A stretch of 64,000 bases of DNA from a virus, in the IMG/VR virus record IMGVR_UViG_3300042922_000725, positions 28,584-92,583 of that record; one strand, written 5' to 3'. The translations under genes were made by a program, and so were the position numbers. This document shows, in pieces, positions 1 to 64,000 of this stretch (positions are counted from its first letter, which is position 1; each line of letters opens with the position of its first letter). The notes below the pieces were generated by a model. That model did no database searches, was not told the DNA's origin, and saw only the letters and a list, made by a program, of their open reading frames with translations.

Positions 1-2
1 AA

Positions 3-293
3 AAAAGAGAAGAATTAAAGTCTTTTGCTATGAAAGGTGGATTTATAACCCTTGAATTAATTGAACAATCTGAGGAATTAAAGAAAGCTATTGAAGAGTT
101 AGATGAAAAAACTATAAAAGTAATTCGTGCAGAGAAAATAGCTGAGAAATATGATTCAGAAGCAAAAACAGAAGAAAAAGTTGAAACATCAAACGCAAAC
201 AATTCTGATTCTGCGTCTGCCAACTTAAACAACACAGAAGAAGGAACACTTTCTGCAACAGACATTATCAAAAGTTTATTAAAAAGGAAGTAG
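3..293 (+). CDS. C-terminal part of head scaffold/prohead protein (5' truncated by window)
   Basis: Frame is open back to position 3 (KREELKSFAM...); acidic coiled-coil; lies just before the capsid genes. Confidence 0.55.
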   Translation, partial: KREELKSFAMKGGFITLELIEQSEELKKAIEELDEKTIKVIRAEKIAEKYDSEAKTEEKVETSNANNSDSASANLNNTEEGTLSATDIIKSLLKRK

Positions 294-365
294 TAATTTA
301 ATAAAAATATAAAACATTATGTTTTATATTAATATAAAAATAAATAAAATTAGGAGGTCATATTT

Positions 366-833
366 ATGTTAAGAAATTTAATAGGTGCTAAACACACTAC
401 TGAGATCTTTAAAATAGGAAGTACAGATGTGAAAAGGGGAGCAATTGTTGTTAAGGACTATACTAACAAAGTTGCAAACAAGGCTTCTGCTACTGGAGTA
501 GAAATTTTCTTTGTAGATTATAACTTTGTTCCATCTGGTTATCAATCTGACATGGAAATATCCGCTTATACAGACCAAGCAGATATTGTGAAAGCAGGAA
601 CTAATGCCGTTTTAATCAAACCACAATTGGGTGAAACTTGGGCATTAGACCAAGTAGTTACAACTGGTTTGGCTGCTGGAGACTATGCTATTGCTGGTTC
701 AAGTGGAAACGTTGGAAAGCTTGTAAAAGCTACCACTGGAAATGTAGCAACTTTAAGATATGTTGGAGAATACAAAGATGGAGATCAAACTCTTTACGCT
801 TTTGAAGTTGTAGAACCAAAGACAATAGCATAA
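366..833 (+). CDS. Capsid decoration/cement protein
   Basis: 155 aa, Gly/Ala/Thr-rich beta protein immediately upstream of the major capsid gene; strong RBS. Confidence 0.6.
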   Translation: MLRNLIGAKHTTEIFKIGSTDVKRGAIVVKDYTNKVANKASATGVEIFFVDYNFVPSGYQSDMEISAYTDQADIVKAGTNAVLIKPQLGETWALDQVVTTGLAAGDYAIAGSSGNVGKLVKATTGNVATLRYVGEYKDGDQTLYAFEVVEPKTIA

Positions 834-865
834 TAAAAAATAAATAAAATTAGGAGGTAATATTT

Positions 866-1873
866 ATGTCAAAATTATTTAATACAGAGGTTGCAAGCAT
901 AATAAAAGAACAAAGCCTTTATAAGTGGGCTACAAAAGTAAATAATAAGTTTGAATTAAGTTCAGAGGATAAAGAAATCACCGAGGTAATGGATGCTTTT
1001 GCTAGAGAACTTGGTAAGACAGGTAAAAATTCTGACAATAACACAGTAATTGCTGAATATATTAAACAAGTAATTGAGCCAGAAGTATACAATCCAAATG
1101 AGTCAATATTAAGCGATATGTTTAATATTGGTAGTATTGGAGAGTTTGACGAAAAAGCTTATACTGGCTTACCAAAGAACACTATAAAAGTATTTGATGC
1201 TGTAAGAGGCGGTAATGTTCAAAAGTCTTTTGTTGACCCAGGCGTGTTTACTCCTGTTAGTTTTGCTTTACAGGCAGAAACAGAAATAGATTATTCTGAC
1301 TTGAGAAGGAATGGTTTTAAATCAATAGCTAGAATGACTCAATTAGCAGAAGAAGCTTTGAACAATGAAAAGTTTTACAGAATATTCCAAGGCGTTGATA
1401 ATGCGTTAGGCGCTTTGACAGGAGACCAGGATATAGATAGTGGTTCTGCTCTAACTTTAGCTAATATGGACACTTTTACCACTTATCTTAATGATATGGC
1501 TGAAGGAAATCCTTTCATGATAGGTTTAAGCAAAATAACTAATCCTATCAGAAGAATGGATGGATTTGAAAGCTTCTTATCTGAAGAAATGAAAAATGAA
1601 TTTAATAGATTAGGAAAAGTTGGTTTATACTCAGGAGTTAGAGTTGAAGACGTTCCAACAGCTAGAAAGACTGCAAATGGAAAATTCTTAATTCCTGAAA
1701 AGAGAATATTCGGTATAGCAGGTAAAATAGGTGATATGGACATGAAGGGTGAATTAAGATATTATGAAACTCCAGACCATGATGCTGAAAAGATAAGACT
1801 TAAATTCACTGGTTTTGATGTTACATATGTAATTTACTATCTGCAAAAAATGGCTAGAATTACTTTAGACTAA
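866..1873 (+). CDS. Major capsid protein (HK97-fold, SPbeta YonB-like)
   Basis: 335 aa; position; highly expressed codon usage; followed by a terminator hairpin. Confidence 0.8.
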   Translation: MSKLFNTEVASIIKEQSLYKWATKVNNKFELSSEDKEITEVMDAFARELGKTGKNSDNNTVIAEYIKQVIEPEVYNPNESILSDMFNIGSIGEFDEKAYTGLPKNTIKVFDAVRGGNVQKSFVDPGVFTPVSFALQAETEIDYSDLRRNGFKSIARMTQLAEEALNNEKFYRIFQGVDNALGALTGDQDIDSGSALTLANMDTFTTYLNDMAEGNPFMIGLSKITNPIRRMDGFESFLSEEMKNEFNRLGKVGLYSGVRVEDVPTARKTANGKFLIPEKRIFGIAGKIGDMDMKGELRYYETPDHDAEKIRLKFTGFDVTYVIYYLQKMARITLD

Positions 1874-1883
1874 TAAGCTTTAG

Positions 1884-1911
1884 TATTAGGGTGGAGAAAT
1901 CTGCCCTAATA
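1884..1911 (+). terminator. Hairpin/terminator after the major capsid gene
   Basis: tattagggtgga-gaaa-tctgccctaata. Confidence 0.6.
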
Positions 1912-1943
1912 TGATTTATTTTTAAAATTAGGAGGATATTAAT

Positions 1944-2684
1944 ATGCAATTAGTAAATGGAAAAATAAGAGTTTATAATTATGAGCAGAATCCTTGTGGA
2001 TTTCCATCGGATATGAATAAACGAGGAGTTTTTATTGAAGCTTCTAATGGAGAAGAACCTGTTATGGAATATATATTTTTCTCTGATATTGAGCAAGAAA
2101 ATACAAAATCAGATATATTTAAAACAGGAAGATTAAGATTTCATAAAGACGAAGAAGAAGAAGTTTATGAAAAATTAAATATTGTAGACAAAGAAAATAT
2201 AATGACAAATAGAGAAATGAGACAATTACTATTGGACAAATCAACAGATAATTTAAAAAGAATTGACAAAATAAAATCATTAGGATTATTAACTAGAATG
2301 AAATCTGTAATTATAAATATGTCTATTGGAGGAGAAACTGTGCCTAATCAAGTTATCTCTGTTGTTAATGAAAAATATGATGAATTGAGATACGGTGGAA
2401 GAAAAAATGAAAATTCATATTTAAATAAATTGGTAAATGAAGAAAAAGAAAGTCAAGAAAAAGAATCTTTGCTTGGTGCATTTAACGAATTAAATAAAAA
2501 GGTAGATTTAATACAAAGAGAAAAAGAAGAAAATGAGAAAAAGTCACAAGACGCATTAAATGATTTACTTAAAATGGTTCAAGCTCTAAAATTAGAAAAT
2601 GAAACTTTAAAGAATAAACCAGAAGAAAAAGTAGAAGAAAAGGCAAAACCAGGAAGAAAAAAAGTAGAAGTAGAAAATCAATAA
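1944..2684 (+). CDS. Phage head-associated protein with C-terminal coiled coil
   Basis: RBS aggagg; position after the capsid gene; KPGRKK tail. Confidence 0.5.
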   Translation: MQLVNGKIRVYNYEQNPCGFPSDMNKRGVFIEASNGEEPVMEYIFFSDIEQENTKSDIFKTGRLRFHKDEEEEVYEKLNIVDKENIMTNREMRQLLLDKSTDNLKRIDKIKSLGLLTRMKSVIINMSIGGETVPNQVISVVNEKYDELRYGGRKNENSYLNKLVNEEKESQEKESLLGAFNELNKKVDLIQREKEENEKKSQDALNDLLKMVQALKLENETLKNKPEEKVEEKAKPGRKKVEVENQ

Positions 2685-2705
2685 ATTTGGAGGTGGTCTT
2701 TTAAG

Positions 2706-3182
2706 ATGTTGACTCTATATTCAGATATTTTTGAAAGATTTAAAAGGAAGTTATTAAAAGACCCAGATTTTTTTCTATATAAAAATATATCAGACGAAGA
2801 AGCTGAAGAATTTGTGAATGAAAAATGTATAATTCTTTTGAATGAAGCAATATCTGAATTAATGAATAGTTGTATTCCAGATGTTGATTTTTATGATAAA
2901 GATGATAATTTACAGGTTTTTAATTTTGAAGTGGTTAACTTAGAAAAGGATTTAATTTCTGAGATTATGAGATATAAATATATAGAACAAGATGAGGTTA
3001 GATTAAAAGTTTTATTTAACAATTTTACAACTAAAGAAGTGAATATATTCTCTCCTGCGGAAGAAAGAAAATCATTCGAATTATTGCTAAAAGAAAACAA
3101 GAATAATATAGAAAATAAAATAAGCAATTATTCAATGAGAGATAGAATCACTGGAAAATTTAAAAGCGTTGTTGGGGATTGA
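2706..3182 (+). CDS. Head-tail adaptor-like protein
   Basis: Position and size in SPbeta-like gene order. Confidence 0.5.
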   Translation: MLTLYSDIFERFKRKLLKDPDFFLYKNISDEEAEEFVNEKCIILLNEAISELMNSCIPDVDFYDKDDNLQVFNFEVVNLEKDLISEIMRYKYIEQDEVRLKVLFNNFTTKEVNIFSPAEERKSFELLLKENKNNIENKISNYSMRDRITGKFKSVVGD

Positions 3183-4474
3183 TTAAAATGATAAAAGATA
3201 TAAATTATTATAGGAAACTTGCAGGGAGTTATAATTTTAATACTGAAAAAGAATACAAACTATCTCAAATTTCAGACAACTATAACAAAAACATGGCTAA
3301 TGTGATAACTGGTTTTGATATATTGATAAGTACAGATAGAGCTGATGTAGTAAAAATTAATGGGATAGAAAAAAGAGCTTTAATTGATTATAATTCTAAT
3401 TTCACTCTGGCAAAGCTAGAAAATGGTCAAAGAACAATAAAAACATATCCTAACGATATGAAAACTGGTGATTATGTTGAAATAAAGAATTATACAGATG
3501 CAGATGTTTATATAAAACATATAGTAATAGCGAAAGACCCAATGAGAGAAAACTATGAACAAGGTTATATTAAAGAATGTAATTTTACTCCTAAATGGAT
3601 TGACGAATTCAATAATATAATTGAAAGATGCTGTATATTGGAGGATAAAACATTATATACTTCAGGTGAAAAAATAAACAAATATCTTGTTCAAGGAGAT
3701 ACCGATGCTATAATGACAATGCCAAATGATAAGAATACTATAAAACTTAAAACTGGGGATAGATTTATTTTAGGAAATAATATAAATCAAAGGAAGGTTT
3801 ATCGTATAACTAAAACTAATGATTTTGAAGAAGGTTTACTTAATATTTATCTTGTTGAAGATAAAATTAGTGATGAATACGATAATTTAACCCTTGGTAT
3901 AGCCAACTATTATGGTAAACCTACTATAAATATAAACATATTAAATGAACTTCCATTAAAGGTAACACAAGGACTAACAGTACAATTAAATCATGAAATT
4001 AAGGTTGACGGAGAAGTTAGTAACTTACCTGTAGTATACAGCTCCAATAATACAAATGTAAGCATTGATAATAACGGATTAATAACAGGAAATACTTTAG
4101 GTAATTCAACAATTACAGTAAGTCTAGAAGATAATCCAAATATAAAATCTACTATTAATATTGAAGTTGTTTCTTTACCTATATCCGACAATTACAGCGT
4201 AAAAATAATAGGCTCTGACTCTATACCAAAAACAGTTACTCCAAAAACTTATACAGCCAATATATATAACAATGGAGAATTGATAACTGATAATAGTCAA
4301 AGTGTTACATGGAGTGTTAGTGACAATAGTAAAATACAAATAACTTATCAAGATGATAAAACTATTAAAATTAAGGGATTGGCTTATGAAGGAACATTTA
4401 TATTAACGGCAAAATTAAATAGTGATATAACAATAAAAGATGATAAAACGATTATTTTATCTACTGCTAACTAG
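3179..4474 (+). CDS. Head closure/neck protein with C-terminal Ig-like (Big_2) domains
   Basis: VVYSSNNTNVSIDNNGLITG and VTWSVSD Ig-like motifs; position. Confidence 0.6.
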   Translation: MIKMIKDINYYRKLAGSYNFNTEKEYKLSQISDNYNKNMANVITGFDILISTDRADVVKINGIEKRALIDYNSNFTLAKLENGQRTIKTYPNDMKTGDYVEIKNYTDADVYIKHIVIAKDPMRENYEQGYIKECNFTPKWIDEFNNIIERCCILEDKTLYTSGEKINKYLVQGDTDAIMTMPNDKNTIKLKTGDRFILGNNINQRKVYRITKTNDFEEGLLNIYLVEDKISDEYDNLTLGIANYYGKPTININILNELPLKVTQGLTVQLNHEIKVDGEVSNLPVVYSSNNTNVSIDNNGLITGNTLGNSTITVSLEDNPNIKSTINIEVVSLPISDNYSVKIIGSDSIPKTVTPKTYTANIYNNGELITDNSQSVTWSVSDNSKIQITYQDDKTIKIKGLAYEGTFILTAKLNSDITIKDDKTIILSTAN

Positions 4475-4485
4475 GAGGTATTTGG

Positions 4486-5022
4486 ATGTTTGATAATTAT
4501 TATTTTAATGCAGACCAAGCAAATAATATAAATAGAAACATATCTGATAAGTTGTGTGAAAATGAAAGACTTATGAAGTTGCTTTTTTATGGTTCTGTGG
4601 ATGCCTTAGACAGACCTCCTATATATATGACAGATGAAAATATAATGTTTGAAATAGCAAAACAACCTATTATTTACGACAAGGATATAAAAACAAGAAT
4701 TTTCTTTTCTCCAAGTCCTAAGCAAACTCAAGAAGATCAAAGAGTGGAACTAAGGTTTTTTATACTTGATTTTATTCCAGAAAACAATGTACTATCAAAA
4801 GCGAGATTTTGTTTTCAAATAGTATGTTTTGATAGGCTGTGGAATTTAAACGAAGGTAAGGTTAGACCATATGAAATAATAACTGAAATATTAAATTCAT
4901 TAAATGGAGTGGATATTAAAGGTATAGGCTTATTAAGCTTTGCAAAAAATCCAATTACATATAGGGAGTTTTCTGATTGGCATAGAGGTTACGTTATGTT
5001 CGGTTCAACAAGAGTTGAGTAG
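4486..5022 (+). CDS. Tail terminator-like protein
   Basis: VRPYEIITEI...L.G..I.GIG.L motif; position before the tail tube. Confidence 0.5.
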   Translation: MFDNYYFNADQANNINRNISDKLCENERLMKLLFYGSVDALDRPPIYMTDENIMFEIAKQPIIYDKDIKTRIFFSPSPKQTQEDQRVELRFFILDFIPENNVLSKARFCFQIVCFDRLWNLNEGKVRPYEIITEILNSLNGVDIKGIGLLSFAKNPITYREFSDWHRGYVMFGSTRVE

Positions 5023-5032
5023 GTGACAATTT

Positions 5033-5917
5033 GTGATAAGTATAGATGATGAAAGATTTATATATGATGAACCTTTTAAATATTTGCCAGAGAATATAAG
5101 AATAAAAAAAGATGAATTATTAGATGAATTTCATAGACTAGAACAGATATTAGGGTATTCCGAAGTAAATGAAAGAATTGAAGAAATATTAATTGAACTT
5201 AAAGAATTAGAAAAAGAAATATTGATGATTTATCCAGTTACAGTTAGAAGCTATTTGGGTTTTCACAGTTGTATTAATTGTTTATTACTTGAAAAAAATA
5301 GAGAACCAGATATTAGAATTTTAAAAATGTCATATTTAGATTATTTGTTTGAATTACAAACAAGAAGTGTTGAAAATAAGATATTTTTGCAATGGTTAGA
5401 ATATTTAATGTTTTTAGTATTTAAATGCAAAAGTCTTGATTTCTATTACGATAAAAATAAGAAAATATTTTTTAAAATAAATGATATAGTTTTAAATTCA
5501 AATGATTTTGACAATATAAAGGATATTATATTAAAACAAAATGGAATAGAGCATGAGGAAAATATAATTGATTTTGAGTTTGAAAAAGCTTTGAAAGAAG
5601 CGCAAAAATATAAAGAAAAACACGAAGATAAACCAGCCAATTTAGAAGAAAGAATAATTTCTTATCATTCTTTTAATGGATATGATTATGAAAAAATATA
5701 TAATTTAACTATTAGAAAATTTAATAAAGGACTACAAAGAATGTGTATGAAAACAGATTATGAAGTACATAAAGCCGCAGAAATATCAGGAATGGTTAAA
5801 TTTAAAGATAGCGTTAATCATTGGCTTTCTCACGTAGAACCTAAACAAAAATTTGAAGGTTTGGTTGTTAAAGATGCGGATTCAACAATTAATCAAATTA
5901 AATCTGCACTTGAATAA
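5033..5917 (+). CDS. Tail assembly protein/chaperone-like
   Basis: GTG start; IYPVTV, LTIRKF and HWL motifs typical of this position in SPbeta-like phages. Confidence 0.45.
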   Translation: MISIDDERFIYDEPFKYLPENIRIKKDELLDEFHRLEQILGYSEVNERIEEILIELKELEKEILMIYPVTVRSYLGFHSCINCLLLEKNREPDIRILKMSYLDYLFELQTRSVENKIFLQWLEYLMFLVFKCKSLDFYYDKNKKIFFKINDIVLNSNDFDNIKDIILKQNGIEHEENIIDFEFEKALKEAQKYKEKHEDKPANLEERIISYHSFNGYDYEKIYNLTIRKFNKGLQRMCMKTDYEVHKAAEISGMVKFKDSVNHWLSHVEPKQKFEGLVVKDADSTINQIKSALE

Positions 5918-5951
5918 TAAAAAATAAATAAAAATAAGGAGGAATATACAC

Positions 5952-6923
5952 ATGAATGAGTTTTTAATTTCGGTATGTGATGCTATAGTTAGAGACAGAG
6001 AAGCTGACCAAATTATGATATATGCAAAAACAGAGATGGAATCAACTATGTCCCAAGAAGTTGCATCACAAGAAATAGCTGGTGGTTTTGAAAATAAACT
6101 TTTGTTTGACCACAATCATACAAAAAGATTGAATTTTACTCTTAATGATGCTAGATTTGACGAAGGGTATCTTGCAATAAACAGTGGGGTTCTTATTGAA
6201 AATGTTGCTAAAGATGTTTACAAAAGAGATATTATAACTCTTGATGCAAGTGGTAATGGAGTTGCAAGTTCTACTCCAGTAGGTAAAGTATTTATAAAAG
6301 GTTCAACAGGAATTGTATCTGTTACACCATCAGGTTCAAATTTTACATATTTGCAATTTGCAAGTCAAAAAGTTGAAGTGGTTTATAAATATAATACAAA
6401 TGTTGATTCTATTGATTTTAATGCTAGTAAATTTTCCAAGACTTATGAACTAACATTAATAGGCAAAAGATTTAATAAAACTGGACAGTCAGCAGAAATT
6501 CAAATTATAATTCCAAATTGGAAACCAACTGGTAGTTTTTCTTTGAACTTTACAGCAGAAGGAAATACTACTTCTCCAATAGAAGGTAAGGCATTAGCTG
6601 ATGATATAACAGATTCTTATGGTAGTTTAAATATAGTTCCAGTTAATCAAACTATAACTTATTCAGCAATAGCTTCTATACCAACAAATGCTGCTTTAAG
6701 TTCGTCTAATTCAACTGTACAAATAACTACTTATGGTATTCGCGGTGGAAGTTATGCAAATGTATTATTTGATGCGTCTGCATGTACTTATGTATCTTCT
6801 ACAACAGCTACAGCAACAGTAAATTCTAGTGGACTAGTTACAAGGGCTGCTTCAGGAACAACTACCATAACAATCACACACACTAGTGGGTTAAAGGATT
6901 ATGTTCAAATAACCGCTTCTTAA
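5952..6923 (+). CDS. Major tail tube protein with C-terminal Ig-like domain
   Basis: EIAGG.ENKLL N-terminus; C-terminal ATVNSSGLVT Big_2 motif; strong RBS; terminator follows. Confidence 0.75.
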   Translation: MNEFLISVCDAIVRDREADQIMIYAKTEMESTMSQEVASQEIAGGFENKLLFDHNHTKRLNFTLNDARFDEGYLAINSGVLIENVAKDVYKRDIITLDASGNGVASSTPVGKVFIKGSTGIVSVTPSGSNFTYLQFASQKVEVVYKYNTNVDSIDFNASKFSKTYELTLIGKRFNKTGQSAEIQIIIPNWKPTGSFSLNFTAEGNTTSPIEGKALADDITDSYGSLNIVPVNQTITYSAIASIPTNAALSSSNSTVQITTYGIRGGSYANVLFDASACTYVSSTTATATVNSSGLVTRAASGTTTITITHTSGLKDYVQITAS

Positions 6924-6975
6924 TAAAATATAAACAAAAGTATATAAATAGAATTACAAATTTATTTATAGTAAT

Positions 6976-7005
6976 AAAAGAGCTATGCCGAAACATGGCT
7001 CTTTT
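6976..7005 (+). terminator. Intrinsic terminator
   Basis: aaaagagctatg-ccgaaa-catggctctttt. Confidence 0.7.
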
Positions 7006-7051
7006 CCATTTTTAATCCCTAATCCTTAATGTCGGAAGGAGAAAAATAAAA

Positions 7052-7996
7052 ATGTCTAAAAGATTGGATTATGAATATGTGAAGGATTATATTGAAAAGG
7101 AAAATTATAAATTGATATCTGTTGAATATAAAAAAAGTGCTGATAAATTAAATCTAATTTGTCCTAAAAATCATAACATATGGATAAGTTTTAATAATTT
7201 TAAAAAAGGTAAAAGATGTGGTGTTTGTTTTGGAAATAATTATCTAAATTATCAAACAGTTAAAAATTTTATAGAAATTGAAAGTGGTAGTAATTGTATA
7301 TTATTAAGCGAAGATTATATAAATAATGTACAAATGCTAAAAATAAAATGTAATTGTGGAAGTGTTTTTAAAACAACTTTTGCAAAATTCAACAATCGAA
7401 ATAAAAGACAATGTAATAATTGCGGTAATTTATTAAAAAATAAAGATAAAGCAAAAATTCATAGTAAATTTGTAGAAGAGATATATAATTTGGTTGCGAA
7501 TGAATATACAATACTAGGGCAATATGTTACTAGTAAAACTCCAATATTAATAAAACATAATGTATGTGGAAATGAATATTATGTAACACCATCTAACTTT
7601 AATAGTAAACATAATCAAACAAGGTGCCCTAAATGCAAAAGTTCAAAATCAGAAAAAGAAACAGAAAAGATTTTGAATAAAAATAAAATTATTTATAAAA
7701 AACAATTCAAATTTGATAATTGTAAAAATATATTTTCATTGCCTTTTGATTTTGCAATTTTTGATAACAATGAAAAATTAATAATTTTATTGGAACTAGA
7801 TGGAGAACAACACTACAAACCTGTTAGATTTGGTGGTGTTAGTCACGACATTGCAGAAAAGAACTACAAGTTAAACAAGATTAGAGATGATATTAAAAAT
7901 GAATATTGTGAAAAAAATAATATACGTTTACTTCGAATTTCATATATAGAGTTTAAAAATATTGAGCAAATATTAATTAACGAACTCAATAGATAA
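7052..7996 (+). CDS. Free-standing homing-endonuclease-like protein (Zn-ribbon repeats + Vsr/DUF2726-like PD-(D/E)XK domain)
   Basis: Repeated CxxC motifs; LPFDFAI...ELDGEQHY...KNEYCEKNNIRLLRI. Confidence 0.75.
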   Translation: MSKRLDYEYVKDYIEKENYKLISVEYKKSADKLNLICPKNHNIWISFNNFKKGKRCGVCFGNNYLNYQTVKNFIEIESGSNCILLSEDYINNVQMLKIKCNCGSVFKTTFAKFNNRNKRQCNNCGNLLKNKDKAKIHSKFVEEIYNLVANEYTILGQYVTSKTPILIKHNVCGNEYYVTPSNFNSKHNQTRCPKCKSSKSEKETEKILNKNKIIYKKQFKFDNCKNIFSLPFDFAIFDNNEKLIILLELDGEQHYKPVRFGGVSHDIAEKNYKLNKIRDDIKNEYCEKNNIRLLRISYIEFKNIEQILINELNR

Positions 7997-8129
7997 AATA
8001 CAACTTTATAGTGTTTTTGTTGAATTAATGTATAAAAATAATCATTATCATATAAATAATGCTTTAAATTAGAAAATACTAGAGACTTGCTTAATCTCTC
8101 TAATAATATAAAACATTAAAAGGAAAGAG

Positions 8130-8708
8130 GTGTTTTTAATGGCTCAATTATATTTTGGTTCTAATTCAACTCAAACTTCAACGGCAAATCAAGAAATAAT
8201 TCAAATAAATAAACCATTAAATTACGAAGGAACTTTTGTTACAAACACATTGAGTTTTAGTAACAATGAAGATTGTCATGTAAAAATAAATAACAGTGAC
8301 GAAATATTCATTCCAAGCGGTGGTTTTGATTTTGGAAGTGAGCATTCTATAAGAACTTTTGAAATTGTAGAAGCAGATATTGAGTTTAATTATTTAGGCT
8401 CATATTTACCAGCAAAAATCAATCAGAATCAATCAAAAGATAATCCTTCTAACTTTATAGGTATAACAGCAAGACCTGCTCAAATTACTCTAGATAATGG
8501 AGAGACCAGCTTGATAACTGTAACTGGTTTAAGAGAAGGCGTTTATAGTAATATAATTAATCCTGTAAATACATACTACTCTTCCGATGATGAAGATATT
8601 TGTTCTGTGTCTAATCAAGGTTTAGTGTCTTATGTAGGAAGTGGAGAAACGAATATAATTGTTACAAACAGTGGCTTTACAGATACTATCCATGTTACAT
8701 GTAATTAG
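8130..8708 (+). CDS. Virion structural protein with C-terminal Ig-like domain (start possibly ATG 8139)
   Basis: C-terminal domain aligns by eye with the tail-tube Ig domain. Confidence 0.55.
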   Translation: MFLMAQLYFGSNSTQTSTANQEIIQINKPLNYEGTFVTNTLSFSNNEDCHVKINNSDEIFIPSGGFDFGSEHSIRTFEIVEADIEFNYLGSYLPAKINQNQSKDNPSNFIGITARPAQITLDNGETSLITVTGLREGVYSNIINPVNTYYSSDDEDICSVSNQGLVSYVGSGETNIIVTNSGFTDTIHVTCN

Positions 8709-8726
8709 TAAGCGAGGTGAATAAAA

Positions 8727-9056
8727 GTGGGTTATAATAATAATAAAGTTGGAATAGCAACAAATAGTCAAAAACTTGCTTCACGTGAAGATACTTACTA
8801 CCTAAACTTCAATAATCTAAGTAACAAACCACAAACATTAGAATTTACATATACGGCTAGTTCAGCAACAAATACAATTCCAATAGGAATGACAATCAAT
8901 CCATTAAAAGATAAGATATCAATTATATGGGAAGGTCTTCCTTTAACCTTGGAGAATTACGAATTAAAAACAAATAATTATGAAATCTTATTGACAGATT
9001 GGACTTGTGATTCTGGAGATAAGTTCTATTTTACTGTTTATAAGAACATGAAATAA
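8727..9056 (+). CDS. Small virion adaptor-like protein
   Basis: GTG start with gaggtg RBS; similar to an internal domain of the fibre at 37980. Confidence 0.5.
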   Translation: MGYNNNKVGIATNSQKLASREDTYYLNFNNLSNKPQTLEFTYTASSATNTIPIGMTINPLKDKISIIWEGLPLTLENYELKTNNYEILLTDWTCDSGDKFYFTVYKNMK

Positions 9057-9068
9057 GGAGGTGTAATA

Positions 9069-10574
9069 ATGGCAAAGCCTCAAAAACAAGTAGAAATTGA
9101 TAATTTAAGTTCGGAATTGGCGCACATCTCGTCACAGAAAGCATATGTTAATAAAGATATGACGACGGCAGAAATTCAAGCAAAAGCTGATAGCCTTATT
9201 AACGGTGGAATATTAGAATTTATATATTCAAACGAGTATATAATTACAGAGGCTATTTTACTAAAGCCTTACACGACTGTAGAAGGTAATAATAGTAAAA
9301 TAACGGTAAATAGTGATATAACTGTTTTTGCTACATTGGGGTTGACTGAAACATATAGTAATATAATTATTCAAAATTTAGAAATTTGGGATAATGGTGT
9401 TTTGGCACGTAGTAAATATCACATTGATTTAAAAAATGCAGTTGTCTCAAGTATATTTAATGTAAAAATTTATAGTGGAACAATGTCTCCTAGTGATGTC
9501 GCAGGAATTAAATTTTCGAGAAATGAAGCAATTTCCACTTTTGTAAATACTGTAGAAAAATGTGTTTTAAATCAAGCCAGTATAGTCATGGAATCAAGTG
9601 ATTCATGGATAAAACATAATACGATTTGGGCATATAGTAGGAGTTTCGGCATTCATGTAGTTAAAACAAGTCAATTTATATCGGAAAATCAGATTGTTGG
9701 AAGCCCTGTGCATGGTGGCATATATGTAAATGATATAATAGACAATTTCAACATTGAACTATTGAAAATAGTAGATAATTATTTTGACGGTTCTTATGAT
9801 TTAATAGATTCGGGTATAGGCATCAAAGGGAATAAACTTGTTGAATGTTTAATAACCAATAATGATTTTTGGAGACAAATGGATGAAGCAATTATATTAA
9901 CATCTTCAAGCGATAATAAAATTATTGGTAATACTTTTAAAAATTGTAATAGACGTGATAATTCGAAATCAGATATAGTGATAAATGGTGGCGGATATAA
10001 CATAATTGCCTCAAATGGATTTACACGACAAGTTGTGCATACAAATAAAGGCAAAGCTATTAGCGGGACATCAACCAATAATAGTATATATGGCAATATG
10101 ATATATTTCGATAGTTATTATTTGGCACCGATAATTGATGTTGATGCTACAAATAAATTGCTAAACAATCTAAATAGCAATGTAGTTGACACAAAAAGAT
10201 TACCATCTAAGTCAATCTTAACATTTTGGCAAGATGGCGTAGCAGCTAGTGTAGGGTTAACATCTGTAAATACAAATGGAAGTGCATTAAAATCTTATAT
10301 ACTAGGTTACAATGCAAAGATTCTCGCAATAAGTTTAGTTGTTAGTATTCCAAGGACGGCAGGAACACTAGTGCTTACAGTTTACAAAAATGGTGTTTCT
10401 ACAGGAGAGCTTCTTACCTATAATACTGGTGTCTATACAATGAATAAAACATTTACAACTCCTATAACAATTACAACATCAGATGCTATTTCTTTAAGAT
10501 ATAATACAGACTCAAGTTGGCTGCCAACAACATTAAATTTCTCGGCTTCTTTGTTAATAGAAATTAGCGAGTAA
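9069..10574 (+). CDS. Tail spike/depolymerase with right-handed beta-helix (pectin-lyase-like)
   Basis: AEIQAKAD...GG.L..Y.I...I.L N-terminus; repeated I..N.F/I.GN parallel beta-helix rungs. Confidence 0.75.
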   Translation: MAKPQKQVEIDNLSSELAHISSQKAYVNKDMTTAEIQAKADSLINGGILEFIYSNEYIITEAILLKPYTTVEGNNSKITVNSDITVFATLGLTETYSNIIIQNLEIWDNGVLARSKYHIDLKNAVVSSIFNVKIYSGTMSPSDVAGIKFSRNEAISTFVNTVEKCVLNQASIVMESSDSWIKHNTIWAYSRSFGIHVVKTSQFISENQIVGSPVHGGIYVNDIIDNFNIELLKIVDNYFDGSYDLIDSGIGIKGNKLVECLITNNDFWRQMDEAIILTSSSDNKIIGNTFKNCNRRDNSKSDIVINGGGYNIIASNGFTRQVVHTNKGKAISGTSTNNSIYGNMIYFDSYYLAPIIDVDATNKLLNNLNSNVVDTKRLPSKSILTFWQDGVAASVGLTSVNTNGSALKSYILGYNAKILAISLVVSIPRTAGTLVLTVYKNGVSTGELLTYNTGVYTMNKTFTTPITITTSDAISLRYNTDSSWLPTTLNFSASLLIEISE

Positions 10575-10585
10575 TTTAATTAAGA

Positions 10586-10636
10586 AATAAAAATAACTGA
10601 ATTGTATTGGTAGAATATAAATCAGTTATTTTTATT
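10586..10636. terminator. Bidirectional terminator between the convergent spike and acyltransferase genes
   Basis: Perfect 15-bp inverted repeat aataaaaataactga/tcagttatttttatt. Confidence 0.7.
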
Positions 10637-10654
10637 AAAAATCATCAGAATATT

Positions 10655-11770
10655 TTAATTTCTTATGGTTACGAGATTTATTTTCATCATAAATATATTG
10701 GTTTTATAATTAATATATTTATGAAATTTGTTTAACAAGACCGATATAAAGATAATCATTGCTAAATAAATAAAAAAAGATACAAACAAGGGGAGTCTAA
10801 ATAATATAAAATCATAGCTATACATGAAAGCTCCATGTAATAAATAAATCTCAAAAGAAATATTCCCTAAAAAATAATAAAATATAGAAAATTTATTGCA
10901 ATTTGTTAATTTAATAAAAATAATTATGGCTATAATAGCAAAAAACATATTTATTGAATTACTAAATATATAGTTTGTTTTAGCATTAAGTTTAATTAGA
11001 ATTATTAACAATATAAGAAAAGAAAACATTAAATTAATTGATTTTATTTTTATTTTTTTTCGTAAAGTAAATAGCTGATTGAAAATTTTATCTTTATAAA
11101 ATGATAAGAATACTCCTAAAGTAAAATTAAAAGAATTATCCCTGAATAATTGTTTGTTTTTCAATATGCAAAATAATATTGTAGAAATGATAAATAATAT
11201 CAAAATATTATAGCTCTTTTTTATTTTTAAATTTATTGTGAAATAGAATATTAGATACCAGAACAACAAATAGAGTATGTACCAGTAATTTCTGTCAACT
11301 AAGTTTAGTCCAATTATTGATAATAAAATTGATTTTATTGAGTACTTATAATTTAATAAAATAGAATTTAACAAAATCCATATTATATTTAAAAGTAAAA
11401 AGGGTATATATATTCTAACTATTTTTTTATAAAAAAAATTTTTAATGCCATTAAGTCTTGCTGATTCGGTTAATCCATAACCGGATAAAAACAGAAATAT
11501 TGGAACCATAAAGGAACCAACTGTAGGGAAAATATAAATGGATTTATTGGAGTGTAAAGCATGTACAGCTAAATGTCCTACTACAATATTAAAAATGCAA
11601 AACCCCCTCAAAACTGTTGTAAATTCAATATTCATAGGTTTGTTATCTTTATATTTTTTTCTTGGAATAAAAGCTATAATATAAAACACAGAAATCAAAA
11701 GAATACTTGTTATTAAAGGATATCGATCAATAAGACTTATCTTGTCGTAATTTTTAAAAAGAAAATTCAT
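10655..11770 (-). CDS. Membrane O-acyltransferase (Acyl_transf_3/OafA family)
   Basis: LRGFCIF.IV.GH, V.IFLFLSGYGL, WYI, LG.ISFEIYLLH motifs; multi-pass membrane protein. Confidence 0.9.
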   Translation of the reverse strand: MNFLFKNYDKISLIDRYPLITSILLISVFYIIAFIPRKKYKDNKPMNIEFTTVLRGFCIFNIVVGHLAVHALHSNKSIYIFPTVGSFMVPIFLFLSGYGLTESARLNGIKNFFYKKIVRIYIPFLLLNIIWILLNSILLNYKYSIKSILLSIIGLNLVDRNYWYILYLLFWYLIFYFTINLKIKKSYNILILFIISTILFCILKNKQLFRDNSFNFTLGVFLSFYKDKIFNQLFTLRKKIKIKSINLMFSFLILLIILIKLNAKTNYIFSNSINMFFAIIAIIIFIKLTNCNKFSIFYYFLGNISFEIYLLHGAFMYSYDFILFRLPLFVSFFIYLAMIIFISVLLNKFHKYINYKTNIFMMKINLVTIRN

Positions 11771-11884
11771 TAAATTACCTCCTTAAACTTATACAATTAT
11801 AATAACATATGATATAATAAAAGTTAAGATTTCATAAAAATTAAAATATATAAATGCAATTAAATAAATTAATGAGGTGATAAT

Positions 11885-13240
11885 TTGCAGTTAAAATTGA
11901 AATATTTTTTATTATATGTTATGTTTATTCCACTAATTTTTTTAATAGGAATAACTTCGGTTTTACCCATAAAATACATTTTGTACACCATAACTACATT
12001 ATCAATGCCATTTGTTATTATCTTATTGTGTAAAAAAAATAATATATTAATAGCGTTAATGATATATTCGTTCATTATTGATTGTAGTGGTATGCTTATT
12101 AGCACAATGATTAAGCCTGCTTTATTTCTATTATTAATTTTAATATCAATATTTAGTATAAAAGAAAGAGTTGATAAAAACACAAAATTAATATTTTTGA
12201 TATTATCAATTGTAATACCGATGTATGGTTTTATTGTATCTATTGTAAGAGGTAATATGTTAAGATATGCTTTAAGTGATGCAAATGGATATGTATTTTT
12301 AATTACAGGATATTTTTTTATTTTATTAATTAAAAAAAATAATAAACTTAAAGATACAATTAAACTACATTTATTAATAGCTACATTAATTGTATCTTTA
12401 TTAACAATACTTATGTTTTCATTAGTTTATATTGGCAAACTAAACATAATTGATGTTAATTCAATTTTAAAAAATGAAGGTATAGGATTAGCTTCAATAG
12501 AAAATGGTAATTATAGAATTTTTTTAGGTGGACAGATATATGTTTTATTAACTGCGTTATATGTATTTAATAAATTAATTGATAATAAAACTAAAATAAA
12601 TAAAGGGCATATCGGGTTATTTTTTATATATGTGATTGCATTAATTTTATCAAATACTAGATCGTATTGGATAGCAATGTTTATTGGAATAGGTCTATCA
12701 ATATTATTGCAAAAATTTTCTATTAAAAAAATAGTAACAATAATATTGATATTTTTAGTGACTTGGGGGACAATTTTACGTTTGCCGCAGGAATATGTGA
12801 GCAATTCATTAGATAGAATACAAAGCATTACAGATTTCAGTAGAAATAATATTTCTAATTATAATAGAATACTTCAAAGTTCAGAGTTATTATATGAATT
12901 TAAATTGTATCCAATATTAGGAAAAGGATTTGGGGCAACCTTAACAGATGGTTATACTAGAAATATTGAAGCGCCATATACATTTGAGCTAAGTTATTTG
13001 GAGTTATTATATAAATTAGGGATAGTAGGAATGACATTATTTGTTTTGGCTTTAATGTTAGGATTAATAAAGTTTTATAATGTTAAAGACAATTTTATGA
13101 TATCATTTTTGGTATCTACTTATCTTAGTTTTCTTTTTGTAAGTTCAACAAATCCATTTATAGTTTCAGGGATGGGTATATTTTTACTAGCACTTTTATT
13201 TGTGTTTTCTGAAACAGTAGATTCTGTCAAACAACAATAG
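11885..13240 (+). CDS. O-antigen ligase/Wzy polymerase-like membrane protein
   Basis: About 12 TM helices; LSNTRSYW, S...R, PILGKGFG and ELSYLELLYKLGIVG motifs; TTG start with gaggtg RBS. Confidence 0.85.
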   Translation: MQLKLKYFLLYVMFIPLIFLIGITSVLPIKYILYTITTLSMPFVIILLCKKNNILIALMIYSFIIDCSGMLISTMIKPALFLLLILISIFSIKERVDKNTKLIFLILSIVIPMYGFIVSIVRGNMLRYALSDANGYVFLITGYFFILLIKKNNKLKDTIKLHLLIATLIVSLLTILMFSLVYIGKLNIIDVNSILKNEGIGLASIENGNYRIFLGGQIYVLLTALYVFNKLIDNKTKINKGHIGLFFIYVIALILSNTRSYWIAMFIGIGLSILLQKFSIKKIVTIILIFLVTWGTILRLPQEYVSNSLDRIQSITDFSRNNISNYNRILQSSELLYEFKLYPILGKGFGATLTDGYTRNIEAPYTFELSYLELLYKLGIVGMTLFVLALMLGLIKFYNVKDNFMISFLVSTYLSFLFVSSTNPFIVSGMGIFLLALLFVFSETVDSVKQQ

Positions 13241-13370
13241 GAAAAAATTACGAACTTAAACAAGCATAATAAAATCACGATTTTATACGGATTTTTCTGT
13301 ATAAACATACAATAAATAATGTATAATATTGCATAAAATATGTATAAATGTATATAAAATAAAAATAATT

Positions 13371-13414
13371 ATAGGAAGACTTGACTAGCAAATAGTTAGT
13401 CTTCCTATTTTTTT
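13371..13414 (+). terminator. Intrinsic terminator
   Basis: ataggaagact...agtcttcctat followed by a T-run. Confidence 0.7.
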
Positions 13415-13475
13415 ACTAAATTTGAACATAATTAAAAATTAACATAAATGATAATTTAAAAGGAGATGTAAAAAT

Positions 13476-14969
13476 ATGCTACCAATTCAAAGGAAACCTA
13501 TATCTTTTAACTATACAAATTCAACCGATGAAAGATTATATATAGTAATTCATGATACTGGTAATAAAAATAGTGGCTCAAACGCACTAGCTCATTATGA
13601 ACTTTTCAATAGTGGAGACAAACAATCTAGTGCTAATTATTTTGTAGATGATTCAAATATTATTGAAACAGTTGACCCTAATAGTAGATATTCATGGCAT
13701 TGTGGAGACGGCAATGGGAAGTATGGTATTACAAATAGAAACTCTATAGGTATTGAAATATGTATTAATTCTGATGGAAATTATGATGTGGCTGTAAAAA
13801 ATGCGATAGAACTTACTCAGTATCTTATGCAAGCTTTCAATATTTCAATTGATAAAGTTGTTAGACATTATGATGCAAGTAGAAAGAATTGTCCGGGTAC
13901 TATGTCGGATAATAATTGGGAGAAATGGAGTTGGTTTAAATTGCAATTACAAAATAAATTACCAGAAGGATTTAACGAACAATTTTATTTATACGCCAAT
14001 TTAGATATTAAACAAGCTGTTGAGAGTAAAGTATTTTCAAATGGAGCATCTCACTATGTAGAATATGGATATAAAGATATTCCTACAAGAATATACAAAC
14101 CAACACTACCATTGGATTTTAAAGAGGAAGGTTATTTAGCTTTAAATGGAGATATAAAAAAAGCAGTAGAATTAAAACAAATTCCAAGTGGTTCATGGCA
14201 TTGGTTAATTCAAGGATGGACAGAAGGGAGACCTTACAAATATGACAATAATCCACCTAAATTTTATGAAACAGAACACGATGAGATAGAAGAACCTACA
14301 CCAATAGTAGAAGTTAAAACGCCTATTATGGGAAATGCTACAGCTATGGTTGAACAAGCTCAAGAATGGGCAAGGTCTAAGTCAGCTCCTCAAGAATTTA
14401 TTGATTTAGCGCCTTTATATTGGAAAATATGGACAGAAAGAGCGGGTTTAAATCCAGTTATAGGGTATGCACAATTTGCACATGAAACAGGATATTTATA
14501 TAAAGTACCTAGTGCAGCAGGTGTAGATGCAAGTTTCAAGAATCCTTGCGGTTTAAAAATAAGTCAAGGTGGGGGAGACTACGAAGCCAATGCACATAAA
14601 AGATTTGCAAGTTGGGAAGAAGGTATTACAGCTCATTGTGACCATATGGCTTTATATGTTGGAGTAAATGGATATCCAAAAATAGACACTCCTGACCCTA
14701 GACATTTTTCATTTATATTTGGTACAGCCAAATATGTTGAAGATTTATCTGCTAAATGGGCACCGTCTACAGAGTATGCAAGTAAATTATTAAAGTTTAA
14801 GAAAGAAATTGAAGAAACTATTGCTCCTATAGTACAAGAACCAGTTGTAGAAATTCCAACAGAAATACCTCAAGAACCACAAGAAGATTTTAAGGCTCAA
14901 ATCAAAACTAAGCTAGATATGATTAACATATTATCAAACCAAATAATATTATTATTAGAAAAACTATAA
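13476..14969 (+). CDS. Endolysin: N-acetylmuramoyl-L-alanine amidase (Amidase_2) + two repeats + glucosaminidase-like domain
   Basis: YIVIHDT, SWHCGD, NSIGIE, VVRHYDAS.KNCP; C-terminal AHETG/NPCGLK/WAPS..YA. Confidence 0.9.
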   Translation: MLPIQRKPISFNYTNSTDERLYIVIHDTGNKNSGSNALAHYELFNSGDKQSSANYFVDDSNIIETVDPNSRYSWHCGDGNGKYGITNRNSIGIEICINSDGNYDVAVKNAIELTQYLMQAFNISIDKVVRHYDASRKNCPGTMSDNNWEKWSWFKLQLQNKLPEGFNEQFYLYANLDIKQAVESKVFSNGASHYVEYGYKDIPTRIYKPTLPLDFKEEGYLALNGDIKKAVELKQIPSGSWHWLIQGWTEGRPYKYDNNPPKFYETEHDEIEEPTPIVEVKTPIMGNATAMVEQAQEWARSKSAPQEFIDLAPLYWKIWTERAGLNPVIGYAQFAHETGYLYKVPSAAGVDASFKNPCGLKISQGGGDYEANAHKRFASWEEGITAHCDHMALYVGVNGYPKIDTPDPRHFSFIFGTAKYVEDLSAKWAPSTEYASKLLKFKKEIEETIAPIVQEPVVEIPTEIPQEPQEDFKAQIKTKLDMINILSNQIILLLEKL

Positions 14970-15004
14970 TCAAATTAAAATAAATAAAAGGAAGTGTATT
15001 TATT

Positions 15005-15427
15005 ATGGAACAAATATTTAATGATGCTATAGTACAAATAGTGGGAGCATTACTGGGATTAGCTGTATCTTATGCTGTGTTTTTTATTACCAAGGCTCAA
15101 GTTAAAATTCATGAAGCTACTGCTCAAAAAATTGCAGATGATAGCAAAAAGAAATTAATTGATGATGCTGTTGATAGAGTTATTGGATTAACTCAAAATA
15201 CTGTTTTAAAGATTGAACAGGTTTCTGCAAGTGCATTAAGAGAAGCTGTAAAAGATGGAACTATAGAAAAATCAGAATTAGAATCTTTAGGAAAACAGGC
15301 TGTACAAGAAGTTTATTCACAATTAACTGAAGAATCTAAGGCTTTATTGCAAACTCAAGTTGTAGACATTCAGAAATATATTTTAGATTTAGTTGAAAAG
15401 ACAGTATTTGAAATTAAAAATAAATAA
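15005..15427 (+). CDS. Holin (LL-H-like)
   Basis: N-terminal TM helix; follows the endolysin; C-terminal I..LVE..V.E.K. Confidence 0.65.
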   Translation: MEQIFNDAIVQIVGALLGLAVSYAVFFITKAQVKIHEATAQKIADDSKKKLIDDAVDRVIGLTQNTVLKIEQVSASALREAVKDGTIEKSELESLGKQAVQEVYSQLTEESKALLQTQVVDIQKYILDLVEKTVFEIKNK

Positions 15428-15432
15428 CAATC

Positions 15433-15466
15433 AAAGAAGTGTTGATTTTTTAATTAGCACTTCTTT
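15433..15466 (+). terminator. Intrinsic terminator after the lysis genes
   Basis: aaagaagtgttga...ttagcacttcttt. Confidence 0.65.
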
Positions 15467-15761
15467 ATTCTTAGAATTATGAAATATTTAGTGCTAATTA
15501 ACTCTATAAACCATAACTATTAATCTAGTAAAATATGATAGTTTGACAATCAAATTAATTAATTAGTAATCAATATTTCATAAAAAATTAATTAAATTAA
15601 TAATTATGTTAAATTTTAATTACCCTATCGACATAACAATCTAGTTATGATAACATATATTTGACTTATAAATTGGCATATTTTATGTAAAATAAATGGT
15701 AATTGTTTACAATAAATTATCATAAACATAAAATAGGATATATTGTAATGAGGGAAAGTGA

Positions 15762-15983
15762 ATGAAAGTGATAATTATTAACAAGATTGATGACAGAATA
15801 AAAATATTTTGCGAAAATGAAAAATTAAAAAAGACAGATGTGGCTGCTATGCTAGGATTTAGTAAACAAAATTTAGAAAAGATTTGTAATAGTCCTAATC
15901 CAACATTAATGTCACTTATTAAAGTTTCTATTGCAATAGGGGTTCGACCTAGTGATTTATATGAATATAAAATAACAAAATGA
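15762..15983 (+). CDS. XRE/Cro-family HTH regulator (cassette A)
   Basis: KKTDVAAMLGFSKQNL..I...PNPTL.SL.KVSIAIGV. Confidence 0.85.
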   Translation: MKVIIINKIDDRIKIFCENEKLKKTDVAAMLGFSKQNLEKICNSPNPTLMSLIKVSIAIGVRPSDLYEYKITK

Positions 15984-16053
15984 AAATAATTCAAATTAAA
16001 TCAAAAACTTTAAAATTTTGACAAAATAAAGAAATAGACTGTAGAAACTTGAC

Positions 16054-16071
16054 GTAAACTTATAGGTTTAC
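16054..16071. promoter_or_regulatory. Palindromic operator candidate (cassette A)
   Basis: gtaaacttataggtttac, a near-perfect 18-bp palindrome. Confidence 0.5.
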
Positions 16072-16147
16072 TTTTTATCATTCTAGTAGTATTATAAAGA
16101 TAGTGAAGTAATTCACAAATAATAGAATACGAGAGGATGGATAGTTT

Positions 16148-16474
16148 ATGAAAGCAAATAAAAAGTTAGAAAGAGTACCAATGGAGATAATATTAGAAAC
16201 GTTAAGAAAATTTCTTGACAAACTAATAGGAAGAGCGGTTTCTATCTATCAATATGGGAATGTCTGTCTACCGTTTTATATAGAAAAGTTTGATTATGGA
16301 ATTGAAGAACAGAATGGTAAAATTATGTTACTATTAATAGATGATTTCCAAGATGAAACTGTTGACGTAGAAATTATAACTGTTGATGATATTGAGAATA
16401 GCAAAGGTATGAATGACTATGTGATAACTTTACATATGAATAATGGGATTAATTTACAATTATTTACTTACTAA
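16148..16474 (+). CDS. Small hypothetical effector (distant paralogue of 21119 and 35378)
   Basis: LDKLIGRAVSI...PFY matches L..M.G.LVSI...PFY. Confidence 0.6.
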   Translation: MKANKKLERVPMEIILETLRKFLDKLIGRAVSIYQYGNVCLPFYIEKFDYGIEEQNGKIMLLLIDDFQDETVDVEIITVDDIENSKGMNDYVITLHMNNGINLQLFTY

Positions 16475-16727
16475 AGATATTTTTGTCTATGCGAGAATAA
16501 ATATTGATAAAGAGTTTGCAGTAGTATAAAAGATATATGTTTAGTATGCATTAAAAAATGTATAATGTATAAATGGGTTGGGCGGAGCAATCTGCCCTTT
16601 TGGGAAATGGTTTATAATTAAATATTGATAAAGATAAATGCTTTAATAATGTCTATCTAAGTGGTAGGTAATATTAAGGCATTTTTGTTGTGCCTAAAAA
16701 TATATAAAATGAGGAGATGTTTTTATT

Positions 16728-17873
16728 ATGAGTAATGAGTTAACAAAGTTTGAACAAGAATTTGGATTGACAGTGAATGAAGAAGGTAAAATTACTACTA
16801 GTAGTTTAAAGGTCGCAGAGTATTATGGAAAAGAACATTCAGATGTTTTAAAGAAAATAAGAAAATTTATTGAATTAATACCAGAATTAGCCGAAGGGAA
16901 TTTTTCCTTGGGGTCTTATATTGACAATAATAATCAATCTAGACCTATATATAATATGGATAGACAAGGATTCGCCATGTTAGTCAATAAATTCACTGGC
17001 GATGAGGCTACGATTTTTACATATAAATATACAAAAGCGTTTGAAGAAATGGCAGAAGAATTAGATGCGAGAAGAAGACAGAGTTCTGAAACAATTAATG
17101 CATTAAATGAAAAAGATGAAAAACTTCAAAGAAAGAAAATGTTAGAATCTTATTTTGGCAAAAGAAAAACAGTATCAACATTTAAGTTTTGTACATATGA
17201 AGAATTTAATGGGTTGTTGCAACTATTTGAAGAACACCTTGATGGAATAAGAAATTCAGAAGTAAAAAGAATAGAATATGAAAGATTTGCAAACGGATTA
17301 ACTCAAAATAGAAATGCATTGAATCCTAATGATAAAATGTATATGCCAAAAACAACTACATATTCATATTATATACACGAATATGTTAAAAGAAAAGGTT
17401 CTTCAGAAAATAAAAGTTATGGTCAAAAAATTAGATATAAAGATGAAACGATAAAAGAACAACAAAGCAAAATAAATAATTTGAATCCACCATTAGAAGA
17501 ATATATGTCTCTAGACATTCATGGGCTTTCTAATAATTATTTATATGAAACAGTTAAAGACAAGTGGTCTGACAATAATATTACCAGAAAAACTAATATT
17601 TATTACAAGTGGATTGATAGTTTTCCAAAACATCAATTAAAATTAAAAGAAGAATTAGATATAGATTGGACAAAACCTATAATAGTGTTTTTAAAATTTG
17701 ATTGCTTAGAAAAATTTGATGTTCAAAATTTAGTAAAGTCTGCTATAGACCAAATTATAACCAGACATTATCAAGAAGACGACAATATTGTAGATAAGGC
17801 AATAACAGAAAGAAATAATACTGTGTGCAATTATACCGAAGGAAAAATATACATATGTATAAGAAATAAATAG
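16728..17873 (+). CDS. Rha-family antirepressor fused to a RusA-like C-terminal domain
   Basis: TTSSLKVAEYYGKEHSDVLKKIR (Rha); FDVQNLVKSAID...EDDNIV (RusA-like). Confidence 0.75.
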   Translation: MSNELTKFEQEFGLTVNEEGKITTSSLKVAEYYGKEHSDVLKKIRKFIELIPELAEGNFSLGSYIDNNNQSRPIYNMDRQGFAMLVNKFTGDEATIFTYKYTKAFEEMAEELDARRRQSSETINALNEKDEKLQRKKMLESYFGKRKTVSTFKFCTYEEFNGLLQLFEEHLDGIRNSEVKRIEYERFANGLTQNRNALNPNDKMYMPKTTTYSYYIHEYVKRKGSSENKSYGQKIRYKDETIKEQQSKINNLNPPLEEYMSLDIHGLSNNYLYETVKDKWSDNNITRKTNIYYKWIDSFPKHQLKLKEELDIDWTKPIIVFLKFDCLEKFDVQNLVKSAIDQIITRHYQEDDNIVDKAITERNNTVCNYTEGKIYICIRNK

Positions 17874-17883
17874 CAATTAAATA

Positions 17884-17949
17884 TTGACAAATATATAATA
17901 ATTTGATATATTGAATATAGAAAGTTTGTTATATCAAATTATTATATAT
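17884..17949 (+). promoter_or_regulatory. Sigma-A promoter overlapped by a perfect 20-bp inverted repeat
   Basis: TTGACA(17884)-17-TATATT; arms at 17891-17910 and 17930-17949. Confidence 0.75.
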
Positions 17950-17966
17950 AAAGGAGTAATGATAAT

Positions 17967-18161
17967 ATGTATAAAAAAGTGGACGAATACTATTGTTCAT
18001 ATGAAGCTGAAAAGGATTATTTAATTAGTAAAGGGTTTAAACAACAGTTTCAAAAGATTATTATGGACTCAAAACCTACAATGGTATGGAAATTTATAAA
18101 ATCAGAAGAATTGTATCTAGCAGTGGCGGAGTTTTACAAAGAATTATTACATAACAATTAA
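17967..18161 (+). CDS. Small hypothetical protein (DUF5659-like)
   Basis: YL.SKGF...W.F..SEEL..AV.E; resembles the next gene. Confidence 0.55.
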   Translation: MYKKVDEYYCSYEAEKDYLISKGFKQQFQKIIMDSKPTMVWKFIKSEELYLAVAEFYKELLHNN

Positions 18162-18170
18162 AAATAAATA

Positions 18171-18362
18171 ATGGAGGTAACAAATATGTATGTTATTAGA
18201 ACTCAAAAATTAGCAACCTATTTAATTGACAAAGGTTTTGAAATGAAAAAGAAAGATAAAAATAAAGAAGACCCCCGGTTTGATGTATTTTTGTTTGAGG
18301 ATAGCCCAGTATTAAGAGCTATAATTAAACAATATAGACTTCAAAATAATACAAGTAATTAG
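18171..18362 (+). CDS. DUF5659-like small protein (start possibly 18186)
   Basis: YVIRTQKLA.YL..KGF......N..DP...VFLFEDS..L. Confidence 0.6.
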   Translation: MEVTNMYVIRTQKLATYLIDKGFEMKKKDKNKEDPRFDVFLFEDSPVLRAIIKQYRLQNNTSN

Positions 18363-18377
18363 GGGGTTGTAACTAAG

Positions 18378-19910
18378 ATGGTAACAAATAAAAGTAACGA
18401 AGAAATAATAAAAAAGATAAATGAACTTTACATATTAAACAGATGGAAATATTTAATCTTAAACAAAGAAGGAGAATATAGAACAAATATATACCAAAAG
18501 AACAATCCTAAAGATGGAACGCAACCTTTAACAGATTGGAGGATTGATTTTCACTTACAGGGTAAACAGACTATAGGTGTATTTGCGGGAAAGAAAAATA
18601 ATATAGAAATAAGTAAATTTATATGTTTTGATATTGATTTACAAGATAAAACTTTATCACATAAACAAAATAAAGAGTTGTCAAAATGGTGTGTTTATAA
18701 AATATTTAATGAATTACAAAATTGTGGAATAAGTGAAGAATTTATCAATATATCATTTTCAGGAAAGAAAGGATACCACATTGAATTGTTTTTTGATATG
18801 CCTATAGAAGTTTCTATTTTAAAGAAATTTTACAATTATATACTTAATCAAATTTCTTTAAACCAGAATGAAGTAGAATTTAGACCCACTTATAATCAAG
18901 GTGTTAAAATTCCATTAGGGTTAAATTTTAAAAACACTGAAATGTTTGAAGATAATAAATGTTGGTATGTAACATATGAAAATGGTTTAAAACCAATAAA
19001 GAAAACAAAATACATTTTAAACATAAAGCAGCTCGACAATATTTATTTTAGGTTGTTAATGGATAAAATTTTTGATAACAACGAAGAAACAAATAATAAT
19101 ATAAGCGATTATTCTTATATTAAAATCAATCATAAACCATTAAAGTCATATAAAGAAAATATTGATAAAGATATTACAATAGAATCAATTGAAAAATTAG
19201 AGAAAATGGGATTAACGACATATGGAACAAGACATAATTCAATTCTAAAACTTTCAAAATATTATAGATATTTAGGATTAACTAAAGAAGATGCAATGCT
19301 TGAATTAAAACAGTGGATGTCATCGCAAGATAAAAGATTGTATAGTACATCTTGGGATGAATGTATAAAAGAAATTGAAAGAATAGTATCTATTACATAT
19401 AATAATGAATATCAGCTAGTTACAACAATCAAAGATATAAATATATATTATGAAGAAATGAAACAAATACTAAATCTTAAAAACAAAAATGAAAAATTAT
19501 TGATGTATTCATTTTTAATACATGGAAAACGCTATGCTAATAAGTATGGTGTTTTTTATTTTCCATATTCTTTGATAGAGAAAACCACTGGATTAACTGA
19601 TAAAACAATAACTAAGCTCATTAATGCTTTGGAAGAAGATAATTATATTGAAATATTATCAAGAAATCAAAATTCAATAAAAAACGGAGTATTTGTTGGC
19701 AAGGAAACTAATAAATATAAAATTAAAATTGAAATCATTAGTGATGAAGACTTTTATACTATACATGAAAATGATGTAATAATAGACACATTTAATAGAT
19801 GTATAGTTAAATGGTTTGATAAGAAAGAAATAAAAGACTTATGTGGCAGAAGACATTATGAGTCTATTCTAGAATATATAGAGAATAATAATATAATAAC
19901 CACAGCTTAG
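18378..19910 (+). CDS. Archaeo-eukaryotic primase-family protein (TOTE-type AEP + PriCT-like + C-terminal wHTH)
   Basis: HLQGKQTIGVF, FICFDID (motif I), SGKKGYH (motif II), VKIPLG, GTRHNS. Confidence 0.8.
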   Translation: MVTNKSNEEIIKKINELYILNRWKYLILNKEGEYRTNIYQKNNPKDGTQPLTDWRIDFHLQGKQTIGVFAGKKNNIEISKFICFDIDLQDKTLSHKQNKELSKWCVYKIFNELQNCGISEEFINISFSGKKGYHIELFFDMPIEVSILKKFYNYILNQISLNQNEVEFRPTYNQGVKIPLGLNFKNTEMFEDNKCWYVTYENGLKPIKKTKYILNIKQLDNIYFRLLMDKIFDNNEETNNNISDYSYIKINHKPLKSYKENIDKDITIESIEKLEKMGLTTYGTRHNSILKLSKYYRYLGLTKEDAMLELKQWMSSQDKRLYSTSWDECIKEIERIVSITYNNEYQLVTTIKDINIYYEEMKQILNLKNKNEKLLMYSFLIHGKRYANKYGVFYFPYSLIEKTTGLTDKTITKLINALEEDNYIEILSRNQNSIKNGVFVGKETNKYKIKIEIISDEDFYTIHENDVIIDTFNRCIVKWFDKKEIKDLCGRRHYESILEYIENNNIITTA

Positions 19911-20434
19911 TAAATGGTTTTAAATTGTTTGATGTTATAATAGTTATTTACCGTAATTTTGACACTTTTTATTAAAAAACAACTCATTTATAAGTTAAAA
20001 GTCGTATTGGTATTTCTTTATCACGACATAGTTGTAACCATTGATATTACTAGATTTTATGATTAAATTCCCATACAAATGTATTGGGATTGGAGGATTA
20101 TATATTAAATTTTTATATCCATCAAATAAATATTGACAAACTCAAATAAATCAATTAAACTATAATTACAGCAGAAGAAAACATCAAAATAACAAAAATA
20201 ACTATAATTAAACACCTCACAAATGGCTTAAAATGGTCAAGAAAAGTAACAATATTTGATTATAAACAACAAAACGATAAAGATTACGACTATGATTCTA
20301 AAAATGAATTGTAGAGCATTTTAGTGAACTAATGATAAAAGCTCCTTTTTAATATTATAAGTGACAAGTAGTGAGAAAAATATTTTACATATAATATATA
20401 AAAATAGTATAATGGTGTTATATAAAGGAGAGAT

Positions 20435-20974
20435 TTGACTATGGGAATGAAAGATAATAAGCCAAAAGTAACTCAAAATAGATTGTTTGAACCGGGGGAT
20501 AGAGGTAAACCAAAAGTAATTAATAAAGAAACTAAACAAGAAGAAAATAACAAATCTAAAATGGTTGATTTAAACAATCTTGATGAAGAAAGTGCTAATT
20601 ATATTAGTGAGGTTGTAAAGAAACATGTAACTGAGCAGCTTAGAGAGGTTATGAGCGAATTATATGATACTGGAATGATAGACTATAAAACAGAAATACA
20701 TGTGAATAAAACTGTGATTGAAAATATAATAAAAAATCAAGGTAACAAAAACAAGCTTACTAATTTAGAAGTTGGTAGCGGTCTTGATGAATATATTAAA
20801 GACAATGGAATTAGTAAAACCATCTTAGGTGATTATGTAGGAATAAGCCGAGGAACATTGTTCAATATTATAAAAAATCCTAATACTGTAAGTTTAATTA
20901 ATGCAAAGAAGTTATCAATTGCTTTAGGTATAGATATTGAAAAATTATTTCCTACTATATATTCAGAAGAATAA
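20435..20974 (+). CDS. XRE-family regulator with C-terminal HTH (cassette B)
   Basis: GISKTILGDYVGISRGTLFNII...SL.NA.KLSIALG..IEKLF. Confidence 0.8.
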   Translation: MTMGMKDNKPKVTQNRLFEPGDRGKPKVINKETKQEENNKSKMVDLNNLDEESANYISEVVKKHVTEQLREVMSELYDTGMIDYKTEIHVNKTVIENIIKNQGNKNKLTNLEVGSGLDEYIKDNGISKTILGDYVGISRGTLFNIIKNPNTVSLINAKKLSIALGIDIEKLFPTIYSEE

Positions 20975-20990
20975 AGCACAAAAATATAAA

Positions 20991-21065
20991 TGTACAAAAT
21001 GTTGAACAAAAATATATAAAATATTAAACAATTGTGTTGACAATTTTGAACAGACTCCTTATAAT
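20991..21065 (+). promoter_or_regulatory. Consensus sigma-A promoter with two 18-bp operator-like palindromes (cassette B)
   Basis: TTGACA(21037)-17-TATAAT(21060); tgtacaaaatgttgaaca (20991-21008) and tgttgacaattttgaaca (21035-21052). Confidence 0.75.
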
Positions 21066-21118
21066 AAAATTAAGGGTTGGTTAATCATACCAATAATAAT
21101 TATGAGGAGTTGTTACAT

Positions 21119-21400
21119 ATGGAAGATATAGTTAAAGAGTTAGACAAGGCTTTAGAAAATATGAAAGGTCAATTGGTATCTATTGATTATGAGACTAAAA
21201 GATTCACACCATTTTATCATGAAGTTTATTTCTTGGGATTTACAGATTATGAAGGAATACATATCGGTAGCGATGCGTTCACAAGTTGTATAACGTGGGA
21301 ATATGTAGAAGATATTGTGGTTAAGATATTTGGTGATAATATTGGATTTACTGTATATATGGATGATGAAAGTGTTGTTAGGGTTAGTAATGGGGAGTAA
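21119..21400 (+). CDS. Small hypothetical effector, paralogue of 35378
   Basis: gaggag RBS before ATG 21119; shares LVSI.YETK.F.PFY...YFLG.TD.EGIHIGSD..TSC..WE. Confidence 0.8.
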   Translation: MEDIVKELDKALENMKGQLVSIDYETKRFTPFYHEVYFLGFTDYEGIHIGSDAFTSCITWEYVEDIVVKIFGDNIGFTVYMDDESVVRVSNGE

Positions 21401-21429
21401 TACATAGATTATTTTTAGGAGGATGTCAA

Positions 21430-21681
21430 ATGAGTAAATCAAGTTTAACTAGAAGAAATATGTATTATAAATACAATAAGATGAAAAAAGAAAAAGCCAA
21501 AGAAAGAGAAATTCAGGAATATTTAAAAGAAGAAAGAGATAAGAAAATTTGGGATAGTCTAACACCACAACAGCAAAGAATGAGTTTAGAAAACAAGAAA
21601 GCAGAAAATGAAAACAATTTAATATGGGGACTTCTAATAGTTGCCGTAGTATTTTTTCTAATGATTATTACTAATGGATAA
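21430..21681 (+). CDS. Small basic protein with C-terminal TM anchor
   Basis: aggagg RBS; LIWGLLIVAVVFFLMII. Confidence 0.65.
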   Translation: MSKSSLTRRNMYYKYNKMKKEKAKEREIQEYLKEERDKKIWDSLTPQQQRMSLENKKAENENNLIWGLLIVAVVFFLMIITNG

Positions 21682-21764
21682 TAATATAAACCTATTCCAT
21701 TTATATATAATATGTATTATAATGGTATTAATGTATAAATAAATGAAATAGGAGTGGAATTTAG

Positions 21765-22268
21765 GTGACTTGGATTTTTATAATTGCACTAATAGGTATT
21801 TTTATTGTCGTCATTGGCTCAGTATCTTATAACCTACAAGAAGAAACTAATCTTCCCAATATGATTTATTCAAAATCATTGGTAGTTTATATTGGAGGGT
21901 TTCCAGAAATAAGCGGAGGAGAAAATCTAAAAGTAAATCTAAAATTAAATTCTGAAAAATTATTGATTGAATTTTTTACAAAAAAACTAGCTAAAGATAT
22001 TAAAATAGAGGATATTATAGATGCAGAATGTTCTACTGAAGAACAAATTTCTAAAGACATAACATTAGGAAGATTAATTGTATTTGGAGCTTTAGCTTTT
22101 GGATTAAAAAAGAACAATAAAATAACTAGAAAATATGCAGTAATAACATATAAAGATGAGTTTGGTAAACAAAGAAGTCTGGTATTTGAAACATACCCTG
22201 ATGAATTAATTAAAAATATATTAGACTTAAAAAGAATTGAATTTAAAAATAATAGCATTAATATATGA
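21765..22268 (+). CDS. Single-pass membrane moron protein (PH-like domain)
   Basis: N-terminal TM; ITLGRLIVFGALAFGLKK motif; apparent own promoter (TATAAT near 21718). Confidence 0.6.
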   Translation: MTWIFIIALIGIFIVVIGSVSYNLQEETNLPNMIYSKSLVVYIGGFPEISGGENLKVNLKLNSEKLLIEFFTKKLAKDIKIEDIIDAECSTEEQISKDITLGRLIVFGALAFGLKKNNKITRKYAVITYKDEFGKQRSLVFETYPDELIKNILDLKRIEFKNNSINI

Positions 22269-22339
22269 GATAAGATTATTTTCTTATCTTTTTTATATTC
22301 ATCAACAATCAAATATAAATAATTAGGAGGAAATATATT

Positions 22340-22867
22340 ATGGGAATTAAATTAAGTGAAATAGAGAAATTAACTGAAAGAAAATTAATAATTGAGGATG
22401 GAAAACCGTTTTGGCAAGAAAGAGTTTTGCGTGGAACTATTAATTTTAAACCTATGAGCATTGAATTGGGAGATAGTTTAAAAAATAATGCAGTTTCTAA
22501 ATTTACTAAAGATACCACAGATAACGAAGCCGCTTACATACTTATTCCTTTATTAACAGACATAGAAGACGATATAGATTTTGAAAGATTTGAAAAAATT
22601 ATAGGAAGTGGAAATGTTGTAGCTATAACTTTACTTGATGGTGTATTAGATATGTTTGAAGAAATAATTAATTATAGTAATGAATTAGAAAAAATACAAA
22701 ATAAATCCAAAAGAATAAATGAAAAATTACCACAAGTTAACCCTTTAGAATTAAAAAAGCAAGAGTTAGAAAATTTATATAAAAAATTTGCTGTGGTTAA
22801 TGATAATAAGGAAAGAGATGAAATTTTAAAAAGAGTAATAGAATTAAAAAATGAAATAGGTGAGTAA
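22340..22867 (+). CDS. Tail assembly chaperone-like protein
   Basis: Position upstream of the TMP; acidic helical protein. Confidence 0.5.
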   Translation: MGIKLSEIEKLTERKLIIEDGKPFWQERVLRGTINFKPMSIELGDSLKNNAVSKFTKDTTDNEAAYILIPLLTDIEDDIDFERFEKIIGSGNVVAITLLDGVLDMFEEIINYSNELEKIQNKSKRINEKLPQVNPLELKKQELENLYKKFAVVNDNKERDEILKRVIELKNEIGE

Positions 22868-22869
22868 TT

Positions 22870-23328
22870 TTGGATAGAGAAGATGAGCTATATTTAAAAG
22901 AACTCCTAAAAGAATATAAAGAAGATATTAAAAAGATTGAAAGAGATATAAAGAAGATTTGGAGTGATACAATAGAAGATACTGTTTATAGTCAAATAGA
23001 GTTACAATATTACGCCGATGGTAGTAGAGAAAGAACTTATCAGCTAAGAGACATGGTTACATCTAAAATAGAAGGTGATATGCTATATGTGTATGCTGAT
23101 ACTAGCAATATGCAATATTATAGTTTTGGCAGAAGAAGTCATCCTGTAAGTGGAGAAGATGTTTTAGGATGGGTAAATGATGGACACCATGAAAGCGGAT
23201 ATGAAGGAGTAAATGATAATTTTAGAGATTATAATGGAAGATATTTTTTAGAAGAGTTCTATAGACGAGTAAAAGAAAAATATTCTCAATATGAAATAGA
23301 ATTAATTAATAATAGTGATTTTGTGTAA
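22870..23328 (+). CDS. Tail completion/neck protein (HK97 gp10-like)
   Basis: VY...Y.....RT.QL and GRYFLE motifs; TTG start. Confidence 0.5.
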   Translation: MDREDELYLKELLKEYKEDIKKIERDIKKIWSDTIEDTVYSQIELQYYADGSRERTYQLRDMVTSKIEGDMLYVYADTSNMQYYSFGRRSHPVSGEDVLGWVNDGHHESGYEGVNDNFRDYNGRYFLEEFYRRVKEKYSQYEIELINNSDFV

Positions 23329-23380
23329 GGAAGTTATAATGTAACTTCCTTTTAATATTGTTTAAAGGGAGTGAATTATA

Positions 23381-26300
23381 ATGAAAGGGATAGGATTACG
23401 ATTTTCTAATATAGAAGAATTAAAGAAACAGTTTGATAATCTTCTTAATGATTTAAAATCAAAGGCTGATAAAAATCCAATATCAATAAATTTTGATGAC
23501 TTAACAAAAAGATTAGTAGATGTTGAAAATAAAGTTAATGAATCTACTAAAAGAATAGGGAAAATGACAGCTAAATCAGTTGAAAATGCTTTAACTGGTG
23601 TTAATTATAAAGATTTTCAATCAAAATTAAATGAAGTTGTAAATGGACTAAATAAAAGTGGAAATCAAGTTTCTGATATATTTACAACGATAGATGCAAA
23701 AACAGAAGCTATAACAGGAGCAACTGTAAAATATACAGATAGTTTAGGTAAAACAATAACTGAAGTATATAAATTAAAAACTGCATGGAAAAACATGAAA
23801 GATGATGAAGGTAATTTTGTTTTAGATAATAAGGGTAACAAAGTAAAACAATTAAATATGGAATTAAAACCTTCTACTATTTCTTATGATAATAATATTG
23901 CAAAACAACAACAAGATAATTACAAGAAGTTAAATGATTTATTAAATAGTACATATAATAATAAAAAGAAAATTGCTCAATTAGATGAAAAAAGTCAAAG
24001 TGGAGAATATGCTAACCAGTTACGTTCACAGATTTCTGATAATGAAAGAAAATATAATGAAATATATAATTCTGTAATAAAAATAGGGGACGAAGAAGAA
24101 ACTTTAGCCATCAATGCAAAACAAACAAATGATTTATTAGAGAAAAGAAAAAAAATAGAACAAGATATATCTTTATTAATAACTAAGCAAAACGATGCGA
24201 CCTTAAGAAAAACATCTACAACAACTAGTGGACAAAGAAATTTAGGAGAAGAAGTAAAGTTAGGAATTCCAATAAATTTTGAAGCCTCAAGAGCGGATTT
24301 GAATGCATACTCAAAGGCTGTCGCCGGAAGTGGAGCAGAATGGACTAGAGTTACTCCAAAAATTGATGCTGCTGGAAATAAAATAAAAGAAGTTAATGTA
24401 AGGGTTAAAGAAGGTTCTGATAAATGGCGTATGTACCAAATGACCTTAGATGAATCAACAGGAAAACTTTATAAGGTTGACAGGGGTTTGTCCGATTTAA
24501 ATAATCGACAATTAGGATTTATAGAGTCGACAAAAATTGCTATAGCACGTATAGCTGAATGGGGCATTTCAACAATGGCTGTATATGGAACTATAAGAAA
24601 GATAAGAGAAGGCGTAGAATTTATTAATTCTTTAAATAAAGCTCAAACGAACATTCAAATGGTAGGCGGCTATTCTCGAAAAGAGGTTCAAGGTTTAACA
24701 AGCGATTATTCGAAATTAGCAGACCAATTATACACAACCACAGATGCTATAATGGCAAGTTCTGAGGAGTTTTTAAGGGCAGGTAATTCTATAGAAGAAA
24801 CAAACTCATTATTGCAAGCCACAGCTATTGGAGGAGCAATTTCAGGACAAGAATCAAGTGCTATGGCAGAACAATTAATAGCCATTTCTAACGGTTTTAA
24901 AATGGCTACTGGGGATGCAAAACAAATGATGAGTGTTATAGACACACTGTCAATTCTTGACAATTCCTCGGCGACTTCCATGAAAGAGATATCTGAAGCA
25001 ATTATGAGAACGGCTTCATCTGCACAAATGGCAGGAGTTTCGTTTAAAGATTTGAGCGCATATATTGCCACAGTTTCTTCTGTTACAAGAAAAAGTGCCT
25101 CTAGCATAGGAGAATCATACAAAAGTATATTTTCTAGGTATCAGGACGTTAAAGGTGGAAAAAATTTTGACTCAGACGAAGAAGATATTTCAAATGTTGA
25201 AAGGGATTTTCGTAAATATGCTGATATATCTATAAGAAGCGCAAAAGGGGAGTTCAAAGATTTTGGAGTTGTACTTGATGAACTTAGTGGTAAGTGGTCT
25301 ACTCTTAGTACTGTTGCTAAAAGTGCAGTCACTAAAGCGCTTGCTGGAACAAGACAAAGAGAGAATCTACTGGTGCTGCTAAATGAGATGGGGCAAGTTA
25401 GAACATTACAAGAAAAAATAGAAGAAGGTGCAGGTTCAGCAAAGGCTAAGTTTGATGAAGCTTATGGAAAGTCTACAGAAGCTCAAATAAATAAATTAAC
25501 AAATAGCACACAAAGATTATACATGTCTATGTTTAATAGCGATATGATAAACAGTGCAATTGGAGGATTAAATACGTTTGTTGAATATTTACAAACTATT
25601 TCAGAAAGTTCAATTGAAACAAAAATAGGAATTGTGGCATTAACTGGAGTGATAGTAGCTATGGGTATTGCAATAAAGAAAAATGGAATAGATTCTTTAA
25701 ACACAAGTTTAGCTAGTTTGATTCCTAATATTACTAAATTTATATTTGGAGGTCAAGCTTTAACCACAATTTTGGGTGGTTTAAAAACCGCTTTTTCACT
25801 TTTGTTATCTCCAGTTGGATTGGTTGGAGTGGCTATAGGCGTTGTGACTGTCGCTATAGCAGGACATATAAAACACCAAAAACAGTTAAAGGAACAAACA
25901 GAATCATTATCTTCTAGCTATAAAAACTTAACTAATGCTATGAAAGAAAATAATGCGGAAACAATGAAATCAGAGCTTGACAATATTAAAAAGCAACAAA
26001 GTGAAATGAATAAATTAGTTTCTGAAAGAGCTGAATTAGAAAAGAAAATAGCAAGCGCAACTCCGGGTGGTGGTAATTATTCTGGTGCTGCTTATGCAAT
26101 GAAAGCTAATCAAGGATTATATAATCAACTTAATGCTGTAAATGACAAGATTGCAGAACAACAAAAAGTTATGGATTCAGCAGGAATTAGTGCAAAAGAA
26201 TTAGCTAAAGCAGAAATGATGGTTTCTAATAATGAAATAGCAAATCAAATCAAAAAGACAACAGAAGAAGAGTATAATAGAAAACAATCTATTTCAAATC

Positions 26301-28774
26301 TAATTCAAGAGTATCAATCTCTAAATGCAATAGAGAGTGCTAATACAACTCAAAAACAAAGAATGAGTCAAATAGCACAAGAATTACAAAGTAATATTCA
26401 GGGTTTAACAGTCACCAGAGACTCTGAGGGGAATTATATCATTCAAAACACAGACTTACTTGGAAAAGAAGTAAATATGTTAAATCAAGAAGGTCAAACC
26501 ATTGAAACATTGACAAATTTGAAACTTACAGATGCAAAGAATAGAGCTGAAATTGAAGTTGGTAATACAAAGATAACTTATTTAGAAGCTAAAAAAAGAA
26601 TATCTATATTACAAGAAGAAATGAAAGCTTATGAAAATGCTATGACATCAAGAATGTTAGGAATGACAGATGAACAAGATATTGAAAAACAAGGACGTTT
26701 ATATGAAAGATATATGTCAAACAGACAAAGTGTTCTTGGAGAATATCAAAGTTCAATAGATGCTTTAGACAAGATATTTGCAACAGGAGGAAATTACAAT
26801 AATGTTAATTCTTTAGAAACTGGAACAAGTTATACTCCTCCAGGCTCTTCATCCTCCGACAAATCCCAATCCCTAACAATAGACAATGCAAACACATATT
26901 CATCAATTATTGATACACAAAATTCATTACTTTCACAGCAAGATTCCTTACTATCAAAAATATCCGACACAATTTCTCAGCAAGAATCTTCAAATCAAAT
27001 AACAGAAGCTATATCAACTCAAAATCAATTATACACCGAACAACAGAAAAAACTTGATTTACTATATCAAACACGCGATAAATACACTAATGCAGAGCAA
27101 TCTGTAATAGATGCATTTTCTTCAAATGGTTGGTTAGGTGATCAAGATATTTACTCAATGAACCAACAAGATTTTGACTCAATATATGATACTGAATTTG
27201 GTGGAACTAGAGAATTCGGTACAGGTGAACAAGCTGAAAAAGATAAGCAAGCATTCCAAGACCGTGCTAATTTATTTAAATCATTATCATCTGAATGGTT
27301 AAAACTTAAAGATGCAATGGGTAAAACCAATGATGATATAGGTAAAATGGCTTATGATATGAATAAAACTTTAGTTGAAATGGATAAAAATGTATTAGAA
27401 AGTTACAACAAAAATCTTGAAGCAAGTTCTAAAAATCTAACTGAAAAAATGAAAGATTTAGATTTACAATTAAAACAGTTAGATGAAGGAGATTTGAAGG
27501 GTTCATCTGATATATTGTCCAAGAAATTAAAATTGGCAAATGATGAATTAAAATTAAGACAAGATTATTTAAATCAATTAAATGGAACAGTTACTTCATC
27601 TGTTGAAGGTGAAATTGAATTACGTAAAGCTATTGACAGTGCTAGTGATTCTGTAAGAGACCAAAAGGGAGTAGTAATTGATTTGCAAAAGTCAATGAAA
27701 GATGGTTTGGATAATCAAAAAAAACTTGTTGAAGATACTGAATCTAAGATTGTTGATGTTATTAAGAGTAGTGTTGAAAAGCAAAAGAAAGCTCTTGAGG
27801 AAAAATATAATAAGAAAAAGGAATTATTAGATAAGGAGTACAATCAAGAGAAGGATACACTTGACAAGATTCAAGATTTATATAATCGTTCTAATGAAAC
27901 CGATGATTATGAAAAAAATCTCAAGAAAGAAAAAGAAGTTGCCAATAACATTGACTCTCAAATAGCAAATGCAAGATTAGATAAGAGCTTAGAAGGACAA
28001 AAACGACTTAGAGAATTAGAAGCTCAAAAAGTAACTCAACAAGAAAAAATTGACGAAATGGTGCTTGAACGAACTAGAGATTTAAATAATCAAATGTTTG
28101 ATGATAGTAAGGAAGCATTAGATAAGAAACATGAAGCGGAAACTTTAGCCTTAGATGAAAAATATAATAAAGATGTGAAAAGATTGGATGATTTCTATAC
28201 AGAAGCTAAAATACAAGCAATAGCACATCAAGCTATTATAGATGGGACGTTTGCTAATGCACAAGGTAGTATTGTTAGTATCTCTTCAGCATTTAAAGAC
28301 TTTACAATTGAATCCGGCACTAGTATTACAACTTTAGTTGATAAGGTTAATGAGTTTAATAATAGTTTAAAAAACGCAAGAGATATTATTAATAGTATGG
28401 GAAGTATGAATTTAAGTGCTAGTGTAGGAGTGTCTACATTGCCTAGTTATGCAGTTGGAGCAACATCTTTAATATCTGACCAAATAGCAGAAGTACATAA
28501 GAATGAAGCAATTATACCAGCAAACATGAACCCATTTTTAGGGGGTAAACCTTTGGATAACTTTATGAATTTATTTCCTAAGTCTCCTAGTATAACACCT
28601 ATGAGCAGTAGTAATGGAGGTATAACATTAAATGAACCATTCTTAGTAATCCAAGGAAGTGTAAATGAAAATGTAATGCCAGAAGTTAGAAGTTTGATTA
28701 AGGAAGGATTTAGTGAATTAACTAGAATGCAAAGAAGAAGTCAAAATATTAGTGGTCAAGTTGCAAGAGCTTAA
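23381..28774 (+). CDS. Tape measure protein
   Basis: 1797 aa helical protein; PhageMin_Tail-like core (S.S.IGES.KSIFSR, LAGTRQRENL); C-terminal YAVG...A.VHK.E.IIP. Confidence 0.92.
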   Translation: MKGIGLRFSNIEELKKQFDNLLNDLKSKADKNPISINFDDLTKRLVDVENKVNESTKRIGKMTAKSVENALTGVNYKDFQSKLNEVVNGLNKSGNQVSDIFTTIDAKTEAITGATVKYTDSLGKTITEVYKLKTAWKNMKDDEGNFVLDNKGNKVKQLNMELKPSTISYDNNIAKQQQDNYKKLNDLLNSTYNNKKKIAQLDEKSQSGEYANQLRSQISDNERKYNEIYNSVIKIGDEEETLAINAKQTNDLLEKRKKIEQDISLLITKQNDATLRKTSTTTSGQRNLGEEVKLGIPINFEASRADLNAYSKAVAGSGAEWTRVTPKIDAAGNKIKEVNVRVKEGSDKWRMYQMTLDESTGKLYKVDRGLSDLNNRQLGFIESTKIAIARIAEWGISTMAVYGTIRKIREGVEFINSLNKAQTNIQMVGGYSRKEVQGLTSDYSKLADQLYTTTDAIMASSEEFLRAGNSIEETNSLLQATAIGGAISGQESSAMAEQLIAISNGFKMATGDAKQMMSVIDTLSILDNSSATSMKEISEAIMRTASSAQMAGVSFKDLSAYIATVSSVTRKSASSIGESYKSIFSRYQDVKGGKNFDSDEEDISNVERDFRKYADISIRSAKGEFKDFGVVLDELSGKWSTLSTVAKSAVTKALAGTRQRENLLVLLNEMGQVRTLQEKIEEGAGSAKAKFDEAYGKSTEAQINKLTNSTQRLYMSMFNSDMINSAIGGLNTFVEYLQTISESSIETKIGIVALTGVIVAMGIAIKKNGIDSLNTSLASLIPNITKFIFGGQALTTILGGLKTAFSLLLSPVGLVGVAIGVVTVAIAGHIKHQKQLKEQTESLSSSYKNLTNAMKENNAETMKSELDNIKKQQSEMNKLVSERAELEKKIASATPGGGNYSGAAYAMKANQGLYNQLNAVNDKIAEQQKVMDSAGISAKELAKAEMMVSNNEIANQIKKTTEEEYNRKQSISNLIQEYQSLNAIESANTTQKQRMSQIAQELQSNIQGLTVTRDSEGNYIIQNTDLLGKEVNMLNQEGQTIETLTNLKLTDAKNRAEIEVGNTKITYLEAKKRISILQEEMKAYENAMTSRMLGMTDEQDIEKQGRLYERYMSNRQSVLGEYQSSIDALDKIFATGGNYNNVNSLETGTSYTPPGSSSSDKSQSLTIDNANTYSSIIDTQNSLLSQQDSLLSKISDTISQQESSNQITEAISTQNQLYTEQQKKLDLLYQTRDKYTNAEQSVIDAFSSNGWLGDQDIYSMNQQDFDSIYDTEFGGTREFGTGEQAEKDKQAFQDRANLFKSLSSEWLKLKDAMGKTNDDIGKMAYDMNKTLVEMDKNVLESYNKNLEASSKNLTEKMKDLDLQLKQLDEGDLKGSSDILSKKLKLANDELKLRQDYLNQLNGTVTSSVEGEIELRKAIDSASDSVRDQKGVVIDLQKSMKDGLDNQKKLVEDTESKIVDVIKSSVEKQKKALEEKYNKKKELLDKEYNQEKDTLDKIQDLYNRSNETDDYEKNLKKEKEVANNIDSQIANARLDKSLEGQKRLRELEAQKVTQQEKIDEMVLERTRDLNNQMFDDSKEALDKKHEAETLALDEKYNKDVKRLDDFYTEAKIQAIAHQAIIDGTFANAQGSIVSISSAFKDFTIESGTSITTLVDKVNEFNNSLKNARDIINSMGSMNLSASVGVSTLPSYAVGATSLISDQIAEVHKNEAIIPANMNPFLGGKPLDNFMNLFPKSPSITPMSSSNGGITLNEPFLVIQGSVNENVMPEVRSLIKEGFSELTRMQRRSQNISGQVARA

Positions 28775-28788
28775 TTATAATATATGAT

Positions 28789-28822
28789 AAGGAGTTGCAT
28801 TAAATTGTGACTCCTTTGTTTT
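28789..28822 (+). terminator. Intrinsic terminator after the TMP
   Basis: aaggagttgca...tgtgactccttt. Confidence 0.65.
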
Positions 28823-28975
28823 AAATTGAAAAATAATAAAAATATTTAATAAAATATAGGTAAACTTATTGACATGATTTTCCTCCTGTAGTATAATTGG
28901 ATTGTAAGGAAGAATATTCCTGCGGCGCATAAAATATATCAATAAAAAATAAATAAAAAAGGAGAAAATCAAAAT

Positions 28976-29965
28976 ATGAAAGAGACAAATTTACAATTAA
29001 TTAAAGGTGGAAAAATAACAACAAAGGATGGACGAGAGTATACTAGATTAATGGGAGGATTTGGGGAAGGAAAACCGAGTTTAACCGTAAGGCAAATTTC
29101 CGAACTAATGGAAAAAGAATTAAAACACGTAAATGAAACAATTAATAATAACATCAATCATTTTGAGAAAAATATTCATTTAATTGACTTAAAAAACTCA
29201 GTCGATATAATCGACCCAGTTTTAGAGACATTAAAATCCTTGGGTTACAGTAAGCAATCTATATCGAACAGTAAAAACATTTATATACTTTCAGAATCAG
29301 GTTTCTTACTATATCTTAAGTTTGCTGAAGGCGATAAATCAGTAGATTTATATAAAGATTTTATTGAAGACTATTTCCAAACCAAAGCAGAAAATGAGAA
29401 GTTAAAAGTTGCGGTATCAGAAGAATTAGATTCTTTAGTCAATGAAAGAATAACAATATTAGGGAAAATGTTTTATGAACAAGATGAAAAAATAAAAATG
29501 GACTTATTCAATAGATGTGAAAGTCTAAATGATAGAATATCAAAACTTAATTTAGCATTAAAAACAGAAAGTCTTGAAAATGCTATTTTGAATCAAGCTA
29601 GATTAAAAGAAAGTAAAGCTGAATATGTTAATCAATCAGACTTTGGTGAAAGATTCAATAGAAAATTAGGAGCTAAAACAGTGGGTAAATTATTTCAAAT
29701 CGTTGGATTGGCAAAGAAAACTTACAATAGAACTACACCATATGAAAGATATGTACCGAAATATGCCGTAAATGTAGTTGATAATGAAATTGCTAAAAAT
29801 TATGATGTAGCTTATGTTTGGAATTATAACCTTGTAGTTGAGTTTATAGACAAGTGGTTGAAAAATAATGGAAAATATGACATCTTCTATTCAATCGTAA
29901 AAAAGGGTGAAATGATACAATATGTAAATACTTTATATGAAGAAACATTTTCTAAAGCAGTGTAA
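28976..29965 (+). CDS. ORF6N-domain antirepressor
   Basis: GGFGEGK..L...ISEL...KHVNE.IN.NI..F...IDLK...NIYILSE.G; own TTGACA-17-TATAAT promoter at about 28869. Confidence 0.8.
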   Translation: MKETNLQLIKGGKITTKDGREYTRLMGGFGEGKPSLTVRQISELMEKELKHVNETINNNINHFEKNIHLIDLKNSVDIIDPVLETLKSLGYSKQSISNSKNIYILSESGFLLYLKFAEGDKSVDLYKDFIEDYFQTKAENEKLKVAVSEELDSLVNERITILGKMFYEQDEKIKMDLFNRCESLNDRISKLNLALKTESLENAILNQARLKESKAEYVNQSDFGERFNRKLGAKTVGKLFQIVGLAKKTYNRTTPYERYVPKYAVNVVDNEIAKNYDVAYVWNYNLVVEFIDKWLKNNGKYDIFYSIVKKGEMIQYVNTLYEETFSKAV

Positions 29966-30193
29966 TAATAAAATATAAACAAATATAAAATCTCTTAAAT
30001 AAATCTTACATATTTTCTAAGCTAAAAGTTTTTACTAAAAATAATCATATGAAAGAAGTTGTTTGAGTAGTGAAAAATATAATAATGAAAAATAAGAGTT
30101 CTAGTGAAAGCTAGGACTTTTTCATATATAAAAACATATAAAAATAAATAAATATCAGCATATAAAATTATATAAAAACAAGGAGGAATTCAA

Positions 30194-30976
30194 ATGTCGT
30201 TTGTTCAAACAGGTTTTTCATGGAATAGCAAAAGCAATGAAGAAGTTGGCGTTATGTTAGTTCATGAAGATTCTTCAAGCATTAAACAAGCTTTTGGAAT
30301 AACGTCTAAACAAGTAAGAGAAAAAATTAGATATAGAGATATTCCAGTTAGTTATGGAGTTGAAAAAGAAACATCTACAATGCCTATTTCTATTACAAAA
30401 ATAGATGGTTCAGAATTTACATATGAAGATAGAGTTGAATTAGCAAGGTTCTTTAGACCAGACAATAACTTTCATGAATTTTGGAGTTACGATTACGGTG
30501 ATAGACATATATTCTATCTTTACTTTAATTCAGGTAGTTTTGAAAACTTCTTTTCTGATAAAGGTATTATAACTTTAGAAGCTGAAATGTTAGCTCCTTA
30601 CGCATTTAGCCCGGTATCTCACGAAGTATATGATTTATTTAACAATACAACTTCAACTATTATAGAAGTAGAAAATAAAAGTAATGTAATAGAATTTTAT
30701 TATCCTAAAATTGAATTTACATTATTAGATACAGCTACAAGTTTTAAAATAATAAATCACACCAACGGAGGTCAAGTGTTTGAATTTACTGGACTTCAAA
30801 CAGGGGAAACTGTGAGTATAGATAATTTGGCTAGAAGAATTAAATCTAGTACGGGATTACCTAGATTATCTGATTTTAATAAGAACTGGTTTAATTTATG
30901 GTACGGAGTAAATACGATTGAAGTATTTGGAAAGTGCATATTAGAAATAAAGTCACAATTCCCAATGATGATATGA
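30194..30976 (+). CDS. Distal tail protein (Dit)
   Basis: F.WN...EEVGV, PYAFSP, L..GE...IDN, FNKNW..L..G.N.I; follows the TMP. Confidence 0.8.
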   Translation: MSFVQTGFSWNSKSNEEVGVMLVHEDSSSIKQAFGITSKQVREKIRYRDIPVSYGVEKETSTMPISITKIDGSEFTYEDRVELARFFRPDNNFHEFWSYDYGDRHIFYLYFNSGSFENFFSDKGIITLEAEMLAPYAFSPVSHEVYDLFNNTTSTIIEVENKSNVIEFYYPKIEFTLLDTATSFKIINHTNGGQVFEFTGLQTGETVSIDNLARRIKSSTGLPRLSDFNKNWFNLWYGVNTIEVFGKCILEIKSQFPMMI

Positions 30977-30992
30977 TAAACGAGGTGAAAAT

Positions 30993-33383
30993 ATGTTAGT
31001 AGAACAATATGATATAAATAAAAAATATCCTTTTATATTGATGTTAATGAGTGCAAGGGGAGTAGAATTAGCTGAAATTAAAGATGCTTTTAATAGGCAT
31101 TTGGAAATAAAATCAGAAGATATAAGTACATTAAGTTTTGACATTCCTTATAACGTTGAAGATACAGAAACACATCTATTTGTAAAAAATGATTATTATG
31201 AATTATTACAAGTTGGAATGATAATTAGATTGAACAACGATAGAAAATTTGTAATTGTGGATGCATGGGATAATGAAGGAGAGTCGGATATAAAAAATAT
31301 AACCGCTTTATCCTTAGAAAATCAATATACCACAAGAAGAATAACTTTAGATAGTTTAACAAGAGAGTTATATTCTGATACAGAAGGTTCTCCAGAAGGA
31401 ATATTAAATATAATAGAGAAAAACTTCCCTTTATTTAAAGTTGGATATGTAGACCCGGCTTGTAGATACGAAACTATAAATGGTGGTTCTGTAAAGAAAT
31501 ATAGGTTCTTTGATGTATTTAGAAAGCCACTATATGAGTTTATTAGAACTGACTTACAACAAGCTTTTAATATTATAGTATACTATGATACAATTAATAG
31601 AGTATTTAATGTATATGATAGAGATACTTTTGGAGAAGATACGGGAATATACATAAGCAAAGAAAATTATGCTAAATATGTTAAAAGACAAATTGTTGGA
31701 GATAATATAGTTACAAGATTAAGCGTTTCTGGAAATAAAGTAACACCAAACGGAACTGAAAATATATTTATATCTGGAGTTAATTTATTGGGGGGAGACT
31801 ATGTAGAGAATTTTGACTTTTATAAAATTAATGGACAAATGGACGAAATTCTTATTAATGCATTAGATAGATATGATTTATTGTTAGCTGAGAAAAATAT
31901 TGAGTATCAGAATTTAAAAACAATATTAACTGGATATAATGCAACTTTAGTAACTAGACAAGCAGAGTTAACCCAATTAGAAGAAGAGTTAGACGCTTTA
32001 ATTTATACTCAAATGGGATATGCACAAGCTGGAAATAACACACAATTACCAACAGCTACAGCAAATGTAAATAATAAAAAAAGCCAAATAAGCACTAAAA
32101 ATGCTCAAATAACAAGCGTTCAAAGTCAAATTAATGGAGTTTTAAATCAGATAGAAGATATTGCTGAAGCTATACAAAGACAAAATGCGAGAGATATTGA
32201 TACTAATGAATTAATATTTACAGAAGATGACTTAATTGAACTTGAAAATTTTATACATGAAGAAGATTGGTCGAGTGATTATTTTGACAATGAACAATCT
32301 TTATATAATGGAGCTATTGAGAAATTAGCTGATTGGAGTGAACCTCCTATTGAATTTGATATTAGTTTAGTTGATTTATTGAGTTGTGCAGAGTTGCAAG
32401 ATGATTGGGAAAACATATTAACAATTGGAAATTATATTACAGTACATATGAGTAATTTAAATCTAGATTATAATATGAAAATAGTTTCTTATAGTTATGA
32501 ACCTGATTCAAATAATTTTAGTATGACGTTTAGTAATAAAAATAAAAAAATTGATAATATAAGAGATAGTAACGCTATTAATAATAATGCCGTAGAATCA
32601 GGAAAAAGTGTAAATAGAAAGAAATTAGAGTGGAATCAAGTAGTTGGATTAAAAACTGGATTTGATGATTATAAAAATAATGCTTTAGATATGGCTAAAC
32701 AAAACGTAATAGCAAGTCAAGGAAGAAATAAGGTAGATATATCTGAAAATGGAGAGTTTATAACAGATACTGAAAATCCTAATTTACAATTAATTCTAAC
32801 CGCTGGACAATTGCTTATAACAGATGACGCATTAGAGACAGTTCGTACCGCGGTTAATTCCCAAGGAATTACAGCAGAAGAACTAATAGGAGAAATGATT
32901 CTTTCTAATAAATTATTTGTAAAAGACACTACAGGAACATTTTCTATCGTGAATAACTTATTGACAATTAAAGATGCTAGTAATAACATCAAAGTTAAAA
33001 TTGGTATGTATGCTCCAGGACAATATGGAGTACAAGTATTTTCTAGTACAGGACAAAGTTTAATTAATGGAGATAGTATAGTTTCTGATGAGTTAAGAGG
33101 AGAAATCATTTATGTTGATGGTGCATTAAGGTTAAAGAGACCTACATATCAACTTGGTGTAGGGGCAGCTAGAATAGAATTTTTAAATTCTAATGGAGAT
33201 GTTTTAACCTTGCAAAATGATGGATTAACTGGAATAAGATTTGATGGTGGGGGAGCTTTTACGGCGAATAATTTTTATGCAAATTATAACGTTACTTGTA
33301 CAAATTTAATTGCAACTAATATAAATACTGCTTTAAGTAATATTTATGCAAGATTATCTGCGTTAGAGGCTGGAACTCCATAA
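30993..33383 (+). CDS. Tail tip/baseplate hub protein (Tal-like)
   Basis: LSFDIP, TG.YIS..NY, IVTRL.V.G, GITAE.L.G; coiled-coil insert. Confidence 0.75.
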   Translation: MLVEQYDINKKYPFILMLMSARGVELAEIKDAFNRHLEIKSEDISTLSFDIPYNVEDTETHLFVKNDYYELLQVGMIIRLNNDRKFVIVDAWDNEGESDIKNITALSLENQYTTRRITLDSLTRELYSDTEGSPEGILNIIEKNFPLFKVGYVDPACRYETINGGSVKKYRFFDVFRKPLYEFIRTDLQQAFNIIVYYDTINRVFNVYDRDTFGEDTGIYISKENYAKYVKRQIVGDNIVTRLSVSGNKVTPNGTENIFISGVNLLGGDYVENFDFYKINGQMDEILINALDRYDLLLAEKNIEYQNLKTILTGYNATLVTRQAELTQLEEELDALIYTQMGYAQAGNNTQLPTATANVNNKKSQISTKNAQITSVQSQINGVLNQIEDIAEAIQRQNARDIDTNELIFTEDDLIELENFIHEEDWSSDYFDNEQSLYNGAIEKLADWSEPPIEFDISLVDLLSCAELQDDWENILTIGNYITVHMSNLNLDYNMKIVSYSYEPDSNNFSMTFSNKNKKIDNIRDSNAINNNAVESGKSVNRKKLEWNQVVGLKTGFDDYKNNALDMAKQNVIASQGRNKVDISENGEFITDTENPNLQLILTAGQLLITDDALETVRTAVNSQGITAEELIGEMILSNKLFVKDTTGTFSIVNNLLTIKDASNNIKVKIGMYAPGQYGVQVFSSTGQSLINGDSIVSDELRGEIIYVDGALRLKRPTYQLGVGAARIEFLNSNGDVLTLQNDGLTGIRFDGGGAFTANNFYANYNVTCTNLIATNINTALSNIYARLSALEAGTP

Positions 33384-33515
33384 TTTATAAAAATAATTAG
33401 AAAATATTTTAGAAGCATATTGCAATTTAGTAAGATTTATCATATAATGTAAATAAGAACAAATCAAAATAAACAATTATAATATTATATGATAAATCAA
33501 AGGAGATTTAAAAAA

Positions 33516-34610
33516 ATGAAAAGAATTAAAAAATTAGCAATGTTGTTATCGGTTGTATTGTCCTTAAATATAAATACTTTTGTTGCAAAAGCAGATTCTA
33601 CAAGTGTAAGTCAATTGGTGGAAAAAGCGGTTTCTCAGAAATCCTTCTATTACTATAATCAGGCTTATGCTCAAATTGTGGTTCTTGAGGATGGAAAAAT
33701 AAAAGATGCTCTATTAAATAGACTTTCTAGTGTTAGCAGTCAAATTTGGAATAATGATGTTAAACTTATCAATAGTGATTTAGATAGTCTTTCTAAAACG
33801 GGTAGTGCAAAACTATATGACGAAGTTCAAATCAAGATCAATAATTCTAAACTTCCAGAAATTGATAAAGCTTATTTTTTGGCAGAAGTTAATTCGTGGG
33901 GTGTAAATCTTGTTTGGACAGAAGATTATAAATCAGCCATGAAAGCTTTATTAGGGGCAGGAATACAAAGAACTTCCAAATCAGTTCAAAATGCAAAACA
34001 AGAAATTAACAAGGTAAAAAACATAGAAAATAGGGGGTATCTTATGGATACACTAAATAGTTACAATATAGTAGAAACTTCGACAATTGAAAATAATTCT
34101 AATCAAACTATAAGCTTAAATGAAACATATGATAAAAATAAAGTTGGAAATATTAAGGGGGTAATAAATTATCAAAATAAAAATGGTGAATTACTTCCAG
34201 ATGTAGCAGCAAGTATTGCTTTTATTCCCATGACTTCTTTAAAATATATTGACGATAAAGATTATATAAACCAATTTTGCCAAAGTCTTGTTCCAACTAC
34301 TAAGGTAGGAATTCAAATTCTAGGAAAATATGGAATTTATTCAGATTACATCTTGAAAGATGAATATAATTTCAAAGATGTTCCTGCTGGTAAATATTAT
34401 GTTGTAGTAAGATCATTTAATTCAACACAATCTCTTTGGAGTTGGGAACTTGATGAAAACGACATGGCTATTTTAGATGCAATATTCAATTCAAAGGATA
34501 TTGGTAATATGAAACTAATGTTACAACAATACAAATATGTTATAACTACAGTTGAAATAAAAGAAAATGAAACTACAACTTTCAATTATAATTTCATGTA
34601 TGAAGAATAA
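33516..34610 (+). CDS. Secreted/cell-surface moron protein
   Basis: Signal peptide MKRIKKLAMLLSVVLSL...AKA; helical N-domain; beta-sandwich C-domain (F.DVPAG.Y); flanking terminator. Confidence 0.7.
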   Translation: MKRIKKLAMLLSVVLSLNINTFVAKADSTSVSQLVEKAVSQKSFYYYNQAYAQIVVLEDGKIKDALLNRLSSVSSQIWNNDVKLINSDLDSLSKTGSAKLYDEVQIKINNSKLPEIDKAYFLAEVNSWGVNLVWTEDYKSAMKALLGAGIQRTSKSVQNAKQEINKVKNIENRGYLMDTLNSYNIVETSTIENNSNQTISLNETYDKNKVGNIKGVINYQNKNGELLPDVAASIAFIPMTSLKYIDDKDYINQFCQSLVPTTKVGIQILGKYGIYSDYILKDEYNFKDVPAGKYYVVVRSFNSTQSLWSWELDENDMAILDAIFNSKDIGNMKLMLQQYKYVITTVEIKENETTTFNYNFMYEE

Positions 34611-34615
34611 TCGAC

Positions 34616-34656
34616 TTATTGAAGACTAGGTGATAAAATTACTTAGTCTTCAATAA
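34616..34656 (+). terminator. Terminator hairpin
   Basis: ttattgaagactaggt...acttagtcttcaataa. Confidence 0.65.
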
Positions 34657-34838
34657 TTTATAAAGTTTTATTAATTAAATATAAACAAAGTCTTTACAAT
34701 TTCTTTTAAATGTGTTAAGCTAAATATAATGTAAATAAATAGTAATCTCTCTATTTATAACATACATTACATATTTCATATTTTAAAAATTCAATAGTTT
34801 TGTTATAATATAGATATATAAAAAGGAGAGATTGAAAG

Positions 34839-35270
34839 ATGGATAATAACAAGAAAGAAGAGCCAGATAAAGATTATATAGAAAAAGCTGTAAAAGATGC
34901 AATAGATAAAATACTTGTAAAAGAAACATATGATTATGAAGATAAGTTAGATAAAGTAATAAGAGAAACAAATAGTCTTAAAAAAGCAATGGAAAATTAT
35001 TTTAAAAACGAGCCAAAAGAAGCTGTAAGTATTACTAAACAATATTTTACGAAATACAATTATCAAATAGAAAATAATTTAAAATATTTAATATCTCAAA
35101 CACCTTATACTCAAACTGAAATAGCAGAGATGCTAGGAATATCTCCAAAAACGTTGAGTAATATGGTTGCAAACAGGTTTAATACATCTTTAGAAATAGG
35201 TTTAAAATTAAGCTTATTATTTGGAGTTAGTGTTAATGAAATATTTAAACTTGTAAAACAAGAAAAATAG
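34839..35270 (+). CDS. XRE-family regulator with C-terminal HTH (cassette C)
   Basis: NNLK....TQTEIAEMLGISPKTLSN...R.N.SLE.GLKLS..FGVSVNEIF. Confidence 0.85.
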   Translation: MDNNKKEEPDKDYIEKAVKDAIDKILVKETYDYEDKLDKVIRETNSLKKAMENYFKNEPKEAVSITKQYFTKYNYQIENNLKYLISQTPYTQTEIAEMLGISPKTLSNMVANRFNTSLEIGLKLSLLFGVSVNEIFKLVKQEK

Positions 35271-35272
35271 AA

Positions 35273-35320
35273 AAATATTACTTGTTATATATTGATAAGT
35301 AATATTTGCCATGTTATATT
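35273..35320 (+). promoter_or_regulatory. Sigma-A promoter overlapped by an inverted repeat (cassette C)
   Basis: TTGATA(35292)-17-TATATT with TG extension; arms aaatattactt/aagtaatattt spanning 35273-35307. Confidence 0.65.
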
Positions 35321-35377
35321 ATTCTTACAAGACAAGAAAAAGTCTTGTGGAATAAGAACAATATGGGGGTTTTATAA

Positions 35378-35683
35378 ATGGAAGTTTTATTAAATAAGTT
35401 TTCAATTGACGACATAAAAGAATTAGACAGTGTATTAGAAAAGATGAACGGTGATTTAGTTTCAATTCAATATGAAACGAAAGAATTTAATCCTTTCTAC
35501 TTCGAAAATTATTTTTTAGGTTATACGGATTGCGAAGGTATACATATTGGAAGCGATGAGTATACAAGTTGTGTCTTATGGGAAAAAATCTGTGACATAA
35601 TAATTAAAAGATTTTGTAAAAATATAGAATTTATTATATATTTACAGAGTGGTAGTGTCATTAGAATTAATAATGAAGTGTAA
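35378..35683 (+). CDS. Small hypothetical effector, paralogue of 21119
   Basis: Clear end-to-end similarity to 21119-21400. Confidence 0.8.
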   Translation: MEVLLNKFSIDDIKELDSVLEKMNGDLVSIQYETKEFNPFYFENYFLGYTDCEGIHIGSDEYTSCVLWEKICDIIIKRFCKNIEFIIYLQSGSVIRINNEV

Positions 35684-35769
35684 GTAAAATAAAAGCACCA
35701 ATGATGAAAAATATTACATATATTAATATATTAAAAATCATATAAATTAAAAGATGAGGTGTTTTTATT

Positions 35770-36684
35770 ATGGAAGAAAAATTTGAGCAATTAAAATGGG
35801 ACATAGTTTGTACAGGGAATGAAGTAATGATTTCAGATACTACTATTAAAATTCAAGAAATATATGGTGGATTTGGACAAGGTCAAAAGGTGTTAACAAT
35901 TCCACAAATAGCATTGTTACATGTTGATAATCCGAATGATAAAGAAGAAGTTAAAAAACGTATAAAAAGAATCAATGAACTTATAAATGATAATATTATT
36001 CTTGAAAGTGGGGATAAATATTTTGAATTTGGTATAGATATTATAGATTTAAAACGTGACGGTAGAAACGACCTGTTCACAAACCTTAAAAGAGCTGGAG
36101 TTTACACGCAAGCACAAATAGGAAACGCAACCAATTTGTATATATTATCCGAACAAGGATATTCTTTATTAATTAACTTAATGAAAGATACTCGTTCAAA
36201 AGTAATATATAAAAAAGTTATTCGAGACTATTTTAAATTAAAAGAGTATATATTAAGCAAAGAAGATACAGAACAATATATGCTTAGATTATTAGGTAAA
36301 AAAGAAAGAAAACGCACTACCGATACTATTAAATATTTTATAGACAATGGCTTTATAGAACATGACCCAAAAGACCCAAGAAGAAATGCTTATGCTAGAG
36401 AAACTAATTATATTTATAGATTATTGTTTGGAATGACAGCAAAAGAAATTGAAGCCTTTTTAGGATTAGAATTAAAACCGTATGATACTGTAAGAAACTA
36501 TTTATCTGCCAAAGATATTGATGATATTATGAGAATTGAAGGTAGAGTTGCTTATATGCAAGAAGATGACAAGAATTATAAACAAATACAAAATAGATTA
36601 AAAGAATTGTATTCGAGACCTAGAAGACCTCAAATGGCTGATAAAAGCATTTCACTAATAAAAAGACTTTCAGCAACAGAATAA
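35770..36684 (+). CDS. ORF6N-domain antirepressor (paralogue of 28976, different C-terminus)
   Basis: GGFGQGQK.L...IA.LH, INELIN.NI, IIDLK, NLYILSEQGY. Confidence 0.8.
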   Translation: MEEKFEQLKWDIVCTGNEVMISDTTIKIQEIYGGFGQGQKVLTIPQIALLHVDNPNDKEEVKKRIKRINELINDNIILESGDKYFEFGIDIIDLKRDGRNDLFTNLKRAGVYTQAQIGNATNLYILSEQGYSLLINLMKDTRSKVIYKKVIRDYFKLKEYILSKEDTEQYMLRLLGKKERKRTTDTIKYFIDNGFIEHDPKDPRRNAYARETNYIYRLLFGMTAKEIEAFLGLELKPYDTVRNYLSAKDIDDIMRIEGRVAYMQEDDKNYKQIQNRLKELYSRPRRPQMADKSISLIKRLSATE

Positions 36685-36692
36685 GCTTATCT

Positions 36693-36720
36693 AAGACTAG
36701 GTTTATATATCTAGTCTTTT
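36693..36720 (+). terminator. Intrinsic terminator
   Basis: aagactaggt...atctagtctttt. Confidence 0.65.
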
Positions 36721-36792
36721 CTATTATTGACATTTATTCACACTCAAATGTATAATATAATTAACATTCATTATTATGAATAGAGGTGTGAA

Positions 36793-37077
36793 ATGATAAG
36801 AAATAGAGAATTAAAAAGAACACGTAGAAATATTGTTTCTACAGATAATAAAAAAGCTCAATTGGTTCAAATTATTAAAGATTTAAGTTTAAAACATAAA
36901 GGAGGGAAATTGGCTATGAAAGTAATAGTTGAAAAACCTATTAAGCCAGAAGAATCTATCCTTAGCAGGTCTTCCAGACATTATATAGATGAAAACGGAA
37001 TTATAAGAAGTAATTCTAAACGGTCAAATATGGTTTTCAAGAGAATGTTGGAGGAAGAAGGCAGTGAAAGAGATTAA
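36793..37077 (+). CDS. Putative antitoxin (alternative start ATG 36916)
   Basis: Small basic gene overlapping the PIN gene; TTGACA-18-TATAAT promoter upstream. Confidence 0.5.
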   Translation: MIRNRELKRTRRNIVSTDNKKAQLVQIIKDLSLKHKGGKLAMKVIVEKPIKPEESILSRSSRHYIDENGIIRSNSKRSNMVFKRMLEEEGSERD

Positions 37078-37765
37078 TTATCCAAATAATTTGTTATCTT
37101 TTAATAAGGATATTAAAGTATTATTAGATGCAAACATATTTTTACACGATTTATATAGTAGCGACAAGGTAGGAATTATATGTTCAAAATTATTAAAGGA
37201 ATTATCGGATTCAAGTACACAAATATATATATCAAATGTAATAATTTCAGAAGTTTTAAATAAGATTATAAAAGCAGAGTTTGAGTCTGATATGTATTAT
37301 AAATTGGATAAAATTGTTCCTATAAATTCCACAAAAATTATTGATAAGATTGTTTCTGTATTAAATAGTAGTCATGGTTTTAATATAAAATTAGAAGATA
37401 AAGATATAATGGATAAAATAAATTTAGCTCAATGTTTTAATATTTTAAATAAAAATAAAATGAACAGGTATTTATTAAAACCATATTTTGATATTACAAT
37501 TAATATTTATAATAATTTTAAGAAAAAATTAGGACTTGAATATCTGATGGTATCAGAAGATATTTATAACAAATCTTTAAATAATTTTCAAATTCAAATG
37601 ATGAATATAAATGATGCTCAACATTTACAAGTTGCTTTAGATAATAAAATGGATTATATAATCACTACAGATAAAGATTTTTCATTTGTTGCAGAGGTGT
37701 ATGAGACTAAAATACTTAAAATAGATAAAAATAGTGAAGATATTGATTATGTTGCAATAAATTAA
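37064..37765 (+). CDS. PIN-domain (VapC-like) ribonuclease
   Basis: VLLDANIF, IS..IISEV, NDAQH..A, IITTDKDF acidic tetrad. Confidence 0.85.
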   Translation: MKEINYPNNLLSFNKDIKVLLDANIFLHDLYSSDKVGIICSKLLKELSDSSTQIYISNVIISEVLNKIIKAEFESDMYYKLDKIVPINSTKIIDKIVSVLNSSHGFNIKLEDKDIMDKINLAQCFNILNKNKMNRYLLKPYFDITINIYNNFKKKLGLEYLMVSEDIYNKSLNNFQIQMMNINDAQHLQVALDNKMDYIITTDKDFSFVAEVYETKILKIDKNSEDIDYVAIN

Positions 37766-37979
37766 GTTATATAGATATTTACTTTAAAATTTGGTTATAA
37801 TAGGTTGTACGTCATTATGAAAAATGAATATTAAAACCTCTGATTAATTTTAGTGGTTTTACTATAATTTAAAATTTATCAATAAAATATAAACAAAATA
37901 AAACCCAATAAATGAGCTGTTTTATTAATCAATTATAAACAGTTCTTTTTTTATTTGCAAAAGAAAGCGAGGTAATAAA

Positions 37980-40184
37980 ATGGCAGAATTATATAATTAT
38001 TACTATACACAAAGATTCATAAATTCTACAACAGGTGCGCCAGAAAGTCGTTTACAATCAAATGAACCACACAAAGTTCTTGATTACAAAATTACACTAG
38101 ATACTATACCCGACCAATATTATAGAACTTCCGTGGTGTGTTCTACAGTTCCAAGTATGTATGAAATACCTTTACAAGCCATGATAACAGCATCAAATCA
38201 GTACAAGGTGGATTATTATTCTGGAAGTGGATTTATATATTTTCATTCCTCAATGGAGGGTAAAGCTGTAACAGTTACATATCGTGGTAAGGGATGGATA
38301 ATAGTTGACATTAGTAGAATGGGAACACTAGTGGAAGGTCAAACAGTGCCTCAAACTATAAAAGAGATGATTGATGATTTTAGTGAAGCTGAAGCTCAAA
38401 GAGTTTTAAATGAGGAACAAAGACAAGAAGATGAAGATATAAGAAAAGGAAACGAAATAATACGTACAGCTAACGATGCAACACGACAAGCGGTAATAAA
38501 TGCATTCAAAGTAAATGAACCATATAATAATACTCATTCATATATGCCTTTAAACAAAGTATCATACATGGGTAATTTTTATCAAAACCAAATAGCATGT
38601 AGCGGAATAGCTCCAGACCCATTAGGTTCATCAACTAATTGGTTACTAATTGCACAAAGAGGTAACGACGGACTAGCTTCATTTAGAGAAACAACAATAA
38701 CCGTTTCGTCTAACGGAACAACTCATATAGTGCATGGACTAGATTTTGACCCACTTCATGATGCATTGAAAGTGACAGGAGAATATGGACAAAAATTATT
38801 TAAAACCGAGCAATATACACTAAATGCTGATAATTTATCTATAGATTTGGTAGGATGGACAGCGGATGCCGGATTTAAGTTTAACTTTGAATTATTAAAA
38901 GGAATGAACGATGCAACTCTACAAGAATTAGTCGATGAAGCTGTAATTGCTAAAACTGAATTACAAGCTGTATTAGACGATGCAGAAGAGTTAATTGAAT
39001 TAGGAAATACGGTTGCAGGGCATACAACACAGATAGCGAGTATAAATGATGAAATAGGTGATATTAATACAGCTATAGAAAATATTGAAAGCGATGTAAC
39101 ATCAATAAGTGGTGGACTTACATCTCACTTAAACGATACTATTTCACATGCGGAAACTTCAACAAGAACTCTTTATGTAGATATTACAAACGGGAATAAT
39201 AGCAACAGCGGAACACAAGCAGCACCTTTTCAAACTTTAACATATGCCTTGACAAAAATAAAAAAGAATTTATATTCAGATGTAAAGATAAGAATACTTC
39301 AAGGCGATTATACTTCTGAGGGTGTTGTAAATATAAATAATTTTAAAAGTGCATACTTAATTATAACCGCGTTTGATGGAACAAACGATGTGTCCACTTT
39401 AAGTGATAGCTACAACTTTTTCAAGTTTAGAGTAGATAGTTGTGATAAAATACAAATACAAGGTTTAAAAATTAATTGGAATCAAGCAAATGATTACGGT
39501 ATTTTTACAACAAATACCCGGTTCGGCTATTACATTGGAATAAAAAACACTGACACAACTGCACTAAATAATGGATTTGGCGTTACAGTTAACTCAGAAG
39601 TATATTTAGATGGTTGCTTATGTTCCGGCAAAGATACGGTTGTTAGTTGTAATTTTGGTAGTAGAGTTGTATCTGCAAATTGGGATTCGGGGTCAACTGG
39701 AAACAGAGTTGGTTTGTGGGCGCATGGAGGTTCGATAATATTTAAAGACGGAAATCAACCCGTTGGAACAGTTTATAATGATAATGTAGATCATGGCGGT
39801 AAAATAGTAGAAGAATCTGGTCAAAACAGAACTAGCCAAACGTTTTTTACAGCAAATGCAACTACAACTGGATATATTGATATCCCTATAAACTTACCAA
39901 TATCACCATCATGGATTAAAATTGATTCAATACTGACAGGGTCAAAAGAAATGTCATGGGGACAATGGAGCAAAAACAAAGGTACGCCGTCTCAAAGCTG
40001 TGTATTTAGAAACAATGCCGACACAGTTGGTGGCAGCTACGACATGGCTCAATTGAATGATGGAGGAGGAAACGTTGTACAATATCAAGTTAATTTAGCA
40101 TATCCTAGCGTAATACGATTAAACATTACTAAGACTGGTTCTCCAACAGGAACTATATATTTAAATGTATTGTGCGGTTGTTAA
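37980..40184 (+). CDS. Tail fibre/receptor-binding protein
   Basis: Y.VDY..G..YF N-terminus; YN....Y.PL..V.Y.G..Y module; LYVD..NGN.SN.GT..APF.T motif; beta-helix-like C-terminus. Confidence 0.75.
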   Translation: MAELYNYYYTQRFINSTTGAPESRLQSNEPHKVLDYKITLDTIPDQYYRTSVVCSTVPSMYEIPLQAMITASNQYKVDYYSGSGFIYFHSSMEGKAVTVTYRGKGWIIVDISRMGTLVEGQTVPQTIKEMIDDFSEAEAQRVLNEEQRQEDEDIRKGNEIIRTANDATRQAVINAFKVNEPYNNTHSYMPLNKVSYMGNFYQNQIACSGIAPDPLGSSTNWLLIAQRGNDGLASFRETTITVSSNGTTHIVHGLDFDPLHDALKVTGEYGQKLFKTEQYTLNADNLSIDLVGWTADAGFKFNFELLKGMNDATLQELVDEAVIAKTELQAVLDDAEELIELGNTVAGHTTQIASINDEIGDINTAIENIESDVTSISGGLTSHLNDTISHAETSTRTLYVDITNGNNSNSGTQAAPFQTLTYALTKIKKNLYSDVKIRILQGDYTSEGVVNINNFKSAYLIITAFDGTNDVSTLSDSYNFFKFRVDSCDKIQIQGLKINWNQANDYGIFTTNTRFGYYIGIKNTDTTALNNGFGVTVNSEVYLDGCLCSGKDTVVSCNFGSRVVSANWDSGSTGNRVGLWAHGGSIIFKDGNQPVGTVYNDNVDHGGKIVEESGQNRTSQTFFTANATTTGYIDIPINLPISPSWIKIDSILTGSKEMSWGQWSKNKGTPSQSCVFRNNADTVGGSYDMAQLNDGGGNVVQYQVNLAYPSVIRLNITKTGSPTGTIYLNVLCGC

Positions 40185-40333
40185 TTACTTAAAGTTAATA
40201 AAATCAATTTTTTATAGTAAAAAACTGAATATAAACAATACAAAACTTGCAGTATTTTAATTATTTAAGTGACTATTTAGTTAATATTGCAAGTTTTATT
40301 ATACTTGGAATTAAAACAGAAGGAGGAATTTTT

Positions 40334-41950
40334 ATGGGAGAACCCAAATTAACTGAAAAAATTAAAAGCCTTGATTCGCAATTGGCAGAAATAGATAACA
40401 AATTTAATAGCACTATTATTAATGTCAAATACCCACCACTAGGACTAACGCCAGCAGTAGGCGACGGAGTAACGGACGATTGGTCTGCTCTGCAAGCAAT
40501 TTTCAACTATGCTTATGATAATGACTGTAGAATATATTTACCAGCAGGTAATTACCTTATTTCAAAACCATTAATTGTTTATAGCTATTCTGACGATTAC
40601 GGCAACCAAATATTACTTATTGATGGTGCTGGGCAAGATGTATCTGTAATAGTAAAAAATAATAATACTACATTAGGCACAGGCGAATATGCTACTATTG
40701 ATGCAATTATGATTATCGCAAATCAGTACACCAAAAACGGGCAAGCTATAACAAATATTTGGTCGCATGAAAGTATTACTGAAAAAGGAGTTTTGTCAAA
40801 TTTTTCATTGAAAAGTACGGCAACAACACCTGTATCGTATGGTATTTATTCATATGGATTATTCTTTTTTAAGTTCTTTGGAATGAGTTTTCTTGATATG
40901 AATACCGCTTTTGCGACAACAAGATATTGCAGTTTCAACATATTTGAAAAACTTGAAGTAAAGCAATGTGCGATTGGATTTAATATTTGGAGCGACGCAA
41001 GCGGTGCAACAACACTTAGATTTTTGGATATTCACTTAAATGGAGTAACACAATATGGCTATAAGATTAAAGGACATGCTATGTTTGAGGATTGTTCAAA
41101 TGATGGAGGAAGTTTAGTTGCGTATTACTTTCTTTGTAGCAGAGCAACACTAATCAATTGTCACTCTGAAAGTCCAGCTTGTTCACAAGTTATTTATGCT
41201 GATGGTAACACTACATGGGGTCCCTCAACCATTACTTTGCTTAATTGTGGGATCATGACTCCTTTAAGTACAACAAATCCAACATTCCAGTTAAATAATA
41301 TGACAACCTTACATTGCATAGATTTAAAGATTACAACAACGGTTGTCGGTGGTCTTCCAACAACACCAGCCGGAAAACTATATCAAGCGTCTGCAAATAG
41401 TAGAATGATATTTGACAACTTAAAATTTATAGGCGCGCAATACGCAACAAAAGTTAATTACAGTATCAGTGAAAATGAAAAAGTTATTGTATCTGACAGA
41501 AACCGTTTGAATACACCAAAACATACTTATATGGCATATGTTCCAGGTGCGGTTCCGTCCGGAGAATATAACACATCAACTGTGACTAATGACGGTGAAA
41601 ATCTTATTTTTACAATGAGTGGAGAAGCCGGGAAAGGTTATCAAGGTATTGCATTTGAAACTGGATTTAAGATGGATAGTTACTCTAGGCTATACATGAA
41701 AACCTCTATTGACTTCACGAATGCAAGTGGAAACAGTGCATTACTTAGAATATTAACCAGTACTAGAAGTGGTGTTAATACTTCTGCAACAGTATACAAT
41801 GATGTGATTAAAACATTATCATTTACGGCTGACATAACAGACTACGAGTACTGGATTGATATATCTGATTTATACGGTACATATTATGCAGAAGTAGTAT
41901 TGACGAATATTGGTACTATGACTATTAAAGAAATAGCGTTATTAAAGTAA
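40334..41950 (+). CDS. Tail spike/depolymerase (Pectate_lyase_3-type beta-helix)
   Basis: INVKYP...AVGDGVTDDWSALQA...IYLPAGNYLISKPL; aggagg RBS before ATG 40334. Confidence 0.85.
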   Translation: MGEPKLTEKIKSLDSQLAEIDNKFNSTIINVKYPPLGLTPAVGDGVTDDWSALQAIFNYAYDNDCRIYLPAGNYLISKPLIVYSYSDDYGNQILLIDGAGQDVSVIVKNNNTTLGTGEYATIDAIMIIANQYTKNGQAITNIWSHESITEKGVLSNFSLKSTATTPVSYGIYSYGLFFFKFFGMSFLDMNTAFATTRYCSFNIFEKLEVKQCAIGFNIWSDASGATTLRFLDIHLNGVTQYGYKIKGHAMFEDCSNDGGSLVAYYFLCSRATLINCHSESPACSQVIYADGNTTWGPSTITLLNCGIMTPLSTTNPTFQLNNMTTLHCIDLKITTTVVGGLPTTPAGKLYQASANSRMIFDNLKFIGAQYATKVNYSISENEKVIVSDRNRLNTPKHTYMAYVPGAVPSGEYNTSTVTNDGENLIFTMSGEAGKGYQGIAFETGFKMDSYSRLYMKTSIDFTNASGNSALLRILTSTRSGVNTSATVYNDVIKTLSFTADITDYEYWIDISDLYGTYYAEVVLTNIGTMTIKEIALLK

Positions 41951-41985
41951 GTATTAATTAACTATCGGAAAAATTACGAACTTAA
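40375..41985. mobile_element. Putative recombinase-exchanged cassette 2 (tail spike)
   Basis: Left ttcgcaatt-ggcaga (40375-40389); right ggaaa-aattacgaacttaa (41967-41985), sharing 17 identical bp with the right end of cassette 1. Confidence 0.6.
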
Positions 41986-42177
41986 TAAATTCAATTACAA
42001 GACCGCCGAGGTCTTTTTTATTTTATAATAAATTTATTATTGTGTTTTTAGAGAAAATATTTGTGACATATTACAAAAATGTAGTGAAATATTATATGTT
42101 TTGTAGGTTATATTTGTGAGAAGTTACAATGAAGGTTTTTTGGATTGTGACTTCTTTTTTAAATTAGGAGGGATTTT

Positions 42178-42375
42178 ATGAATTTAAATAAATTATCTGA
42201 AAATGAAATAGAGGAATTAAAAAATATAATATTTTGGGCAATCTCTGAAGGATATAATACAAATTTGACGACTAAACTTTTAGTAAACAAACTTGCTATA
42301 ACAAAAGAAGATGTAGAATATATGGAATATCTTGATGAGAATTGTAATGTTGGTGAAAAATTAACTGATAAATAA
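42178..42375 (+). CDS. Hypothetical protein
   Basis: aggagg RBS; 65 aa. Confidence 0.5.
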   Translation: MNLNKLSENEIEELKNIIFWAISEGYNTNLTTKLLVNKLAITKEDVEYMEYLDENCNVGEKLTDK

Positions 42376-42391
42376 TCAGGAGGTGTTATAA

Positions 42392-43426
42392 ATGGGAAAA
42401 CCAATATTCGAAATGGATGTAATTAATGGATTGAGTTCAGAGTTAACTAATCTTTTGGTTAAACCATCGGGATACTTATATGTAGCAAAGAGTGGAGACG
42501 ACACGAGTGGTGATGGGAGTGCAAGCAAACCGTTTTTAACAATAGGTAAGGCTATTACAACGGCAACAAGTGGAACAACAATATTTATATATCCTGGAAC
42601 TTATACAGAAAGCTTAACATTAAAAGCTGGAGTAAACTTAACATCTTCTGCGAGATATTCGGTATATGTAAGAGGAAATGTAATCGCAAATTTTACAGGA
42701 GCGGTATTCGCTGAGAAAATTGTATTTCAAAGTAGTTCTGGAATAGTAATGAATTTTATTGGAACTGGAGTTCAAAACTTTCAAGCTTTAATGTGCAGCT
42801 TCGATTCTTTAAGTGGAAATAATTCAAATGCTATAGATTATTCAAATACAAATTCTTCAAGTAGATTTTTCTTATATGATAGTATTGCAAGTGTGGCTAC
42901 TTCCACAGGTGGAGCAAAAGTATTCTCAAGTACTTCTGGTTCTTTTGGTTCAGTTGTGTTTGACAAAACAACTTGTCAAATTACTGACAATGCAAATAAT
43001 ATATGTTTAAATTTATTAGGTGGAATTAATTATACTCATACTCAAGACCAAATAAAAGGTCAAGTTGTTGTTGGTGGAATTGCCAATTGTACCATTGCAA
43101 TATTAACTATGCAAACAAATTCTGTACCAGTCTTAGTCACTAATTCAACTGGAACAACAACGGTTTCTGAAGTAATAGTTTCTACAACTTCAACACCTGC
43201 TTTTAGTGGTGCAGGAATTTTAGTTTATATGGCTTTGATATATGCAAGCACAGGAGTGGGGGGTGCTTCAACTCTAACTGGTGGACTAGGGGCAATTCCA
43301 CTTGCAATGGCACCAATTAGATTAAGAGCAGGTTCTTTAACTACTGGTAAGAATGATGGGACGTTTGAATATGATGGGAACCATCTTTACTTTACAATTG
43401 GAACAACTAGAAACACTATTGTTTAA
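42392..43426 (+). CDS. Beta-helix fibre/spike protein (DUF1565-like)
   Basis: LYVAKSGDDTSGDGSASKPFLTI.KA...G..I.I.PGTY.E; C-terminal GTFEYDG.HLYFT. Confidence 0.75.
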   Translation: MGKPIFEMDVINGLSSELTNLLVKPSGYLYVAKSGDDTSGDGSASKPFLTIGKAITTATSGTTIFIYPGTYTESLTLKAGVNLTSSARYSVYVRGNVIANFTGAVFAEKIVFQSSSGIVMNFIGTGVQNFQALMCSFDSLSGNNSNAIDYSNTNSSSRFFLYDSIASVATSTGGAKVFSSTSGSFGSVVFDKTTCQITDNANNICLNLLGGINYTHTQDQIKGQVVVGGIANCTIAILTMQTNSVPVLVTNSTGTTTVSEVIVSTTSTPAFSGAGILVYMALIYASTGVGGASTLTGGLGAIPLAMAPIRLRAGSLTTGKNDGTFEYDGNHLYFTIGTTRNTIV

Positions 43427-43475
43427 AAATAACTAGATATTGACAATAAAATTGAAACAAGAAGGGAATGATTTT

Positions 43476-43808
43476 ATGAGCAATGTATGTATGACTAATT
43501 TTATATTTTTAAAAAATGCTACAGACGTAACCGATGGACAAATATTAACAATTGCATCTTGCTACAATTCAGTTTCAATTGAGGTTACAGGTACAGGGAC
43601 AAGTAAAGTTGTTTTTGAAGCAAGTGTAACTGGAGAAAACTGGATTCCAATAATAGGTGCGGATTTGACCACGTTGGATACACTTTCTGAAACAACTGAT
43701 AAAGGTAAAATATTTTTATTTAGTTTAACGGGTTTATATAAGTTTAGATGTAGAGTTGATAGTTATAGTAATGGAACAGTAACTTGTATAGGAAGAGTGG
43801 TGAATTAA
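43476..43808 (+). CDS. Small beta-sandwich virion protein
   Basis: V.IEVTG.....V.FEAS..G.NW...L.GL..FR.RV; in the fibre cluster. Confidence 0.55.
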   Translation: MSNVCMTNFIFLKNATDVTDGQILTIASCYNSVSIEVTGTGTSKVVFEASVTGENWIPIIGADLTTLDTLSETTDKGKIFLFSLTGLYKFRCRVDSYSNGTVTCIGRVVN

Positions 43809-44614
43809 ATTTGGATATTATCTCTTTGGGAGTGGCTAAAAAAAGCAGAAAAATAACATTAAAGCATAATACAAACGTTCCTGTTGGAGGAATAGACATT
43901 GATACAGAAATTAAAGTTATGGATACAAATGATTTGTTCGAGAAGATGTTAATAAAAAGTTTAGCACCAAAAACAAAACTTGAATTTTATGATTCTGCTG
44001 ATGAAATTATAGACTCTACCTTAATAAGAACAGCAGGAGTTCCATTAACAATAAAAACAATAAAAGCCACATCGGAAAAATCTACAAGTTCTGATATTAT
44101 TGTGAGTATGGAAACATATTCAACACCTTCGATAAGTGATTTTGACAGGTTAGATTATAACATAAATGAAAGTGAAAATATATGGACTTTTAATGATATT
44201 ACAATTGACCAAAAGGCTACTTTTTCAATAAAATCAAATAATAATAAAGGTTTAATTGGCAAATGCAATACGACATTTAACTTTGTAAATTGTTCTTATG
44301 CCGGTATTGTGCCTAGTACAACAACAATATCTACAATAACTGAAGCAGAAATAAAAAGTGGGAAGATTATATTGCAGCAAAAGGGAGATATAAATGACTC
44401 ATTTATTGGAAATGGAAAAATGTTTTTTGCATATGAATCTACTTGGGGAAATGCAAAATCTATAGTCGATGTGTTAAATAATGTGAACATTATAAATGCA
44501 TTTGAAAAAAAAGAAATAGATATAACCAATGCTAGTGGAGTTGTAAAATATGTGGTTTATTTGGCAAACGTAAGAGGTAACTACAATGAAAGTGAAGTAA
44601 ATTTAAAGTTTTAA
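43784..44614 (+). CDS. Tail-associated structural protein (probable start TTG 43811)
   Basis: DIISLG.AKK N-terminus; FAYESTWG...SI.D motif. Confidence 0.5.
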   Translation: MYRKSGELNLDIISLGVAKKSRKITLKHNTNVPVGGIDIDTEIKVMDTNDLFEKMLIKSLAPKTKLEFYDSADEIIDSTLIRTAGVPLTIKTIKATSEKSTSSDIIVSMETYSTPSISDFDRLDYNINESENIWTFNDITIDQKATFSIKSNNNKGLIGKCNTTFNFVNCSYAGIVPSTTTISTITEAEIKSGKIILQQKGDINDSFIGNGKMFFAYESTWGNAKSIVDVLNNVNIINAFEKKEIDITNASGVVKYVVYLANVRGNYNESEVNLKF

Positions 44615-44639
44615 AACTTAAATTTAAGGGGTAATCATA

Positions 44640-45197
44640 ATGAAAAAAATAAAAAATTATATAAAAGAATATATTAAAAAAATTGTATTATCTTTACTTC
44701 ATGATTTTATTGAAAATGAAATAAAGAAAGAAATAAACGAAAACATAAAAAGTTATTTAAAACTCGAAGCCGATAATGACAATACAAGTAAAATTATTGA
44801 AGAAATAAATGATATTAAAGAAATATTGAAATCAAAAGAAAATAATGAACAATATATTTCTCTTCCAAATGAAAATATTATTAATAATGGCAATAAAAAA
44901 GAAATAAAGAATGGAACTATATCTTATGATTATTCGGGTAATCAAGTAATTGAAAGAGTTTATTTAGATGGAGAATGGCTAATACCTAATAATAACATGA
45001 AAGAAGTACAAATAGTTAAAAATTATGTGAATATAGATAAGTTTGAAAGAGAATTAGATAAAGATTTGGTGTTTTCTAGTGACAAATCAATTGTTATTAC
45101 GGATAGCTTAAATCATGATGATAAATACAAAATAGTTATTAAGAGTTCAAACCTGACTTTAGAAAAAGTTAAAGATGTTAAAAAGGAGGGATTCTAA
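44640..45197 (+). CDS. Hypothetical protein
   Basis: In the fibre operon, tightly coupled to the next gene. Confidence 0.5.
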   Translation: MKKIKNYIKEYIKKIVLSLLHDFIENEIKKEINENIKSYLKLEADNDNTSKIIEEINDIKEILKSKENNEQYISLPNENIINNGNKKEIKNGTISYDYSGNQVIERVYLDGEWLIPNNNMKEVQIVKNYVNIDKFERELDKDLVFSSDKSIVITDSLNHDDKYKIVIKSSNLTLEKVKDVKKEGF

Positions 45198-45199
45198 AG

Positions 45200-46648
45200 A
45201 TGAGTGACTTTTTAAAGGGAAATCCCTTAATAGTACCTAATTATTACCTTGGAGATGTTCCTATGGACACCAAAACAAAAGCTTCTTCAGTTTCAGAAGT
45301 TTTAACAACTCTTGAAAAAGAAAATAGATATACTGGATTAACAATATATTGCGATTTAGAAAAACAATTTTATTGTTTTAAGAATGGAATTGAAGATTCT
45401 GATTTTATAAAAATAGGTGGTTCAACTTCAATAATTAAAGTTTCAAACTATGCTTCATTGCCAACTGAAAATCAAGATATTACTGCGATTTATATGACAG
45501 AAGATACAATGATTGAATATATGTGGAATGGTATTGCATGGACTAATTTTAAAAATATAGCAGACAATATATCATTTAATAATAATCCAAATGGAACTCC
45601 AATATATTCCACTGATTATGGAACAGTACAAAAAGTATTAGAAGAAAATAAAAAAGAAGTAGACTTAAAGGCTGACAAAACTTATGTTGACACTGAATTG
45701 GATAAAAAACCAATTATAGATGATGTTAGTTCAAGTATTTCATCAGTATATTCGTCAAATAAAGTTGATGAGTTAAATAACACTTTATTAGGATATATTG
45801 TAATAAAAGCTGAAATCAATGATGAAGAAGTAAGTGGTGGAATGACATATAGTTCAAGTAAATTGGAAAATGATAAATATTTAATAAATACTGATTTAAA
45901 TAACAAAGTAGATAAAGTTATAAACAAAAGTTTAATTGATGATACAGAAATAATAAGATTACAAGGAATTACTACAGGAGCAAATAAAGTTGAAGACTCT
46001 GCTGTAAATGGAAATATTAAAATCAATGGTGTTGAAAGCGTTGTATATACTCATCCTGGAACAGGTACAAATCCACATGGAACTACCAAGAGTGATATAG
46101 GTTTGGGAAACTGTGATAATACTAGTGATGTAAATAAACCAATAAGTAATGCTACACAACAAGCAATTAATAATAATTCTGTTCCTACAGGAAGTGTATT
46201 TTATACTATATCTATGACAGCTCCTAGTGGATATATAATAGGTGACGGAAGTAGTATTTCGAAAACTACATATTCGGCATTATATGCAGTTATTGGTGGC
46301 AGATTTGGAGAAACTTCAACTACATTTAATTTACCTGATTTAAGAGGTACTTTTATAAGAGGTAATAATCCAAGTGCGACAGGATATGATTCAAACAGAA
46401 CATTGGGAAGTTTGCAACAAGACGCATTCCAAGGACATACACATACGTTAAATCCTAAGGTTGGTACGAGAGCAAGTGGTGGAGATAGATATTTTTGGTC
46501 AGATGACCTCTCGTCAGTTAGTCGCGCAAAACAAACCGAATCCGAACAACTGGCAGTACCAATTACATTAGAAGGTTATGGCGTGGCTAAAATTGCTAAT
46601 GAGACACGTCCTGTCAATATTTCATTTACACCAATTATAAAACTATAA
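45200..46648 (+). CDS. Tail fibre protein with phage tail-collar domain
   Basis: NPHGTTKSDIGLGNCDNTSD.NKPIS.ATQ; P.G.....APSGY...DGS..S...YS.LYA.IG..FNLPDLRG.FIRG; ETRPVNI. Confidence 0.85.
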   Translation: MSDFLKGNPLIVPNYYLGDVPMDTKTKASSVSEVLTTLEKENRYTGLTIYCDLEKQFYCFKNGIEDSDFIKIGGSTSIIKVSNYASLPTENQDITAIYMTEDTMIEYMWNGIAWTNFKNIADNISFNNNPNGTPIYSTDYGTVQKVLEENKKEVDLKADKTYVDTELDKKPIIDDVSSSISSVYSSNKVDELNNTLLGYIVIKAEINDEEVSGGMTYSSSKLENDKYLINTDLNNKVDKVINKSLIDDTEIIRLQGITTGANKVEDSAVNGNIKINGVESVVYTHPGTGTNPHGTTKSDIGLGNCDNTSDVNKPISNATQQAINNNSVPTGSVFYTISMTAPSGYIIGDGSSISKTTYSALYAVIGGRFGETSTTFNLPDLRGTFIRGNNPSATGYDSNRTLGSLQQDAFQGHTHTLNPKVGTRASGGDRYFWSDDLSSVSRAKQTESEQLAVPITLEGYGVAKIANETRPVNISFTPIIKL

Positions 46649-46711
46649 AATATAATTATGCTCAACATGTAATACTAGGAAAGCTAATATTAATAACAGG
46701 AGGTCTTATAA

Positions 46712-47062
46712 ATGCCAAATTCAACAATTACACTTTGTAAAGTTTTTGACAACATTAGTTCTACAGGAGAGTGTATTATACCCATAAGTTCAAATGGTTC
46801 ATGTATGCGTATTGAAGCTAGAACAGATGGGGTGGCAACTTTTGAAGTTTCAACTAGTATGACAAGCAATCAAGATAATAATTATTCTTTAGTTGGAATA
46901 TTGATAAATTTAGTAAATATTTCGATAAATAATCCAGTAACAATAACATCTACCGATGGTCTTGTAGCATATTCTCTTGATTTAGGCTGTGTAAGTTATG
47001 TAAAAATAAAATTGACAAATAATACTGGAAATACAACAATAACTTGTAAAGTTTCAGATTAA
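46712..47062 (+). CDS. Small beta-sandwich virion protein (possibly related to 43476)
   Basis: Similar size and pattern; aggagg RBS. Confidence 0.45.
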   Translation: MPNSTITLCKVFDNISSTGECIIPISSNGSCMRIEARTDGVATFEVSTSMTSNQDNNYSLVGILINLVNISINNPVTITSTDGLVAYSLDLGCVSYVKIKLTNNTGNTTITCKVSD

Positions 47063-47092
47063 TTGAAAAATAATAGAAAGGAATGATATCAT

Positions 47093-47878
47093 ATGGGAAG
47101 TTTAAGCCTAAATACTGTTATTGCATTGATTAATGAATTGATTAAGAAAAATGTTAAAAATGTTGGAGATATAAAAATGACAGGAAAAACTATAGCTGAT
47201 AACGGATGGTTAATTTGTGATGGTTCGGCTATATCTAGAACTCAATATTCTGAATTATTTAGTGCAATTGGAACTGTATTTGGGACAGGAAATGGAAGTT
47301 CTACATTTAATATTCCTGATTTTAGGTCAAGAGTTCCATTAGGAGCTGGTCAAGGTGAGATAAATTTAAGTTTTGCTTCAACTGATGTAAACATTTCAAC
47401 AAATGTTATTACAATTCCATCAAACAAATCAATTTATACGGGTACACCTATAAAGTTAACATCGTTAGGCACTGCTCCAACAGGACTAACTAGCGGAACA
47501 ACATATTATGCAGTTAAATTAACAGATACAACAATTTCATTAGCAACAACAGTTTCAAATGCTGTAGCAAATCCGGCTGCTGTGATAGATATTACTGGAC
47601 AAGGAAGTGGTTTAAATAAATTAACTATAACATATTCTAATCGAAGTATTGGTGAAATTGGAGGCGAGGAAAACCATAGTCAAAATATCTCCGAACTTGT
47701 CAAGCATACACACATATATAACGATACATATGGAGTTCAAGACTTAGAAGGAGTGTTTAACAATGCTAATGCCTGTGATGAAATTAGCAGAGATGAAACA
47801 ACTTCTGTAACTGGTGGAAGCGTACCATTTAATGTTATGAATCCGTATTTAGGAATTAATTTCATGATTAAATATTAA
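47093..47878 (+). CDS. Tail-collar domain fibre protein
   Basis: GWLICDGSAISRTQYSELFSAIG...GSSTFNIPDFR; GGEE.H; PYLGINFMIKY. Confidence 0.85.
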   Translation: MGSLSLNTVIALINELIKKNVKNVGDIKMTGKTIADNGWLICDGSAISRTQYSELFSAIGTVFGTGNGSSTFNIPDFRSRVPLGAGQGEINLSFASTDVNISTNVITIPSNKSIYTGTPIKLTSLGTAPTGLTSGTTYYAVKLTDTTISLATTVSNAVANPAAVIDITGQGSGLNKLTITYSNRSIGEIGGEENHSQNISELVKHTHIYNDTYGVQDLEGVFNNANACDEISRDETTSVTGGSVPFNVMNPYLGINFMIKY

Positions 47879-47949
47879 TAATTATTTATTTAGAGTGGGA
47901 TTGAATTTGACCCACCCTATTAATATGTAATTAAATATTGATAAAATAA

Positions 47950-48159
47950 CTATCTATAATTTCTAACATCTTCACGGATTTTGTCTTGTAAATTTTGATT
48001 GGTACATAGTTCAATAATTAATTTATCAAGAATTTTACCCATTGGCTCTTTCCATCGAATACTTAGTATTTGCAAATCTTCATATACCTTTTCATGGAAA
48101 GTTAGATGACCGTCTACTCTACTACCAGTTTTTAAATAATCCATTTTGGATTTCATCAT
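47950..48159 (-). CDS. Small DNA-binding protein (ribbon-helix-helix-like), divergent from the recombinase
   Basis: HLTFHEKVYEDL..LS..W..PMGKILDKLI; gaggtgg RBS. Confidence 0.55.
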   Translation of the reverse strand: MMKSKMDYLKTGSRVDGHLTFHEKVYEDLQILSIRWKEPMGKILDKLIIELCTNQNLQDKIREDVRNYR

Positions 48160-48221
48160 TTATACACCACCTCATGTAAATTATACTATAATTTGTACAT
48201 TTGTACAAGAGTTCAAATATA

Positions 48222-48235
48222 CGAACGAACGTTCT
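48222..48235. promoter_or_regulatory. LexA (Cheo/SOS) box candidate
   Basis: cGAAC-gaac-GTTCt matches the Firmicute GAAC-N4-GTTC consensus, in a divergent intergenic region. Confidence 0.55.
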
Positions 48236-48354
48236 CTAAATTTACATTTATTAGATTCGTTAGGCTAGAGACATATTTTAAAAAGAAAAAGGTTTATGGA
48301 AGATATTAAAGCTATTAGAAACTTATATTAATAATCAAGGAGGACATACATATT

Positions 48355-49401
48355 ATGGCTAAAATAGTAAGAGTTAAATATTTTACAGAAGAAAAGAAAA
48401 AATTAATCAGTGAATCAAATAAAAAACTTTATGATAAATACCTTAAATCAAATATAATAAAAAACAGAGAAGTTGAAGATACAACTTATGGTGTTTATAC
48501 TAATAATATGACACACTTCATGATATTTTTGGCTGAAAATTATGATAATGTTGGGCTTTACGATGAAGATTTTATAAAAAATGCAGTAGATATAATGGAA
48601 GATTACATATCTTTTTGTCAAGATACTTTGCAGAATAATAAAAAAACTATCAACAACAAAATAGCTGCGGCATCGTCGTTTTATGCATGGTCAATGAAAA
48701 GAAAATATATAGGATTTCATCCCTTTGATAAGAGACTTGACAGAATGAAAGGAGCAAAAGACGAAAAAATTATTAATTCTTATTTTTTAACAGAAGAAGA
48801 AATAAATAAAATAAAAGAAGGATTGGAAGATTCTAAGAGTTTCGATATTCAAGATAAAATATTGTTTTATTTGGCTATCGATAGTGCTAATAGAATAGGA
48901 GCATTGAGTAAGCTGACCCTTTCTAGCATGGATATAGATGAAATGGTTTTTAAAGACATAAGGGAAAAACGTGGAAAACGTGTTGAAGTGGTATTTGAAG
49001 AAAAAACTCGTGAGTTAATTGAAGATTGGCTTTATCAAAGAAAAGATAATTATGATAAAATGGAAGTTGACTCTTTATTTATAGCAAATTATAAAACATG
49101 GATACCTATGGGAAAAAGTTCTTTACAAGAAAGAATCAGAAAAATAGGAATGATTATTGGATTAGAAGATTTTCATGCTCACTGCACAAGAAAATCGGCT
49201 ATAAATTTAATAGTTGAAAAGACAGGAGATATCTCGTTAGGTGCCGAAATTGCGAATCATGAAAGTGTTGAGACAACTCGTCAAAGTTATGTTAAACCAA
49301 GGTCAAAATCTCAAACTAGAAATAAGATAAAAGAGTTAATAAAAGAGAAAGACTTGGCAAAGAAACAAATAGAAGATAATGAAAAACAAGAGGAGTTATA
49401 A
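48355..49401 (+). CDS. Tyrosine recombinase (XerC/D-like)
   Basis: Catalytic R (SANRIG), K (EKRGK), HxxR (HCTRKS), H (ANHES) and Y (RQSYVK). Confidence 0.9.
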   Translation: MAKIVRVKYFTEEKKKLISESNKKLYDKYLKSNIIKNREVEDTTYGVYTNNMTHFMIFLAENYDNVGLYDEDFIKNAVDIMEDYISFCQDTLQNNKKTINNKIAAASSFYAWSMKRKYIGFHPFDKRLDRMKGAKDEKIINSYFLTEEEINKIKEGLEDSKSFDIQDKILFYLAIDSANRIGALSKLTLSSMDIDEMVFKDIREKRGKRVEVVFEEKTRELIEDWLYQRKDNYDKMEVDSLFIANYKTWIPMGKSSLQERIRKIGMIIGLEDFHAHCTRKSAINLIVEKTGDISLGAEIANHESVETTRQSYVKPRSKSQTRNKIKELIKEKDLAKKQIEDNEKQEEL

Positions 49402-49410
49402 TCCTAACAA

Positions 49411-49587
49411 ATGCAATCCCTAATCGGTAAGAAACTTGTTACTACCGATAAACGAATTATTGAAATAACAAAAGTAATAGATGGAGTGGCTTATTTTTTA
49501 GTCTACCATCAAGATAACATAACTGATAAAAAGATAGGCTGCTGTAATGTATTAAAAATTATAAACGCCTTGAATGTAATAAAATAA
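49411..49587 (+). CDS. Hypothetical 58-aa protein (below ORF-track cutoff)
   Basis: MQSLIGKKLVTTDKRIIEITKVIDG...; fills the gap in the operon. Confidence 0.45.
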   Translation: MQSLIGKKLVTTDKRIIEITKVIDGVAYFLVYHQDNITDKKIGCCNVLKIINALNVIK

Positions 49588-49638
49588 AAATGGGAAGTGA
49601 TGATTAATAATTTAAGAGAAAGGCAGGTAAATAATAAT

Positions 49639-50193
49639 ATGGAAGAAAATTTGATGCATCAAATGAAATCTGAAATGGACGTTATGCAAAACAAGATAAA
49701 ATTTCTTGAATTGAAACTTGAGTATATGGAGAAATCAGGATTAAGGAGAGAAGAATATACTGAGTTAGTTAAGGAGATAGCAACTTTAAAAGCTTCTTTA
49801 AAAGAGATTAAGAATGATAGAGAAGAAGATAAATCGATGATTTATGCTCTTAGTGGAAAAATAGAAGACGTTGAAAAATTAATAAGACAATTTATAGCTA
49901 ATACTGCAAAAATAGAAATATCTCAACAAGATGTTGTTAAACAGGTTGATACAATGGATAAACGAGTTAATAATAAAATAGACTCATTAGAAGCAAAGAT
50001 TGAAAAATTAACTCAATTAATGACATTTAACTGGGTTGAAATGGTTAAAAATTTTATTAACTATAATTTAGTAACAAAATTGTTTTCATATTTCAGTTTT
50101 GTAAGTATTATATTTTTAATTATAGAAATGGTTTTATATTACTTAGGTATACCTATTGATATAAAAGCAATAACAAAAGCATTTAAAGGATAA
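49639..50193 (+). CDS. Coiled-coil protein with C-terminal TM helix
   Basis: About 130-aa heptad region, then LFSYFSFVSIIFLIIEMVLYYLGI. Confidence 0.7.
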   Translation: MEENLMHQMKSEMDVMQNKIKFLELKLEYMEKSGLRREEYTELVKEIATLKASLKEIKNDREEDKSMIYALSGKIEDVEKLIRQFIANTAKIEISQQDVVKQVDTMDKRVNNKIDSLEAKIEKLTQLMTFNWVEMVKNFINYNLVTKLFSYFSFVSIIFLIIEMVLYYLGIPIDIKAITKAFKG

Positions 50194-50220
50194 CAAAATA
50201 AAAAGAATGGAGAAATAAAT

Positions 50221-50676
50221 ATGCAATTTGCACTAGCATTTTTATACTTAATACTTGAGACAATATGGATAGTCTATATAACGTTAGTCTTTCTTAAGAA
50301 AGATAATATAAAATTAATAAATTTAAAAGTTCTAATTCCTATAACAGGATTTTCTTTATTAGTTAAATATCACACATCCTCATCTATGCTTATACAAATA
50401 GTTTTAGCAATATTGTTATATTCTACAATAATATGGATTCAAAATTATAAAATTAATCCATTAAAGGTTTTTGGTTTTACAATATTGTCCTTTCTAATTA
50501 TGTTTGGTATAGAGTTATGTGTAACAAAAATAATATTTGACTTATTACATATTAATGCTTTTTTAATAAAAAATAATGTTGTTTTACATTTTATTATTAA
50601 TTTACCAATTAAGAGTATAATGTATACAATATTATATATAAATTACAATAAAAGGAGGATTGCAAACTATGTTTAG
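50221..50676 (+). CDS. Stand-alone AgrC-type membrane sensor domain (no kinase)
   Basis: About 5 TM helices with ILET.. and ..IE.. patterns typical of AgrC/VirS N-termini; overlaps the agrD start. Confidence 0.55.
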   Translation: MQFALAFLYLILETIWIVYITLVFLKKDNIKLINLKVLIPITGFSLLVKYHTSSSMLIQIVLAILLYSTIIWIQNYKINPLKVFGFTILSFLIMFGIELCVTKIIFDLLHINAFLIKNNVVLHFIINLPIKSIMYTILYINYNKRRIANYV

Positions 50677-50776
50677 AAAATTATTATCTTTAACAGCATT
50701 CGTATTCGTTGGTGTTGGAACAATGGTTGGAATGTGTTGGTTTGTGGGTTATCAAGAAGAAGCTCCAAAGCTTTAA
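50669..50776 (+). CDS. agrD: AgrD-like cyclic peptide precursor (35 aa)
   Basis: MFRKLLSLTAFVFVGVGTMVGM-CWFVG-YQEEAPKL; aggagg RBS; directly upstream of agrB; not in the ORF track. Confidence 0.85.
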   Translation: MFRKLLSLTAFVFVGVGTMVGMCWFVGYQEEAPKL

Positions 50777-50794
50777 TAGGATAAAACAAAACTA

Positions 50795-51382
50795 ATGATT
50801 ATAAAAATTGCAGAACATTATGCTAGATTACTTGTTGAAAAATCTAGCGAAACAGAAAGAGAGTATCAGATATATAGATACTCTCTTATATTTTATATCA
50901 GTACAATATTCCAACTAACATTGATATTTTCTATGACCTATTTACTAGGCTTATTTTTATATGCACTACCTATTGTTTTAATGTACATTCCTCTAAGAGC
51001 TATTGCCGGAGGATATCATCATAAATATTTAGGTAATTGCACCTTATTTTCCATGATTGAAATAATATTGTTCTCATATTTAGCTAAATCACAGTATTTA
51101 AACAATGCAATCTCGATAGCTTTTATTTGTATTTTTATGATAGTAACTATTATAACATCTATGCCAAAAGACAATATTTATTTAAAACCAACAAATAGAA
51201 ATAAAAAAATTGTAAAGAAGTTATATATCATAGTTTTAATTTTAATGACTGTATTAGTGATAGTATTTCCTAATTTACAATCATTTTTATTAGCTGCTAT
51301 TACATATTCGTGTTTACAATGTAGTAACCCTTATTATGTTATTAATATATGGGTAGATAAAAAAATAAAAATTGAATTATAA
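50795..51382 (+). CDS. agrB: AgrB-family peptide-processing membrane protease
   Basis: YQIYRYSL; PLRAIAGGYH.....NC (catalytic His/Cys); PKD...KP. Confidence 0.9.
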   Translation: MIIKIAEHYARLLVEKSSETEREYQIYRYSLIFYISTIFQLTLIFSMTYLLGLFLYALPIVLMYIPLRAIAGGYHHKYLGNCTLFSMIEIILFSYLAKSQYLNNAISIAFICIFMIVTIITSMPKDNIYLKPTNRNKKIVKKLYIIVLILMTVLVIVFPNLQSFLLAAITYSCLQCSNPYYVINIWVDKKIKIEL

Positions 51383-51451
51383 AGAATAAAGGAGCAGTCA
51401 TTCCATAGCACTGATGCATCTAGATACCATAAAAATCATGCCCTTATATAT

Positions 51452-51480
51452 ACAATAACATATTATTTAAAAACTGTCAA
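51452..51480 (-). promoter_or_regulatory. Sigma-A promoter pointing antisense toward agrB
   Basis: Minus-strand TTGACA(51480-51475)-17-TATTGT with TG extension. Confidence 0.5.
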
Positions 51481-51534
51481 ATACTTTCACAAAGAAAATT
51501 AAAAATTATTTGAAAATTTGTTAAGGAGTATAAT

Positions 51535-51693
51535 ATGTTAATAGAATTAGAAAAGATAATTGATAAATTACAAAATCACGTAGATTCTACAGACCTTAAT
51601 TGGTTTAATGACAGTACATTAATAGAATCTAAAATAGAAAAAGATACATATAGAAAAATAATAAGAGAATTAAAAGAACTTAAAGTTCAGTGA
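51535..51693 (+). CDS. Hypothetical 52-aa protein
   Basis: aaggag RBS; terminator at 51704-51727 follows. Confidence 0.5.
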   Translation: MLIELEKIIDKLQNHVDSTDLNWFNDSTLIESKIEKDTYRKIIRELKELKVQ

Positions 51694-51765
51694 ATAAAGT
51701 TATAGGCGCATTTCGGTGTGCCTTTTTATGTTGAATATAATAATCTTAATTGATAAGGAGATAAA

Positions 51766-52215
51766 TTGATGGCTAGATTTTTTAGTAAGAAGGTAGAGTT
51801 ACCAAATGGTGACGTGTTCGATAGTCAAACTGAATATGAATGGTGGAAATTACTTTTAGAAAAACAAAAACAAGGGTTAATAAGCAATTTGCAAAAACAA
51901 GTTCCCTTTCTTTTACAAGAAGCCTTTAAAACTAAAGATGGTAAAAGTATTAGAAAGATGGAATATATCGCTGATTTTACATATATAGAAAATGGCGAAT
52001 TACATATTACTGACAGCAAAGGAGCAATGGCTTGTATTGAAGAAACTTTTAAAATCAAGTGGAAATTAATGAAATATAAATATCCTGATTATAATTATCA
52101 CATCATAATTATAGATAAAACAAAAAAATGGATTGACCTTGAAAACAAAGAAGAAGTAAAAGCAATGAAAGAACGGGAAAAATCAATTCCAAAGAAAACT
52201 AAGAAAAAGAAATAA
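51766..52215 (+). CDS. DUF1064-family PD-(D/E)XK nuclease-like protein
   Basis: FDS..E, I.NL..QV.F.LQ, Y.ADF.Y, D.KG, FKIK.KL. Confidence 0.85.
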   Translation: MMARFFSKKVELPNGDVFDSQTEYEWWKLLLEKQKQGLISNLQKQVPFLLQEAFKTKDGKSIRKMEYIADFTYIENGELHITDSKGAMACIEETFKIKWKLMKYKYPDYNYHIIIIDKTKKWIDLENKEEVKAMKEREKSIPKKTKKKK

Positions 52216-52230
52216 CACAATATAATATTA

Positions 52231-52300
52231 ATAAGGGAAGTCAATTATATACTAAGTAGATTAAATTCTATTTTAGTAATAATGACTTCCCTTATTTTTT
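52231..52300. terminator. Long bidirectional terminator at the strand convergence
   Basis: ataagggaagtca...tgacttcccttat followed by a T-run. Confidence 0.75.
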
Positions 52301-52576
52301 GCTTTTTATATTTACTTAATAAAACAGATATTTTATCGTGATTTTTAGCTCATTTTCTTGTGATAAGTTACAAAAAAATGCTTAAAATATCTTAATTATT
52401 TGTGACAATATACAAATTGCATTGTCAATATTTGGTTAATTTTTGCATAATGAGTGTTATTTGAATATAAATTTATAAATTATCAATAATCATTTAATTC
52501 CTACAAAGTTTAAACCTATAGAAATCATTAAACATACATATCCTAGACTTAGTAAATTCTATAAGCTTAAATTTTA

Positions 52577-53620
52577 TTACAAGGCACTCTTTAAAATGCA
52601 ATCCAATCTCCTTCCCTTTACGAAACTTTTAATTCCATATTGTACGTTCATAAAACTATTTATTACAACTGTTAAGGTAATTGCTGAAACCTCAATTGCA
52701 AAAATGTGAATAAGTATATTACTTGTTATGAATATAATAGCTCCGGCAATTCCTAATTTTAAGCTATTCGTTCTTATCATTTCATGGATTTTATCTTTTG
52801 TTTCTTTTCCATGTTTTAAATTATCAATATATAATTCATTAACTTGTAAGTTTCTGTTTAGTTCATCAACATCAATACTGTTTCTACTTAATAACCATTG
52901 AATTAAAGGATTGATGATAAACATTAAGCCACTATTTATTAATAAATTATCAGCTACTAAATTACTTAATAAGCTGCTAATAACTAAACTTGTTGTATAT
53001 GTATTTCTTCCCGAAAAACTAAGCTTATCAACTTTGCCTTTATAATGAATATCAATATCTTCTGTACTTTTTAAAATTCTGTAATTATATGTAAATAACA
53101 ATCCTATAGAAGCAAATGTTAACAAGGTAGACACTAAGCTTCCTGTAGATAATCCTATAATAATTTTTGGAATACTAAATATAAAATTAAGTAATATTGA
53201 AATTGAAATTCCGTCGATAGTTTTAAGTTTATCTAGTTTGTCAATTATAAAAGTAGTTGCTGTAGATTTTAATATGTTGAGCGATAAGGAAATAAAATAA
53301 TTAATACCATCATACCGACTTGAAACTATTAATCCTGTTATTATGCCAGTTGCAATTGATAAAGTTTTTGTATATTTTGATATTTGGATTTTATTAATGT
53401 CTGGTTTTATAGATTTAATAGTTTCTATAATACTAGAGCTGATTAAATAAGGAGTATATGATGGTATATTTTGATTTAGGCTTACTGGGAATTTATTTAT
53501 ATTATTTATTTTTAATTTATCTAAGAGTGTAATTAAAGTTTGAACTGTAGTACATTTTAGTGTTAACGTTAGTATATTGTTTATTTTATCAGTTGCTATA
53601 TTAATAGAATTTTTATTCAT
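52577..53620 (-). CDS. Divergent SecY-like preprotein translocase homologue
   Basis: Colinear SecY motifs: TPYLISSSII, ISKYTKTLSI, IDGISISILLNFIFSIP, DELNRNLQVNELYIDNLKHGKET, SAITLTVVI. Confidence 0.7.
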   Translation of the reverse strand: MNKNSINIATDKINNILTLTLKCTTVQTLITLLDKLKINNINKFPVSLNQNIPSYTPYLISSSIIETIKSIKPDINKIQISKYTKTLSIATGIITGLIVSSRYDGINYFISLSLNILKSTATTFIIDKLDKLKTIDGISISILLNFIFSIPKIIIGLSTGSLVSTLLTFASIGLLFTYNYRILKSTEDIDIHYKGKVDKLSFSGRNTYTTSLVISSLLSNLVADNLLINSGLMFIINPLIQWLLSRNSIDVDELNRNLQVNELYIDNLKHGKETKDKIHEMIRTNSLKLGIAGAIIFITSNILIHIFAIEVSAITLTVVINSFMNVQYGIKSFVKGRRLDCILKSAL

Positions 53621-53641
53621 AATATTACACTCCTGATTTAT

Positions 53642-53812
53642 TTATTTTAAAATAAAATATGTAGCCGAATAATACTTTCTCATTCCCTTATCATTAATTA
53701 TCTCAAATTGCAATCCATTATTGCTTTTATATGTATGCTCTATTTTATATCTCTTTTCTTTAGTTAAAAAATATTTAATATCAATTTTACTGGTTATATA
53801 TTGATTACTCAT
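53642..53812 (-). CDS. Hypothetical 56-aa protein
   Basis: [24 protein letters not shown]...IINDKG.RKYY; overlaps the thyX stop. Confidence 0.5.
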
Positions 53813-54638
53813 GATTGTTCTTTTCTGTTAATTGTTTTAATGTTGGATATCTTCCACATGACATATTACCTTCTTTACAGTATCCTAATTGTACACATGA
53901 AGCTCCTGCCTTTTTAAATAAGGTGGGGGCTATTTTTTTTACTTCAATCAACATTGCATAGGCTAATTCTTGTATCTCGTCTTGTGCTCTAGAACAGCAA
54001 CGATGATTGAAAAAATTTAATAAGCTTCTAGCATTCATGGTTACGATAATTTTTGTTTCACAAGCGTTAGGGAAAACATATCTTGCATTTTCTATAGCTT
54101 TCTTTTCAAATTTACTATAAAGTTTTTTATTATCACTCTTAATTTCATGTAAAGCTTGATTAATATAATCAATATTTTTAAAATCCCAATAATCTAATTT
54201 TAAATGTTCAGCTATATAATGTTTAATCAAACCTTCAACTAGACTATCATAGTCTCTTTGTGATTGTTTCATATTCTCTATGTATAACTTTCTTAATTCA
54301 GTATATCTATCTATTTCTTTAGGAATAATATATTCAAATTGATTCAATCTGACATATCTTTGACTTTGCTGAGAATAAGATGCTATCCTATGTCTAACTA
54401 GTTGATGTGAAAGGCTTCTACTAACACCTTCTATTCCAAATGTAAATGAAACGTGTTCTAAAGGTGATTCATGCCCAAGAGATATTAACATATTTACAAA
54501 TTTATCAATGTTTTCTTCGGTTAAATCTTCTCCTATTTCGTCAATTGTTGAAGCAGAATAACATAATTTCCCTGCTTGAGCTATTACCTTTTCAGGATTT
54601 GGTGTATGTTCTAATATTTTTACTTCTAATTCTACCAT
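53805..54638 (-). CDS. thyX: FAD-dependent thymidylate synthase
   Basis: GHESPLEH and the [14 protein letters not shown] signature; upstream TTGACA-17-TACTAT promoter at 54773-54745. Confidence 0.97.
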
Positions 54639-54808
54639 CTAATTTCCTCGCTTTCTAAATTATATTTATCAATATTTAATTGGATATATGGTTACTAAAG
54701 TGAATTGATTGTTTTATGTATAAACCTTAGTAACCACTAATATCATAGTATCATGTTTTGAAATTCATGTCAATATAGTAGATTGAATATATTTATATTT
54801 AATTGTAT

Positions 54809-57079
54809 TTATTCGAACTTTACTTCTTTAACGCTATCATTTGTACTTCTCAAGTTCAAAATAAAGTTCCCTTGGTTTCTTACTCTGCTTTTTAGGTATT
54901 CGTATAAACACCTTGTCTCTGAATTTTTCCCAGTAGTGGCAATATCATCAAGTTTAAACTCTTTAATTTTTCCCTTTTCCGTTGTAATTGTAAAGTTAAG
55001 AATTTTACTAGGATTAATTACACAAGCCATTACTTTATTATTTTCAGATTCTCCCAAATTCATTGCTTGGTTTCCTTGACTATTTCTAGATTGCTTGCTT
55101 GATATTTCTTCTACATTGACAAGTACGCCTTTACATTCCTGTGAAATCATAAACACATCTACATCGTTTTTAATGTATTCTATATCTAATAATTTACTTT
55201 CTATAGAGTAACAATTTTGAAGTTTTTTATTTGCAGATATAAAAGATTTAATATCTACTTTGGAGATTTTACCATTTTCATAAACTGATAATATATAACC
55301 CTGTGCTTTTGTTTCATCTTCCAATGATACTAATTTAATTACTTTTTCATTTGGTTCAAGGTCTATTAGATTTGGAAGATATTCTCCTAATACAGAAGGT
55401 TTAGAATCAGAAATATCATAAGCATTAAGTTTATATCTATTGGCTTTATTGGTTATACAATATAGTGTTGATTTATTAGTTGAGTCTATTTCTTGTATGA
55501 TATTATCATTATCTTTTAATTTTTGCTCGTCGGTTCCCTTTCCTCTGAGGGATGTTAATGGGATTTTCTTAATCCAATTTTGTTCTGTGAATATTATTTT
55601 GGTGTTATAATCAGGAACGGTATCAAGTTTTGAAATATCTTCAATATTTTCATCTGTAATTATTTCTGTTTTACGCTCAACACCGTATTTCTCTTTAATA
55701 TTTTCTAGCTGAGATATTATTATATCTTCTATTTTTTGGTCAGAGCTTAAAATTTGTTGAAGTTCCATTATTTGATTTTTAATTTCGTTAACGTTTTTAA
55801 TTTTCTTTAGTATCCAGTCTTCGTTTATATTAATCAGTCTAATTGTTGAAACATATTCAGATTGTGCTTGATTTAAATTAAAGTGATTTGTTAACTTATC
55901 AATAGCTTCTTTTTCTGTTTTAGATGTTCTGATTAATTTTATTGCCATGTCTAAATCTTGATTAATCAACTCTAGCCCTAGAAGTTTGTTTAAATCTTCA
56001 TTTAATTTGTTAATATCATATGTTAATTCACCCTTTATACATGTGGTTCTATGAATCAACCATTTAATATAAATATCTTTTAAAGACATAAGCTTTGGAG
56101 TTTTTCCATCTAAATCTAATACGGTAAAGTTACATGAAAATTTTGATTCATAAGGAGTATACTTTCTTAGTTTTTGTTCAAATTGTTTTAAATCCGTATT
56201 CTTTTTTAAATAGATGTCTAACTGAATACCTTGTCTTCCATTATTGTTGTGAATATGGGTAATTTCTTTAAATAATCCTTTGTCATAGGCAGCTATAAGT
56301 TTTGTTTCAATATCTTCAATATATGCTTCATACGGAACTTCTATAATTGAAACTTTGCTTTCTTTTTCATCGTAAATATATTTACCTAATAAAGTAAAAC
56401 TTCCTCGACCTGTCTTATAAATAGTATTAAAGGTATTTTTATTATATATTATTCTACCACAAGTTCCTATGAAGTCTGGACATTGCAATATTTCTATAGC
56501 TTTATCTATATCTTTGTTTAATATAAATGATTTTAAGCTATTACATGTTTCTATTAAATTATGAGGTGGTATTTTAGACGCTTCCCCAACGGCTATACTT
56601 TGTGATATATTAGTTAGTATATTAGGGATTATTGATGGAAGTAAAATAGGTTCATCTTCTGTATTATCAAAATTTCTTTTAGTAGGAACTATGTTTTTAT
56701 TAATTCCTTCTAACATACTTTCAGAATAAGGACTTAACTTACATTCAACATATCTAGGACTCGCTCCATCATCTTCTTTCTTTCTCTTATCTCCATAGCT
56801 ACCTTTTGGTGTTAGATAAAAATAATTAAGTCCGTTGTTAGCCATGTTTTTCATAGCAGAGAATAGTGGAATATCTCCAAATATATAAAAGACCATTGCA
56901 AATGCTCCTGCTCTATGGAGCTTTATAAATTGTTTGTCACTGTTTATTTTATTAATGTGCAACGCCCAAATGACTTTTCTTTGAACTGGAAGTAAGCCAT
57001 CGATACTAGGTAAATTATTGATAAGTACGGGGCTACAAAATTCAGTAAATTCTTCTTTTAATACTTCAACTATGTCCAT
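54809..57079 (-). CDS. Type IIA DNA topoisomerase subunit A (GyrA/ParC-like)
   Basis: LP..DGL.PVQRK; ASPRY catalytic Arg-Tyr; IAVG.AS.IPPHNL; PDF; degenerate CTD. Confidence 0.92.
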   Translation of the reverse strand: MDIVEVLKEEFTEFCSPVLINNLPSIDGLLPVQRKVIWALHINKINSDKQFIKLHRAGAFAMVFYIFGDIPLFSAMKNMANNGLNYFYLTPKGSYGDKRKKEDDGASPRYVECKLSPYSESMLEGINKNIVPTKRNFDNTEDEPILLPSIIPNILTNISQSIAVGEASKIPPHNLIETCNSLKSFILNKDIDKAIEILQCPDFIGTCGRIIYNKNTFNTIYKTGRGSFTLLGKYIYDEKESKVSIIEVPYEAYIEDIETKLIAAYDKGLFKEITHIHNNNGRQGIQLDIYLKKNTDLKQFEQKLRKYTPYESKFSCNFTVLDLDGKTPKLMSLKDIYIKWLIHRTTCIKGELTYDINKLNEDLNKLLGLELINQDLDMAIKLIRTSKTEKEAIDKLTNHFNLNQAQSEYVSTIRLININEDWILKKIKNVNEIKNQIMELQQILSSDQKIEDIIISQLENIKEKYGVERKTEIITDENIEDISKLDTVPDYNTKIIFTEQNWIKKIPLTSLRGKGTDEQKLKDNDNIIQEIDSTNKSTLYCITNKANRYKLNAYDISDSKPSVLGEYLPNLIDLEPNEKVIKLVSLEDETKAQGYILSVYENGKISKVDIKSFISANKKLQNCYSIESKLLDIEYIKNDVDVFMISQECKGVLVNVEEISSKQSRNSQGNQAMNLGESENNKVMACVINPSKILNFTITTEKGKIKEFKLDDIATTGKNSETRCLYEYLKSRVRNQGNFILNLRSTNDSVKEVKFE

Positions 57080-57090
57080 AAAATCTCCTT

Positions 57091-59130
57091 TTACTCAATG
57101 TTATTTAAGTCAATTTTAGTTATATTTTCTCTTATAAATTCTTTTCTTGGTAAGGTGTCTGTATCCATAAACATTTCAAAATGTTTATTTATCAAAGCTT
57201 CGTTCAATTGGTCATATTCTACAGGAATAAAAGTTTTTTTTCTTGCCTCATCAGATAAAACATATAACCAAAAATCCTCTTTGTTAAATTCTCCTAAACC
57301 TTTTTTTATTCCGATAGTGTATTTTATATTTTTAGAATTTAATTCTTGAATTAAGTTTTCTTTTTCAATATCATTATATGCAAATAAGCTTTCTTCTGTT
57401 TTTGTTAATATAAATTCATATCTAGGAGATGTAATTAAATACACTCTGTTTTGTTTAAGTAATGTTGGCATAAATTTATACATAAAGGTTAATATTGACA
57501 GATTTATTGCCCTACCAAAGGCATCTCGGTCACAAAGTATTCCAAGTGAACCATAATTTAAATTATCTATATTAAATGTTTGGATATCTTTATATTTTTT
57601 TCTTTCTTCATAAGGTATTTCTATTCCACAACCCAATGCATTAATAATTCTTAAAGCAGGTTCATTGTCTAATACATCAGATACTTTGGCTTTATAACTA
57701 TTAATAAACCTACCTCTTAATCCACAACAGCCCATTATTCTAGGGTCAATTGAGTTTTCTATTGTAGAATTAGCAGAAATACCTTCATCTACAATGAATA
57801 TGCGTTCCTCAACTTTTGATTTTTTAAAATCACAATGTTTAACGCCCGGTATTTTACTGAATGAGGATTTTGTTTCACCTTGTAATTTTTTCTTTATATC
57901 TAATTTAGATTGTTCAGCTTTTTCATTTGCTCTTTTATTAATAAGGCACTGTCCTATAATTTTATCTGCAACAAGTTTGTTTTCTGTAAAATATACTATT
58001 AGTTTATCTTTTAAAGAGCTTGTTGTAAAGTCTTTTATAAATTTATTATTTATGCTTAATTTAGTTTGATTAGCATAGCTCGTCATAGTTGAAAAACTAG
58101 AAATCATACAACTAAAACTGTCTTGTATATCCGTAAACTTTATTTTACTTTCGTTTTTGTTATATAAGTTGTTATTTTTTATATATTCATGAATTGCATT
58201 AGTAAAAGCACTTTCAATAGCTTCAGCAGTTGAACCACCCTGCAATAATTCAGAACTATTGTGAAAATATTGTAATGTATTAACAGTATTGTTAAAAACA
58301 AAAGCTATTTCGTAACTAAATTTATATTCTGGTTTATCACTTCTATCTTTACCTATTCCACTATCACTGAAAGTTATAATATCTGTTATATTTTCATCAG
58401 TAGTTATTTCTTGCAGATAGTCTACAATTCCATTTTCATAAAAGTGGGTGTATATAATATCTGCACTTTCGTCATAAACATCTATTTTTAAACCTTTGTT
58501 GACCACAGTTTGTTTTTTTAACTTATCATTTATCCAATCTATGGGTATATTGATATTTGTAAAAACTTCTAAGTCTGGCTTATAATAAATTTTTGTTCCC
58601 TGCTCATTATCAATATTTGACTCCGTTTTTAAAACTCTTTCTCCTTGTTCTTTGCTAAATAAATTATCATCATCATCACAAATGAATTCTTCTGTATTTT
58701 TGTCTACTGGTCTGCCTTTTTTGAATTTAGTAGTGTATTTTTTGCCATCTCTGTATGATATAACATTCATGTAGTCTGATGCATATTGTGAACTGGTAAG
58801 ACCTAATCCATTAAGACCTATTGAAGTGGAGTCTGCGTCATAATTGTCAGAAGCATACAATACTTTTAAAGCCAAGTCCCAATTGTAAGCATTTTCTTTT
58901 TCGTTCCACTCCATAGGTAGTCCATCTGCAAAATCTAATACAGAATAATTTAAATCTTTATGTTTGATGATTTTAATATAGTTCCCATATCCTTTTCTAT
59001 ATCTATCTATAGAATTACTCGTAATTTCAAACAAGGTATGTTGGCACCCTTTTATGTCATCTGAACCCATCATTACAGAAACTCTTTTTCTAATTCTTTC
59101 AGAACCTTTTAATCTTGTTAAATCTGCCAA
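57091..59130 (-). CDS. Type IIA DNA topoisomerase subunit B (GyrB/ParE-like)
   Basis: EI..NSID, GLNGLG, NQTK, EG.SA, GLRG, D.D..G, KGLGE; TTG start. Confidence 0.92.
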   Translation of the reverse strand: MADLTRLKGSERIRKRVSVMMGSDDIKGCQHTLFEITSNSIDRYRKGYGNYIKIIKHKDLNYSVLDFADGLPMEWNEKENAYNWDLALKVLYASDNYDADSTSIGLNGLGLTSSQYASDYMNVISYRDGKKYTTKFKKGRPVDKNTEEFICDDDDNLFSKEQGERVLKTESNIDNEQGTKIYYKPDLEVFTNINIPIDWINDKLKKQTVVNKGLKIDVYDESADIIYTHFYENGIVDYLQEITTDENITDIITFSDSGIGKDRSDKPEYKFSYEIAFVFNNTVNTLQYFHNSSELLQGGSTAEAIESAFTNAIHEYIKNNNLYNKNESKIKFTDIQDSFSCMISSFSTMTSYANQTKLSINNKFIKDFTTSSLKDKLIVYFTENKLVADKIIGQCLINKRANEKAEQSKLDIKKKLQGETKSSFSKIPGVKHCDFKKSKVEERIFIVDEGISANSTIENSIDPRIMGCCGLRGRFINSYKAKVSDVLDNEPALRIINALGCGIEIPYEERKKYKDIQTFNIDNLNYGSLGILCDRDAFGRAINLSILTFMYKFMPTLLKQNRVYLITSPRYEFILTKTEESLFAYNDIEKENLIQELNSKNIKYTIGIKKGLGEFNKEDFWLYVLSDEARKKTFIPVEYDQLNEALINKHFEMFMDTDTLPRKEFIRENITKIDLNNIE

Positions 59131-59142
59131 AATATCACTTCC

Positions 59143-60252
59143 TTAATTGTTTATATTGTTATGTGTAGATATTATTTCTACATTTTTTAAACAAAATAAT
59201 GTTTGATTAGGCTTTAATTTTATCTTACAACCTTTTTTATTTTTAATACTATTACTTTCACTTAAACTTTCTATATCATTTATGTAATTTATAAATTTTA
59301 GCCATTCTTTACAAACAGAATATTTAACTTCTTTTGATTCCGTTATTTTTTCATCGTAGCAACGTCTTAACATATCTCTCCATTTGTCATATAAATAATG
59401 ACTTTGTGGTTTGTTTATTTCTTTTCCCACAATTCCTACATCACAAACATAAGGAGCATCCCAATCTTTAATATGCCCATTGGATATTTCTTTAGTTTCA
59501 GCAACGGTTTCAAATCCTGTATTTATAAACTTAACTTTTCTTTTACCATTCTTCAGATTTTCTATAATCTCAAATTTATATCCTTTGGAATTACTATATA
59601 TTTCTCCCACTAGAAATTTATTTATTTTAACTTCTTTTTCTTTATAATTAAAATCAGTAATGCCTTCTTTAGACCACTTAAAACCATAGAATATTAAGTT
59701 TTTCTTTGTAGCTTGGCGAATTCTAAAATTAACTTGATTGAAATTAAAGTTTTCTATATTTCTTTTACTATCAAGTAGATAATTCGTAGCTTCATTATAG
59801 GAATTAAATTCAATTATATTATCTTCGCTTATAGCTAGAATAGGAATAGCATTTTGAGGGATACTACCTTTTTTAAATCTGGTTTCTTTTCCTACTTTTA
59901 TAACGTGTTCAGGCTCCCCGTTTTCACTTTCTGAAGCAATGTTATTATAACCCATTTCTACACTATTATATTGTAATATATATTCTGTTTCTATTTTAAA
60001 TAAGTCTTTTAAAGGAACTATATCTAATACTTGAAATGTAAAATCACTTATACCATACTTCAGCATATCAAACAATAAACTTCCTTCTTCATTATTGGGT
60101 TGTTGTAAAGAAAAATAACCTCTGTGATAAGCATTTATATAATCATGCCATCTTTCAGTTACAACTCTTCTTGTGGCTCCTATATAATTTTTATTTGAGG
60201 TTATACAATGTATTAGGTATATATAACCGTATTCTTTTTTACGTTTAAGCAA
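59143..60252 (-). CDS. GIY-YIG homing endonuclease with NUMOD-like DNA-binding repeats
   Basis: GYIYLI...KNYIG.T; RW; E..YI..YNS...GYN; TRFKKG; LY..W.DML.RCY. Confidence 0.85.
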   Translation of the reverse strand: MLKRKKEYGYIYLIHCITSNKNYIGATRRVVTERWHDYINAYHRGYFSLQQPNNEEGSLLFDMLKYGISDFTFQVLDIVPLKDLFKIETEYILQYNSVEMGYNNIASESENGEPEHVIKVGKETRFKKGSIPQNAIPILAISEDNIIEFNSYNEATNYLLDSKRNIENFNFNQVNFRIRQATKKNLIFYGFKWSKEGITDFNYKEKEVKINKFLVGEIYSNSKGYKFEIIENLKNGKRKVKFINTGFETVAETKEISNGHIKDWDAPYVCDVGIVGKEINKPQSHYLYDKWRDMLRRCYDEKITESKEVKYSVCKEWLKFINYINDIESLSESNSIKNKKGCKIKLKPNQTLFCLKNVEIISTHNNINN

Positions 60253-60284
60253 TAACTTTCTCCTTTCTTAATTAAATTAAAATA

Positions 60285-60337
60285 TTTTGTGGAAATATAT
60301 CCAATTCCATTATATAATATATCTCCACAAAAATCAA
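60285..60337 (-). promoter_or_regulatory. Sigma-A promoter straddled by a 16-bp inverted repeat
   Basis: TTGATT-17-TATAAT on the minus strand; arms at 60285-60300 and 60317-60332 (1 mismatch). Confidence 0.7.
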
Positions 60338-60464
60338 TACTTTATTAATATTAAATTGAATAAAATAGTCATTTTATGCACTTTTATGAGTCTTTAAACT
60401 CGCTCAAGCTCCATTATGCTTTGATTTACTTGAGTTTTCATATTAACAAATTGTAAACAAATAT

Positions 60465-60761
60465 TTAATTTTGATTATTTTTAATACTTTTTATAATAAT
60501 ATCTAAAATTTCAGATTGTTCTGTATGTAAATCTATTTGATGATTTCTATAATCCAAAAAATCATCAGAAATCTTTTTTATTTCTTTTTTAAGATTGTCA
60601 ATTTGTTGTTGCTGAAAAGTTGTAACCGGTAAAATTAGTGAGAACAAGGACGTCTCCATATTATTTTTAAATATATTTGCAATCATTATAATAAGAAATA
60701 TAATTGTAAAGATAAAGTTTATATGTTTATTAATGAATTTTAATATTTTTATTTCAATCAA
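60465..60761 (-). CDS. Small membrane protein with coiled-coil tail
   Basis: N-terminal hydrophobic segments. Confidence 0.5.
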   Translation of the reverse strand: MIEIKILKFINKHINFIFTIIFLIIMIANIFKNNMETSLFSLILPVTTFQQQQIDNLKKEIKKISDDFLDYRNHQIDLHTEQSEILDIIIKSIKNNQN

Positions 60762-60772
60762 ATCCTTTCATA

Positions 60773-60916
60773 TTATTTACTTTGTTTATTTTTACTTAAT
60801 TTAATTTTAGTTTCATCAATCACTACTGGATTTCCGCTAACTCTTTGATAATATACTACATTATCAAAATATATTGGTGTATCACCTATGTAACCTACTA
60901 TTTTTTCATTTTCCAT
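60773..60916 (-). CDS. Hypothetical 47-aa protein
   Basis: MENEKIVGYIGDTPIYFD...; aggagg RBS within the end of the upstream gene. Confidence 0.5.
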   Translation of the reverse strand: MENEKIVGYIGDTPIYFDNVVYYQRVSGNPVVIDETKIKLSKNKQSK

Positions 60917-60918
60917 AT

Positions 60919-61470
60919 TTAATCCTCCTTATACCATCTTGTTCCATATTTTTCTTGACCAATTCTCATTAGCTCCCAATATTTGTTTTTATAATCATTA
61001 GACTCTCTTTCGAAATATTTTATTCTCCTATTTAACTTATCAATTATATTAGAGTCTTCACTTTTAATTAATTTTTCAGCTTCTCTATATAACGATCTTA
61101 TCATTGAATTTTTTAATACTTGTTCATCTACTCCTAATTCTTGTTTCTTAGCTCTTTTAACACATGTCTGACCACAATAAACGCCTATATGATTTGGAAT
61201 TTCTTCTTTAACTTCTTCATACAACTTTGAAGGCATAACATAATAATTATAATGTCCTAAAAATGTTTTCTTGGCTTTACTATGAAAATCTGATTTAGAT
61301 ACTTTTATCTCATAACAACGCCAAACGCTTTTAGTATCAAAGGTTATAAAATCGCAGCGCTCTTTACCCCACCAGCCAATTGTGACTTCAAAACAACTAA
61401 ATACTCCTTGTTTAGAAGTGGCTTTCCATATTTGTTTTTCTAAGTCAAGAGTTCCTTGAGTTTTAGCTAT
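60919..61470 (-). CDS. PD-(D/E)XK nuclease-like protein (MmcB-like); probable non-canonical ATA/ATT start
   Basis: FEV.IG...ERCD...RCYEIKVSKSDF; strong aaggaggtg RBS precedes att-att-ata. Confidence 0.7.
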   Translation of the reverse strand: MAKTQGTLDLEKQIWKATSKQGVFSCFEVTIGWWGKERCDFITFDTKSVWRCYEIKVSKSDFHSKAKKTFLGHYNYYVMPSKLYEEVKEEIPNHIGVYCGQTCVKRAKKQELGVDEQVLKNSMIRSLYREAEKLIKSEDSNIIDKLNRRIKYFERESNDYKNKYWELMRIGQEKYGTRWYKED

Positions 61471-61687
61471 AATAATCACCTCCTTATAATTATTTATATT
61501 TATATATGCATTACTTCTTTTTCTTTGGATAATTAACCCTAACATATAACTCAAACATAACCATACCACCCATTACAAAACCAATAAACCAACTAATAAA
61601 TAAATTTTGCCACATTTTTATTTTTCCCTTCTTTTTAAAATTGAGGGTAAGAATGACTTACCCTATATGTTCAGATTATTTAGTAGT

Positions 61688-63670
61688 TTATTCTATTATT
61701 TTTAAGAAATCATCTTCTGTAATTATTGGAATATTTAATTGCTTTGCTTTTTGATTTTTGCTTGAAGGTGAGTTAATATCATTATTTAATAGATAATTAG
61801 TATTTTTACTTACACTCCCTGTTAATTTGCCCCCAAGTTCAAGTATTTTTGCTTCAAGCTCTTTTCTATTTTTAAAATGTATTACATCCCCTGTAACAAC
61901 GAATGTTAAGCCTTGAATAGATGAATTTGAATTAACTTCTTTTGTTTCTTCTTTTTCAATATTTAATATATCAATTAATTGATTAAACATTGATATATTT
62001 TCATCTATAGAAAAGAATTCCTGAACAGACTTGTTTGTTATTTCCCCTATATCCTCAATTTGTGAAAAATTAAAATCATTTTGAATAGCCTTTCTAAATG
62101 TATCTATTGAACCTTTAAAGTGTTTAGATATATCTTTAGCAGTTCCTCGACCAACATTAGAAATACCTATTGAAAATAGCAAATTAGCCAGTTTACAAGT
62201 TTTAGAAGTTTCTACAGATTTTACAATATTTTCATATGATTTTAAACCAAAACCTTCTAATTTAACAATTTGATTTTTATATCTTTCTAAAGAATACAAA
62301 TCAACAATAGTTTTTATAAAACCTTTATCAATAAAAGTTTCAATAATGGATTCAGAGACTCCCATTATATTCATAGCATCTCTTGAGCAATAATGTACAA
62401 TTTGTGCTATTTTCTTTGATGGACAATTATCATTTGTACAATATAAAACTCTTGCGGTTTTTAGTTTTCGTATTTCTGTTTTTTCTTTGCAAATTGGACA
62501 CTCTGTTGGAATTACTTCTGTGTTACTTCTTGTTAAATTATCTAGTATCTTTGGTATTACTTCATTTTGACGTGCCACAGAAACTATATTGTCTTTACCT
62601 AGCTCTAATGCCTCAAAATAATCTATATTGTGTAAGGTTGCTCTTTCTGTCATTGCTCCATCTAAATCTACTGGTTCAAAAACTCCAACAGGATTCACTA
62701 ATCCAGTTCTTGATACTTGCCATTCAGTTTTAATATATTTTGTTTCATACTCTGTATTCTGAAATTTAAAAGCTAGGGCATTCAGGGGATGATGATTAGT
62801 TTCCCCTAATGATTTGCCATAGGCAATATTATTGAATTTAACTACTAAGCCATCTATGGGAATTCCATTATCCTTTGCCAAATCAGTAAGTTGTTGAATA
62901 ATATTTTCTAAACTATTGATATTGTTTTTATTTATCTTAACGTAGGGAATTATATTAAAACCTAAGTTTTTCATAAAAGCAAATTGATCTTCTAAAGTCT
63001 TAAATTCAATCTCCTTTCCATTAGTATCTTTGCATTCTAACAAACCAAAAGATAAAAGTTGAACATTTCTTTTTGCACAAATAGAAGAGTCTAGTTGCCG
63101 AACACTTCCGGCAACAAGATTACGTGAGTTACTATATTTATCATCTTCCGATAAATTCTTATTAATATCTATGAAATCTTCATCGACTATAATAGATTCC
63201 CCCACTGTTTTTAAATATCCTTCAAATCCTATTGTTAAAGGAAATTTTTTGAATGTTTTAACATTATGTGATATATCTTCTCCAATAATTGAATTTCCTC
63301 GGGTACTTCCTTGTTTAAATGTTTTATTTTCATGTATTATTTCAGATGTTAAACCATCTCCTTTAAGCATTAATAAAACTTCTTCATGTCCTATAAAACT
63401 TTTTAATTCAGATATGTCTTTGGTTTTATCTAAGCTTTTTAAAGGAATCGTATGTGTTACTTTTTCTAGTTTTGACTTTACTTCAAATCCAACTCTTTGC
63501 GTTGGAGAGTTACTTAGAATTAAACCAGTTTCATTTTCTAGTTGTTTTAATTCGTCAAACAGCCTATCATAATCAAAATCTGATAAAATAGAAAAATCCG
63601 AGTTGTAATAAGAATCACTCGCCATATTTAATTCTTCAATAAGTATATTTATTCTTTCCAATTTATCCAT
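61688..63670 (-). CDS. ligA: NAD-dependent DNA ligase
   Basis: YY....SD.DYD.L; KGDG (KxDG); TRG; DGLVVK; C4 zinc finger; HhH; BRCT. Confidence 0.97.
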   Translation of the reverse strand: MDKLERINILIEELNMASDSYYNSDFSILSDFDYDRLFDELKQLENETGLILSNSPTQRVGFEVKSKLEKVTHTIPLKSLDKTKDISELKSFIGHEEVLLMLKGDGLTSEIIHENKTFKQGSTRGNSIIGEDISHNVKTFKKFPLTIGFEGYLKTVGESIIVDEDFIDINKNLSEDDKYSNSRNLVAGSVRQLDSSICAKRNVQLLSFGLLECKDTNGKEIEFKTLEDQFAFMKNLGFNIIPYVKINKNNINSLENIIQQLTDLAKDNGIPIDGLVVKFNNIAYGKSLGETNHHPLNALAFKFQNTEYETKYIKTEWQVSRTGLVNPVGVFEPVDLDGAMTERATLHNIDYFEALELGKDNIVSVARQNEVIPKILDNLTRSNTEVIPTECPICKEKTEIRKLKTARVLYCTNDNCPSKKIAQIVHYCSRDAMNIMGVSESIIETFIDKGFIKTIVDLYSLERYKNQIVKLEGFGLKSYENIVKSVETSKTCKLANLLFSIGISNVGRGTAKDISKHFKGSIDTFRKAIQNDFNFSQIEDIGEITNKSVQEFFSIDENISMFNQLIDILNIEKEETKEVNSNSSIQGLTFVVTGDVIHFKNRKELEAKILELGGKLTGSVSKNTNYLLNNDINSPSSKNQKAKQLNIPIITEDDFLKIIE

Positions 63671-64000
63671 TAATTTTCCTCCATAAAATTATTATTTTTA
63701 TTATGTAATATATCTTCTATTTCTTGCTCTCTTAAAACGTCAATTGCAAACCATCTACATAGTATCGCAAATTCTTTATGTTGTCTATTATTTAATTTGA
63801 TACCATTAAGACATTTATTGTGCAATTCTTGATAAATCTTATAATAATTAATTATAGTTTTAATTGTTCACACCCTCTCATTATATTGCTAAATCTGCAC
63901 ACCTTATTGATGTACACATCTTAACAATTAATGAAGTTATCCCATCCCCATAGGATTTTACTTTAGTTTATTACTTTACTTCCCCACAATCCCCTAATTG

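Follow-up and report, generated by a model that had tools for sequence, protein, structure and literature searches.

We consider it probable, at roughly 60%, that positions 40375-41985 of the window, the stretch of 64,000 nucleotides of viral DNA analysed here, form one of two receptor-binding cassettes, each flanked on both sides by a copy of a conserved quasi-palindromic junction element. We refer to the left copy of the element, which lies within coding sequence, as J, and to the right copy, which is non-coding, as J'. The element looks like a natural plug-in site for host-range change. The window comprises bases 28584-92583 of a 92.6-kb IMG/VR virus contig, and the whole record is estimated to be 52% complete and has a G+C content of ~27%. 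Searches for close relatives of the window among GenBank phages (megablast, tblastn) returned none, and neither did IMG/VR contigs with the endolysin or a 734-aa tail protein as query. The best matches of the tail proteins are ~27% identical and come from Bacillus and Lactococcus phages, and Rfam and tRNA scans gave no matches. When J and J' were compared with cultured phages by BLAST, only chance-level matches and no cultured carrier were found, and full-text searches of the literature returned no description of the element.

The left and right sites are versions of one quasi-palindrome of ~24-32 bp with arms of 9-13 nt. The consensus of the aligned copies consists of an arm TTCGCAAT(T/A), a 6-nt spacer starting with GG and an inverted arm. 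J lies in frame at the junction of stalk and beta-helix, where it encodes S-Q-L-A-E/D or, in its fuller reading, S-Q-L-A-E/D-I-A-I; in L152 and L200 (loci outside the record are given by L numbers) it is a near-perfect palindrome. J' is found 0-26 nt past the stop codon that ends the module, ahead of a terminator or of the next gene. The upstream arm of J is well kept and extends for ~13 nt through the preceding V/L-S/N codons, and the well-kept part of J' is its downstream arm together with a short tail. Thus in both sites the arms on the backbone side are better kept than those on the cargo side, which explains why an earlier note on this DNA described the boundaries as inverted half-sites. 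Our alignments correct this point, as each boundary is a full, locally degenerate copy of the same quasi-palindrome and not one part of a split site. The arms are complementary at 7-9 of 9 positions in J of L152 and L200 and in J' of L014, L153, L200, L187 and L151, and the inner arms of both J' copies in the window are poor. The spacers of J and J' differ from each other; the J spacer is constant and the J' spacers vary among phages.

The cargo of cassette 2, the cassette at 40375-41985, is the gene of spike 2 (40334..41950, plus strand), a pectate-lyase-like beta-helix protein of 538 aa (PF12708, E 8e-10). Its true start is the ATG at 40334, which has an AGGAGG box ahead of it as ribosome-binding site. 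J occupies 40375..40398 on the plus strand, in the codons S Q L A E I D N, with an arm at 40375-40383, the spacer at 40384-40389 and a weaker inner arm at 40390-40398. The left block was read correctly in the earlier note: 40375-40392 is ttcgcaatt-ggcaga-aat and falls in spike 2 codons 15-20 (S Q L A E I). This J is the record's top match to the 24-nt consensus, with a score of 18 (scores of at least 16 are expected 0.3 times), and has 16-17 nt identical to J of L014 and of L133. J' of this cassette (41958..41985, plus strand) is made up of a degenerate inner arm at 41958-41966, a 5-nt spacer at 41967-41971, an outer arm at 41972-41980 and a tail at 41981-41985. It holds the 17-mer shared with 13243-13259, and the right end proposed before, GG followed by this 17-mer at 41967-41985, does start 16 nt past the stop codon ending at 41950. 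Both the position and the make-up of this site are those of J' in L014, L153, L147, L200 and others. The 17-mer ends 13 nt ahead of the intrinsic terminator that closes the spike 2 unit (41999..42023, plus strand; a stem-loop and then a T run), and spike 2 has an upstream intergenic region and a terminator of its own. Upstream of spike 2 lies the gene of the 734-aa tail protein (37980..40184, plus strand), which matches phrog_11315 only. A part of this protein, at 38472-38615, is similar to the N-terminal stalk to which the L133 spike is fused (tblastx, 42% over 48 aa). The otherwise unrelated L133 contig also carries an ortholog of spike 2, which is 54% identical and is the only good spike 2 homolog for which DNA was compared.

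Cassette 1 has as its first gene that of spike 1 (9069..10574, plus strand), a right-handed beta-helix protein of 501 aa (PF13229, NosD). Its J at 9105..9133 (plus strand, codons N L S S E L A H I S) is weak and has a consensus score of 14, which is the background level; the outer arm at 9105-9118 is an inverted copy of 13246-13259 at 13 of 14 nt. The cassette further contains an Acyltransferase_3 gene (10655..11770, minus strand; PF01757, E 2.5e-28) and a gene for a Wzy-like polysaccharide polymerase/ligase (11885..13240, plus strand; PF04932, E 1.2e-10). J' at 13231..13259 (plus strand) overlaps the stop codon of the latter, is the second best match in the record with a score of 16 and has 25 nt identical to J' of L014. 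The next gene after the cassette, at 13476, encodes an amidase/glucosaminidase endolysin. The cargoes of the two cassettes had been described as unlike, and the two spikes are indeed unrelated (BLASTP E = 1.3; different Pfam families).

The 17-mer said to be common to the right ends of both cassettes is exact at 13243-13259 and 41969-41985; these are its only two copies in the 92.6-kb record, both on the plus strand and each preceded by GG. Taken within this AT-rich genome alone, the repeat makes a weak case against chance. The record contains 26 direct repeats that are exact over 17 nt or more, and the 9-mer half-site, with 8 matches against 3.7 expected, is not significantly enriched. A 14-mer with one free base has exactly three matches against 0.35 expected, and the third of these lies in the leader of spike 1 as an inverted copy. 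One might therefore read the boundaries as a coincidence of an AT-rich genome with a common protein motif, and the frequency of SQLA[DE] in tail fibres would fit such a reading. We find it hardly credible in the light of what is seen in other phages.

J-J' pairs are present in no fewer than 11 IMG/VR contigs, which have hardly any genes in common with the window. The carriers are L014, both L133 spikes, L153, L151, L172, L189, L200, L147, L207 and L171/L222, the last two being the same contig, and these phages range from 29 to 55% GC. When IMG/VR was scanned with the 17-mer, 18 loci were retrieved, and almost all of these are chance matches in coding sequence; L014 is the exception. This contig was retrieved through the right 17-mer alone and has no other similarity to the window (tblastx). 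Its right site is intergenic and stands directly ahead of a terminator, and 3.2 kb upstream, in N-S-Q-L-A-E codons of a 1094-aa protein, it has a left block matching that of spike 2. The L133 contig, of 99 kb, shares with this genome only the spike, a DNA ligase and the 48-aa piece of the 734-aa protein; it has two tandem spikes, both with the same codons at the stalk/beta-helix junction and with related sequence straight past the stop codon. A scan with the left 15-mer gave 63 IMG/VR loci, about half of which are in-frame SQLA[DE] in tail-fibre-like ORFs. A second copy of the element follows 0-26 nt past the stop of the ORF that contains J, or of one accessory ORF, in L151, L153, L172, L189, L200, L207, L014 and both L133 spikes. 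The reciprocal scan with the J' pattern gave 27 loci. All five intergenic matches among them (L147, L153, L200, L207, L222) have an upstream J with identical codons, and the remaining matches all lie within long ORFs and have no upstream SQLA motif. The placement of J' at stop codons cannot be due to chance, because the background of such 24-mers is only ~2e-5 per position.

Some searches returned nothing further. A search for loci related to a single junction peptide returned only the query itself, and the SQLA[DE] motif was present in none of 71 endolysin-neighbour loci, which we took as an unbiased sample of junctions. The right-end pattern, searched in 596 Gb of genomes and JGI metagenomes, occurs there only as in-frame coding chance matches of the G-K-x-Y-E-L type, which also counts against coincidence as the source of the pairs. 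That reading is contradicted by the L014 pair, with its 25-nt identity and the left block in the same contig, by more than ten further J-J' pairs at stop codons and by the replacement of cargo in related phages. The boundaries are then not a product of chance, as had been claimed, and they recur around unrelated cargo at two loci here and in at least 11 other contigs; the right element is kept at cassette ends across these contigs.

The replacement of cargo is seen most directly in pairs of similar phages. L152 and L147 are 97-98% identical up to J and ~25% identical straight past it, and a sharp loss of identity across the 24-nt site was also observed in ten other pairs with near-identical stalks. 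The backbone of L147, L200 and L189 is shared and runs from the tape measure through Dit, stalk and J...J' to a virion protein. The 1.5 kb upstream of J are 66-87% identical among these three and the 1.5 kb downstream of J' are 67-79% identical, and the 1.5-2.8 kb between J and J' yield no nucleotide HSP. The pattern in these alignments is one of cassette replacement exactly between J and J'. Both signs by which modular exchange of receptor-binding proteins is recognised, a sharp breakpoint and homology that resumes downstream, are present. The cargoes are a pectate-lyase-type body with an O-acetyltransferase in L200, an esterase/lipase-type body in L189 and a fibre-type ORF in L147. The L200 cargo parallels cassette 1 of the window, so that J' closes a unit which can contain a spike together with genes that modify the target polysaccharide. 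The idea of a reusable cassette system with acceptor slots thus holds in so far as cargo is replaced wholesale between the two sites in syntenic relatives; the support does not extend to slots served by a recombinase.

The element is constrained at the nucleotide level. Synonymous positions of the left site do not vary freely, as a check suggested in the earlier note had asked. TCG makes up 3.9% of the serine codons and TTG 13.8% of the leucine codons in this genome, the share of TCG within the spikes is 7-13%, and the J copies that were reached through J' all use TCG and TTG. Most J sites were retrieved by an exact 15-mer, so that their first 15 nt are uninformative on conservation. Over positions 16-24, which were not used in selection, the J inner arm agrees with the complemented outer arm at 5.95 of 9 positions, against 2.77 of 9 in same-frame controls from the same ORFs (P < 5e-6; none of 200,000 resamplings reached the observed sum), a statistic that shared ancestry of the protein motif may have inflated. 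Of 22 families, 19 have a G at position 22 of J, despite differences in the residue encoded there (A, S, T, P, V and others). In eight J' copies found through the right arm, and hence unselected in the inner arm, the inner arm matches the consensus at 5-9 of 9 positions. We show by these comparisons that the dyad symmetry of the element exceeds what coding needs.

A possible function of this symmetry lies in regulation or in RNA. The dyad could be the operator of a helix-turn-helix dimer, or a hairpin in the mRNA that makes the ribosome pause at the domain junction J and protects or ends the transcript at J'; its place at the ends of modules would in that case follow simply from where genes start and end. 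J' always follows a stop codon and precedes a terminator or the next ribosome-binding site, and the J' of L200 and the J of L152 have favourable folds (-7 and -8 kcal/mol, z -3.9), both of which would suit such a role. The four window sites and the L014 site, however, fold no better than shuffled sequences, there is no Rfam match, and the aligned J and J' copies contain no compensatory changes for arm mismatches. Uncompensated mismatches and window sites that do not fold argue for recognition of the sequence rather than for a selected hairpin. With respect to an operator, the inverted repeat of the Aca2 operator in the anti-CRISPR promoter of a Pectobacterium phage has the same half-site, with 12 nt identical to the J' arm and tail (PMC9410881), but its half-sites abut with no 6-nt spacer, and it is a look-alike of J' only. 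Regulation would furthermore leave unexplained why homology breaks exactly at J and J' in related phages and why the coding and the non-coding copies have a like sequence. We therefore regard a purely regulatory element as improbable.

It could also be asked whether J' is a molecular fossil. J' would then be what remains, in decayed form, of the start (codons E-I-A-I-N-V-K) of an ancestral pectate-lyase body, after recombination at J had brought in a new body that has a stop codon of its own, and only descent would have kept it. The arm and tail of J' align with the sequence through which coding continues in a full J such as that of L152, with a few changes that create stop codons, and the triplet after CAA is TAG in three J' copies and TTG in J. 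A neutral relic would not, however, remain recognisable between unrelated cargo before it and unrelated DNA after it in phages of 29-55% GC, where J' is nevertheless kept, and no remnant of an old body is seen past any J'. This origin seems to us very improbable.

How would the cassettes move? We suggest that co-resident phage genomes may trade modules through a pair of crossovers, of which the one in J would keep the reading frame and the other would fall in J'. These crossovers may be short-homology recombination or may be catalysed by a site-specific enzyme. The likeness of the sites could be maintained by frequent crossing-over at them, by a dimeric protein that binds the dyad, or by both. 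The cargo would be the part of the virion that chooses which surface polysaccharide is attacked, sometimes accompanied by genes that modify the polysaccharide of the host. An identity of 24 nt is at the lower limit for RecA-type recombination, which counts against exchange as the explanation. Moreover, selection for exchangeability is weak, and conservation of the element may therefore serve another, direct function.

Another possibility is site-specific exchange, with J and J' as core sites of a tyrosine recombinase that is either encoded by the phage or a Xer-type enzyme of the host. Exchanges of J with J and of J' with J' would then replace the cargo and keep it in frame, with no deletion or inversion, and the differing spacers of J and J' would bar recombination between J and J'. 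Core sites of tyrosine recombinases consist of inverted arms around a spacer, and the element has their layout (inverted arms of 9-13 bp, spacer of 6-8 bp), with 9-13 nt inverted arms and a 6-nt spacer in the consensus and degenerate copies in the window. Conserved arms and spacer on the backbone side, next to variable and still complementary arms on the cargo side, are as expected for a crossover in the spacer, and a dyad kept without compensatory changes suggests a dimeric protein and not a hairpin. A tyrosine recombinase gene is located 6.4 kb downstream of cassette 2 (48355..49401, plus strand; PF00589, E 1e-19). It is the only recombinase found in the record, with XerA and XerC-like enzymes as nearest solved relatives, and is a candidate actor only; neither a serine recombinase (PF00239) nor TnpB was found in the record. 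Against its involvement, no J-like site adjoins this gene and the palindromes near it are unlike J. PF00589 was found in three of five other contigs and has no match in the L014 contig, which is 77% complete, or in the L200 contig, and no gene family is common to more than three of the 13 J-J' loci. The differences among J' spacers would block exchange between the phages that carry them, and neither solo sites nor circle junctions nor alternative arrangements were seen. We consider site-specific exchange unlikely. In a broader form, also doubtful, J and J' would be heterospecific sites of a host- or phage-encoded recombinase or nuclease that swaps modules, together with their modifying genes, in frame between unrelated phages.

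Several other kinds of element were considered and rejected. In the case of an inversion switch, either right end, once reverse-complemented, gives Ser-stop when read in the leader frame; there is also neither an invertase nor a reverse-oriented ORF abutting J'. A transposon with terminal inverted repeats lacks a target-site duplication outside the arms and a transposase. A coding remnant in the 17-mer does not agree with the differing lengths of the A run in the two copies, which put them in different frames. And if the direct 17-mers were the att sites of an element between them, the integrase would lie outside the interval and essential tail genes inside.

Among systems already described, the SP6-like coliphages (K1-5, K1E, K5, SP6) are close in outline, as their tail-spike genes of unrelated specificity reportedly lie between short conserved sequences and have apparently been swapped horizontally as units. 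Those flanks are intergenic, of promoter or terminator type and confined to one phage genus, whereas here the left boundary is in frame, both boundaries are copies of one quasi-palindrome and the element occurs across unrelated phage groups. In T-even phages, short coding motifs (His boxes and glycine-rich motifs of gp37-gp38) mark the breakpoints of adhesin-domain exchange and are conserved as protein. The cassettes resemble these distal tail-fibre genes in having a short conserved coding motif at the breakpoints of specificity domains, but for the T-even motifs we know of no description of dyad symmetry, constraint on synonymous sites or a non-coding copy past the stop codon.

Crossover sites within coding sequence at a constant/variable junction are found in the invertible segments of Mu (Gin/gix), P1 (Cin/cix) and p15B (Min) and in the R64 shufflon (Rci/sfx). 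Our loci are similar in that a second, inverted site is present at the far end of the segment. They differ in that there is no serine invertase and no alternative ORF of opposite orientation, and the cargo is replaced and not flipped. Imperfect palindromes of arm, spacer and arm also delimit unrelated cargo in integrons (attI/attC) and in the Xer-dependent dif modules of Acinetobacter plasmids. Unlike in integrons, no IntI-type integrase adjoins the loci, there is no long attC-like hairpin and translation runs through the left site. Only single cassettes and no arrays of them were found, and no neighbour gene is conserved among the 13 loci. In the phages P22, Sf6 and epsilon15 a tailspike that degrades polysaccharide is linked to seroconversion genes. 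This is reminiscent of the spikes found here beside polysaccharide modifiers, namely the acyltransferase and Wzy genes in cassette 1 and the O-acetyltransferase in L200, but we know of no shared boundary element that brackets spike and conversion genes together in P22, Sf6 or epsilon15.

Receptor-binding modules determine the host range of tailed phages and are known to move between phages. The element would give module exchange a defined address, in the form of a portable site of 24-32 bp at both ends of the module. It would keep the reading frame at the left joint and move the spike together with the seroconversion genes as a single unit. Moreover, constraint at the nucleotide level is rarely so clear within a structural gene. 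Engineered cassette exchange uses heterospecific lox sites, and if J and J' were heterospecific sites they would be a natural counterpart of recombinase-mediated cassette exchange, acting on host range. If the element works as a plug-in site, it would offer a natural design rule for depolymerase swaps in engineered phages of Gram-positive-type hosts.

Genes of polysaccharide-modifying type lie beside a spike in the window. Two of them (10655-13240, 23-25% G+C), one for an acyltransferase_3 and one for a Wzy-like polymerase, are placed between spike 1 and its J', the non-coding copy of the quasi-palindrome that follows the stop codon of a cargo module. The pair looks like a seroconversion module that travels together with spike 1. 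An O-acetyltransferase is found at the equivalent position in L200, a locus from another IMG/VR contig.

Spike 2 is followed by three further genes of receptor-binding type, a DUF1565 beta-helix protein (42392-43426) and two tail-collar fibres (45200-46648 and 47093-47878), and 37980-47878 therefore forms one large host-recognition cluster. Neither J, the coding copy of the quasi-palindrome, nor J' is present in any of these three downstream genes.

Other repeats and palindromes occur in the window. Among the longest exact repeats is a 17-18-mer rich in A and T, with AATTAAATATTGATAAA as its type, which recurs in intergenic DNA (16615-16632, 17874-17891 and 47928-47945, with additional copies upstream of the window) and may be a promoter or operator motif. 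The tyrosine recombinase gene is preceded, at 48190-48240, by a GAACG-AA-CGTTC palindrome adjoining ATATACGAAC; the palindrome might represent an operator or a recombinase site, and its likeness to the J' arm is only loose.

Two genes ahead of spike 1, within the virion module, the window also encodes a free-standing HNH homing endonuclease (7052-7996; phrog_559, E 7e-67). Three regulator genes of the Rha/Ant/Bro type (16728-17873, 28976-29965 and 35770-36684) are dispersed among genes for lysis, replication and the tail, and the tape-measure gene is immediately followed by one of them. The NAD-dependent DNA ligase gene, with LigA domains (61688-63670), is one of only three regions that the window shares with the contig of L133, at about 45% amino acid identity.

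The placement of J differs between loci. In L147 the stalk ORF (6423-6809) ends 28 codons past J, and an ORF of its own, of 587 amino acids (6854-8617), encodes the cargo, so that J can be found near the end of a stalk gene as well as within a fused gene or, as in spike 2 of the window, 14 codons past the start. In L194 (at 4185-4390), a tail-fibre ORF has four tandem 60-nt repeats that each include the left arm of J and the spacer, encoding S-Q-L-A-Q/D.

A third site in L014 (9708-9731) has a strong left-type arm that is inverted relative to the J' arm. It lies where a 70-aa ORF ends, 1.1 kb downstream of J'. Together with J' this site encloses three small genes, one of which, by eye, resembles a pyrimidine-dimer glycosylase. 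The J-bearing protein of L014 (1094 amino acids, 4566-7850) comes after portal and head-morphogenesis genes and not after tail genes, and J-J' cassettes may therefore not be restricted to tail spikes.

What the first reader, a model, noticed from the sequence alone, without database searches (positions are those of the whole stretch)
50221..51382. Phage agr-like quorum-sensing cassette with an unannotated AgrD and a kinase-less receptor
Seen: a 151-aa multi-TM gene overlaps a 35-aa agrD (50669-50776, missed by the ORF track), followed by an intact agrB. The predicted thiolactone ring is CWFVG, followed by YQEEAP. Established: this matches AgrD layouts such as CLWFT-HQPEEP (C. perfringens) and CFMFV-YEPKSP (Listeria), and agr genes are known on C. 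difficile phage phiCDHM1. Unusual here: the AgrC-like protein stops right after its membrane domain, and no histidine kinase or AgrA is in the window. Inference: either phage-phage communication through a non-kinase receptor, or a jammer that makes an antagonist peptide and sponges host AIP.
Basis: partly seen in the sequence, partly recalled or inferred. Interest (0 to 1): 0.8.

Follow-up and report, generated by a model that had tools for sequence, protein, structure and literature searches.

The report
Phage agr peptide cassette, kinase-less
A large uncultivated Clostridium-type phage carries intact genes for making a cyclic quorum-sensing peptide (agrD and agrB), preceded by an orphan five-helix membrane protein that looks like the front part of the AgrC peptide sensor but has no kinase, so the signal maker is solid while how, or whether, the phage itself senses the signal is still open.

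Summary
The window is the 3' 64 kb of a 92.6-kb IMG/VR phage contig, about 52% complete, whose closest named relative is Clostridium phage c-st. At 50221-51382 lie three co-oriented genes:
- ORF151, a membrane protein with about 5 TM helices.
- A 35-aa agrD (TIGR04223, above cut-off) whose start overlaps the ORF151 stop by 8 nt.
- An intact agrB (PF04647, 82.6 bits) with the catalytic His75 and Cys82 conserved.

No HATPase_c_5 kinase, LytTR or receiver domain occurs anywhere on the contig.

ORF151 is a strict ORFan, with only itself found among 5.8 and 1.84 billion proteins. Its likeness to AgrC is suggestive, not proven:
- The ESM Atlas model matches the N-terminal membrane part of two AgrC-type kinase clusters (TM 0.72 and 0.68).
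- A home-made AgrC sensor HMM gives 11.8 bits, colinear with helices 1-5. That is above every negative control and within the range of divergent true AgrC sensors, but most of the score comes from the TM pattern.

Missing kinases are normal for C. perfringens-type agr loci, and phage agr genes have been known since phiCDHM1.

The same scan has already noted kinase-less AgrC-like proteins beside agrD in about 30 other genomes; none is sequence-related to this one.

Verdict: a new variant of a known kind, of moderate interest.

The parts
48191..48218 (.). Overlapping palindrome (TTGTACA...TGTACAA) in the divergent intergenic region upstream of the integrase-to-agrB gene string. It is a candidate operator or promoter region.
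   Evidence: the repeat finder I2; sequence read. Its function is inferred only.
48355..49401 (+). Tyrosine recombinase/integrase, the first gene of the co-oriented string.
   Evidence: PF00589 E 1.3e-19; phrog_1 integrase E 7e-28.
49411..49587 (+). 58-aa ORF of unknown function.
   Evidence: ORF list; no Pfam hit.
49597..50193 (+). ORF198: a long coiled-coil-like N-terminal part with a single C-terminal TM helix (residues 162-180). It ends 28 nt upstream of ORF151.
   Evidence: KD hydropathy scan; only weak coiled-coil-type Pfam noise.
50221..50676 (+). ORF151: an ORFan membrane protein with about 5 TM helices. The positive-inside rule suggests N-out/C-in, with an 11-residue cytoplasmic tail. 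It is a candidate kinase-less AgrC-sensor-like protein.
   Evidence: topology; no relatives; Atlas structure match to HATPase_c_5 kinases, TM 0.72/0.68; custom AgrC sensor HMM 11.8 bits, with controls.
50653..50658 (+). AGGAGG ribosome-binding site of agrD, lying inside the 3' end of ORF151.
   Evidence: Sequence read directly.
50669..50776 (+). agrD: a 35-aa precursor with leader MFRKLLSLTAFVFVGVGTMVGM, predicted ring CWFVG and C-terminal tail YQEEAPKL.
   Evidence: TIGR04223 24.6 bits, above the cut-off of 19; phrog_24854; comparison with other AgrD sequences.
50795..51382 (+). agrB: the membrane cysteine peptidase that should cleave and cyclise AgrD. His75 and Cys82 are conserved.
   Evidence: PF04647 82.6 bits; alignment A1 invariant columns H75, C82, P124, D126, R135; 23-29% identity to plasmid AgrBs.
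51535..51693 (+). 52-aa ORF of unknown function, the last gene before the terminator.
51704..51723 (+). The only intrinsic-terminator-like hairpin in 47.8-52.7 kb, and the likely 3' end of the transcription unit.
   Evidence: scan_promoters_terminators: 8-bp stem followed by a T run.

Best explanation
The cassette is a phage-borne module for producing an autoinducing peptide. AgrB (His75/Cys82) should cleave the 35-aa AgrD after Gly27 and form a five-residue thiolactone, Cys23-Trp-Phe-Val-Gly27. A second, host-supplied cleavage should then remove the hydrophobic leader and release the peptide.

The cassette sits just downstream of the integrase, in the accessory region between the tail-fibre and replication modules. 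It is therefore most likely expressed from the resident phage, as a lysogen or phage-plasmid.

ORF151 is translationally coupled to agrD. It is most likely a much-diverged, shortened copy of the membrane sensor of an AgrC-type kinase (helices 1-5) with no output domain. It cannot phosphorylate anything. If it handles the peptide, it must act inside the membrane by binding the peptide or another membrane protein.

The transcriptional read-out of the signal is most likely made by a kinase encoded elsewhere: in the host, as VirS does for C. perfringens, or in the missing half of the phage.

Shown: the genes, their family membership, the catalytic residues and the absence of a kinase or regulator on the contig. 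Inferred: peptide production, ring identity, expression state, the AgrC ancestry of ORF151, and every step of sensing.
For: - AgrD and AgrB both score above curated cut-offs.
- AgrB His75 and Cys82 are invariant in alignment A1.
- The AgrD layout matches clostridial and listerial AgrDs aligned.
- The 8-nt ORF151/agrD overlap and the RBS are read directly from the sequence.
- The gene string is co-oriented from the integrase to a single terminator-like hairpin.
- No PF14501, PF04397 or PF00072 is present on the 92.6-kb contig.
- The Atlas model of ORF151 (pTM 0.65) aligns over about 140 residues with two HATPase_c_5 kinase clusters at TM 0.72 and 0.68. The next named folds (Yip1) reach only about 0.5.
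- The custom HMM was built from 96 AgrC-type sensors. ORF151 scores 11.8 bits, colinear from residue 1 to HMM positions 1-138 of 205.
- Negative controls for that HMM: 500 global shuffles reach at most 4.4 bits, 900 local shuffles at most 9.4, the reversed sequence -7.2, and all other phage ORFs and about 35 natural multi-TM ORFs at most 3.6.
- Held-out true AgrC sensors score 5.5 to 49.9 bits with the same HMM.
- TM1-5 of ORF151 lie at nearly the same positions as TM1-5 of a 7-TM clostridial AgrC.
- Published precedent: an unlinked receptor in C. perfringens (PMC7300355, PMC7492741), and phage agr genes in phiCDHM1 (PMC3901668).
Against: - ORF151 has no sequence relative and no family hit.
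- hhalign probability is only 11%.
- Local shuffles that keep the hydrophobic pattern reach 9.4 bits, so most of the HMM score reflects helix spacing rather than residue identity.
- My own AF2 model is poor (pTM 0.36) and matches nothing in the BFVD viral library.
- The Atlas comparison is between two predicted models.
- ORF151 would lack helices 6-7 of the sensor.
- A Gly at the ring-closing position and an 8-residue C-terminal tail are unusual for AgrD, so processing is not guaranteed.
- The contig is only about 52% complete, so a phage kinase cannot be excluded.
- The host is unknown.
Confidence: 0.55

Rival explanations
1. Phage-to-phage communication. ORF151 is the true receptor of the phage's own peptide and signals without phosphorylation. 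The route could be the neighbouring membrane-anchored coiled-coil protein ORF198 or another membrane partner, and the output would bias the lysis/lysogeny or maintenance decision, as arbitrium does.
For: - ORF151 is translationally coupled to agrD and lies 28 nt after ORF198, in one co-oriented string that starts with the integrase.
- The fold and HMM signal resemble an AgrC sensor.
- The cassette is private to this phage. AgrB is absent from c-st and from 19 ThyX-related viral contigs.
- No matching peptide is known in any bacterial genome searched.
Against: - ORF151 has only an 11-residue cytoplasmic tail and very short loops, so nothing obvious could carry a signal inward.
- No DNA-binding protein, MazF or LytTR is linked to the cassette.
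- No partner has been shown.
- ORF151 and ORF198 have no relatives, so co-variation cannot be tested.
Confidence: 0.15
2. Host manipulation or jamming. The phage peptide acts on a host or competitor AgrC/VirS-type kinase as an agonist or antagonist. ORF151 works as a decoy that binds host peptide, or as a dominant-negative partner of the host sensor.
For: - The CLWFTH ring sequence is given in PMC7300355.
- Cross-inhibition between AIP variants is established for staphylococci (PMC10482373). A six-membered analogue inhibits the C. perfringens system (PMC7300355).
- No phage-encoded output is present on the contig.
Against: - No bacterial AgrD with the same ring plus YQ was found in three large collections, so no target system can be named.
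- The host is unknown.
- Sponge or decoy action by a sensor fragment has no precedent that I could find in the literature searches.
Confidence: 0.15
3. ORF151 has nothing to do with sensing. It could be a biosynthesis or export accessory of AgrB/AgrD, comparable in position to the uncharacterised ORFs co-transcribed with agrBD in C. perfringens. It could also be an unrelated small phage membrane protein, for example one for superinfection exclusion, whose resemblance to AgrC is only that of a compact helical bundle.
For: - It is an ORFan with no family hit.
- The HMM score is mostly TM pattern, and hhalign probability is 11%.
- In C. perfringens the two upstream hypothetical ORFs are co-transcribed with agrBD. 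Complementation succeeded only with the construct carrying all four genes (PMC2706048).
- Steps of AIP maturation and export beyond AgrB need extra membrane proteins in S. aureus (PMC9388083; bioRxiv 10.64898/2026.09.29.755489, abstract only).
Against: - Among named folds, only AgrC-type kinases match the Atlas model above TM 0.65.
- ORF151 outranks all natural multi-TM controls with the AgrC sensor HMM.
- There is no CPBP/Abi (MroQ-like) or transporter signature in Pfam at E<=1.
Confidence: 0.25
4. The system is canonical but the contig is incomplete. A cognate AgrC/AgrA pair lies in the roughly 48% of the phage genome that is missing, and ORF151 is an extra paralogous sensor fragment.
For: - CheckV completeness is 52% for a linear fragment.
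- The relative c-st is 186 kb.
- agrCA can be transcribed apart from, or divergently to, agrBD, as in the C. estertheticum plasmid loci.
Against: - In every locus fetched here, the kinase and regulator lie within about 2 kb of agrBD.
- Here the flanks are an integrase, a Holliday-junction-resolvase-like gene and replication genes.
Confidence: 0.12

Closest known systems
agr3 locus of Clostridioides difficile phage phiCDHM1 (agrC-agrB-agrD; PMC3901668)
   Same: Phage-borne agr genes with no response regulator. The receptor-type gene lies upstream of the peptide genes. The host is a low-GC clostridial-type bacterium. The genes are thought to be a lysogeny-associated accessory cassette.
   Different: The phiCDHM1 AgrC is a full 453-aa kinase with a HATPase domain, whereas ORF151 is 151 aa with no kinase. 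The order here is agrD then agrB. There is no detectable sequence similarity: tblastn of this AgrB and of ORF151 against 50,697 phage records found nothing.
Clostridium perfringens Agr-like operon CPE1563-CPE1562-agrB-agrD, sensed by the unlinked VirS/VirR (PMC2706048, PMC7300355, PMC7492741)
   Same: agrBD has no two-component system in the locus. Uncharacterised ORFs are co-transcribed upstream. The AgrD has a hydrophobic leader, an aromatic five-residue ring and an acidic, proline-containing tail.
   Different: That operon is chromosomal, not phage-borne, and its order is agrB then agrD. Whether CPE1562 or CPE1563 resembles ORF151 could not be tested, because no handle on a bacterial genome could be obtained.
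Canonical agrBDCA (Staphylococcus aureus; the Listeria and clostridial plasmid loci fetched here as L022, L029, L033, L035)
   Same: AgrB with catalytic His and Cys, an AgrD precursor, and a multi-helix membrane protein adjacent to them. The agrD-then-agrB order also occurs in C. estertheticum plasmid locus L035.
   Different: All of those loci carry a GHKL kinase and a LytTR regulator within about 2 kb. This one has neither on 92.6 kb.
Kinase-less AgrC-like membrane proteins beside agrD in other phages and Clostridia, noted earlier in this scan (unpublished AI notes)
   Same: The same arrangement: a stand-alone sensor-like membrane protein directly upstream of a phage agrD, with no kinase.
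   Different: Those proteins are described as six or seven helices and as detectable relatives of AgrC or of one another. ORF151 has five helices and shares no sequence words with any of them.

Membership tests
AgrD (TIGR04223, cyclic lactone autoinducer peptide precursor) | Profile score above the curated cut-off | tested here: met
   24.6 bits against a cut-off of 19, E 2.1e-5.
AgrD (TIGR04223, cyclic lactone autoinducer peptide precursor) | A 30-55 aa precursor with an N-terminal leader, a Cys (or Ser) followed by four ring residues, and an acidic, Pro-containing C-terminal tail | tested here: met
   The sequence reads leader, then C23WFVG27, then YQEEAPKL. The tail is short at 8 aa, and the ring ends in Gly, which is unusual.
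AgrD (TIGR04223, cyclic lactone autoinducer peptide precursor) | Encoded next to agrB | tested here: met
   There are 18 nt between the agrD stop and the agrB start.
AgrD (TIGR04223, cyclic lactone autoinducer peptide precursor) | Is processed to a secreted thiolactone peptide | not testable with these tools
   Needs LC-MS of expressing cultures.
AgrB (PF04647) | Profile score above the gathering threshold over the full domain | tested here: met
   82.6 bits against 23; residues 7-174 match profile positions 2-175 of 185.
AgrB (PF04647) | Catalytic His and Cys seven residues apart (H77/C84 in S. aureus AgrB, from my own knowledge of the literature) | tested here: met
   H75 and C82 fall in invariant columns of alignment A1 of six AgrBs.
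AgrC (HPK10-class peptide-sensing histidine kinase) | N-terminal polytopic sensor of 6-7 TM helices | tested here: inconclusive
   ORF151 has 4-5 helices, colinear with TM1-5 of clostridial AgrC. Custom HMM 11.8 bits, above the negative controls. Atlas TM 0.72/0.68. hhalign probability 11%.
AgrC (HPK10-class peptide-sensing histidine kinase) | Cytoplasmic DHp helix with the phospho-accepting His, and a HATPase_c_5 catalytic domain | tested here: not met
   ORF151 ends 11 residues after its last helix. There is no PF14501 match in ORF151 or anywhere on the contig.
AgrC (HPK10-class peptide-sensing histidine kinase) | Cognate LytTR response regulator (AgrA) | tested here: not met
   No PF04397 or PF00072 on 92.6 kb. 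The contig is only about 52% complete.
C. perfringens-type agr operon (upstream hypothetical ORFs plus agrBD, receptor unlinked) | Upstream ORFs homologous to CPE1562/CPE1563 | not tested
The sequences could not be fetched.

The most novel reading that the evidence does not exclude
ORF151 is a working receptor for the phage's own CWFVG thiolactone. It signals without any phosphotransfer, through intramembrane contact with a partner such as the membrane-anchored coiled-coil protein ORF198, to set the lysogeny, maintenance or induction state of a c-st-like phage. That would be a second, agr-derived kind of phage-phage peptide communication beside arbitrium.
Probability: 0.12. Interest if true: 0.85.

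Novelty: new variant of a known kind. Interest (0 to 1): 0.5.

Why it matters
Phage-encoded agr genes have been known since phiCDHM1 (2014), but their role has never been worked out. Arbitrium remains the main well-characterised peptide system for phage-phage communication.

A cassette that pairs signal production with a sensor-like protein that cannot phosphorylate anything points to one of three things:
- A phosphorylation-free way of reading a cyclic peptide.
- A decoy strategy against host quorum sensing.
- An unrecognised accessory of AIP biosynthesis.

Each of these would be new biology for agr systems. Relatives of this phage (c-st-like phages and phage-plasmids) live in clostridia, where agr signalling controls sporulation and exoprotein production.

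This instance also shows how fast such cassettes diverge. Neither ORF151 nor this AgrB has a close relative among billions of proteins.

Tried and rejected
- **Sequence relatives of ORF151.** Only itself turned up in the 5.8-billion word-indexed search and in the exhaustive phmmer over 1.84 billion representatives of all lengths. No truncated-kinase relative can therefore be shown. tblastn against phages also found nothing.
- **Relatives of this AgrB.** The word-indexed search, viral contigs and tblastn against phages found only itself or nothing. The nearest match is a 28% identical AgrB on a C. estertheticum plasmid.
- **Cassette in related phages.** AgrB is absent from 19 ThyX-related viral contigs and from c-st.
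- **Other phage agr loci.**
  - The AgrC single-protein query found nothing.
  - The six-sequence AgrB alignment was too divergent to give search patterns.
  - The four-sequence alignment gave one viral locus, L034, with agrB-agrD at a contig end and no information on a sensor.
- **A host peptide with the same ring.** Pattern scans for CWFVGYQ(xE) in genomes, metagenomes and viral contigs gave only out-of-frame or high-GC chance hits.
- **Structure.** The single-sequence AF2 model of ORF151 is poor (pTM 0.36, with one unbroken helix over residues 80-150). Its BFVD search gave nothing below E 0.7. The PDB holds only the cytoplasmic modules of AgrC, so no solved sensor exists to compare with. 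phmmer of ORF151 against the PDB was empty.
- **Complex prediction of AgrB with ORF151.** No answer (score 0.00, controls not run). This is evidence neither for nor against binding.
- **CPBP/MroQ-like protease idea.** It was raised by FxxxH and HxxxN strings at residues 106-110 and 123-127. I rejected it because the motifs sit 13 residues apart rather than on separate helices, and Pfam shows no hit at E<=1.
- **DUF5317 and MazF**, both named in earlier notes. Neither is on the contig.
- **Rfam scan of 47.5-53 kb.** Only two sub-threshold chance hits, with no riboswitch or RNAIII-like RNA.
- **LytTR-type direct repeats upstream.** None were seen.
- **Promoter scan.** Uninformative in this AT-rich DNA: 41 sites found against 35.6 expected.
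Full report
**What is there**

The window is bases 28584-92583 of a 92,583-bp linear IMG/VR virus record that CheckV rates 52% complete. It is a low-GC phage, 21-30% GC around the locus.
- It carries tail-collar and pectate-lyase-like tail-spike genes, ThyX, GyrA, GyrB, an NAD-dependent ligase and an integrase.
- Its GyrA is 54% identical to that of Clostridium phage c-st, which is 186 kb. The phage is therefore a distant c-st-like Clostridium-type phage of roughly twice the contig length.

Between the tail-fibre module and the oppositely oriented replication module lies a co-oriented gene string:
- Integrase, 48355-49401.
- A 58-aa ORF.
- ORF198, 49597-50193: coiled-coil-like, with one C-terminal TM helix.
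- ORF151, 50221-50676.
- agrD, 50669-50776.
- agrB, 50795-51382.
- A 52-aa ORF.
- The only terminator-like hairpin of the region, 51704-51723.

**Checking the observation**

- agrD is real. It hits TIGR04223 at 24.6 bits against a cut-off of 19, and it has an AGGAGG 10 nt upstream.
- The agrD ATG overlaps the ORF151 stop codon in ATGTTTAG, so the two genes are translationally coupled.
- The product is MFRKLLSLTAFVFVGVGTMVGM-CWFVG-YQEEAPKL. This is the same three-part layout as the clostridial and listerial AgrDs fetched for comparison.
- agrB hits PF04647 at 82.6 bits. It keeps His75 and Cys82 in columns that are invariant across six AgrBs. From my own knowledge these correspond to catalytic H77/C84 of S. 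aureus AgrB.
- No HATPase_c_5, LytTR or receiver domain is found on the whole contig at E<=1.
- The order agrD-then-agrB is not unique. A C. estertheticum plasmid locus has it too.

**What ORF151 is**

It is a strict ORFan.
- It has no Pfam, NCBIfam or PHROG hit.
- Only itself was found among 5.8 billion clustered proteins.
- Only itself was found in an exhaustive phmmer over 1.84 billion representatives of any length.
- So no full-length kinase relative exists from which it could be a recent truncation. There is also no room for a kinase remnant, because agrD starts inside its last codons.

Hydropathy gives helices at about 4-20, 32-48, 57-73, 81-101 and 120-138. Basic residues sit in alternate loops and in the 11-residue C-terminal tail, which fits an N-out/C-in topology.

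Two lines of evidence link it to AgrC sensors.
1. **ESM Atlas structure search.**
   - The Atlas's own model of this exact protein has pTM 0.65.
   - It aligns over about 140 residues with the N-terminal part of two clusters of HATPase_c_5 (AgrC-type) kinases, at TM 0.72 and 0.68 by query.
   - It also aligns with an unnamed 147-aa Bacillota cluster at 0.72/0.74.
   - The next named folds, Yip1-like, reach only about 0.5.
2. **A custom HMM.**
   - I built it from the N-terminal ~205 residues of 96 full-length AgrC-type kinases, retrieved with the C. estertheticum plasmid AgrC.
   - ORF151 scores 11.8 bits. Residues 1-142 are colinear with HMM positions 1-138 of 205, that is helices 1-5 of a 6-7-helix sensor.

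Controls for the HMM:

| Control | Score (bits) |
|---|---|
| 500 global shuffles of ORF151 | at most 4.4 |
| 900 block shuffles that keep the local hydrophobic pattern | at most 9.4 |
| Reversed ORF151 | -7.2 |
| All other phage ORFs and about 35 natural multi-TM ORFs from 472 kb of fetched DNA | at most 3.6 |
| Held-out true sensor, Listeria AgrC | 49.9 |
| Held-out true sensor, second C. estertheticum AgrC | 40.8 |
| Held-out true sensor, E. raffinosus | 9.4 |
| Held-out true sensor, L. sakei | 5.5 |

ORF151 therefore scores like a divergent true sensor and above every negative control. The margin over pattern-preserving shuffles is small, however. hhalign gives P 6e-4 but a probability of only 11%. 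My own AF2 model is poor.

I rate 'AgrC-sensor-derived' at roughly 55-60%. ORF151 is certainly not an AgrC kinase.

**How it most likely works**

The solid part is signal production. AgrB should cleave AgrD after Gly27 and form the Cys23 thiolactone. A host protease should then remove the leader. All of this is inferred from family membership.

The location directly after the integrase suggests expression from the resident phage. phiCDHM1 is a published precedent for transcription of phage agr genes in lysogens (PMC3901668).

Who reads the signal is open.
- The lack of a linked kinase is not exceptional. The C. perfringens agr locus encodes no two-component system, is co-transcribed with two uncharacterised upstream ORFs, and is sensed by the unlinked VirS (PMC2706048, PMC7300355, PMC7492741).
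- About half of this phage is unsequenced.
- ORF151 has essentially no cytoplasmic mass. Any role in sensing must therefore be intramembrane: binding the peptide, or binding another membrane protein.
- Against the mimic version of the jammer idea, no precursor with CWFVGYQ exists in a real AgrD context in any of the three collections searched.
- An accessory role in biosynthesis or export, or no connection to the peptide at all, is an equally serious rival.

**Comparison with what is known**

Phage agr genes were described in 2014. phiCDHM1 carries agrC-agrB-agrD with a full 453-aa kinase and no regulator (PMC3901668). My literature searches found no description of a kinase-less AgrC-like protein in a phage agr cassette.

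Within this scan, however, similar cassettes have already been noted about 40 times in at least 30 other genomes. None shares sequence words with this locus. Those notes are leads only; I did not test them.

The cassette is private to this phage among its known kin. It is absent from c-st and from 19 ThyX-related viral contigs.

**Verdict**

- This is a new variant of a known kind: a phage agr cassette with an orphan, shortened, kinase-less sensor-like protein.
- Interest is moderate. As an exemplar it is weaker than others in the scan, because ORF151 has no relatives and its link to AgrC rests on predicted structure and a borderline profile score.

Noticed in passing
window 52577-53620 (- strand): A 347-aa polytopic protein matches Pfam SecY (PF00344) at E 3.5e-9, 36.9 bits against a cut-off of 32.2, over profile positions 9-300 of 306. 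It has no PHROG hit. A shortened, phage-encoded SecY-like protein lying 1.2 kb from the agr cassette is unusual. It could matter for inserting or exporting the cassette's membrane proteins or peptide.
   Followed up: partly
window 47950-48159 (- strand) and 48191-48218: A 69-aa ORF is transcribed divergently from the integrase-agr string. The region between them holds an overlapping TTGTACA/TGTACAA palindrome and a GAACGTTC palindrome. This may be a small regulator with its operator controlling the string. The ORF has no Pfam or PHROG hit.
   Followed up: partly
window 49597-50193: ORF198 has about 160 residues of coiled-coil-like sequence followed by a single C-terminal TM helix, and ends 28 nt upstream of ORF151. 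It has no family assignment and is a possible membrane partner of ORF151.
   Followed up: no
window 53805-63670 (- strand): The replication and nucleotide module comprises ThyX, GyrA (54% identical to Clostridium phage c-st), GyrB, a GIY-YIG nuclease and an NAD-dependent DNA ligase. This makes the contig a distant c-st-like phage. c-st itself has no AgrB.
   Followed up: yes
window 40247-47878: Several receptor-binding candidates lie in a row: two pectate-lyase/beta-helix proteins (40247-41950 and 42392-43426) and two tail-collar-domain proteins (45200-46648 and 47093-47878).
   Followed up: no
L035 (NZ_CP086251.1 37477-39660) and L022: The C. estertheticum plasmid pDSM14864-80 carries two complete agr loci. 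One has the order agrD-agrB-agrC with a divergent LytTR gene, next to a LanM lanthipeptide synthetase and a peptidase-ABC transporter.
   Followed up: no
L034 3119-4782 (IMGVR_UViG_3300045988_155243): A second viral contig carries an XRE-type regulator, agrB (208 aa) and a 41-aa agrD with ring CLVFA, at the very end of the contig. Whatever follows agrD is not assembled.
   Followed up: partly

Follow-up and report, generated by a model that had tools for sequence, protein, structure and literature searches.

In this study, we have identified a compact SecY-like protein of 347 amino acids (P0001) in the genome of a large c-st-like phage-plasmid, and its gene encodes a genuine, minimal representative of the SecY/Sec61-alpha superfamily that is maintained by selection. 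SecY is the universal, essential housekeeping core of the bacterial protein-export channel. Phages use this host channel and, to our knowledge, none is known to bring its own channel core. We tentatively propose that the phage protein serves as such a core in combination with host partners. What we say on function and significance is entirely computational, built on sequence comparison and predicted structures.

The window, i.e., the whole stretch of 64,000 nucleotides that was analyzed, covers bases 28584-92583 of a 92,583-bp IMG/VR virus record with a CheckV completeness of ~52%. The features discussed below are located as follows.

52577..53620, minus strand: compact SecY-like coding sequence (P0001), 347 amino acids, based on the open reading frame listing, Pfam SecY, the PDB profile and fold matches
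53630..53634, minus strand: Shine-Dalgarno sequence AGGAG, 9 nt 5' of the ATG at 53620, read from the sequence
53456..53620, minus strand: N-terminal residues 1-55, degenerate TM1/plug region, based on alignment to E. coli SecY, AlphaFold (AF2) models and conservation
53444..53452, minus strand: P57-Y58-L59, start of TM2b, equivalent to E. coli P84-Y85-I86
53204..53242, minus strand: residues 127-139, DKL..L..IDGIS, end of TM4, loop and start of TM5, based on alignment and family conservation
53018..53059, minus strand: residues 188-201, beta-hairpin of the cytoplasmic 6/7 loop, based on AF2 secondary structure and alignment
52793..52831, minus strand: residues 264-276, cytoplasmic 8/9 loop with K269-H270-G271 followed by ETK, aligned to E. 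coli R357-P358-G359
53805-54638, minus strand: thyX, upstream of the SecY-like gene and apparently co-transcribed with it
53642-53812, minus strand: orf56, an open reading frame of 56 amino acids between thyX and the SecY-like gene, apparently co-transcribed

The open reading frame lies on the minus strand exactly where the first-pass annotation had placed it, its frame is intact and it is preceded by a strong ribosome-binding site (AGGAG). An N-terminal extension is impossible since stop codons occur immediately 5' of the ATG. The gene is the last in a minus-strand series of ligase, GIY-YIG, gyrB-like, gyrA-like, thyX, orf56 and SecY-like genes, in which thyX shares 8 nt with orf56 and 21 nt lie between the end of orf56 and the start of the SecY-like gene. 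It appears to be co-transcribed with thyX, after the topoisomerase genes, and is convergent with a DUF1064 gene and an agr cassette.

The phage origin of the gene, as annotated before, is well-illustrated by its surroundings, since the record carries tail, lysis, c-st-like topoisomerase and TubZ genes. In the window, structural, lysis and regulatory functions are represented by a tape measure protein, tail proteins, tail fibers, an endolysin, a Rha-type regulator and an integrase, next to genes for ThyX, the GyrA-like and GyrB-like topoisomerase subunits, a GIY-YIG protein, a NAD-dependent ligase, DUF1064 and AgrB. The GyrA-like protein shares 54% sequence identity with that of Clostridium phage c-st (185.7 kb), and a TubZ-type tubulin is encoded in the record at C1:2100-2588; together they indicate that the element is a c-st-like phage-plasmid. 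Phage c-st itself has no such SecY-like gene. The GC content is 24-34% and the host is probably a low-GC Clostridium-type bacterium. The lysis cassette is located 38 kb from the SecY-like gene and comprises an endolysin lacking a signal peptide (13476-14969) and an adjoining small, N-terminally anchored membrane protein. The polytopic or exported proteins of the phage include a Wzy-like protein with 12 TM segments, an acyltransferase-3, AgrB, an AgrD-like peptide of 35 amino acids and a protein with five TM segments. In line with the first-pass annotation, which had recognized no secE, secG or secA in the window, Pfam gave no match to SecE, SecG, SecA or YidC at E <= 1 across the 92.6-kb record (~52% of the complete phage). 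A channel formed by the phage protein would thus depend on host subunits.

The protein is a true homologue of the SecY/Sec61-alpha superfamily (PF00344) with a predicted SecY fold. Pfam SecY matches it with 36.9 bits at a gathering cut-off of 32.2 (E = 3.5e-9) over residues 57-319, corresponding to positions 9-300 of the 306 in the model, and PF00344 is also recovered in a six-frame Pfam search of the record (32.7 bits). A phmmer search of PDB sequences with P0001 alone gave no match, so that profiles were needed. A profile built from 11 family members retrieved T. maritima SecY with an E-value of 9.7e-18 and 17 further chains, all of them SecY, and hhalign of the family profile to E. coli SecY resulted in a probability of 96.9% (E = 1.4e-10), with residues 53-306 corresponding to E. 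coli SecY 80-390. All motif pairs that had been listed as colinear with SecY are aligned as proposed in this profile alignment. In the profile alignment, P0001 is ~16% identical to E. coli SecY, and in Foldseek the identity to T. thermophilus SecY chains is ~16% as well.

The SecY/Sec61-alpha fold is organized as two five-helix halves with an hourglass channel and ten TM helices. AF2 models of P0001 reached a pLDDT of 63.8 with 11 sequences and of 74.9 (pTM 0.69) with 43 sequences, and TM2b to TM10 are present in both. When the predicted fold was compared with the PDB by Foldseek, the best 50 matches were all SecY or Sec61-alpha. VIA-align superposed it on SecY/Sec61 chains with Z-scores of 21.8-19 and an rmsd of 3.6-4.0 Å over 300-313 residues (best match: Z 21.8, 3.6 Å, 303 residues), pairing model residues 24 to ~340 with SecY ~26-35 to ~425, and an ESM Atlas model aligns with a SecY cluster as well (TM 0.81). 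The annotation as a SecY homologue, which could have failed at exactly these profile and structure comparisons, is therefore borne out by a Pfam score above the cut-off, by the profile matches (E = 9.7e-18 for T. maritima SecY, 96.9% in hhalign) and by the SecY-fold matches obtained with Foldseek and VIA-align. PHROGs contains no family for P0001.

The elements that are retained concern the channel interior and one cytoplasmic docking loop. The pore constriction of SecY is a hydrophobic ring, formed in E. coli by I82, I86, I187, I191, I278 and I408. Five of these six positions are aliphatic in P0001 (L59, I138, I142, L212, V318), and the positions equivalent to I86, I187, I191, I278 and I408 are occupied by Leu, Ile or Val (Met) in nearly all of the 11 members; the sixth, I82, is aligned to Y55 and is variable in the family. 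At the start of TM2b, Y58 of the P57-Y58-L59 motif is invariant in the family and is directly followed by the pore-ring position L59. Judged by the same alignment, the TM3 motif is retained as well. Conservation in the family peaks in the block from D127 to S139 across TM4-TM5, which corresponds to the SecY signature GE.I...GIGNGIS and includes the pore-ring residue I138. The beta-hairpin of the 6/7 loop is also kept.

SecA and the ribosome dock on the 8/9 loop of SecY at a basic residue and a glycine (E. coli R357-P-G359). Here, K269-H-G271 is aligned to R357-P-G359 and the basic-x-Gly pattern is thus preserved. The first-pass annotation correctly read the change from IRPG to LKHG, yet overstated the loss of the arginine: the replacement is a conservative one by lysine that is confined to the subclade of P0001, the R357 position is Lys or Arg in all 11 members and Arg in six of them, and the G359 position is Gly in nine of 11.

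Other parts are trimmed or degenerate, and P0001 is ~95 residues shorter than housekeeping SecY. In SecY, the plug helix (TM2a) sits between TM1 and TM2b. The corresponding N-terminus of P0001 (residues 1-55) lacks 27-33 residues relative to E. coli SecY and is the least conserved part of the protein (family conservation 0.28); hydrophobic and polar residues alternate in this region across the family, and its best 19-residue window has a hydrophobicity of 1.23. The two AF2 models disagree here: that from 11 sequences shows a low-confidence helix at residues 9-35 (pLDDT ~35), that from 43 sequences a beta-hairpin (5-22) and a helix of ~10 residues (26-35), both with a pLDDT of 50-64, followed by a disordered loop (37-50). 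For residues 36-55 no helix is predicted (pLDDT <50), and this segment is ~16 residues shorter than in bacterial SecY. In addition, nine residues of the 2/3 loop are gone, exclusively in the subclade of P0001, the outer loops 3/4, 5/6, 7/8 and 9/10 comprise just 3-9 residues, and the outer end of TM7 is truncated. The 6/7 hairpin has 12 residues fewer than in E. coli and lacks the tip with R255/R256, the 6/7 loop being among the least conserved parts of the family (0.33).

The TM segments had been described as unusually polar, and the hydrophobicity profiles agree: three 19-residue windows reach a Kyte-Doolittle value of 1.6 in P0001 and three to seven in the family members, compared to six to ten in 54 canonical SecYs. 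The values of TM2b, TM7 and TM10 are 0.71, 0.56 and 0.98, respectively, whereas the E. coli counterparts exceed 1.9. Since most helices of P0001 lie below the hydrophobicity usual for membrane insertion, normal insertion and assembly are not certain. The share of Ser, Thr, Asn and Gln is 0.20-0.30 in the family vs. 0.20 in canonical SecY, while large hydrophobic residues are equally frequent in both. Replacement of Ala and Gly by Ser, Thr and Asn in an AT-rich genome probably contributes to this polarity. Composition bias as its sole cause was rejected, because the other polytopic proteins of this AT-rich phage are normally hydrophobic, with TM windows of 2.0-2.8.

The protein belongs to a family with a characteristic length. 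A phmmer search of 1.84 billion cluster representatives yielded 18 proteins with E <= 0.001, none of which is a canonical SecY; the full-length matches are mostly 341-348 amino acids long and the remainder are fragments. A profile search adds a group of ~300 amino acids and separates the family (at least 184 bits) from canonical SecY (at most 69 bits). Down to 25% identity, the length remains near 345 or 300 amino acids. A search for fused or longer forms revealed none, which is weak evidence. The largest clusters have 203, 108 and 107 members. The family originates from JGI, ENA and Logan metagenomes, on contigs of up to 95 kb, with two MAG labels (Treponema sp. and Firmicutes). A maximum-likelihood tree that also contains 42 canonical SecYs and one S. 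aureus SecY2 unites the ~345- and ~300-amino acid groups in a single clade (SH-aLRT 100), which a long branch separates from these sequences. In this tree, the compact clade is thus distinct from the SecY and SecY2 sequences included, representing the two groups with which a phylogenetic comparison had been suggested; its deeper placement is unsafe due to composition bias and long branches.

The clade is, as far as our searches reach, known exclusively from metagenomes, and neither cultured phages nor plasmids, GTDB species genomes or other IMG/VR records contain it. When IMG/VR was scanned for patterns of A2, P0012, P0009, P0014, A5 and P0005, no further viral contig emerged, GTDB genome scans with A2 and A3 found none, and P0001, P0012 and P0009, compared by tblastn with INPHARED phages and PLSDB plasmids, retrieved no member of the compact clade. 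The latter search otherwise returned canonical Acinetobacter SecY in mislabeled records and nothing else. A metagenome scan yielded just two loci, L002 and L003, with peat-metagenome alleles that are 53% identical to P0001. Comparison of these two alleles over 344 codons (dS 0.37, dN 0.031, dN/dS 0.083) shows that the SecY-like gene is under strong purifying selection. In both loci, an upstream spacer precedes the SecY-like gene, and thyX and orf56 are absent upstream. Downstream, a VanY-type peptidase of 173 amino acids, whose N-terminus carries a signal or anchor, is followed by a 233-amino acid N-terminally anchored protein. Homologues of the VanY-like and 233-amino acid neighbors found in L003 are absent from the phage in the window. 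Because no neighbor is common to the window and these loci, the gene seems to move as a single cassette.

Compared to housekeeping SecY (PF00344; TIGR00967; T. thermophilus 5AWW, T. maritima 3DIN), P0001 shares the predicted fold and the order of TM2-TM10, together with the PY motif, the GxS signature of TM5, the hydrophobic pore ring and the basic-x-Gly of the 8/9 loop. It differs by its degenerate TM1/plug, reduced outer loops, missing 6/7 tip and much more polar helices. It does not match the TIGR00967 equivalog (cut-off 253.6 bits), for which the best family member, P0009, scores 40.7 bits, and NCBIfam as a whole gave no match to P0001. This and the long separate branch agree with the earlier description of a shortened, divergent protein and set it apart from an ordinary housekeeping translocon subunit. 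Moreover, housekeeping secY sits in the spc ribosomal-protein operon (rplO-secY), whereas the phage gene is found in a replication operon with thyX, topoisomerase II subunits and DUF1064. The nearest functional analogy is the accessory SecY2 of the Gram-positive aSec system (TIGR02920 / NF009082), a divergent SecY paralogue for special clients. SecY2 is ~400 amino acids long and linked with SecA2 and Asp genes. P0001 has no match at the respective cut-offs (249.6 / 353 bits), P0009 and P0010 score 19-23 bits, and S. aureus SecY2 clusters with canonical SecY in the tree, away from the compact clade. Unlike SecY2 systems, the 92.6-kb record (~52% complete) has no SecA_DEAD match at E <= 1.

A mobile element with its own channel core has been described for the 'Hodor' megaplasmids of the gut, which carry SecY, SecG and SecE adjoining giant secreted proteins (2026 preprint, PMC12934698). 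These megaplasmids are a precedent for the channel reading proposed below. Similarly to our case, the core is proposed to serve the secreted proteins of the element itself (PMC12934698), but there SecY occurs with SecE and SecG, whereas the phage SecY stands alone, is much reduced and is encoded by a tailed phage. Among viral proteins, the sole SecY-fold protein in BFVD (E = 2e-9) is A0A8S5RVC8 ('Preprotein translocase, SecY subunit', Siphoviridae sp. ctHip2, metagenomic). At least one other phage-labeled contig thus has an annotated SecY. In contrast to P0001 it has a canonical length (413 amino acids), is 14% identical and may be a host-type copy, and we came across no characterization of this protein. 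When E. coli SecY was compared by tblastn with 50,697 INPHARED phage records, the matches that were examined proved to be unverified records or copies of the host type. Three of them share 99.8% identity with the gene of the host, those from S. aureus bear the flag UNVERIFIED_ORG, and in MD-2021a and MT835508, the two records with context checked, SecY lies within ribosomal operons. A full-text literature search found no description of a phage SecY, which agrees with the earlier remark that no characterized phage SecY is known.

Taking these data together, the reading that we prefer, at a little under an even chance, is that P0001 works as the core of an alternative channel and relies on host partners, with membrane insertion, partners, substrates and altered gating all presumptive. 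The protein would most likely be made during infection alongside the replication and nucleotide genes and would insert in the host membrane as the core of an alternative protein-conducting channel. It may borrow host SecE, and perhaps SecG, for stability and host SecA and/or ribosomes for driving force, and its job would be the insertion or export of phage-encoded envelope proteins. The reduced plug/TM1, the very short outer loops and the polar gate helices may allow easier opening than in the housekeeping channel, like in prl mutants, possibly accompanied by prl-like, relaxed substrate requirements. Possible clients are the Wzy-like protein, the acyltransferase-3, AgrB, the AgrD-like peptide and the five-TM protein of this phage, and in L002/L003 the anchored proteins encoded downstream. 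Counted against the channel reading are the identity of ~16% to E. coli SecY despite the reliance on host subunits, the degenerate TM1/plug, the polar helices, the deleted ribosome-contacting 6/7 tip and the neighborhood that is not conserved. A related but quite improbable variant is a self-sufficient minimal channel, in which the 9-10 helices of the SecY core, the plug being small or missing, would work without SecE or SecG and offer phage proteins or peptides without ordinary signal sequences a private route across the membrane, e.g., the AgrD-like pheromone encoded nearby or, as in L002/L003, wall hydrolases.

Alternatively, the protein may bind host SecE, SecA or ribosomes without translocating, so that titration of these partners shuts down host envelope biogenesis, either for host take-over or for blocking receptor export and thereby excluding superinfecting phages. 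We regard such a decoy as unlikely, though it deserves consideration: the 8/9 loop motif is conserved while TM1/plug, outer loops and 6/7 tip are reduced, the helices are polar, the record encodes no partner subunits and the gene is placed among early-type replication genes. However, five hydrophobic pore positions and the TM4-TM5 signature would be superfluous in a decoy, and yet no other parts are better conserved, whereas conservation is among the lowest (0.33) in the cytoplasmic 6/7 loop, one of the main sites of docking. The pore ring, the TM4-TM5 signature, the basic-x-Gly motif and the strong selection therefore fit a working channel better than an inert decoy. The pore ring, the basic-x-Gly motif and the selection likewise lean away from the other roles put forward earlier, namely an entry-blocking channel and a decoy for FtsH or defense. 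The same evidence is shared by the idea of target replacement, in which a divergent SecY insensitive to a factor attacking the housekeeping SecY would allow export to persist in infection or lysogeny; such factors could be, for example, FtsH destruction of jammed channels, an abortive-infection system or toxins entering via SecY. The extreme divergence of the surface loops and the long host residence of a phage-plasmid are in line with this idea. Nonetheless, nothing nearby suggests a defense context, we know of no SecY-targeting factor for this host, and target replacement would be a special case of the alternative channel rather than a distinct mechanism, so that we assign it little weight.

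SecY plug deletions give leaky, prl-like channels, and the shortened plug region, unstructured in both models, together with the truncated outer end of TM7 could accordingly speak for an ungated pore that dissipates ion gradients or lets molecules pass, acting as a holin-like lysis timer or a depolarizing take-over factor. Indeed, PDB 2YXQ and 2YXR, which by their titles we take to be plug-deletion SecY structures, are among the top structural matches, and cell-wall hydrolase-like genes lie directly 3' in L002/L003. This possibility is nevertheless improbable: the lysis cassette is 38 kb away and has its own small anchored protein, while the SecY-like gene belongs to the replication operon. 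Holins are small proteins with 1-4 TM segments, encoded beside the endolysin, unlike a protein of 347 amino acids and 9-10 helices at such a distance from it, and we know of no holin approaching the elaborateness of a protein with that many helices and a conserved SecA/ribosome loop. Finally, a decaying, functionless remnant of a captured host secY, which would be compatible with a short, divergent, polar protein and with the interruption of the L003 allele by an IS element, is hardly credible. Neutral decay, raised earlier as an alternative, is not seen: the dN/dS of 0.083 contradicts it, the frame is intact and preceded by a strong Shine-Dalgarno sequence, a clade that includes clusters of 100-200 members has kept its length and motifs, and the L002 allele is intact.

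A reduced SecY variant in such an unusual carrier suggests, at the level of sequence, that some phages may bring or tamper with the export channel. A conserved phage-borne clade of this kind would mean that viral action on protein export extends to the channel itself. As a natural minimal SecY, it asks which channel parts are dispensable, be it the plug, TM1, the outer loops or the hairpin tip. If the exports of the infected or lysogenic cell change, e.g., surface polymers, the quorum peptide or wall enzymes, the gene would represent a new kind of phage conversion gene. A self-sufficient channel, if true, would found a new class of export devices encoded by phages, and no smaller working SecY would be known.

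The interruption of the L003 allele occurs after ~codon 279 and is caused by an IS200/605-type element that contains a HEARO/omega RNA (142 bits), an IscB-like open reading frame with RRXRR and HNH, and a Y1 TnpA. A splicing IStron was considered and rejected, as Rfam gives solely the HEARO/omega RNA and no group I intron. The insertion looks like a recent hit rather than decay.

A naive search for 'phage SecY' would be misled by bacterial contigs that have been filed as phage. The phage-labelled records CAKLQH020000003.1, MT835508.1, OR844989.1, OR844994.1 and others hold canonical SecY within ribosomal-protein operons, or host SecY2, and were rejected as sources of a phage SecY since they are such contigs. 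In BFVD, a library of viral proteins searched by fold, the sole viral protein with a SecY fold is A0A8S5RVC8 (Siphoviridae sp. ctHip2), which is 413 amino acids long, is annotated as SecY and may either belong genuinely to a phage or stem from host DNA that was captured.

Further genes noted in the virus record are:
G000:C1:2100-2588 (full virus record, outside the window), TubZ-type tubulin
window 54809-59130, GyrA-like and GyrB-like subunits
window 59143-60252, minus strand, GIY-YIG protein of 369 amino acids, flanked by the gyrB-like and ligase genes

The GyrA-like subunit shares 54% identity with its counterpart in Clostridium phage c-st. With both the tubulin and the gyrase-like subunits present, the element resembles a phage-plasmid of the c-st type. 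The CheckV completeness of 52% fits a whole genome of about 180 kb. The GIY-YIG protein is possibly a homing endonuclease whose gene has entered the replication operon.

Two further modules were observed in the window. An agr-like quorum-sensing cassette (50221-51382, plus strand) lies on the strand opposite to the SecY-like gene, 1.2 kb away from it, and comprises:
within 50221-51382, plus strand, 5-TM ORF of 151 amino acids
50669-50776, plus strand, AgrD-like peptide of 35 amino acids, in which an acidic tail comes after Cys-Trp-Phe-Val-Gly
within 50221-51382, plus strand, AgrB (Pfam E 3e-23)

A surface-polymer module (9069-13240) adjoins the lysis genes; this possible serotype-conversion set might also supply clients for a phage channel. 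Its members, all within 9069-13240, are:
beta-helix protein with a C-terminal TM segment
minus strand, acyltransferase-3
12-TM Wzy_C-like protein

In the related peat-metagenome contigs L002 and L003, the SecY-like gene is directly followed at its 3' side (L002:1399-1920, L003:3349-4592) by a signal-anchored VanY-type D-Ala-D-Ala peptidase and an N-terminally anchored protein of 233 amino acids, for which Pfam gave no match. Next in line in L003 is the beginning of a GmrSD-like ORF (weak match). The L003 allele is split after about codon 279 by an IS200/605-type element (L003:998-3012), consisting of:
L003:998-1214, HEARO/omega RNA (142 bits)
L003:1265-2611, IscB-like ORF with RRXRR and HNH domains
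L003:2602-3012, Y1 TnpA

Since the allele is intact in the near-identical contig L002, the pair represents an empty and a filled site.
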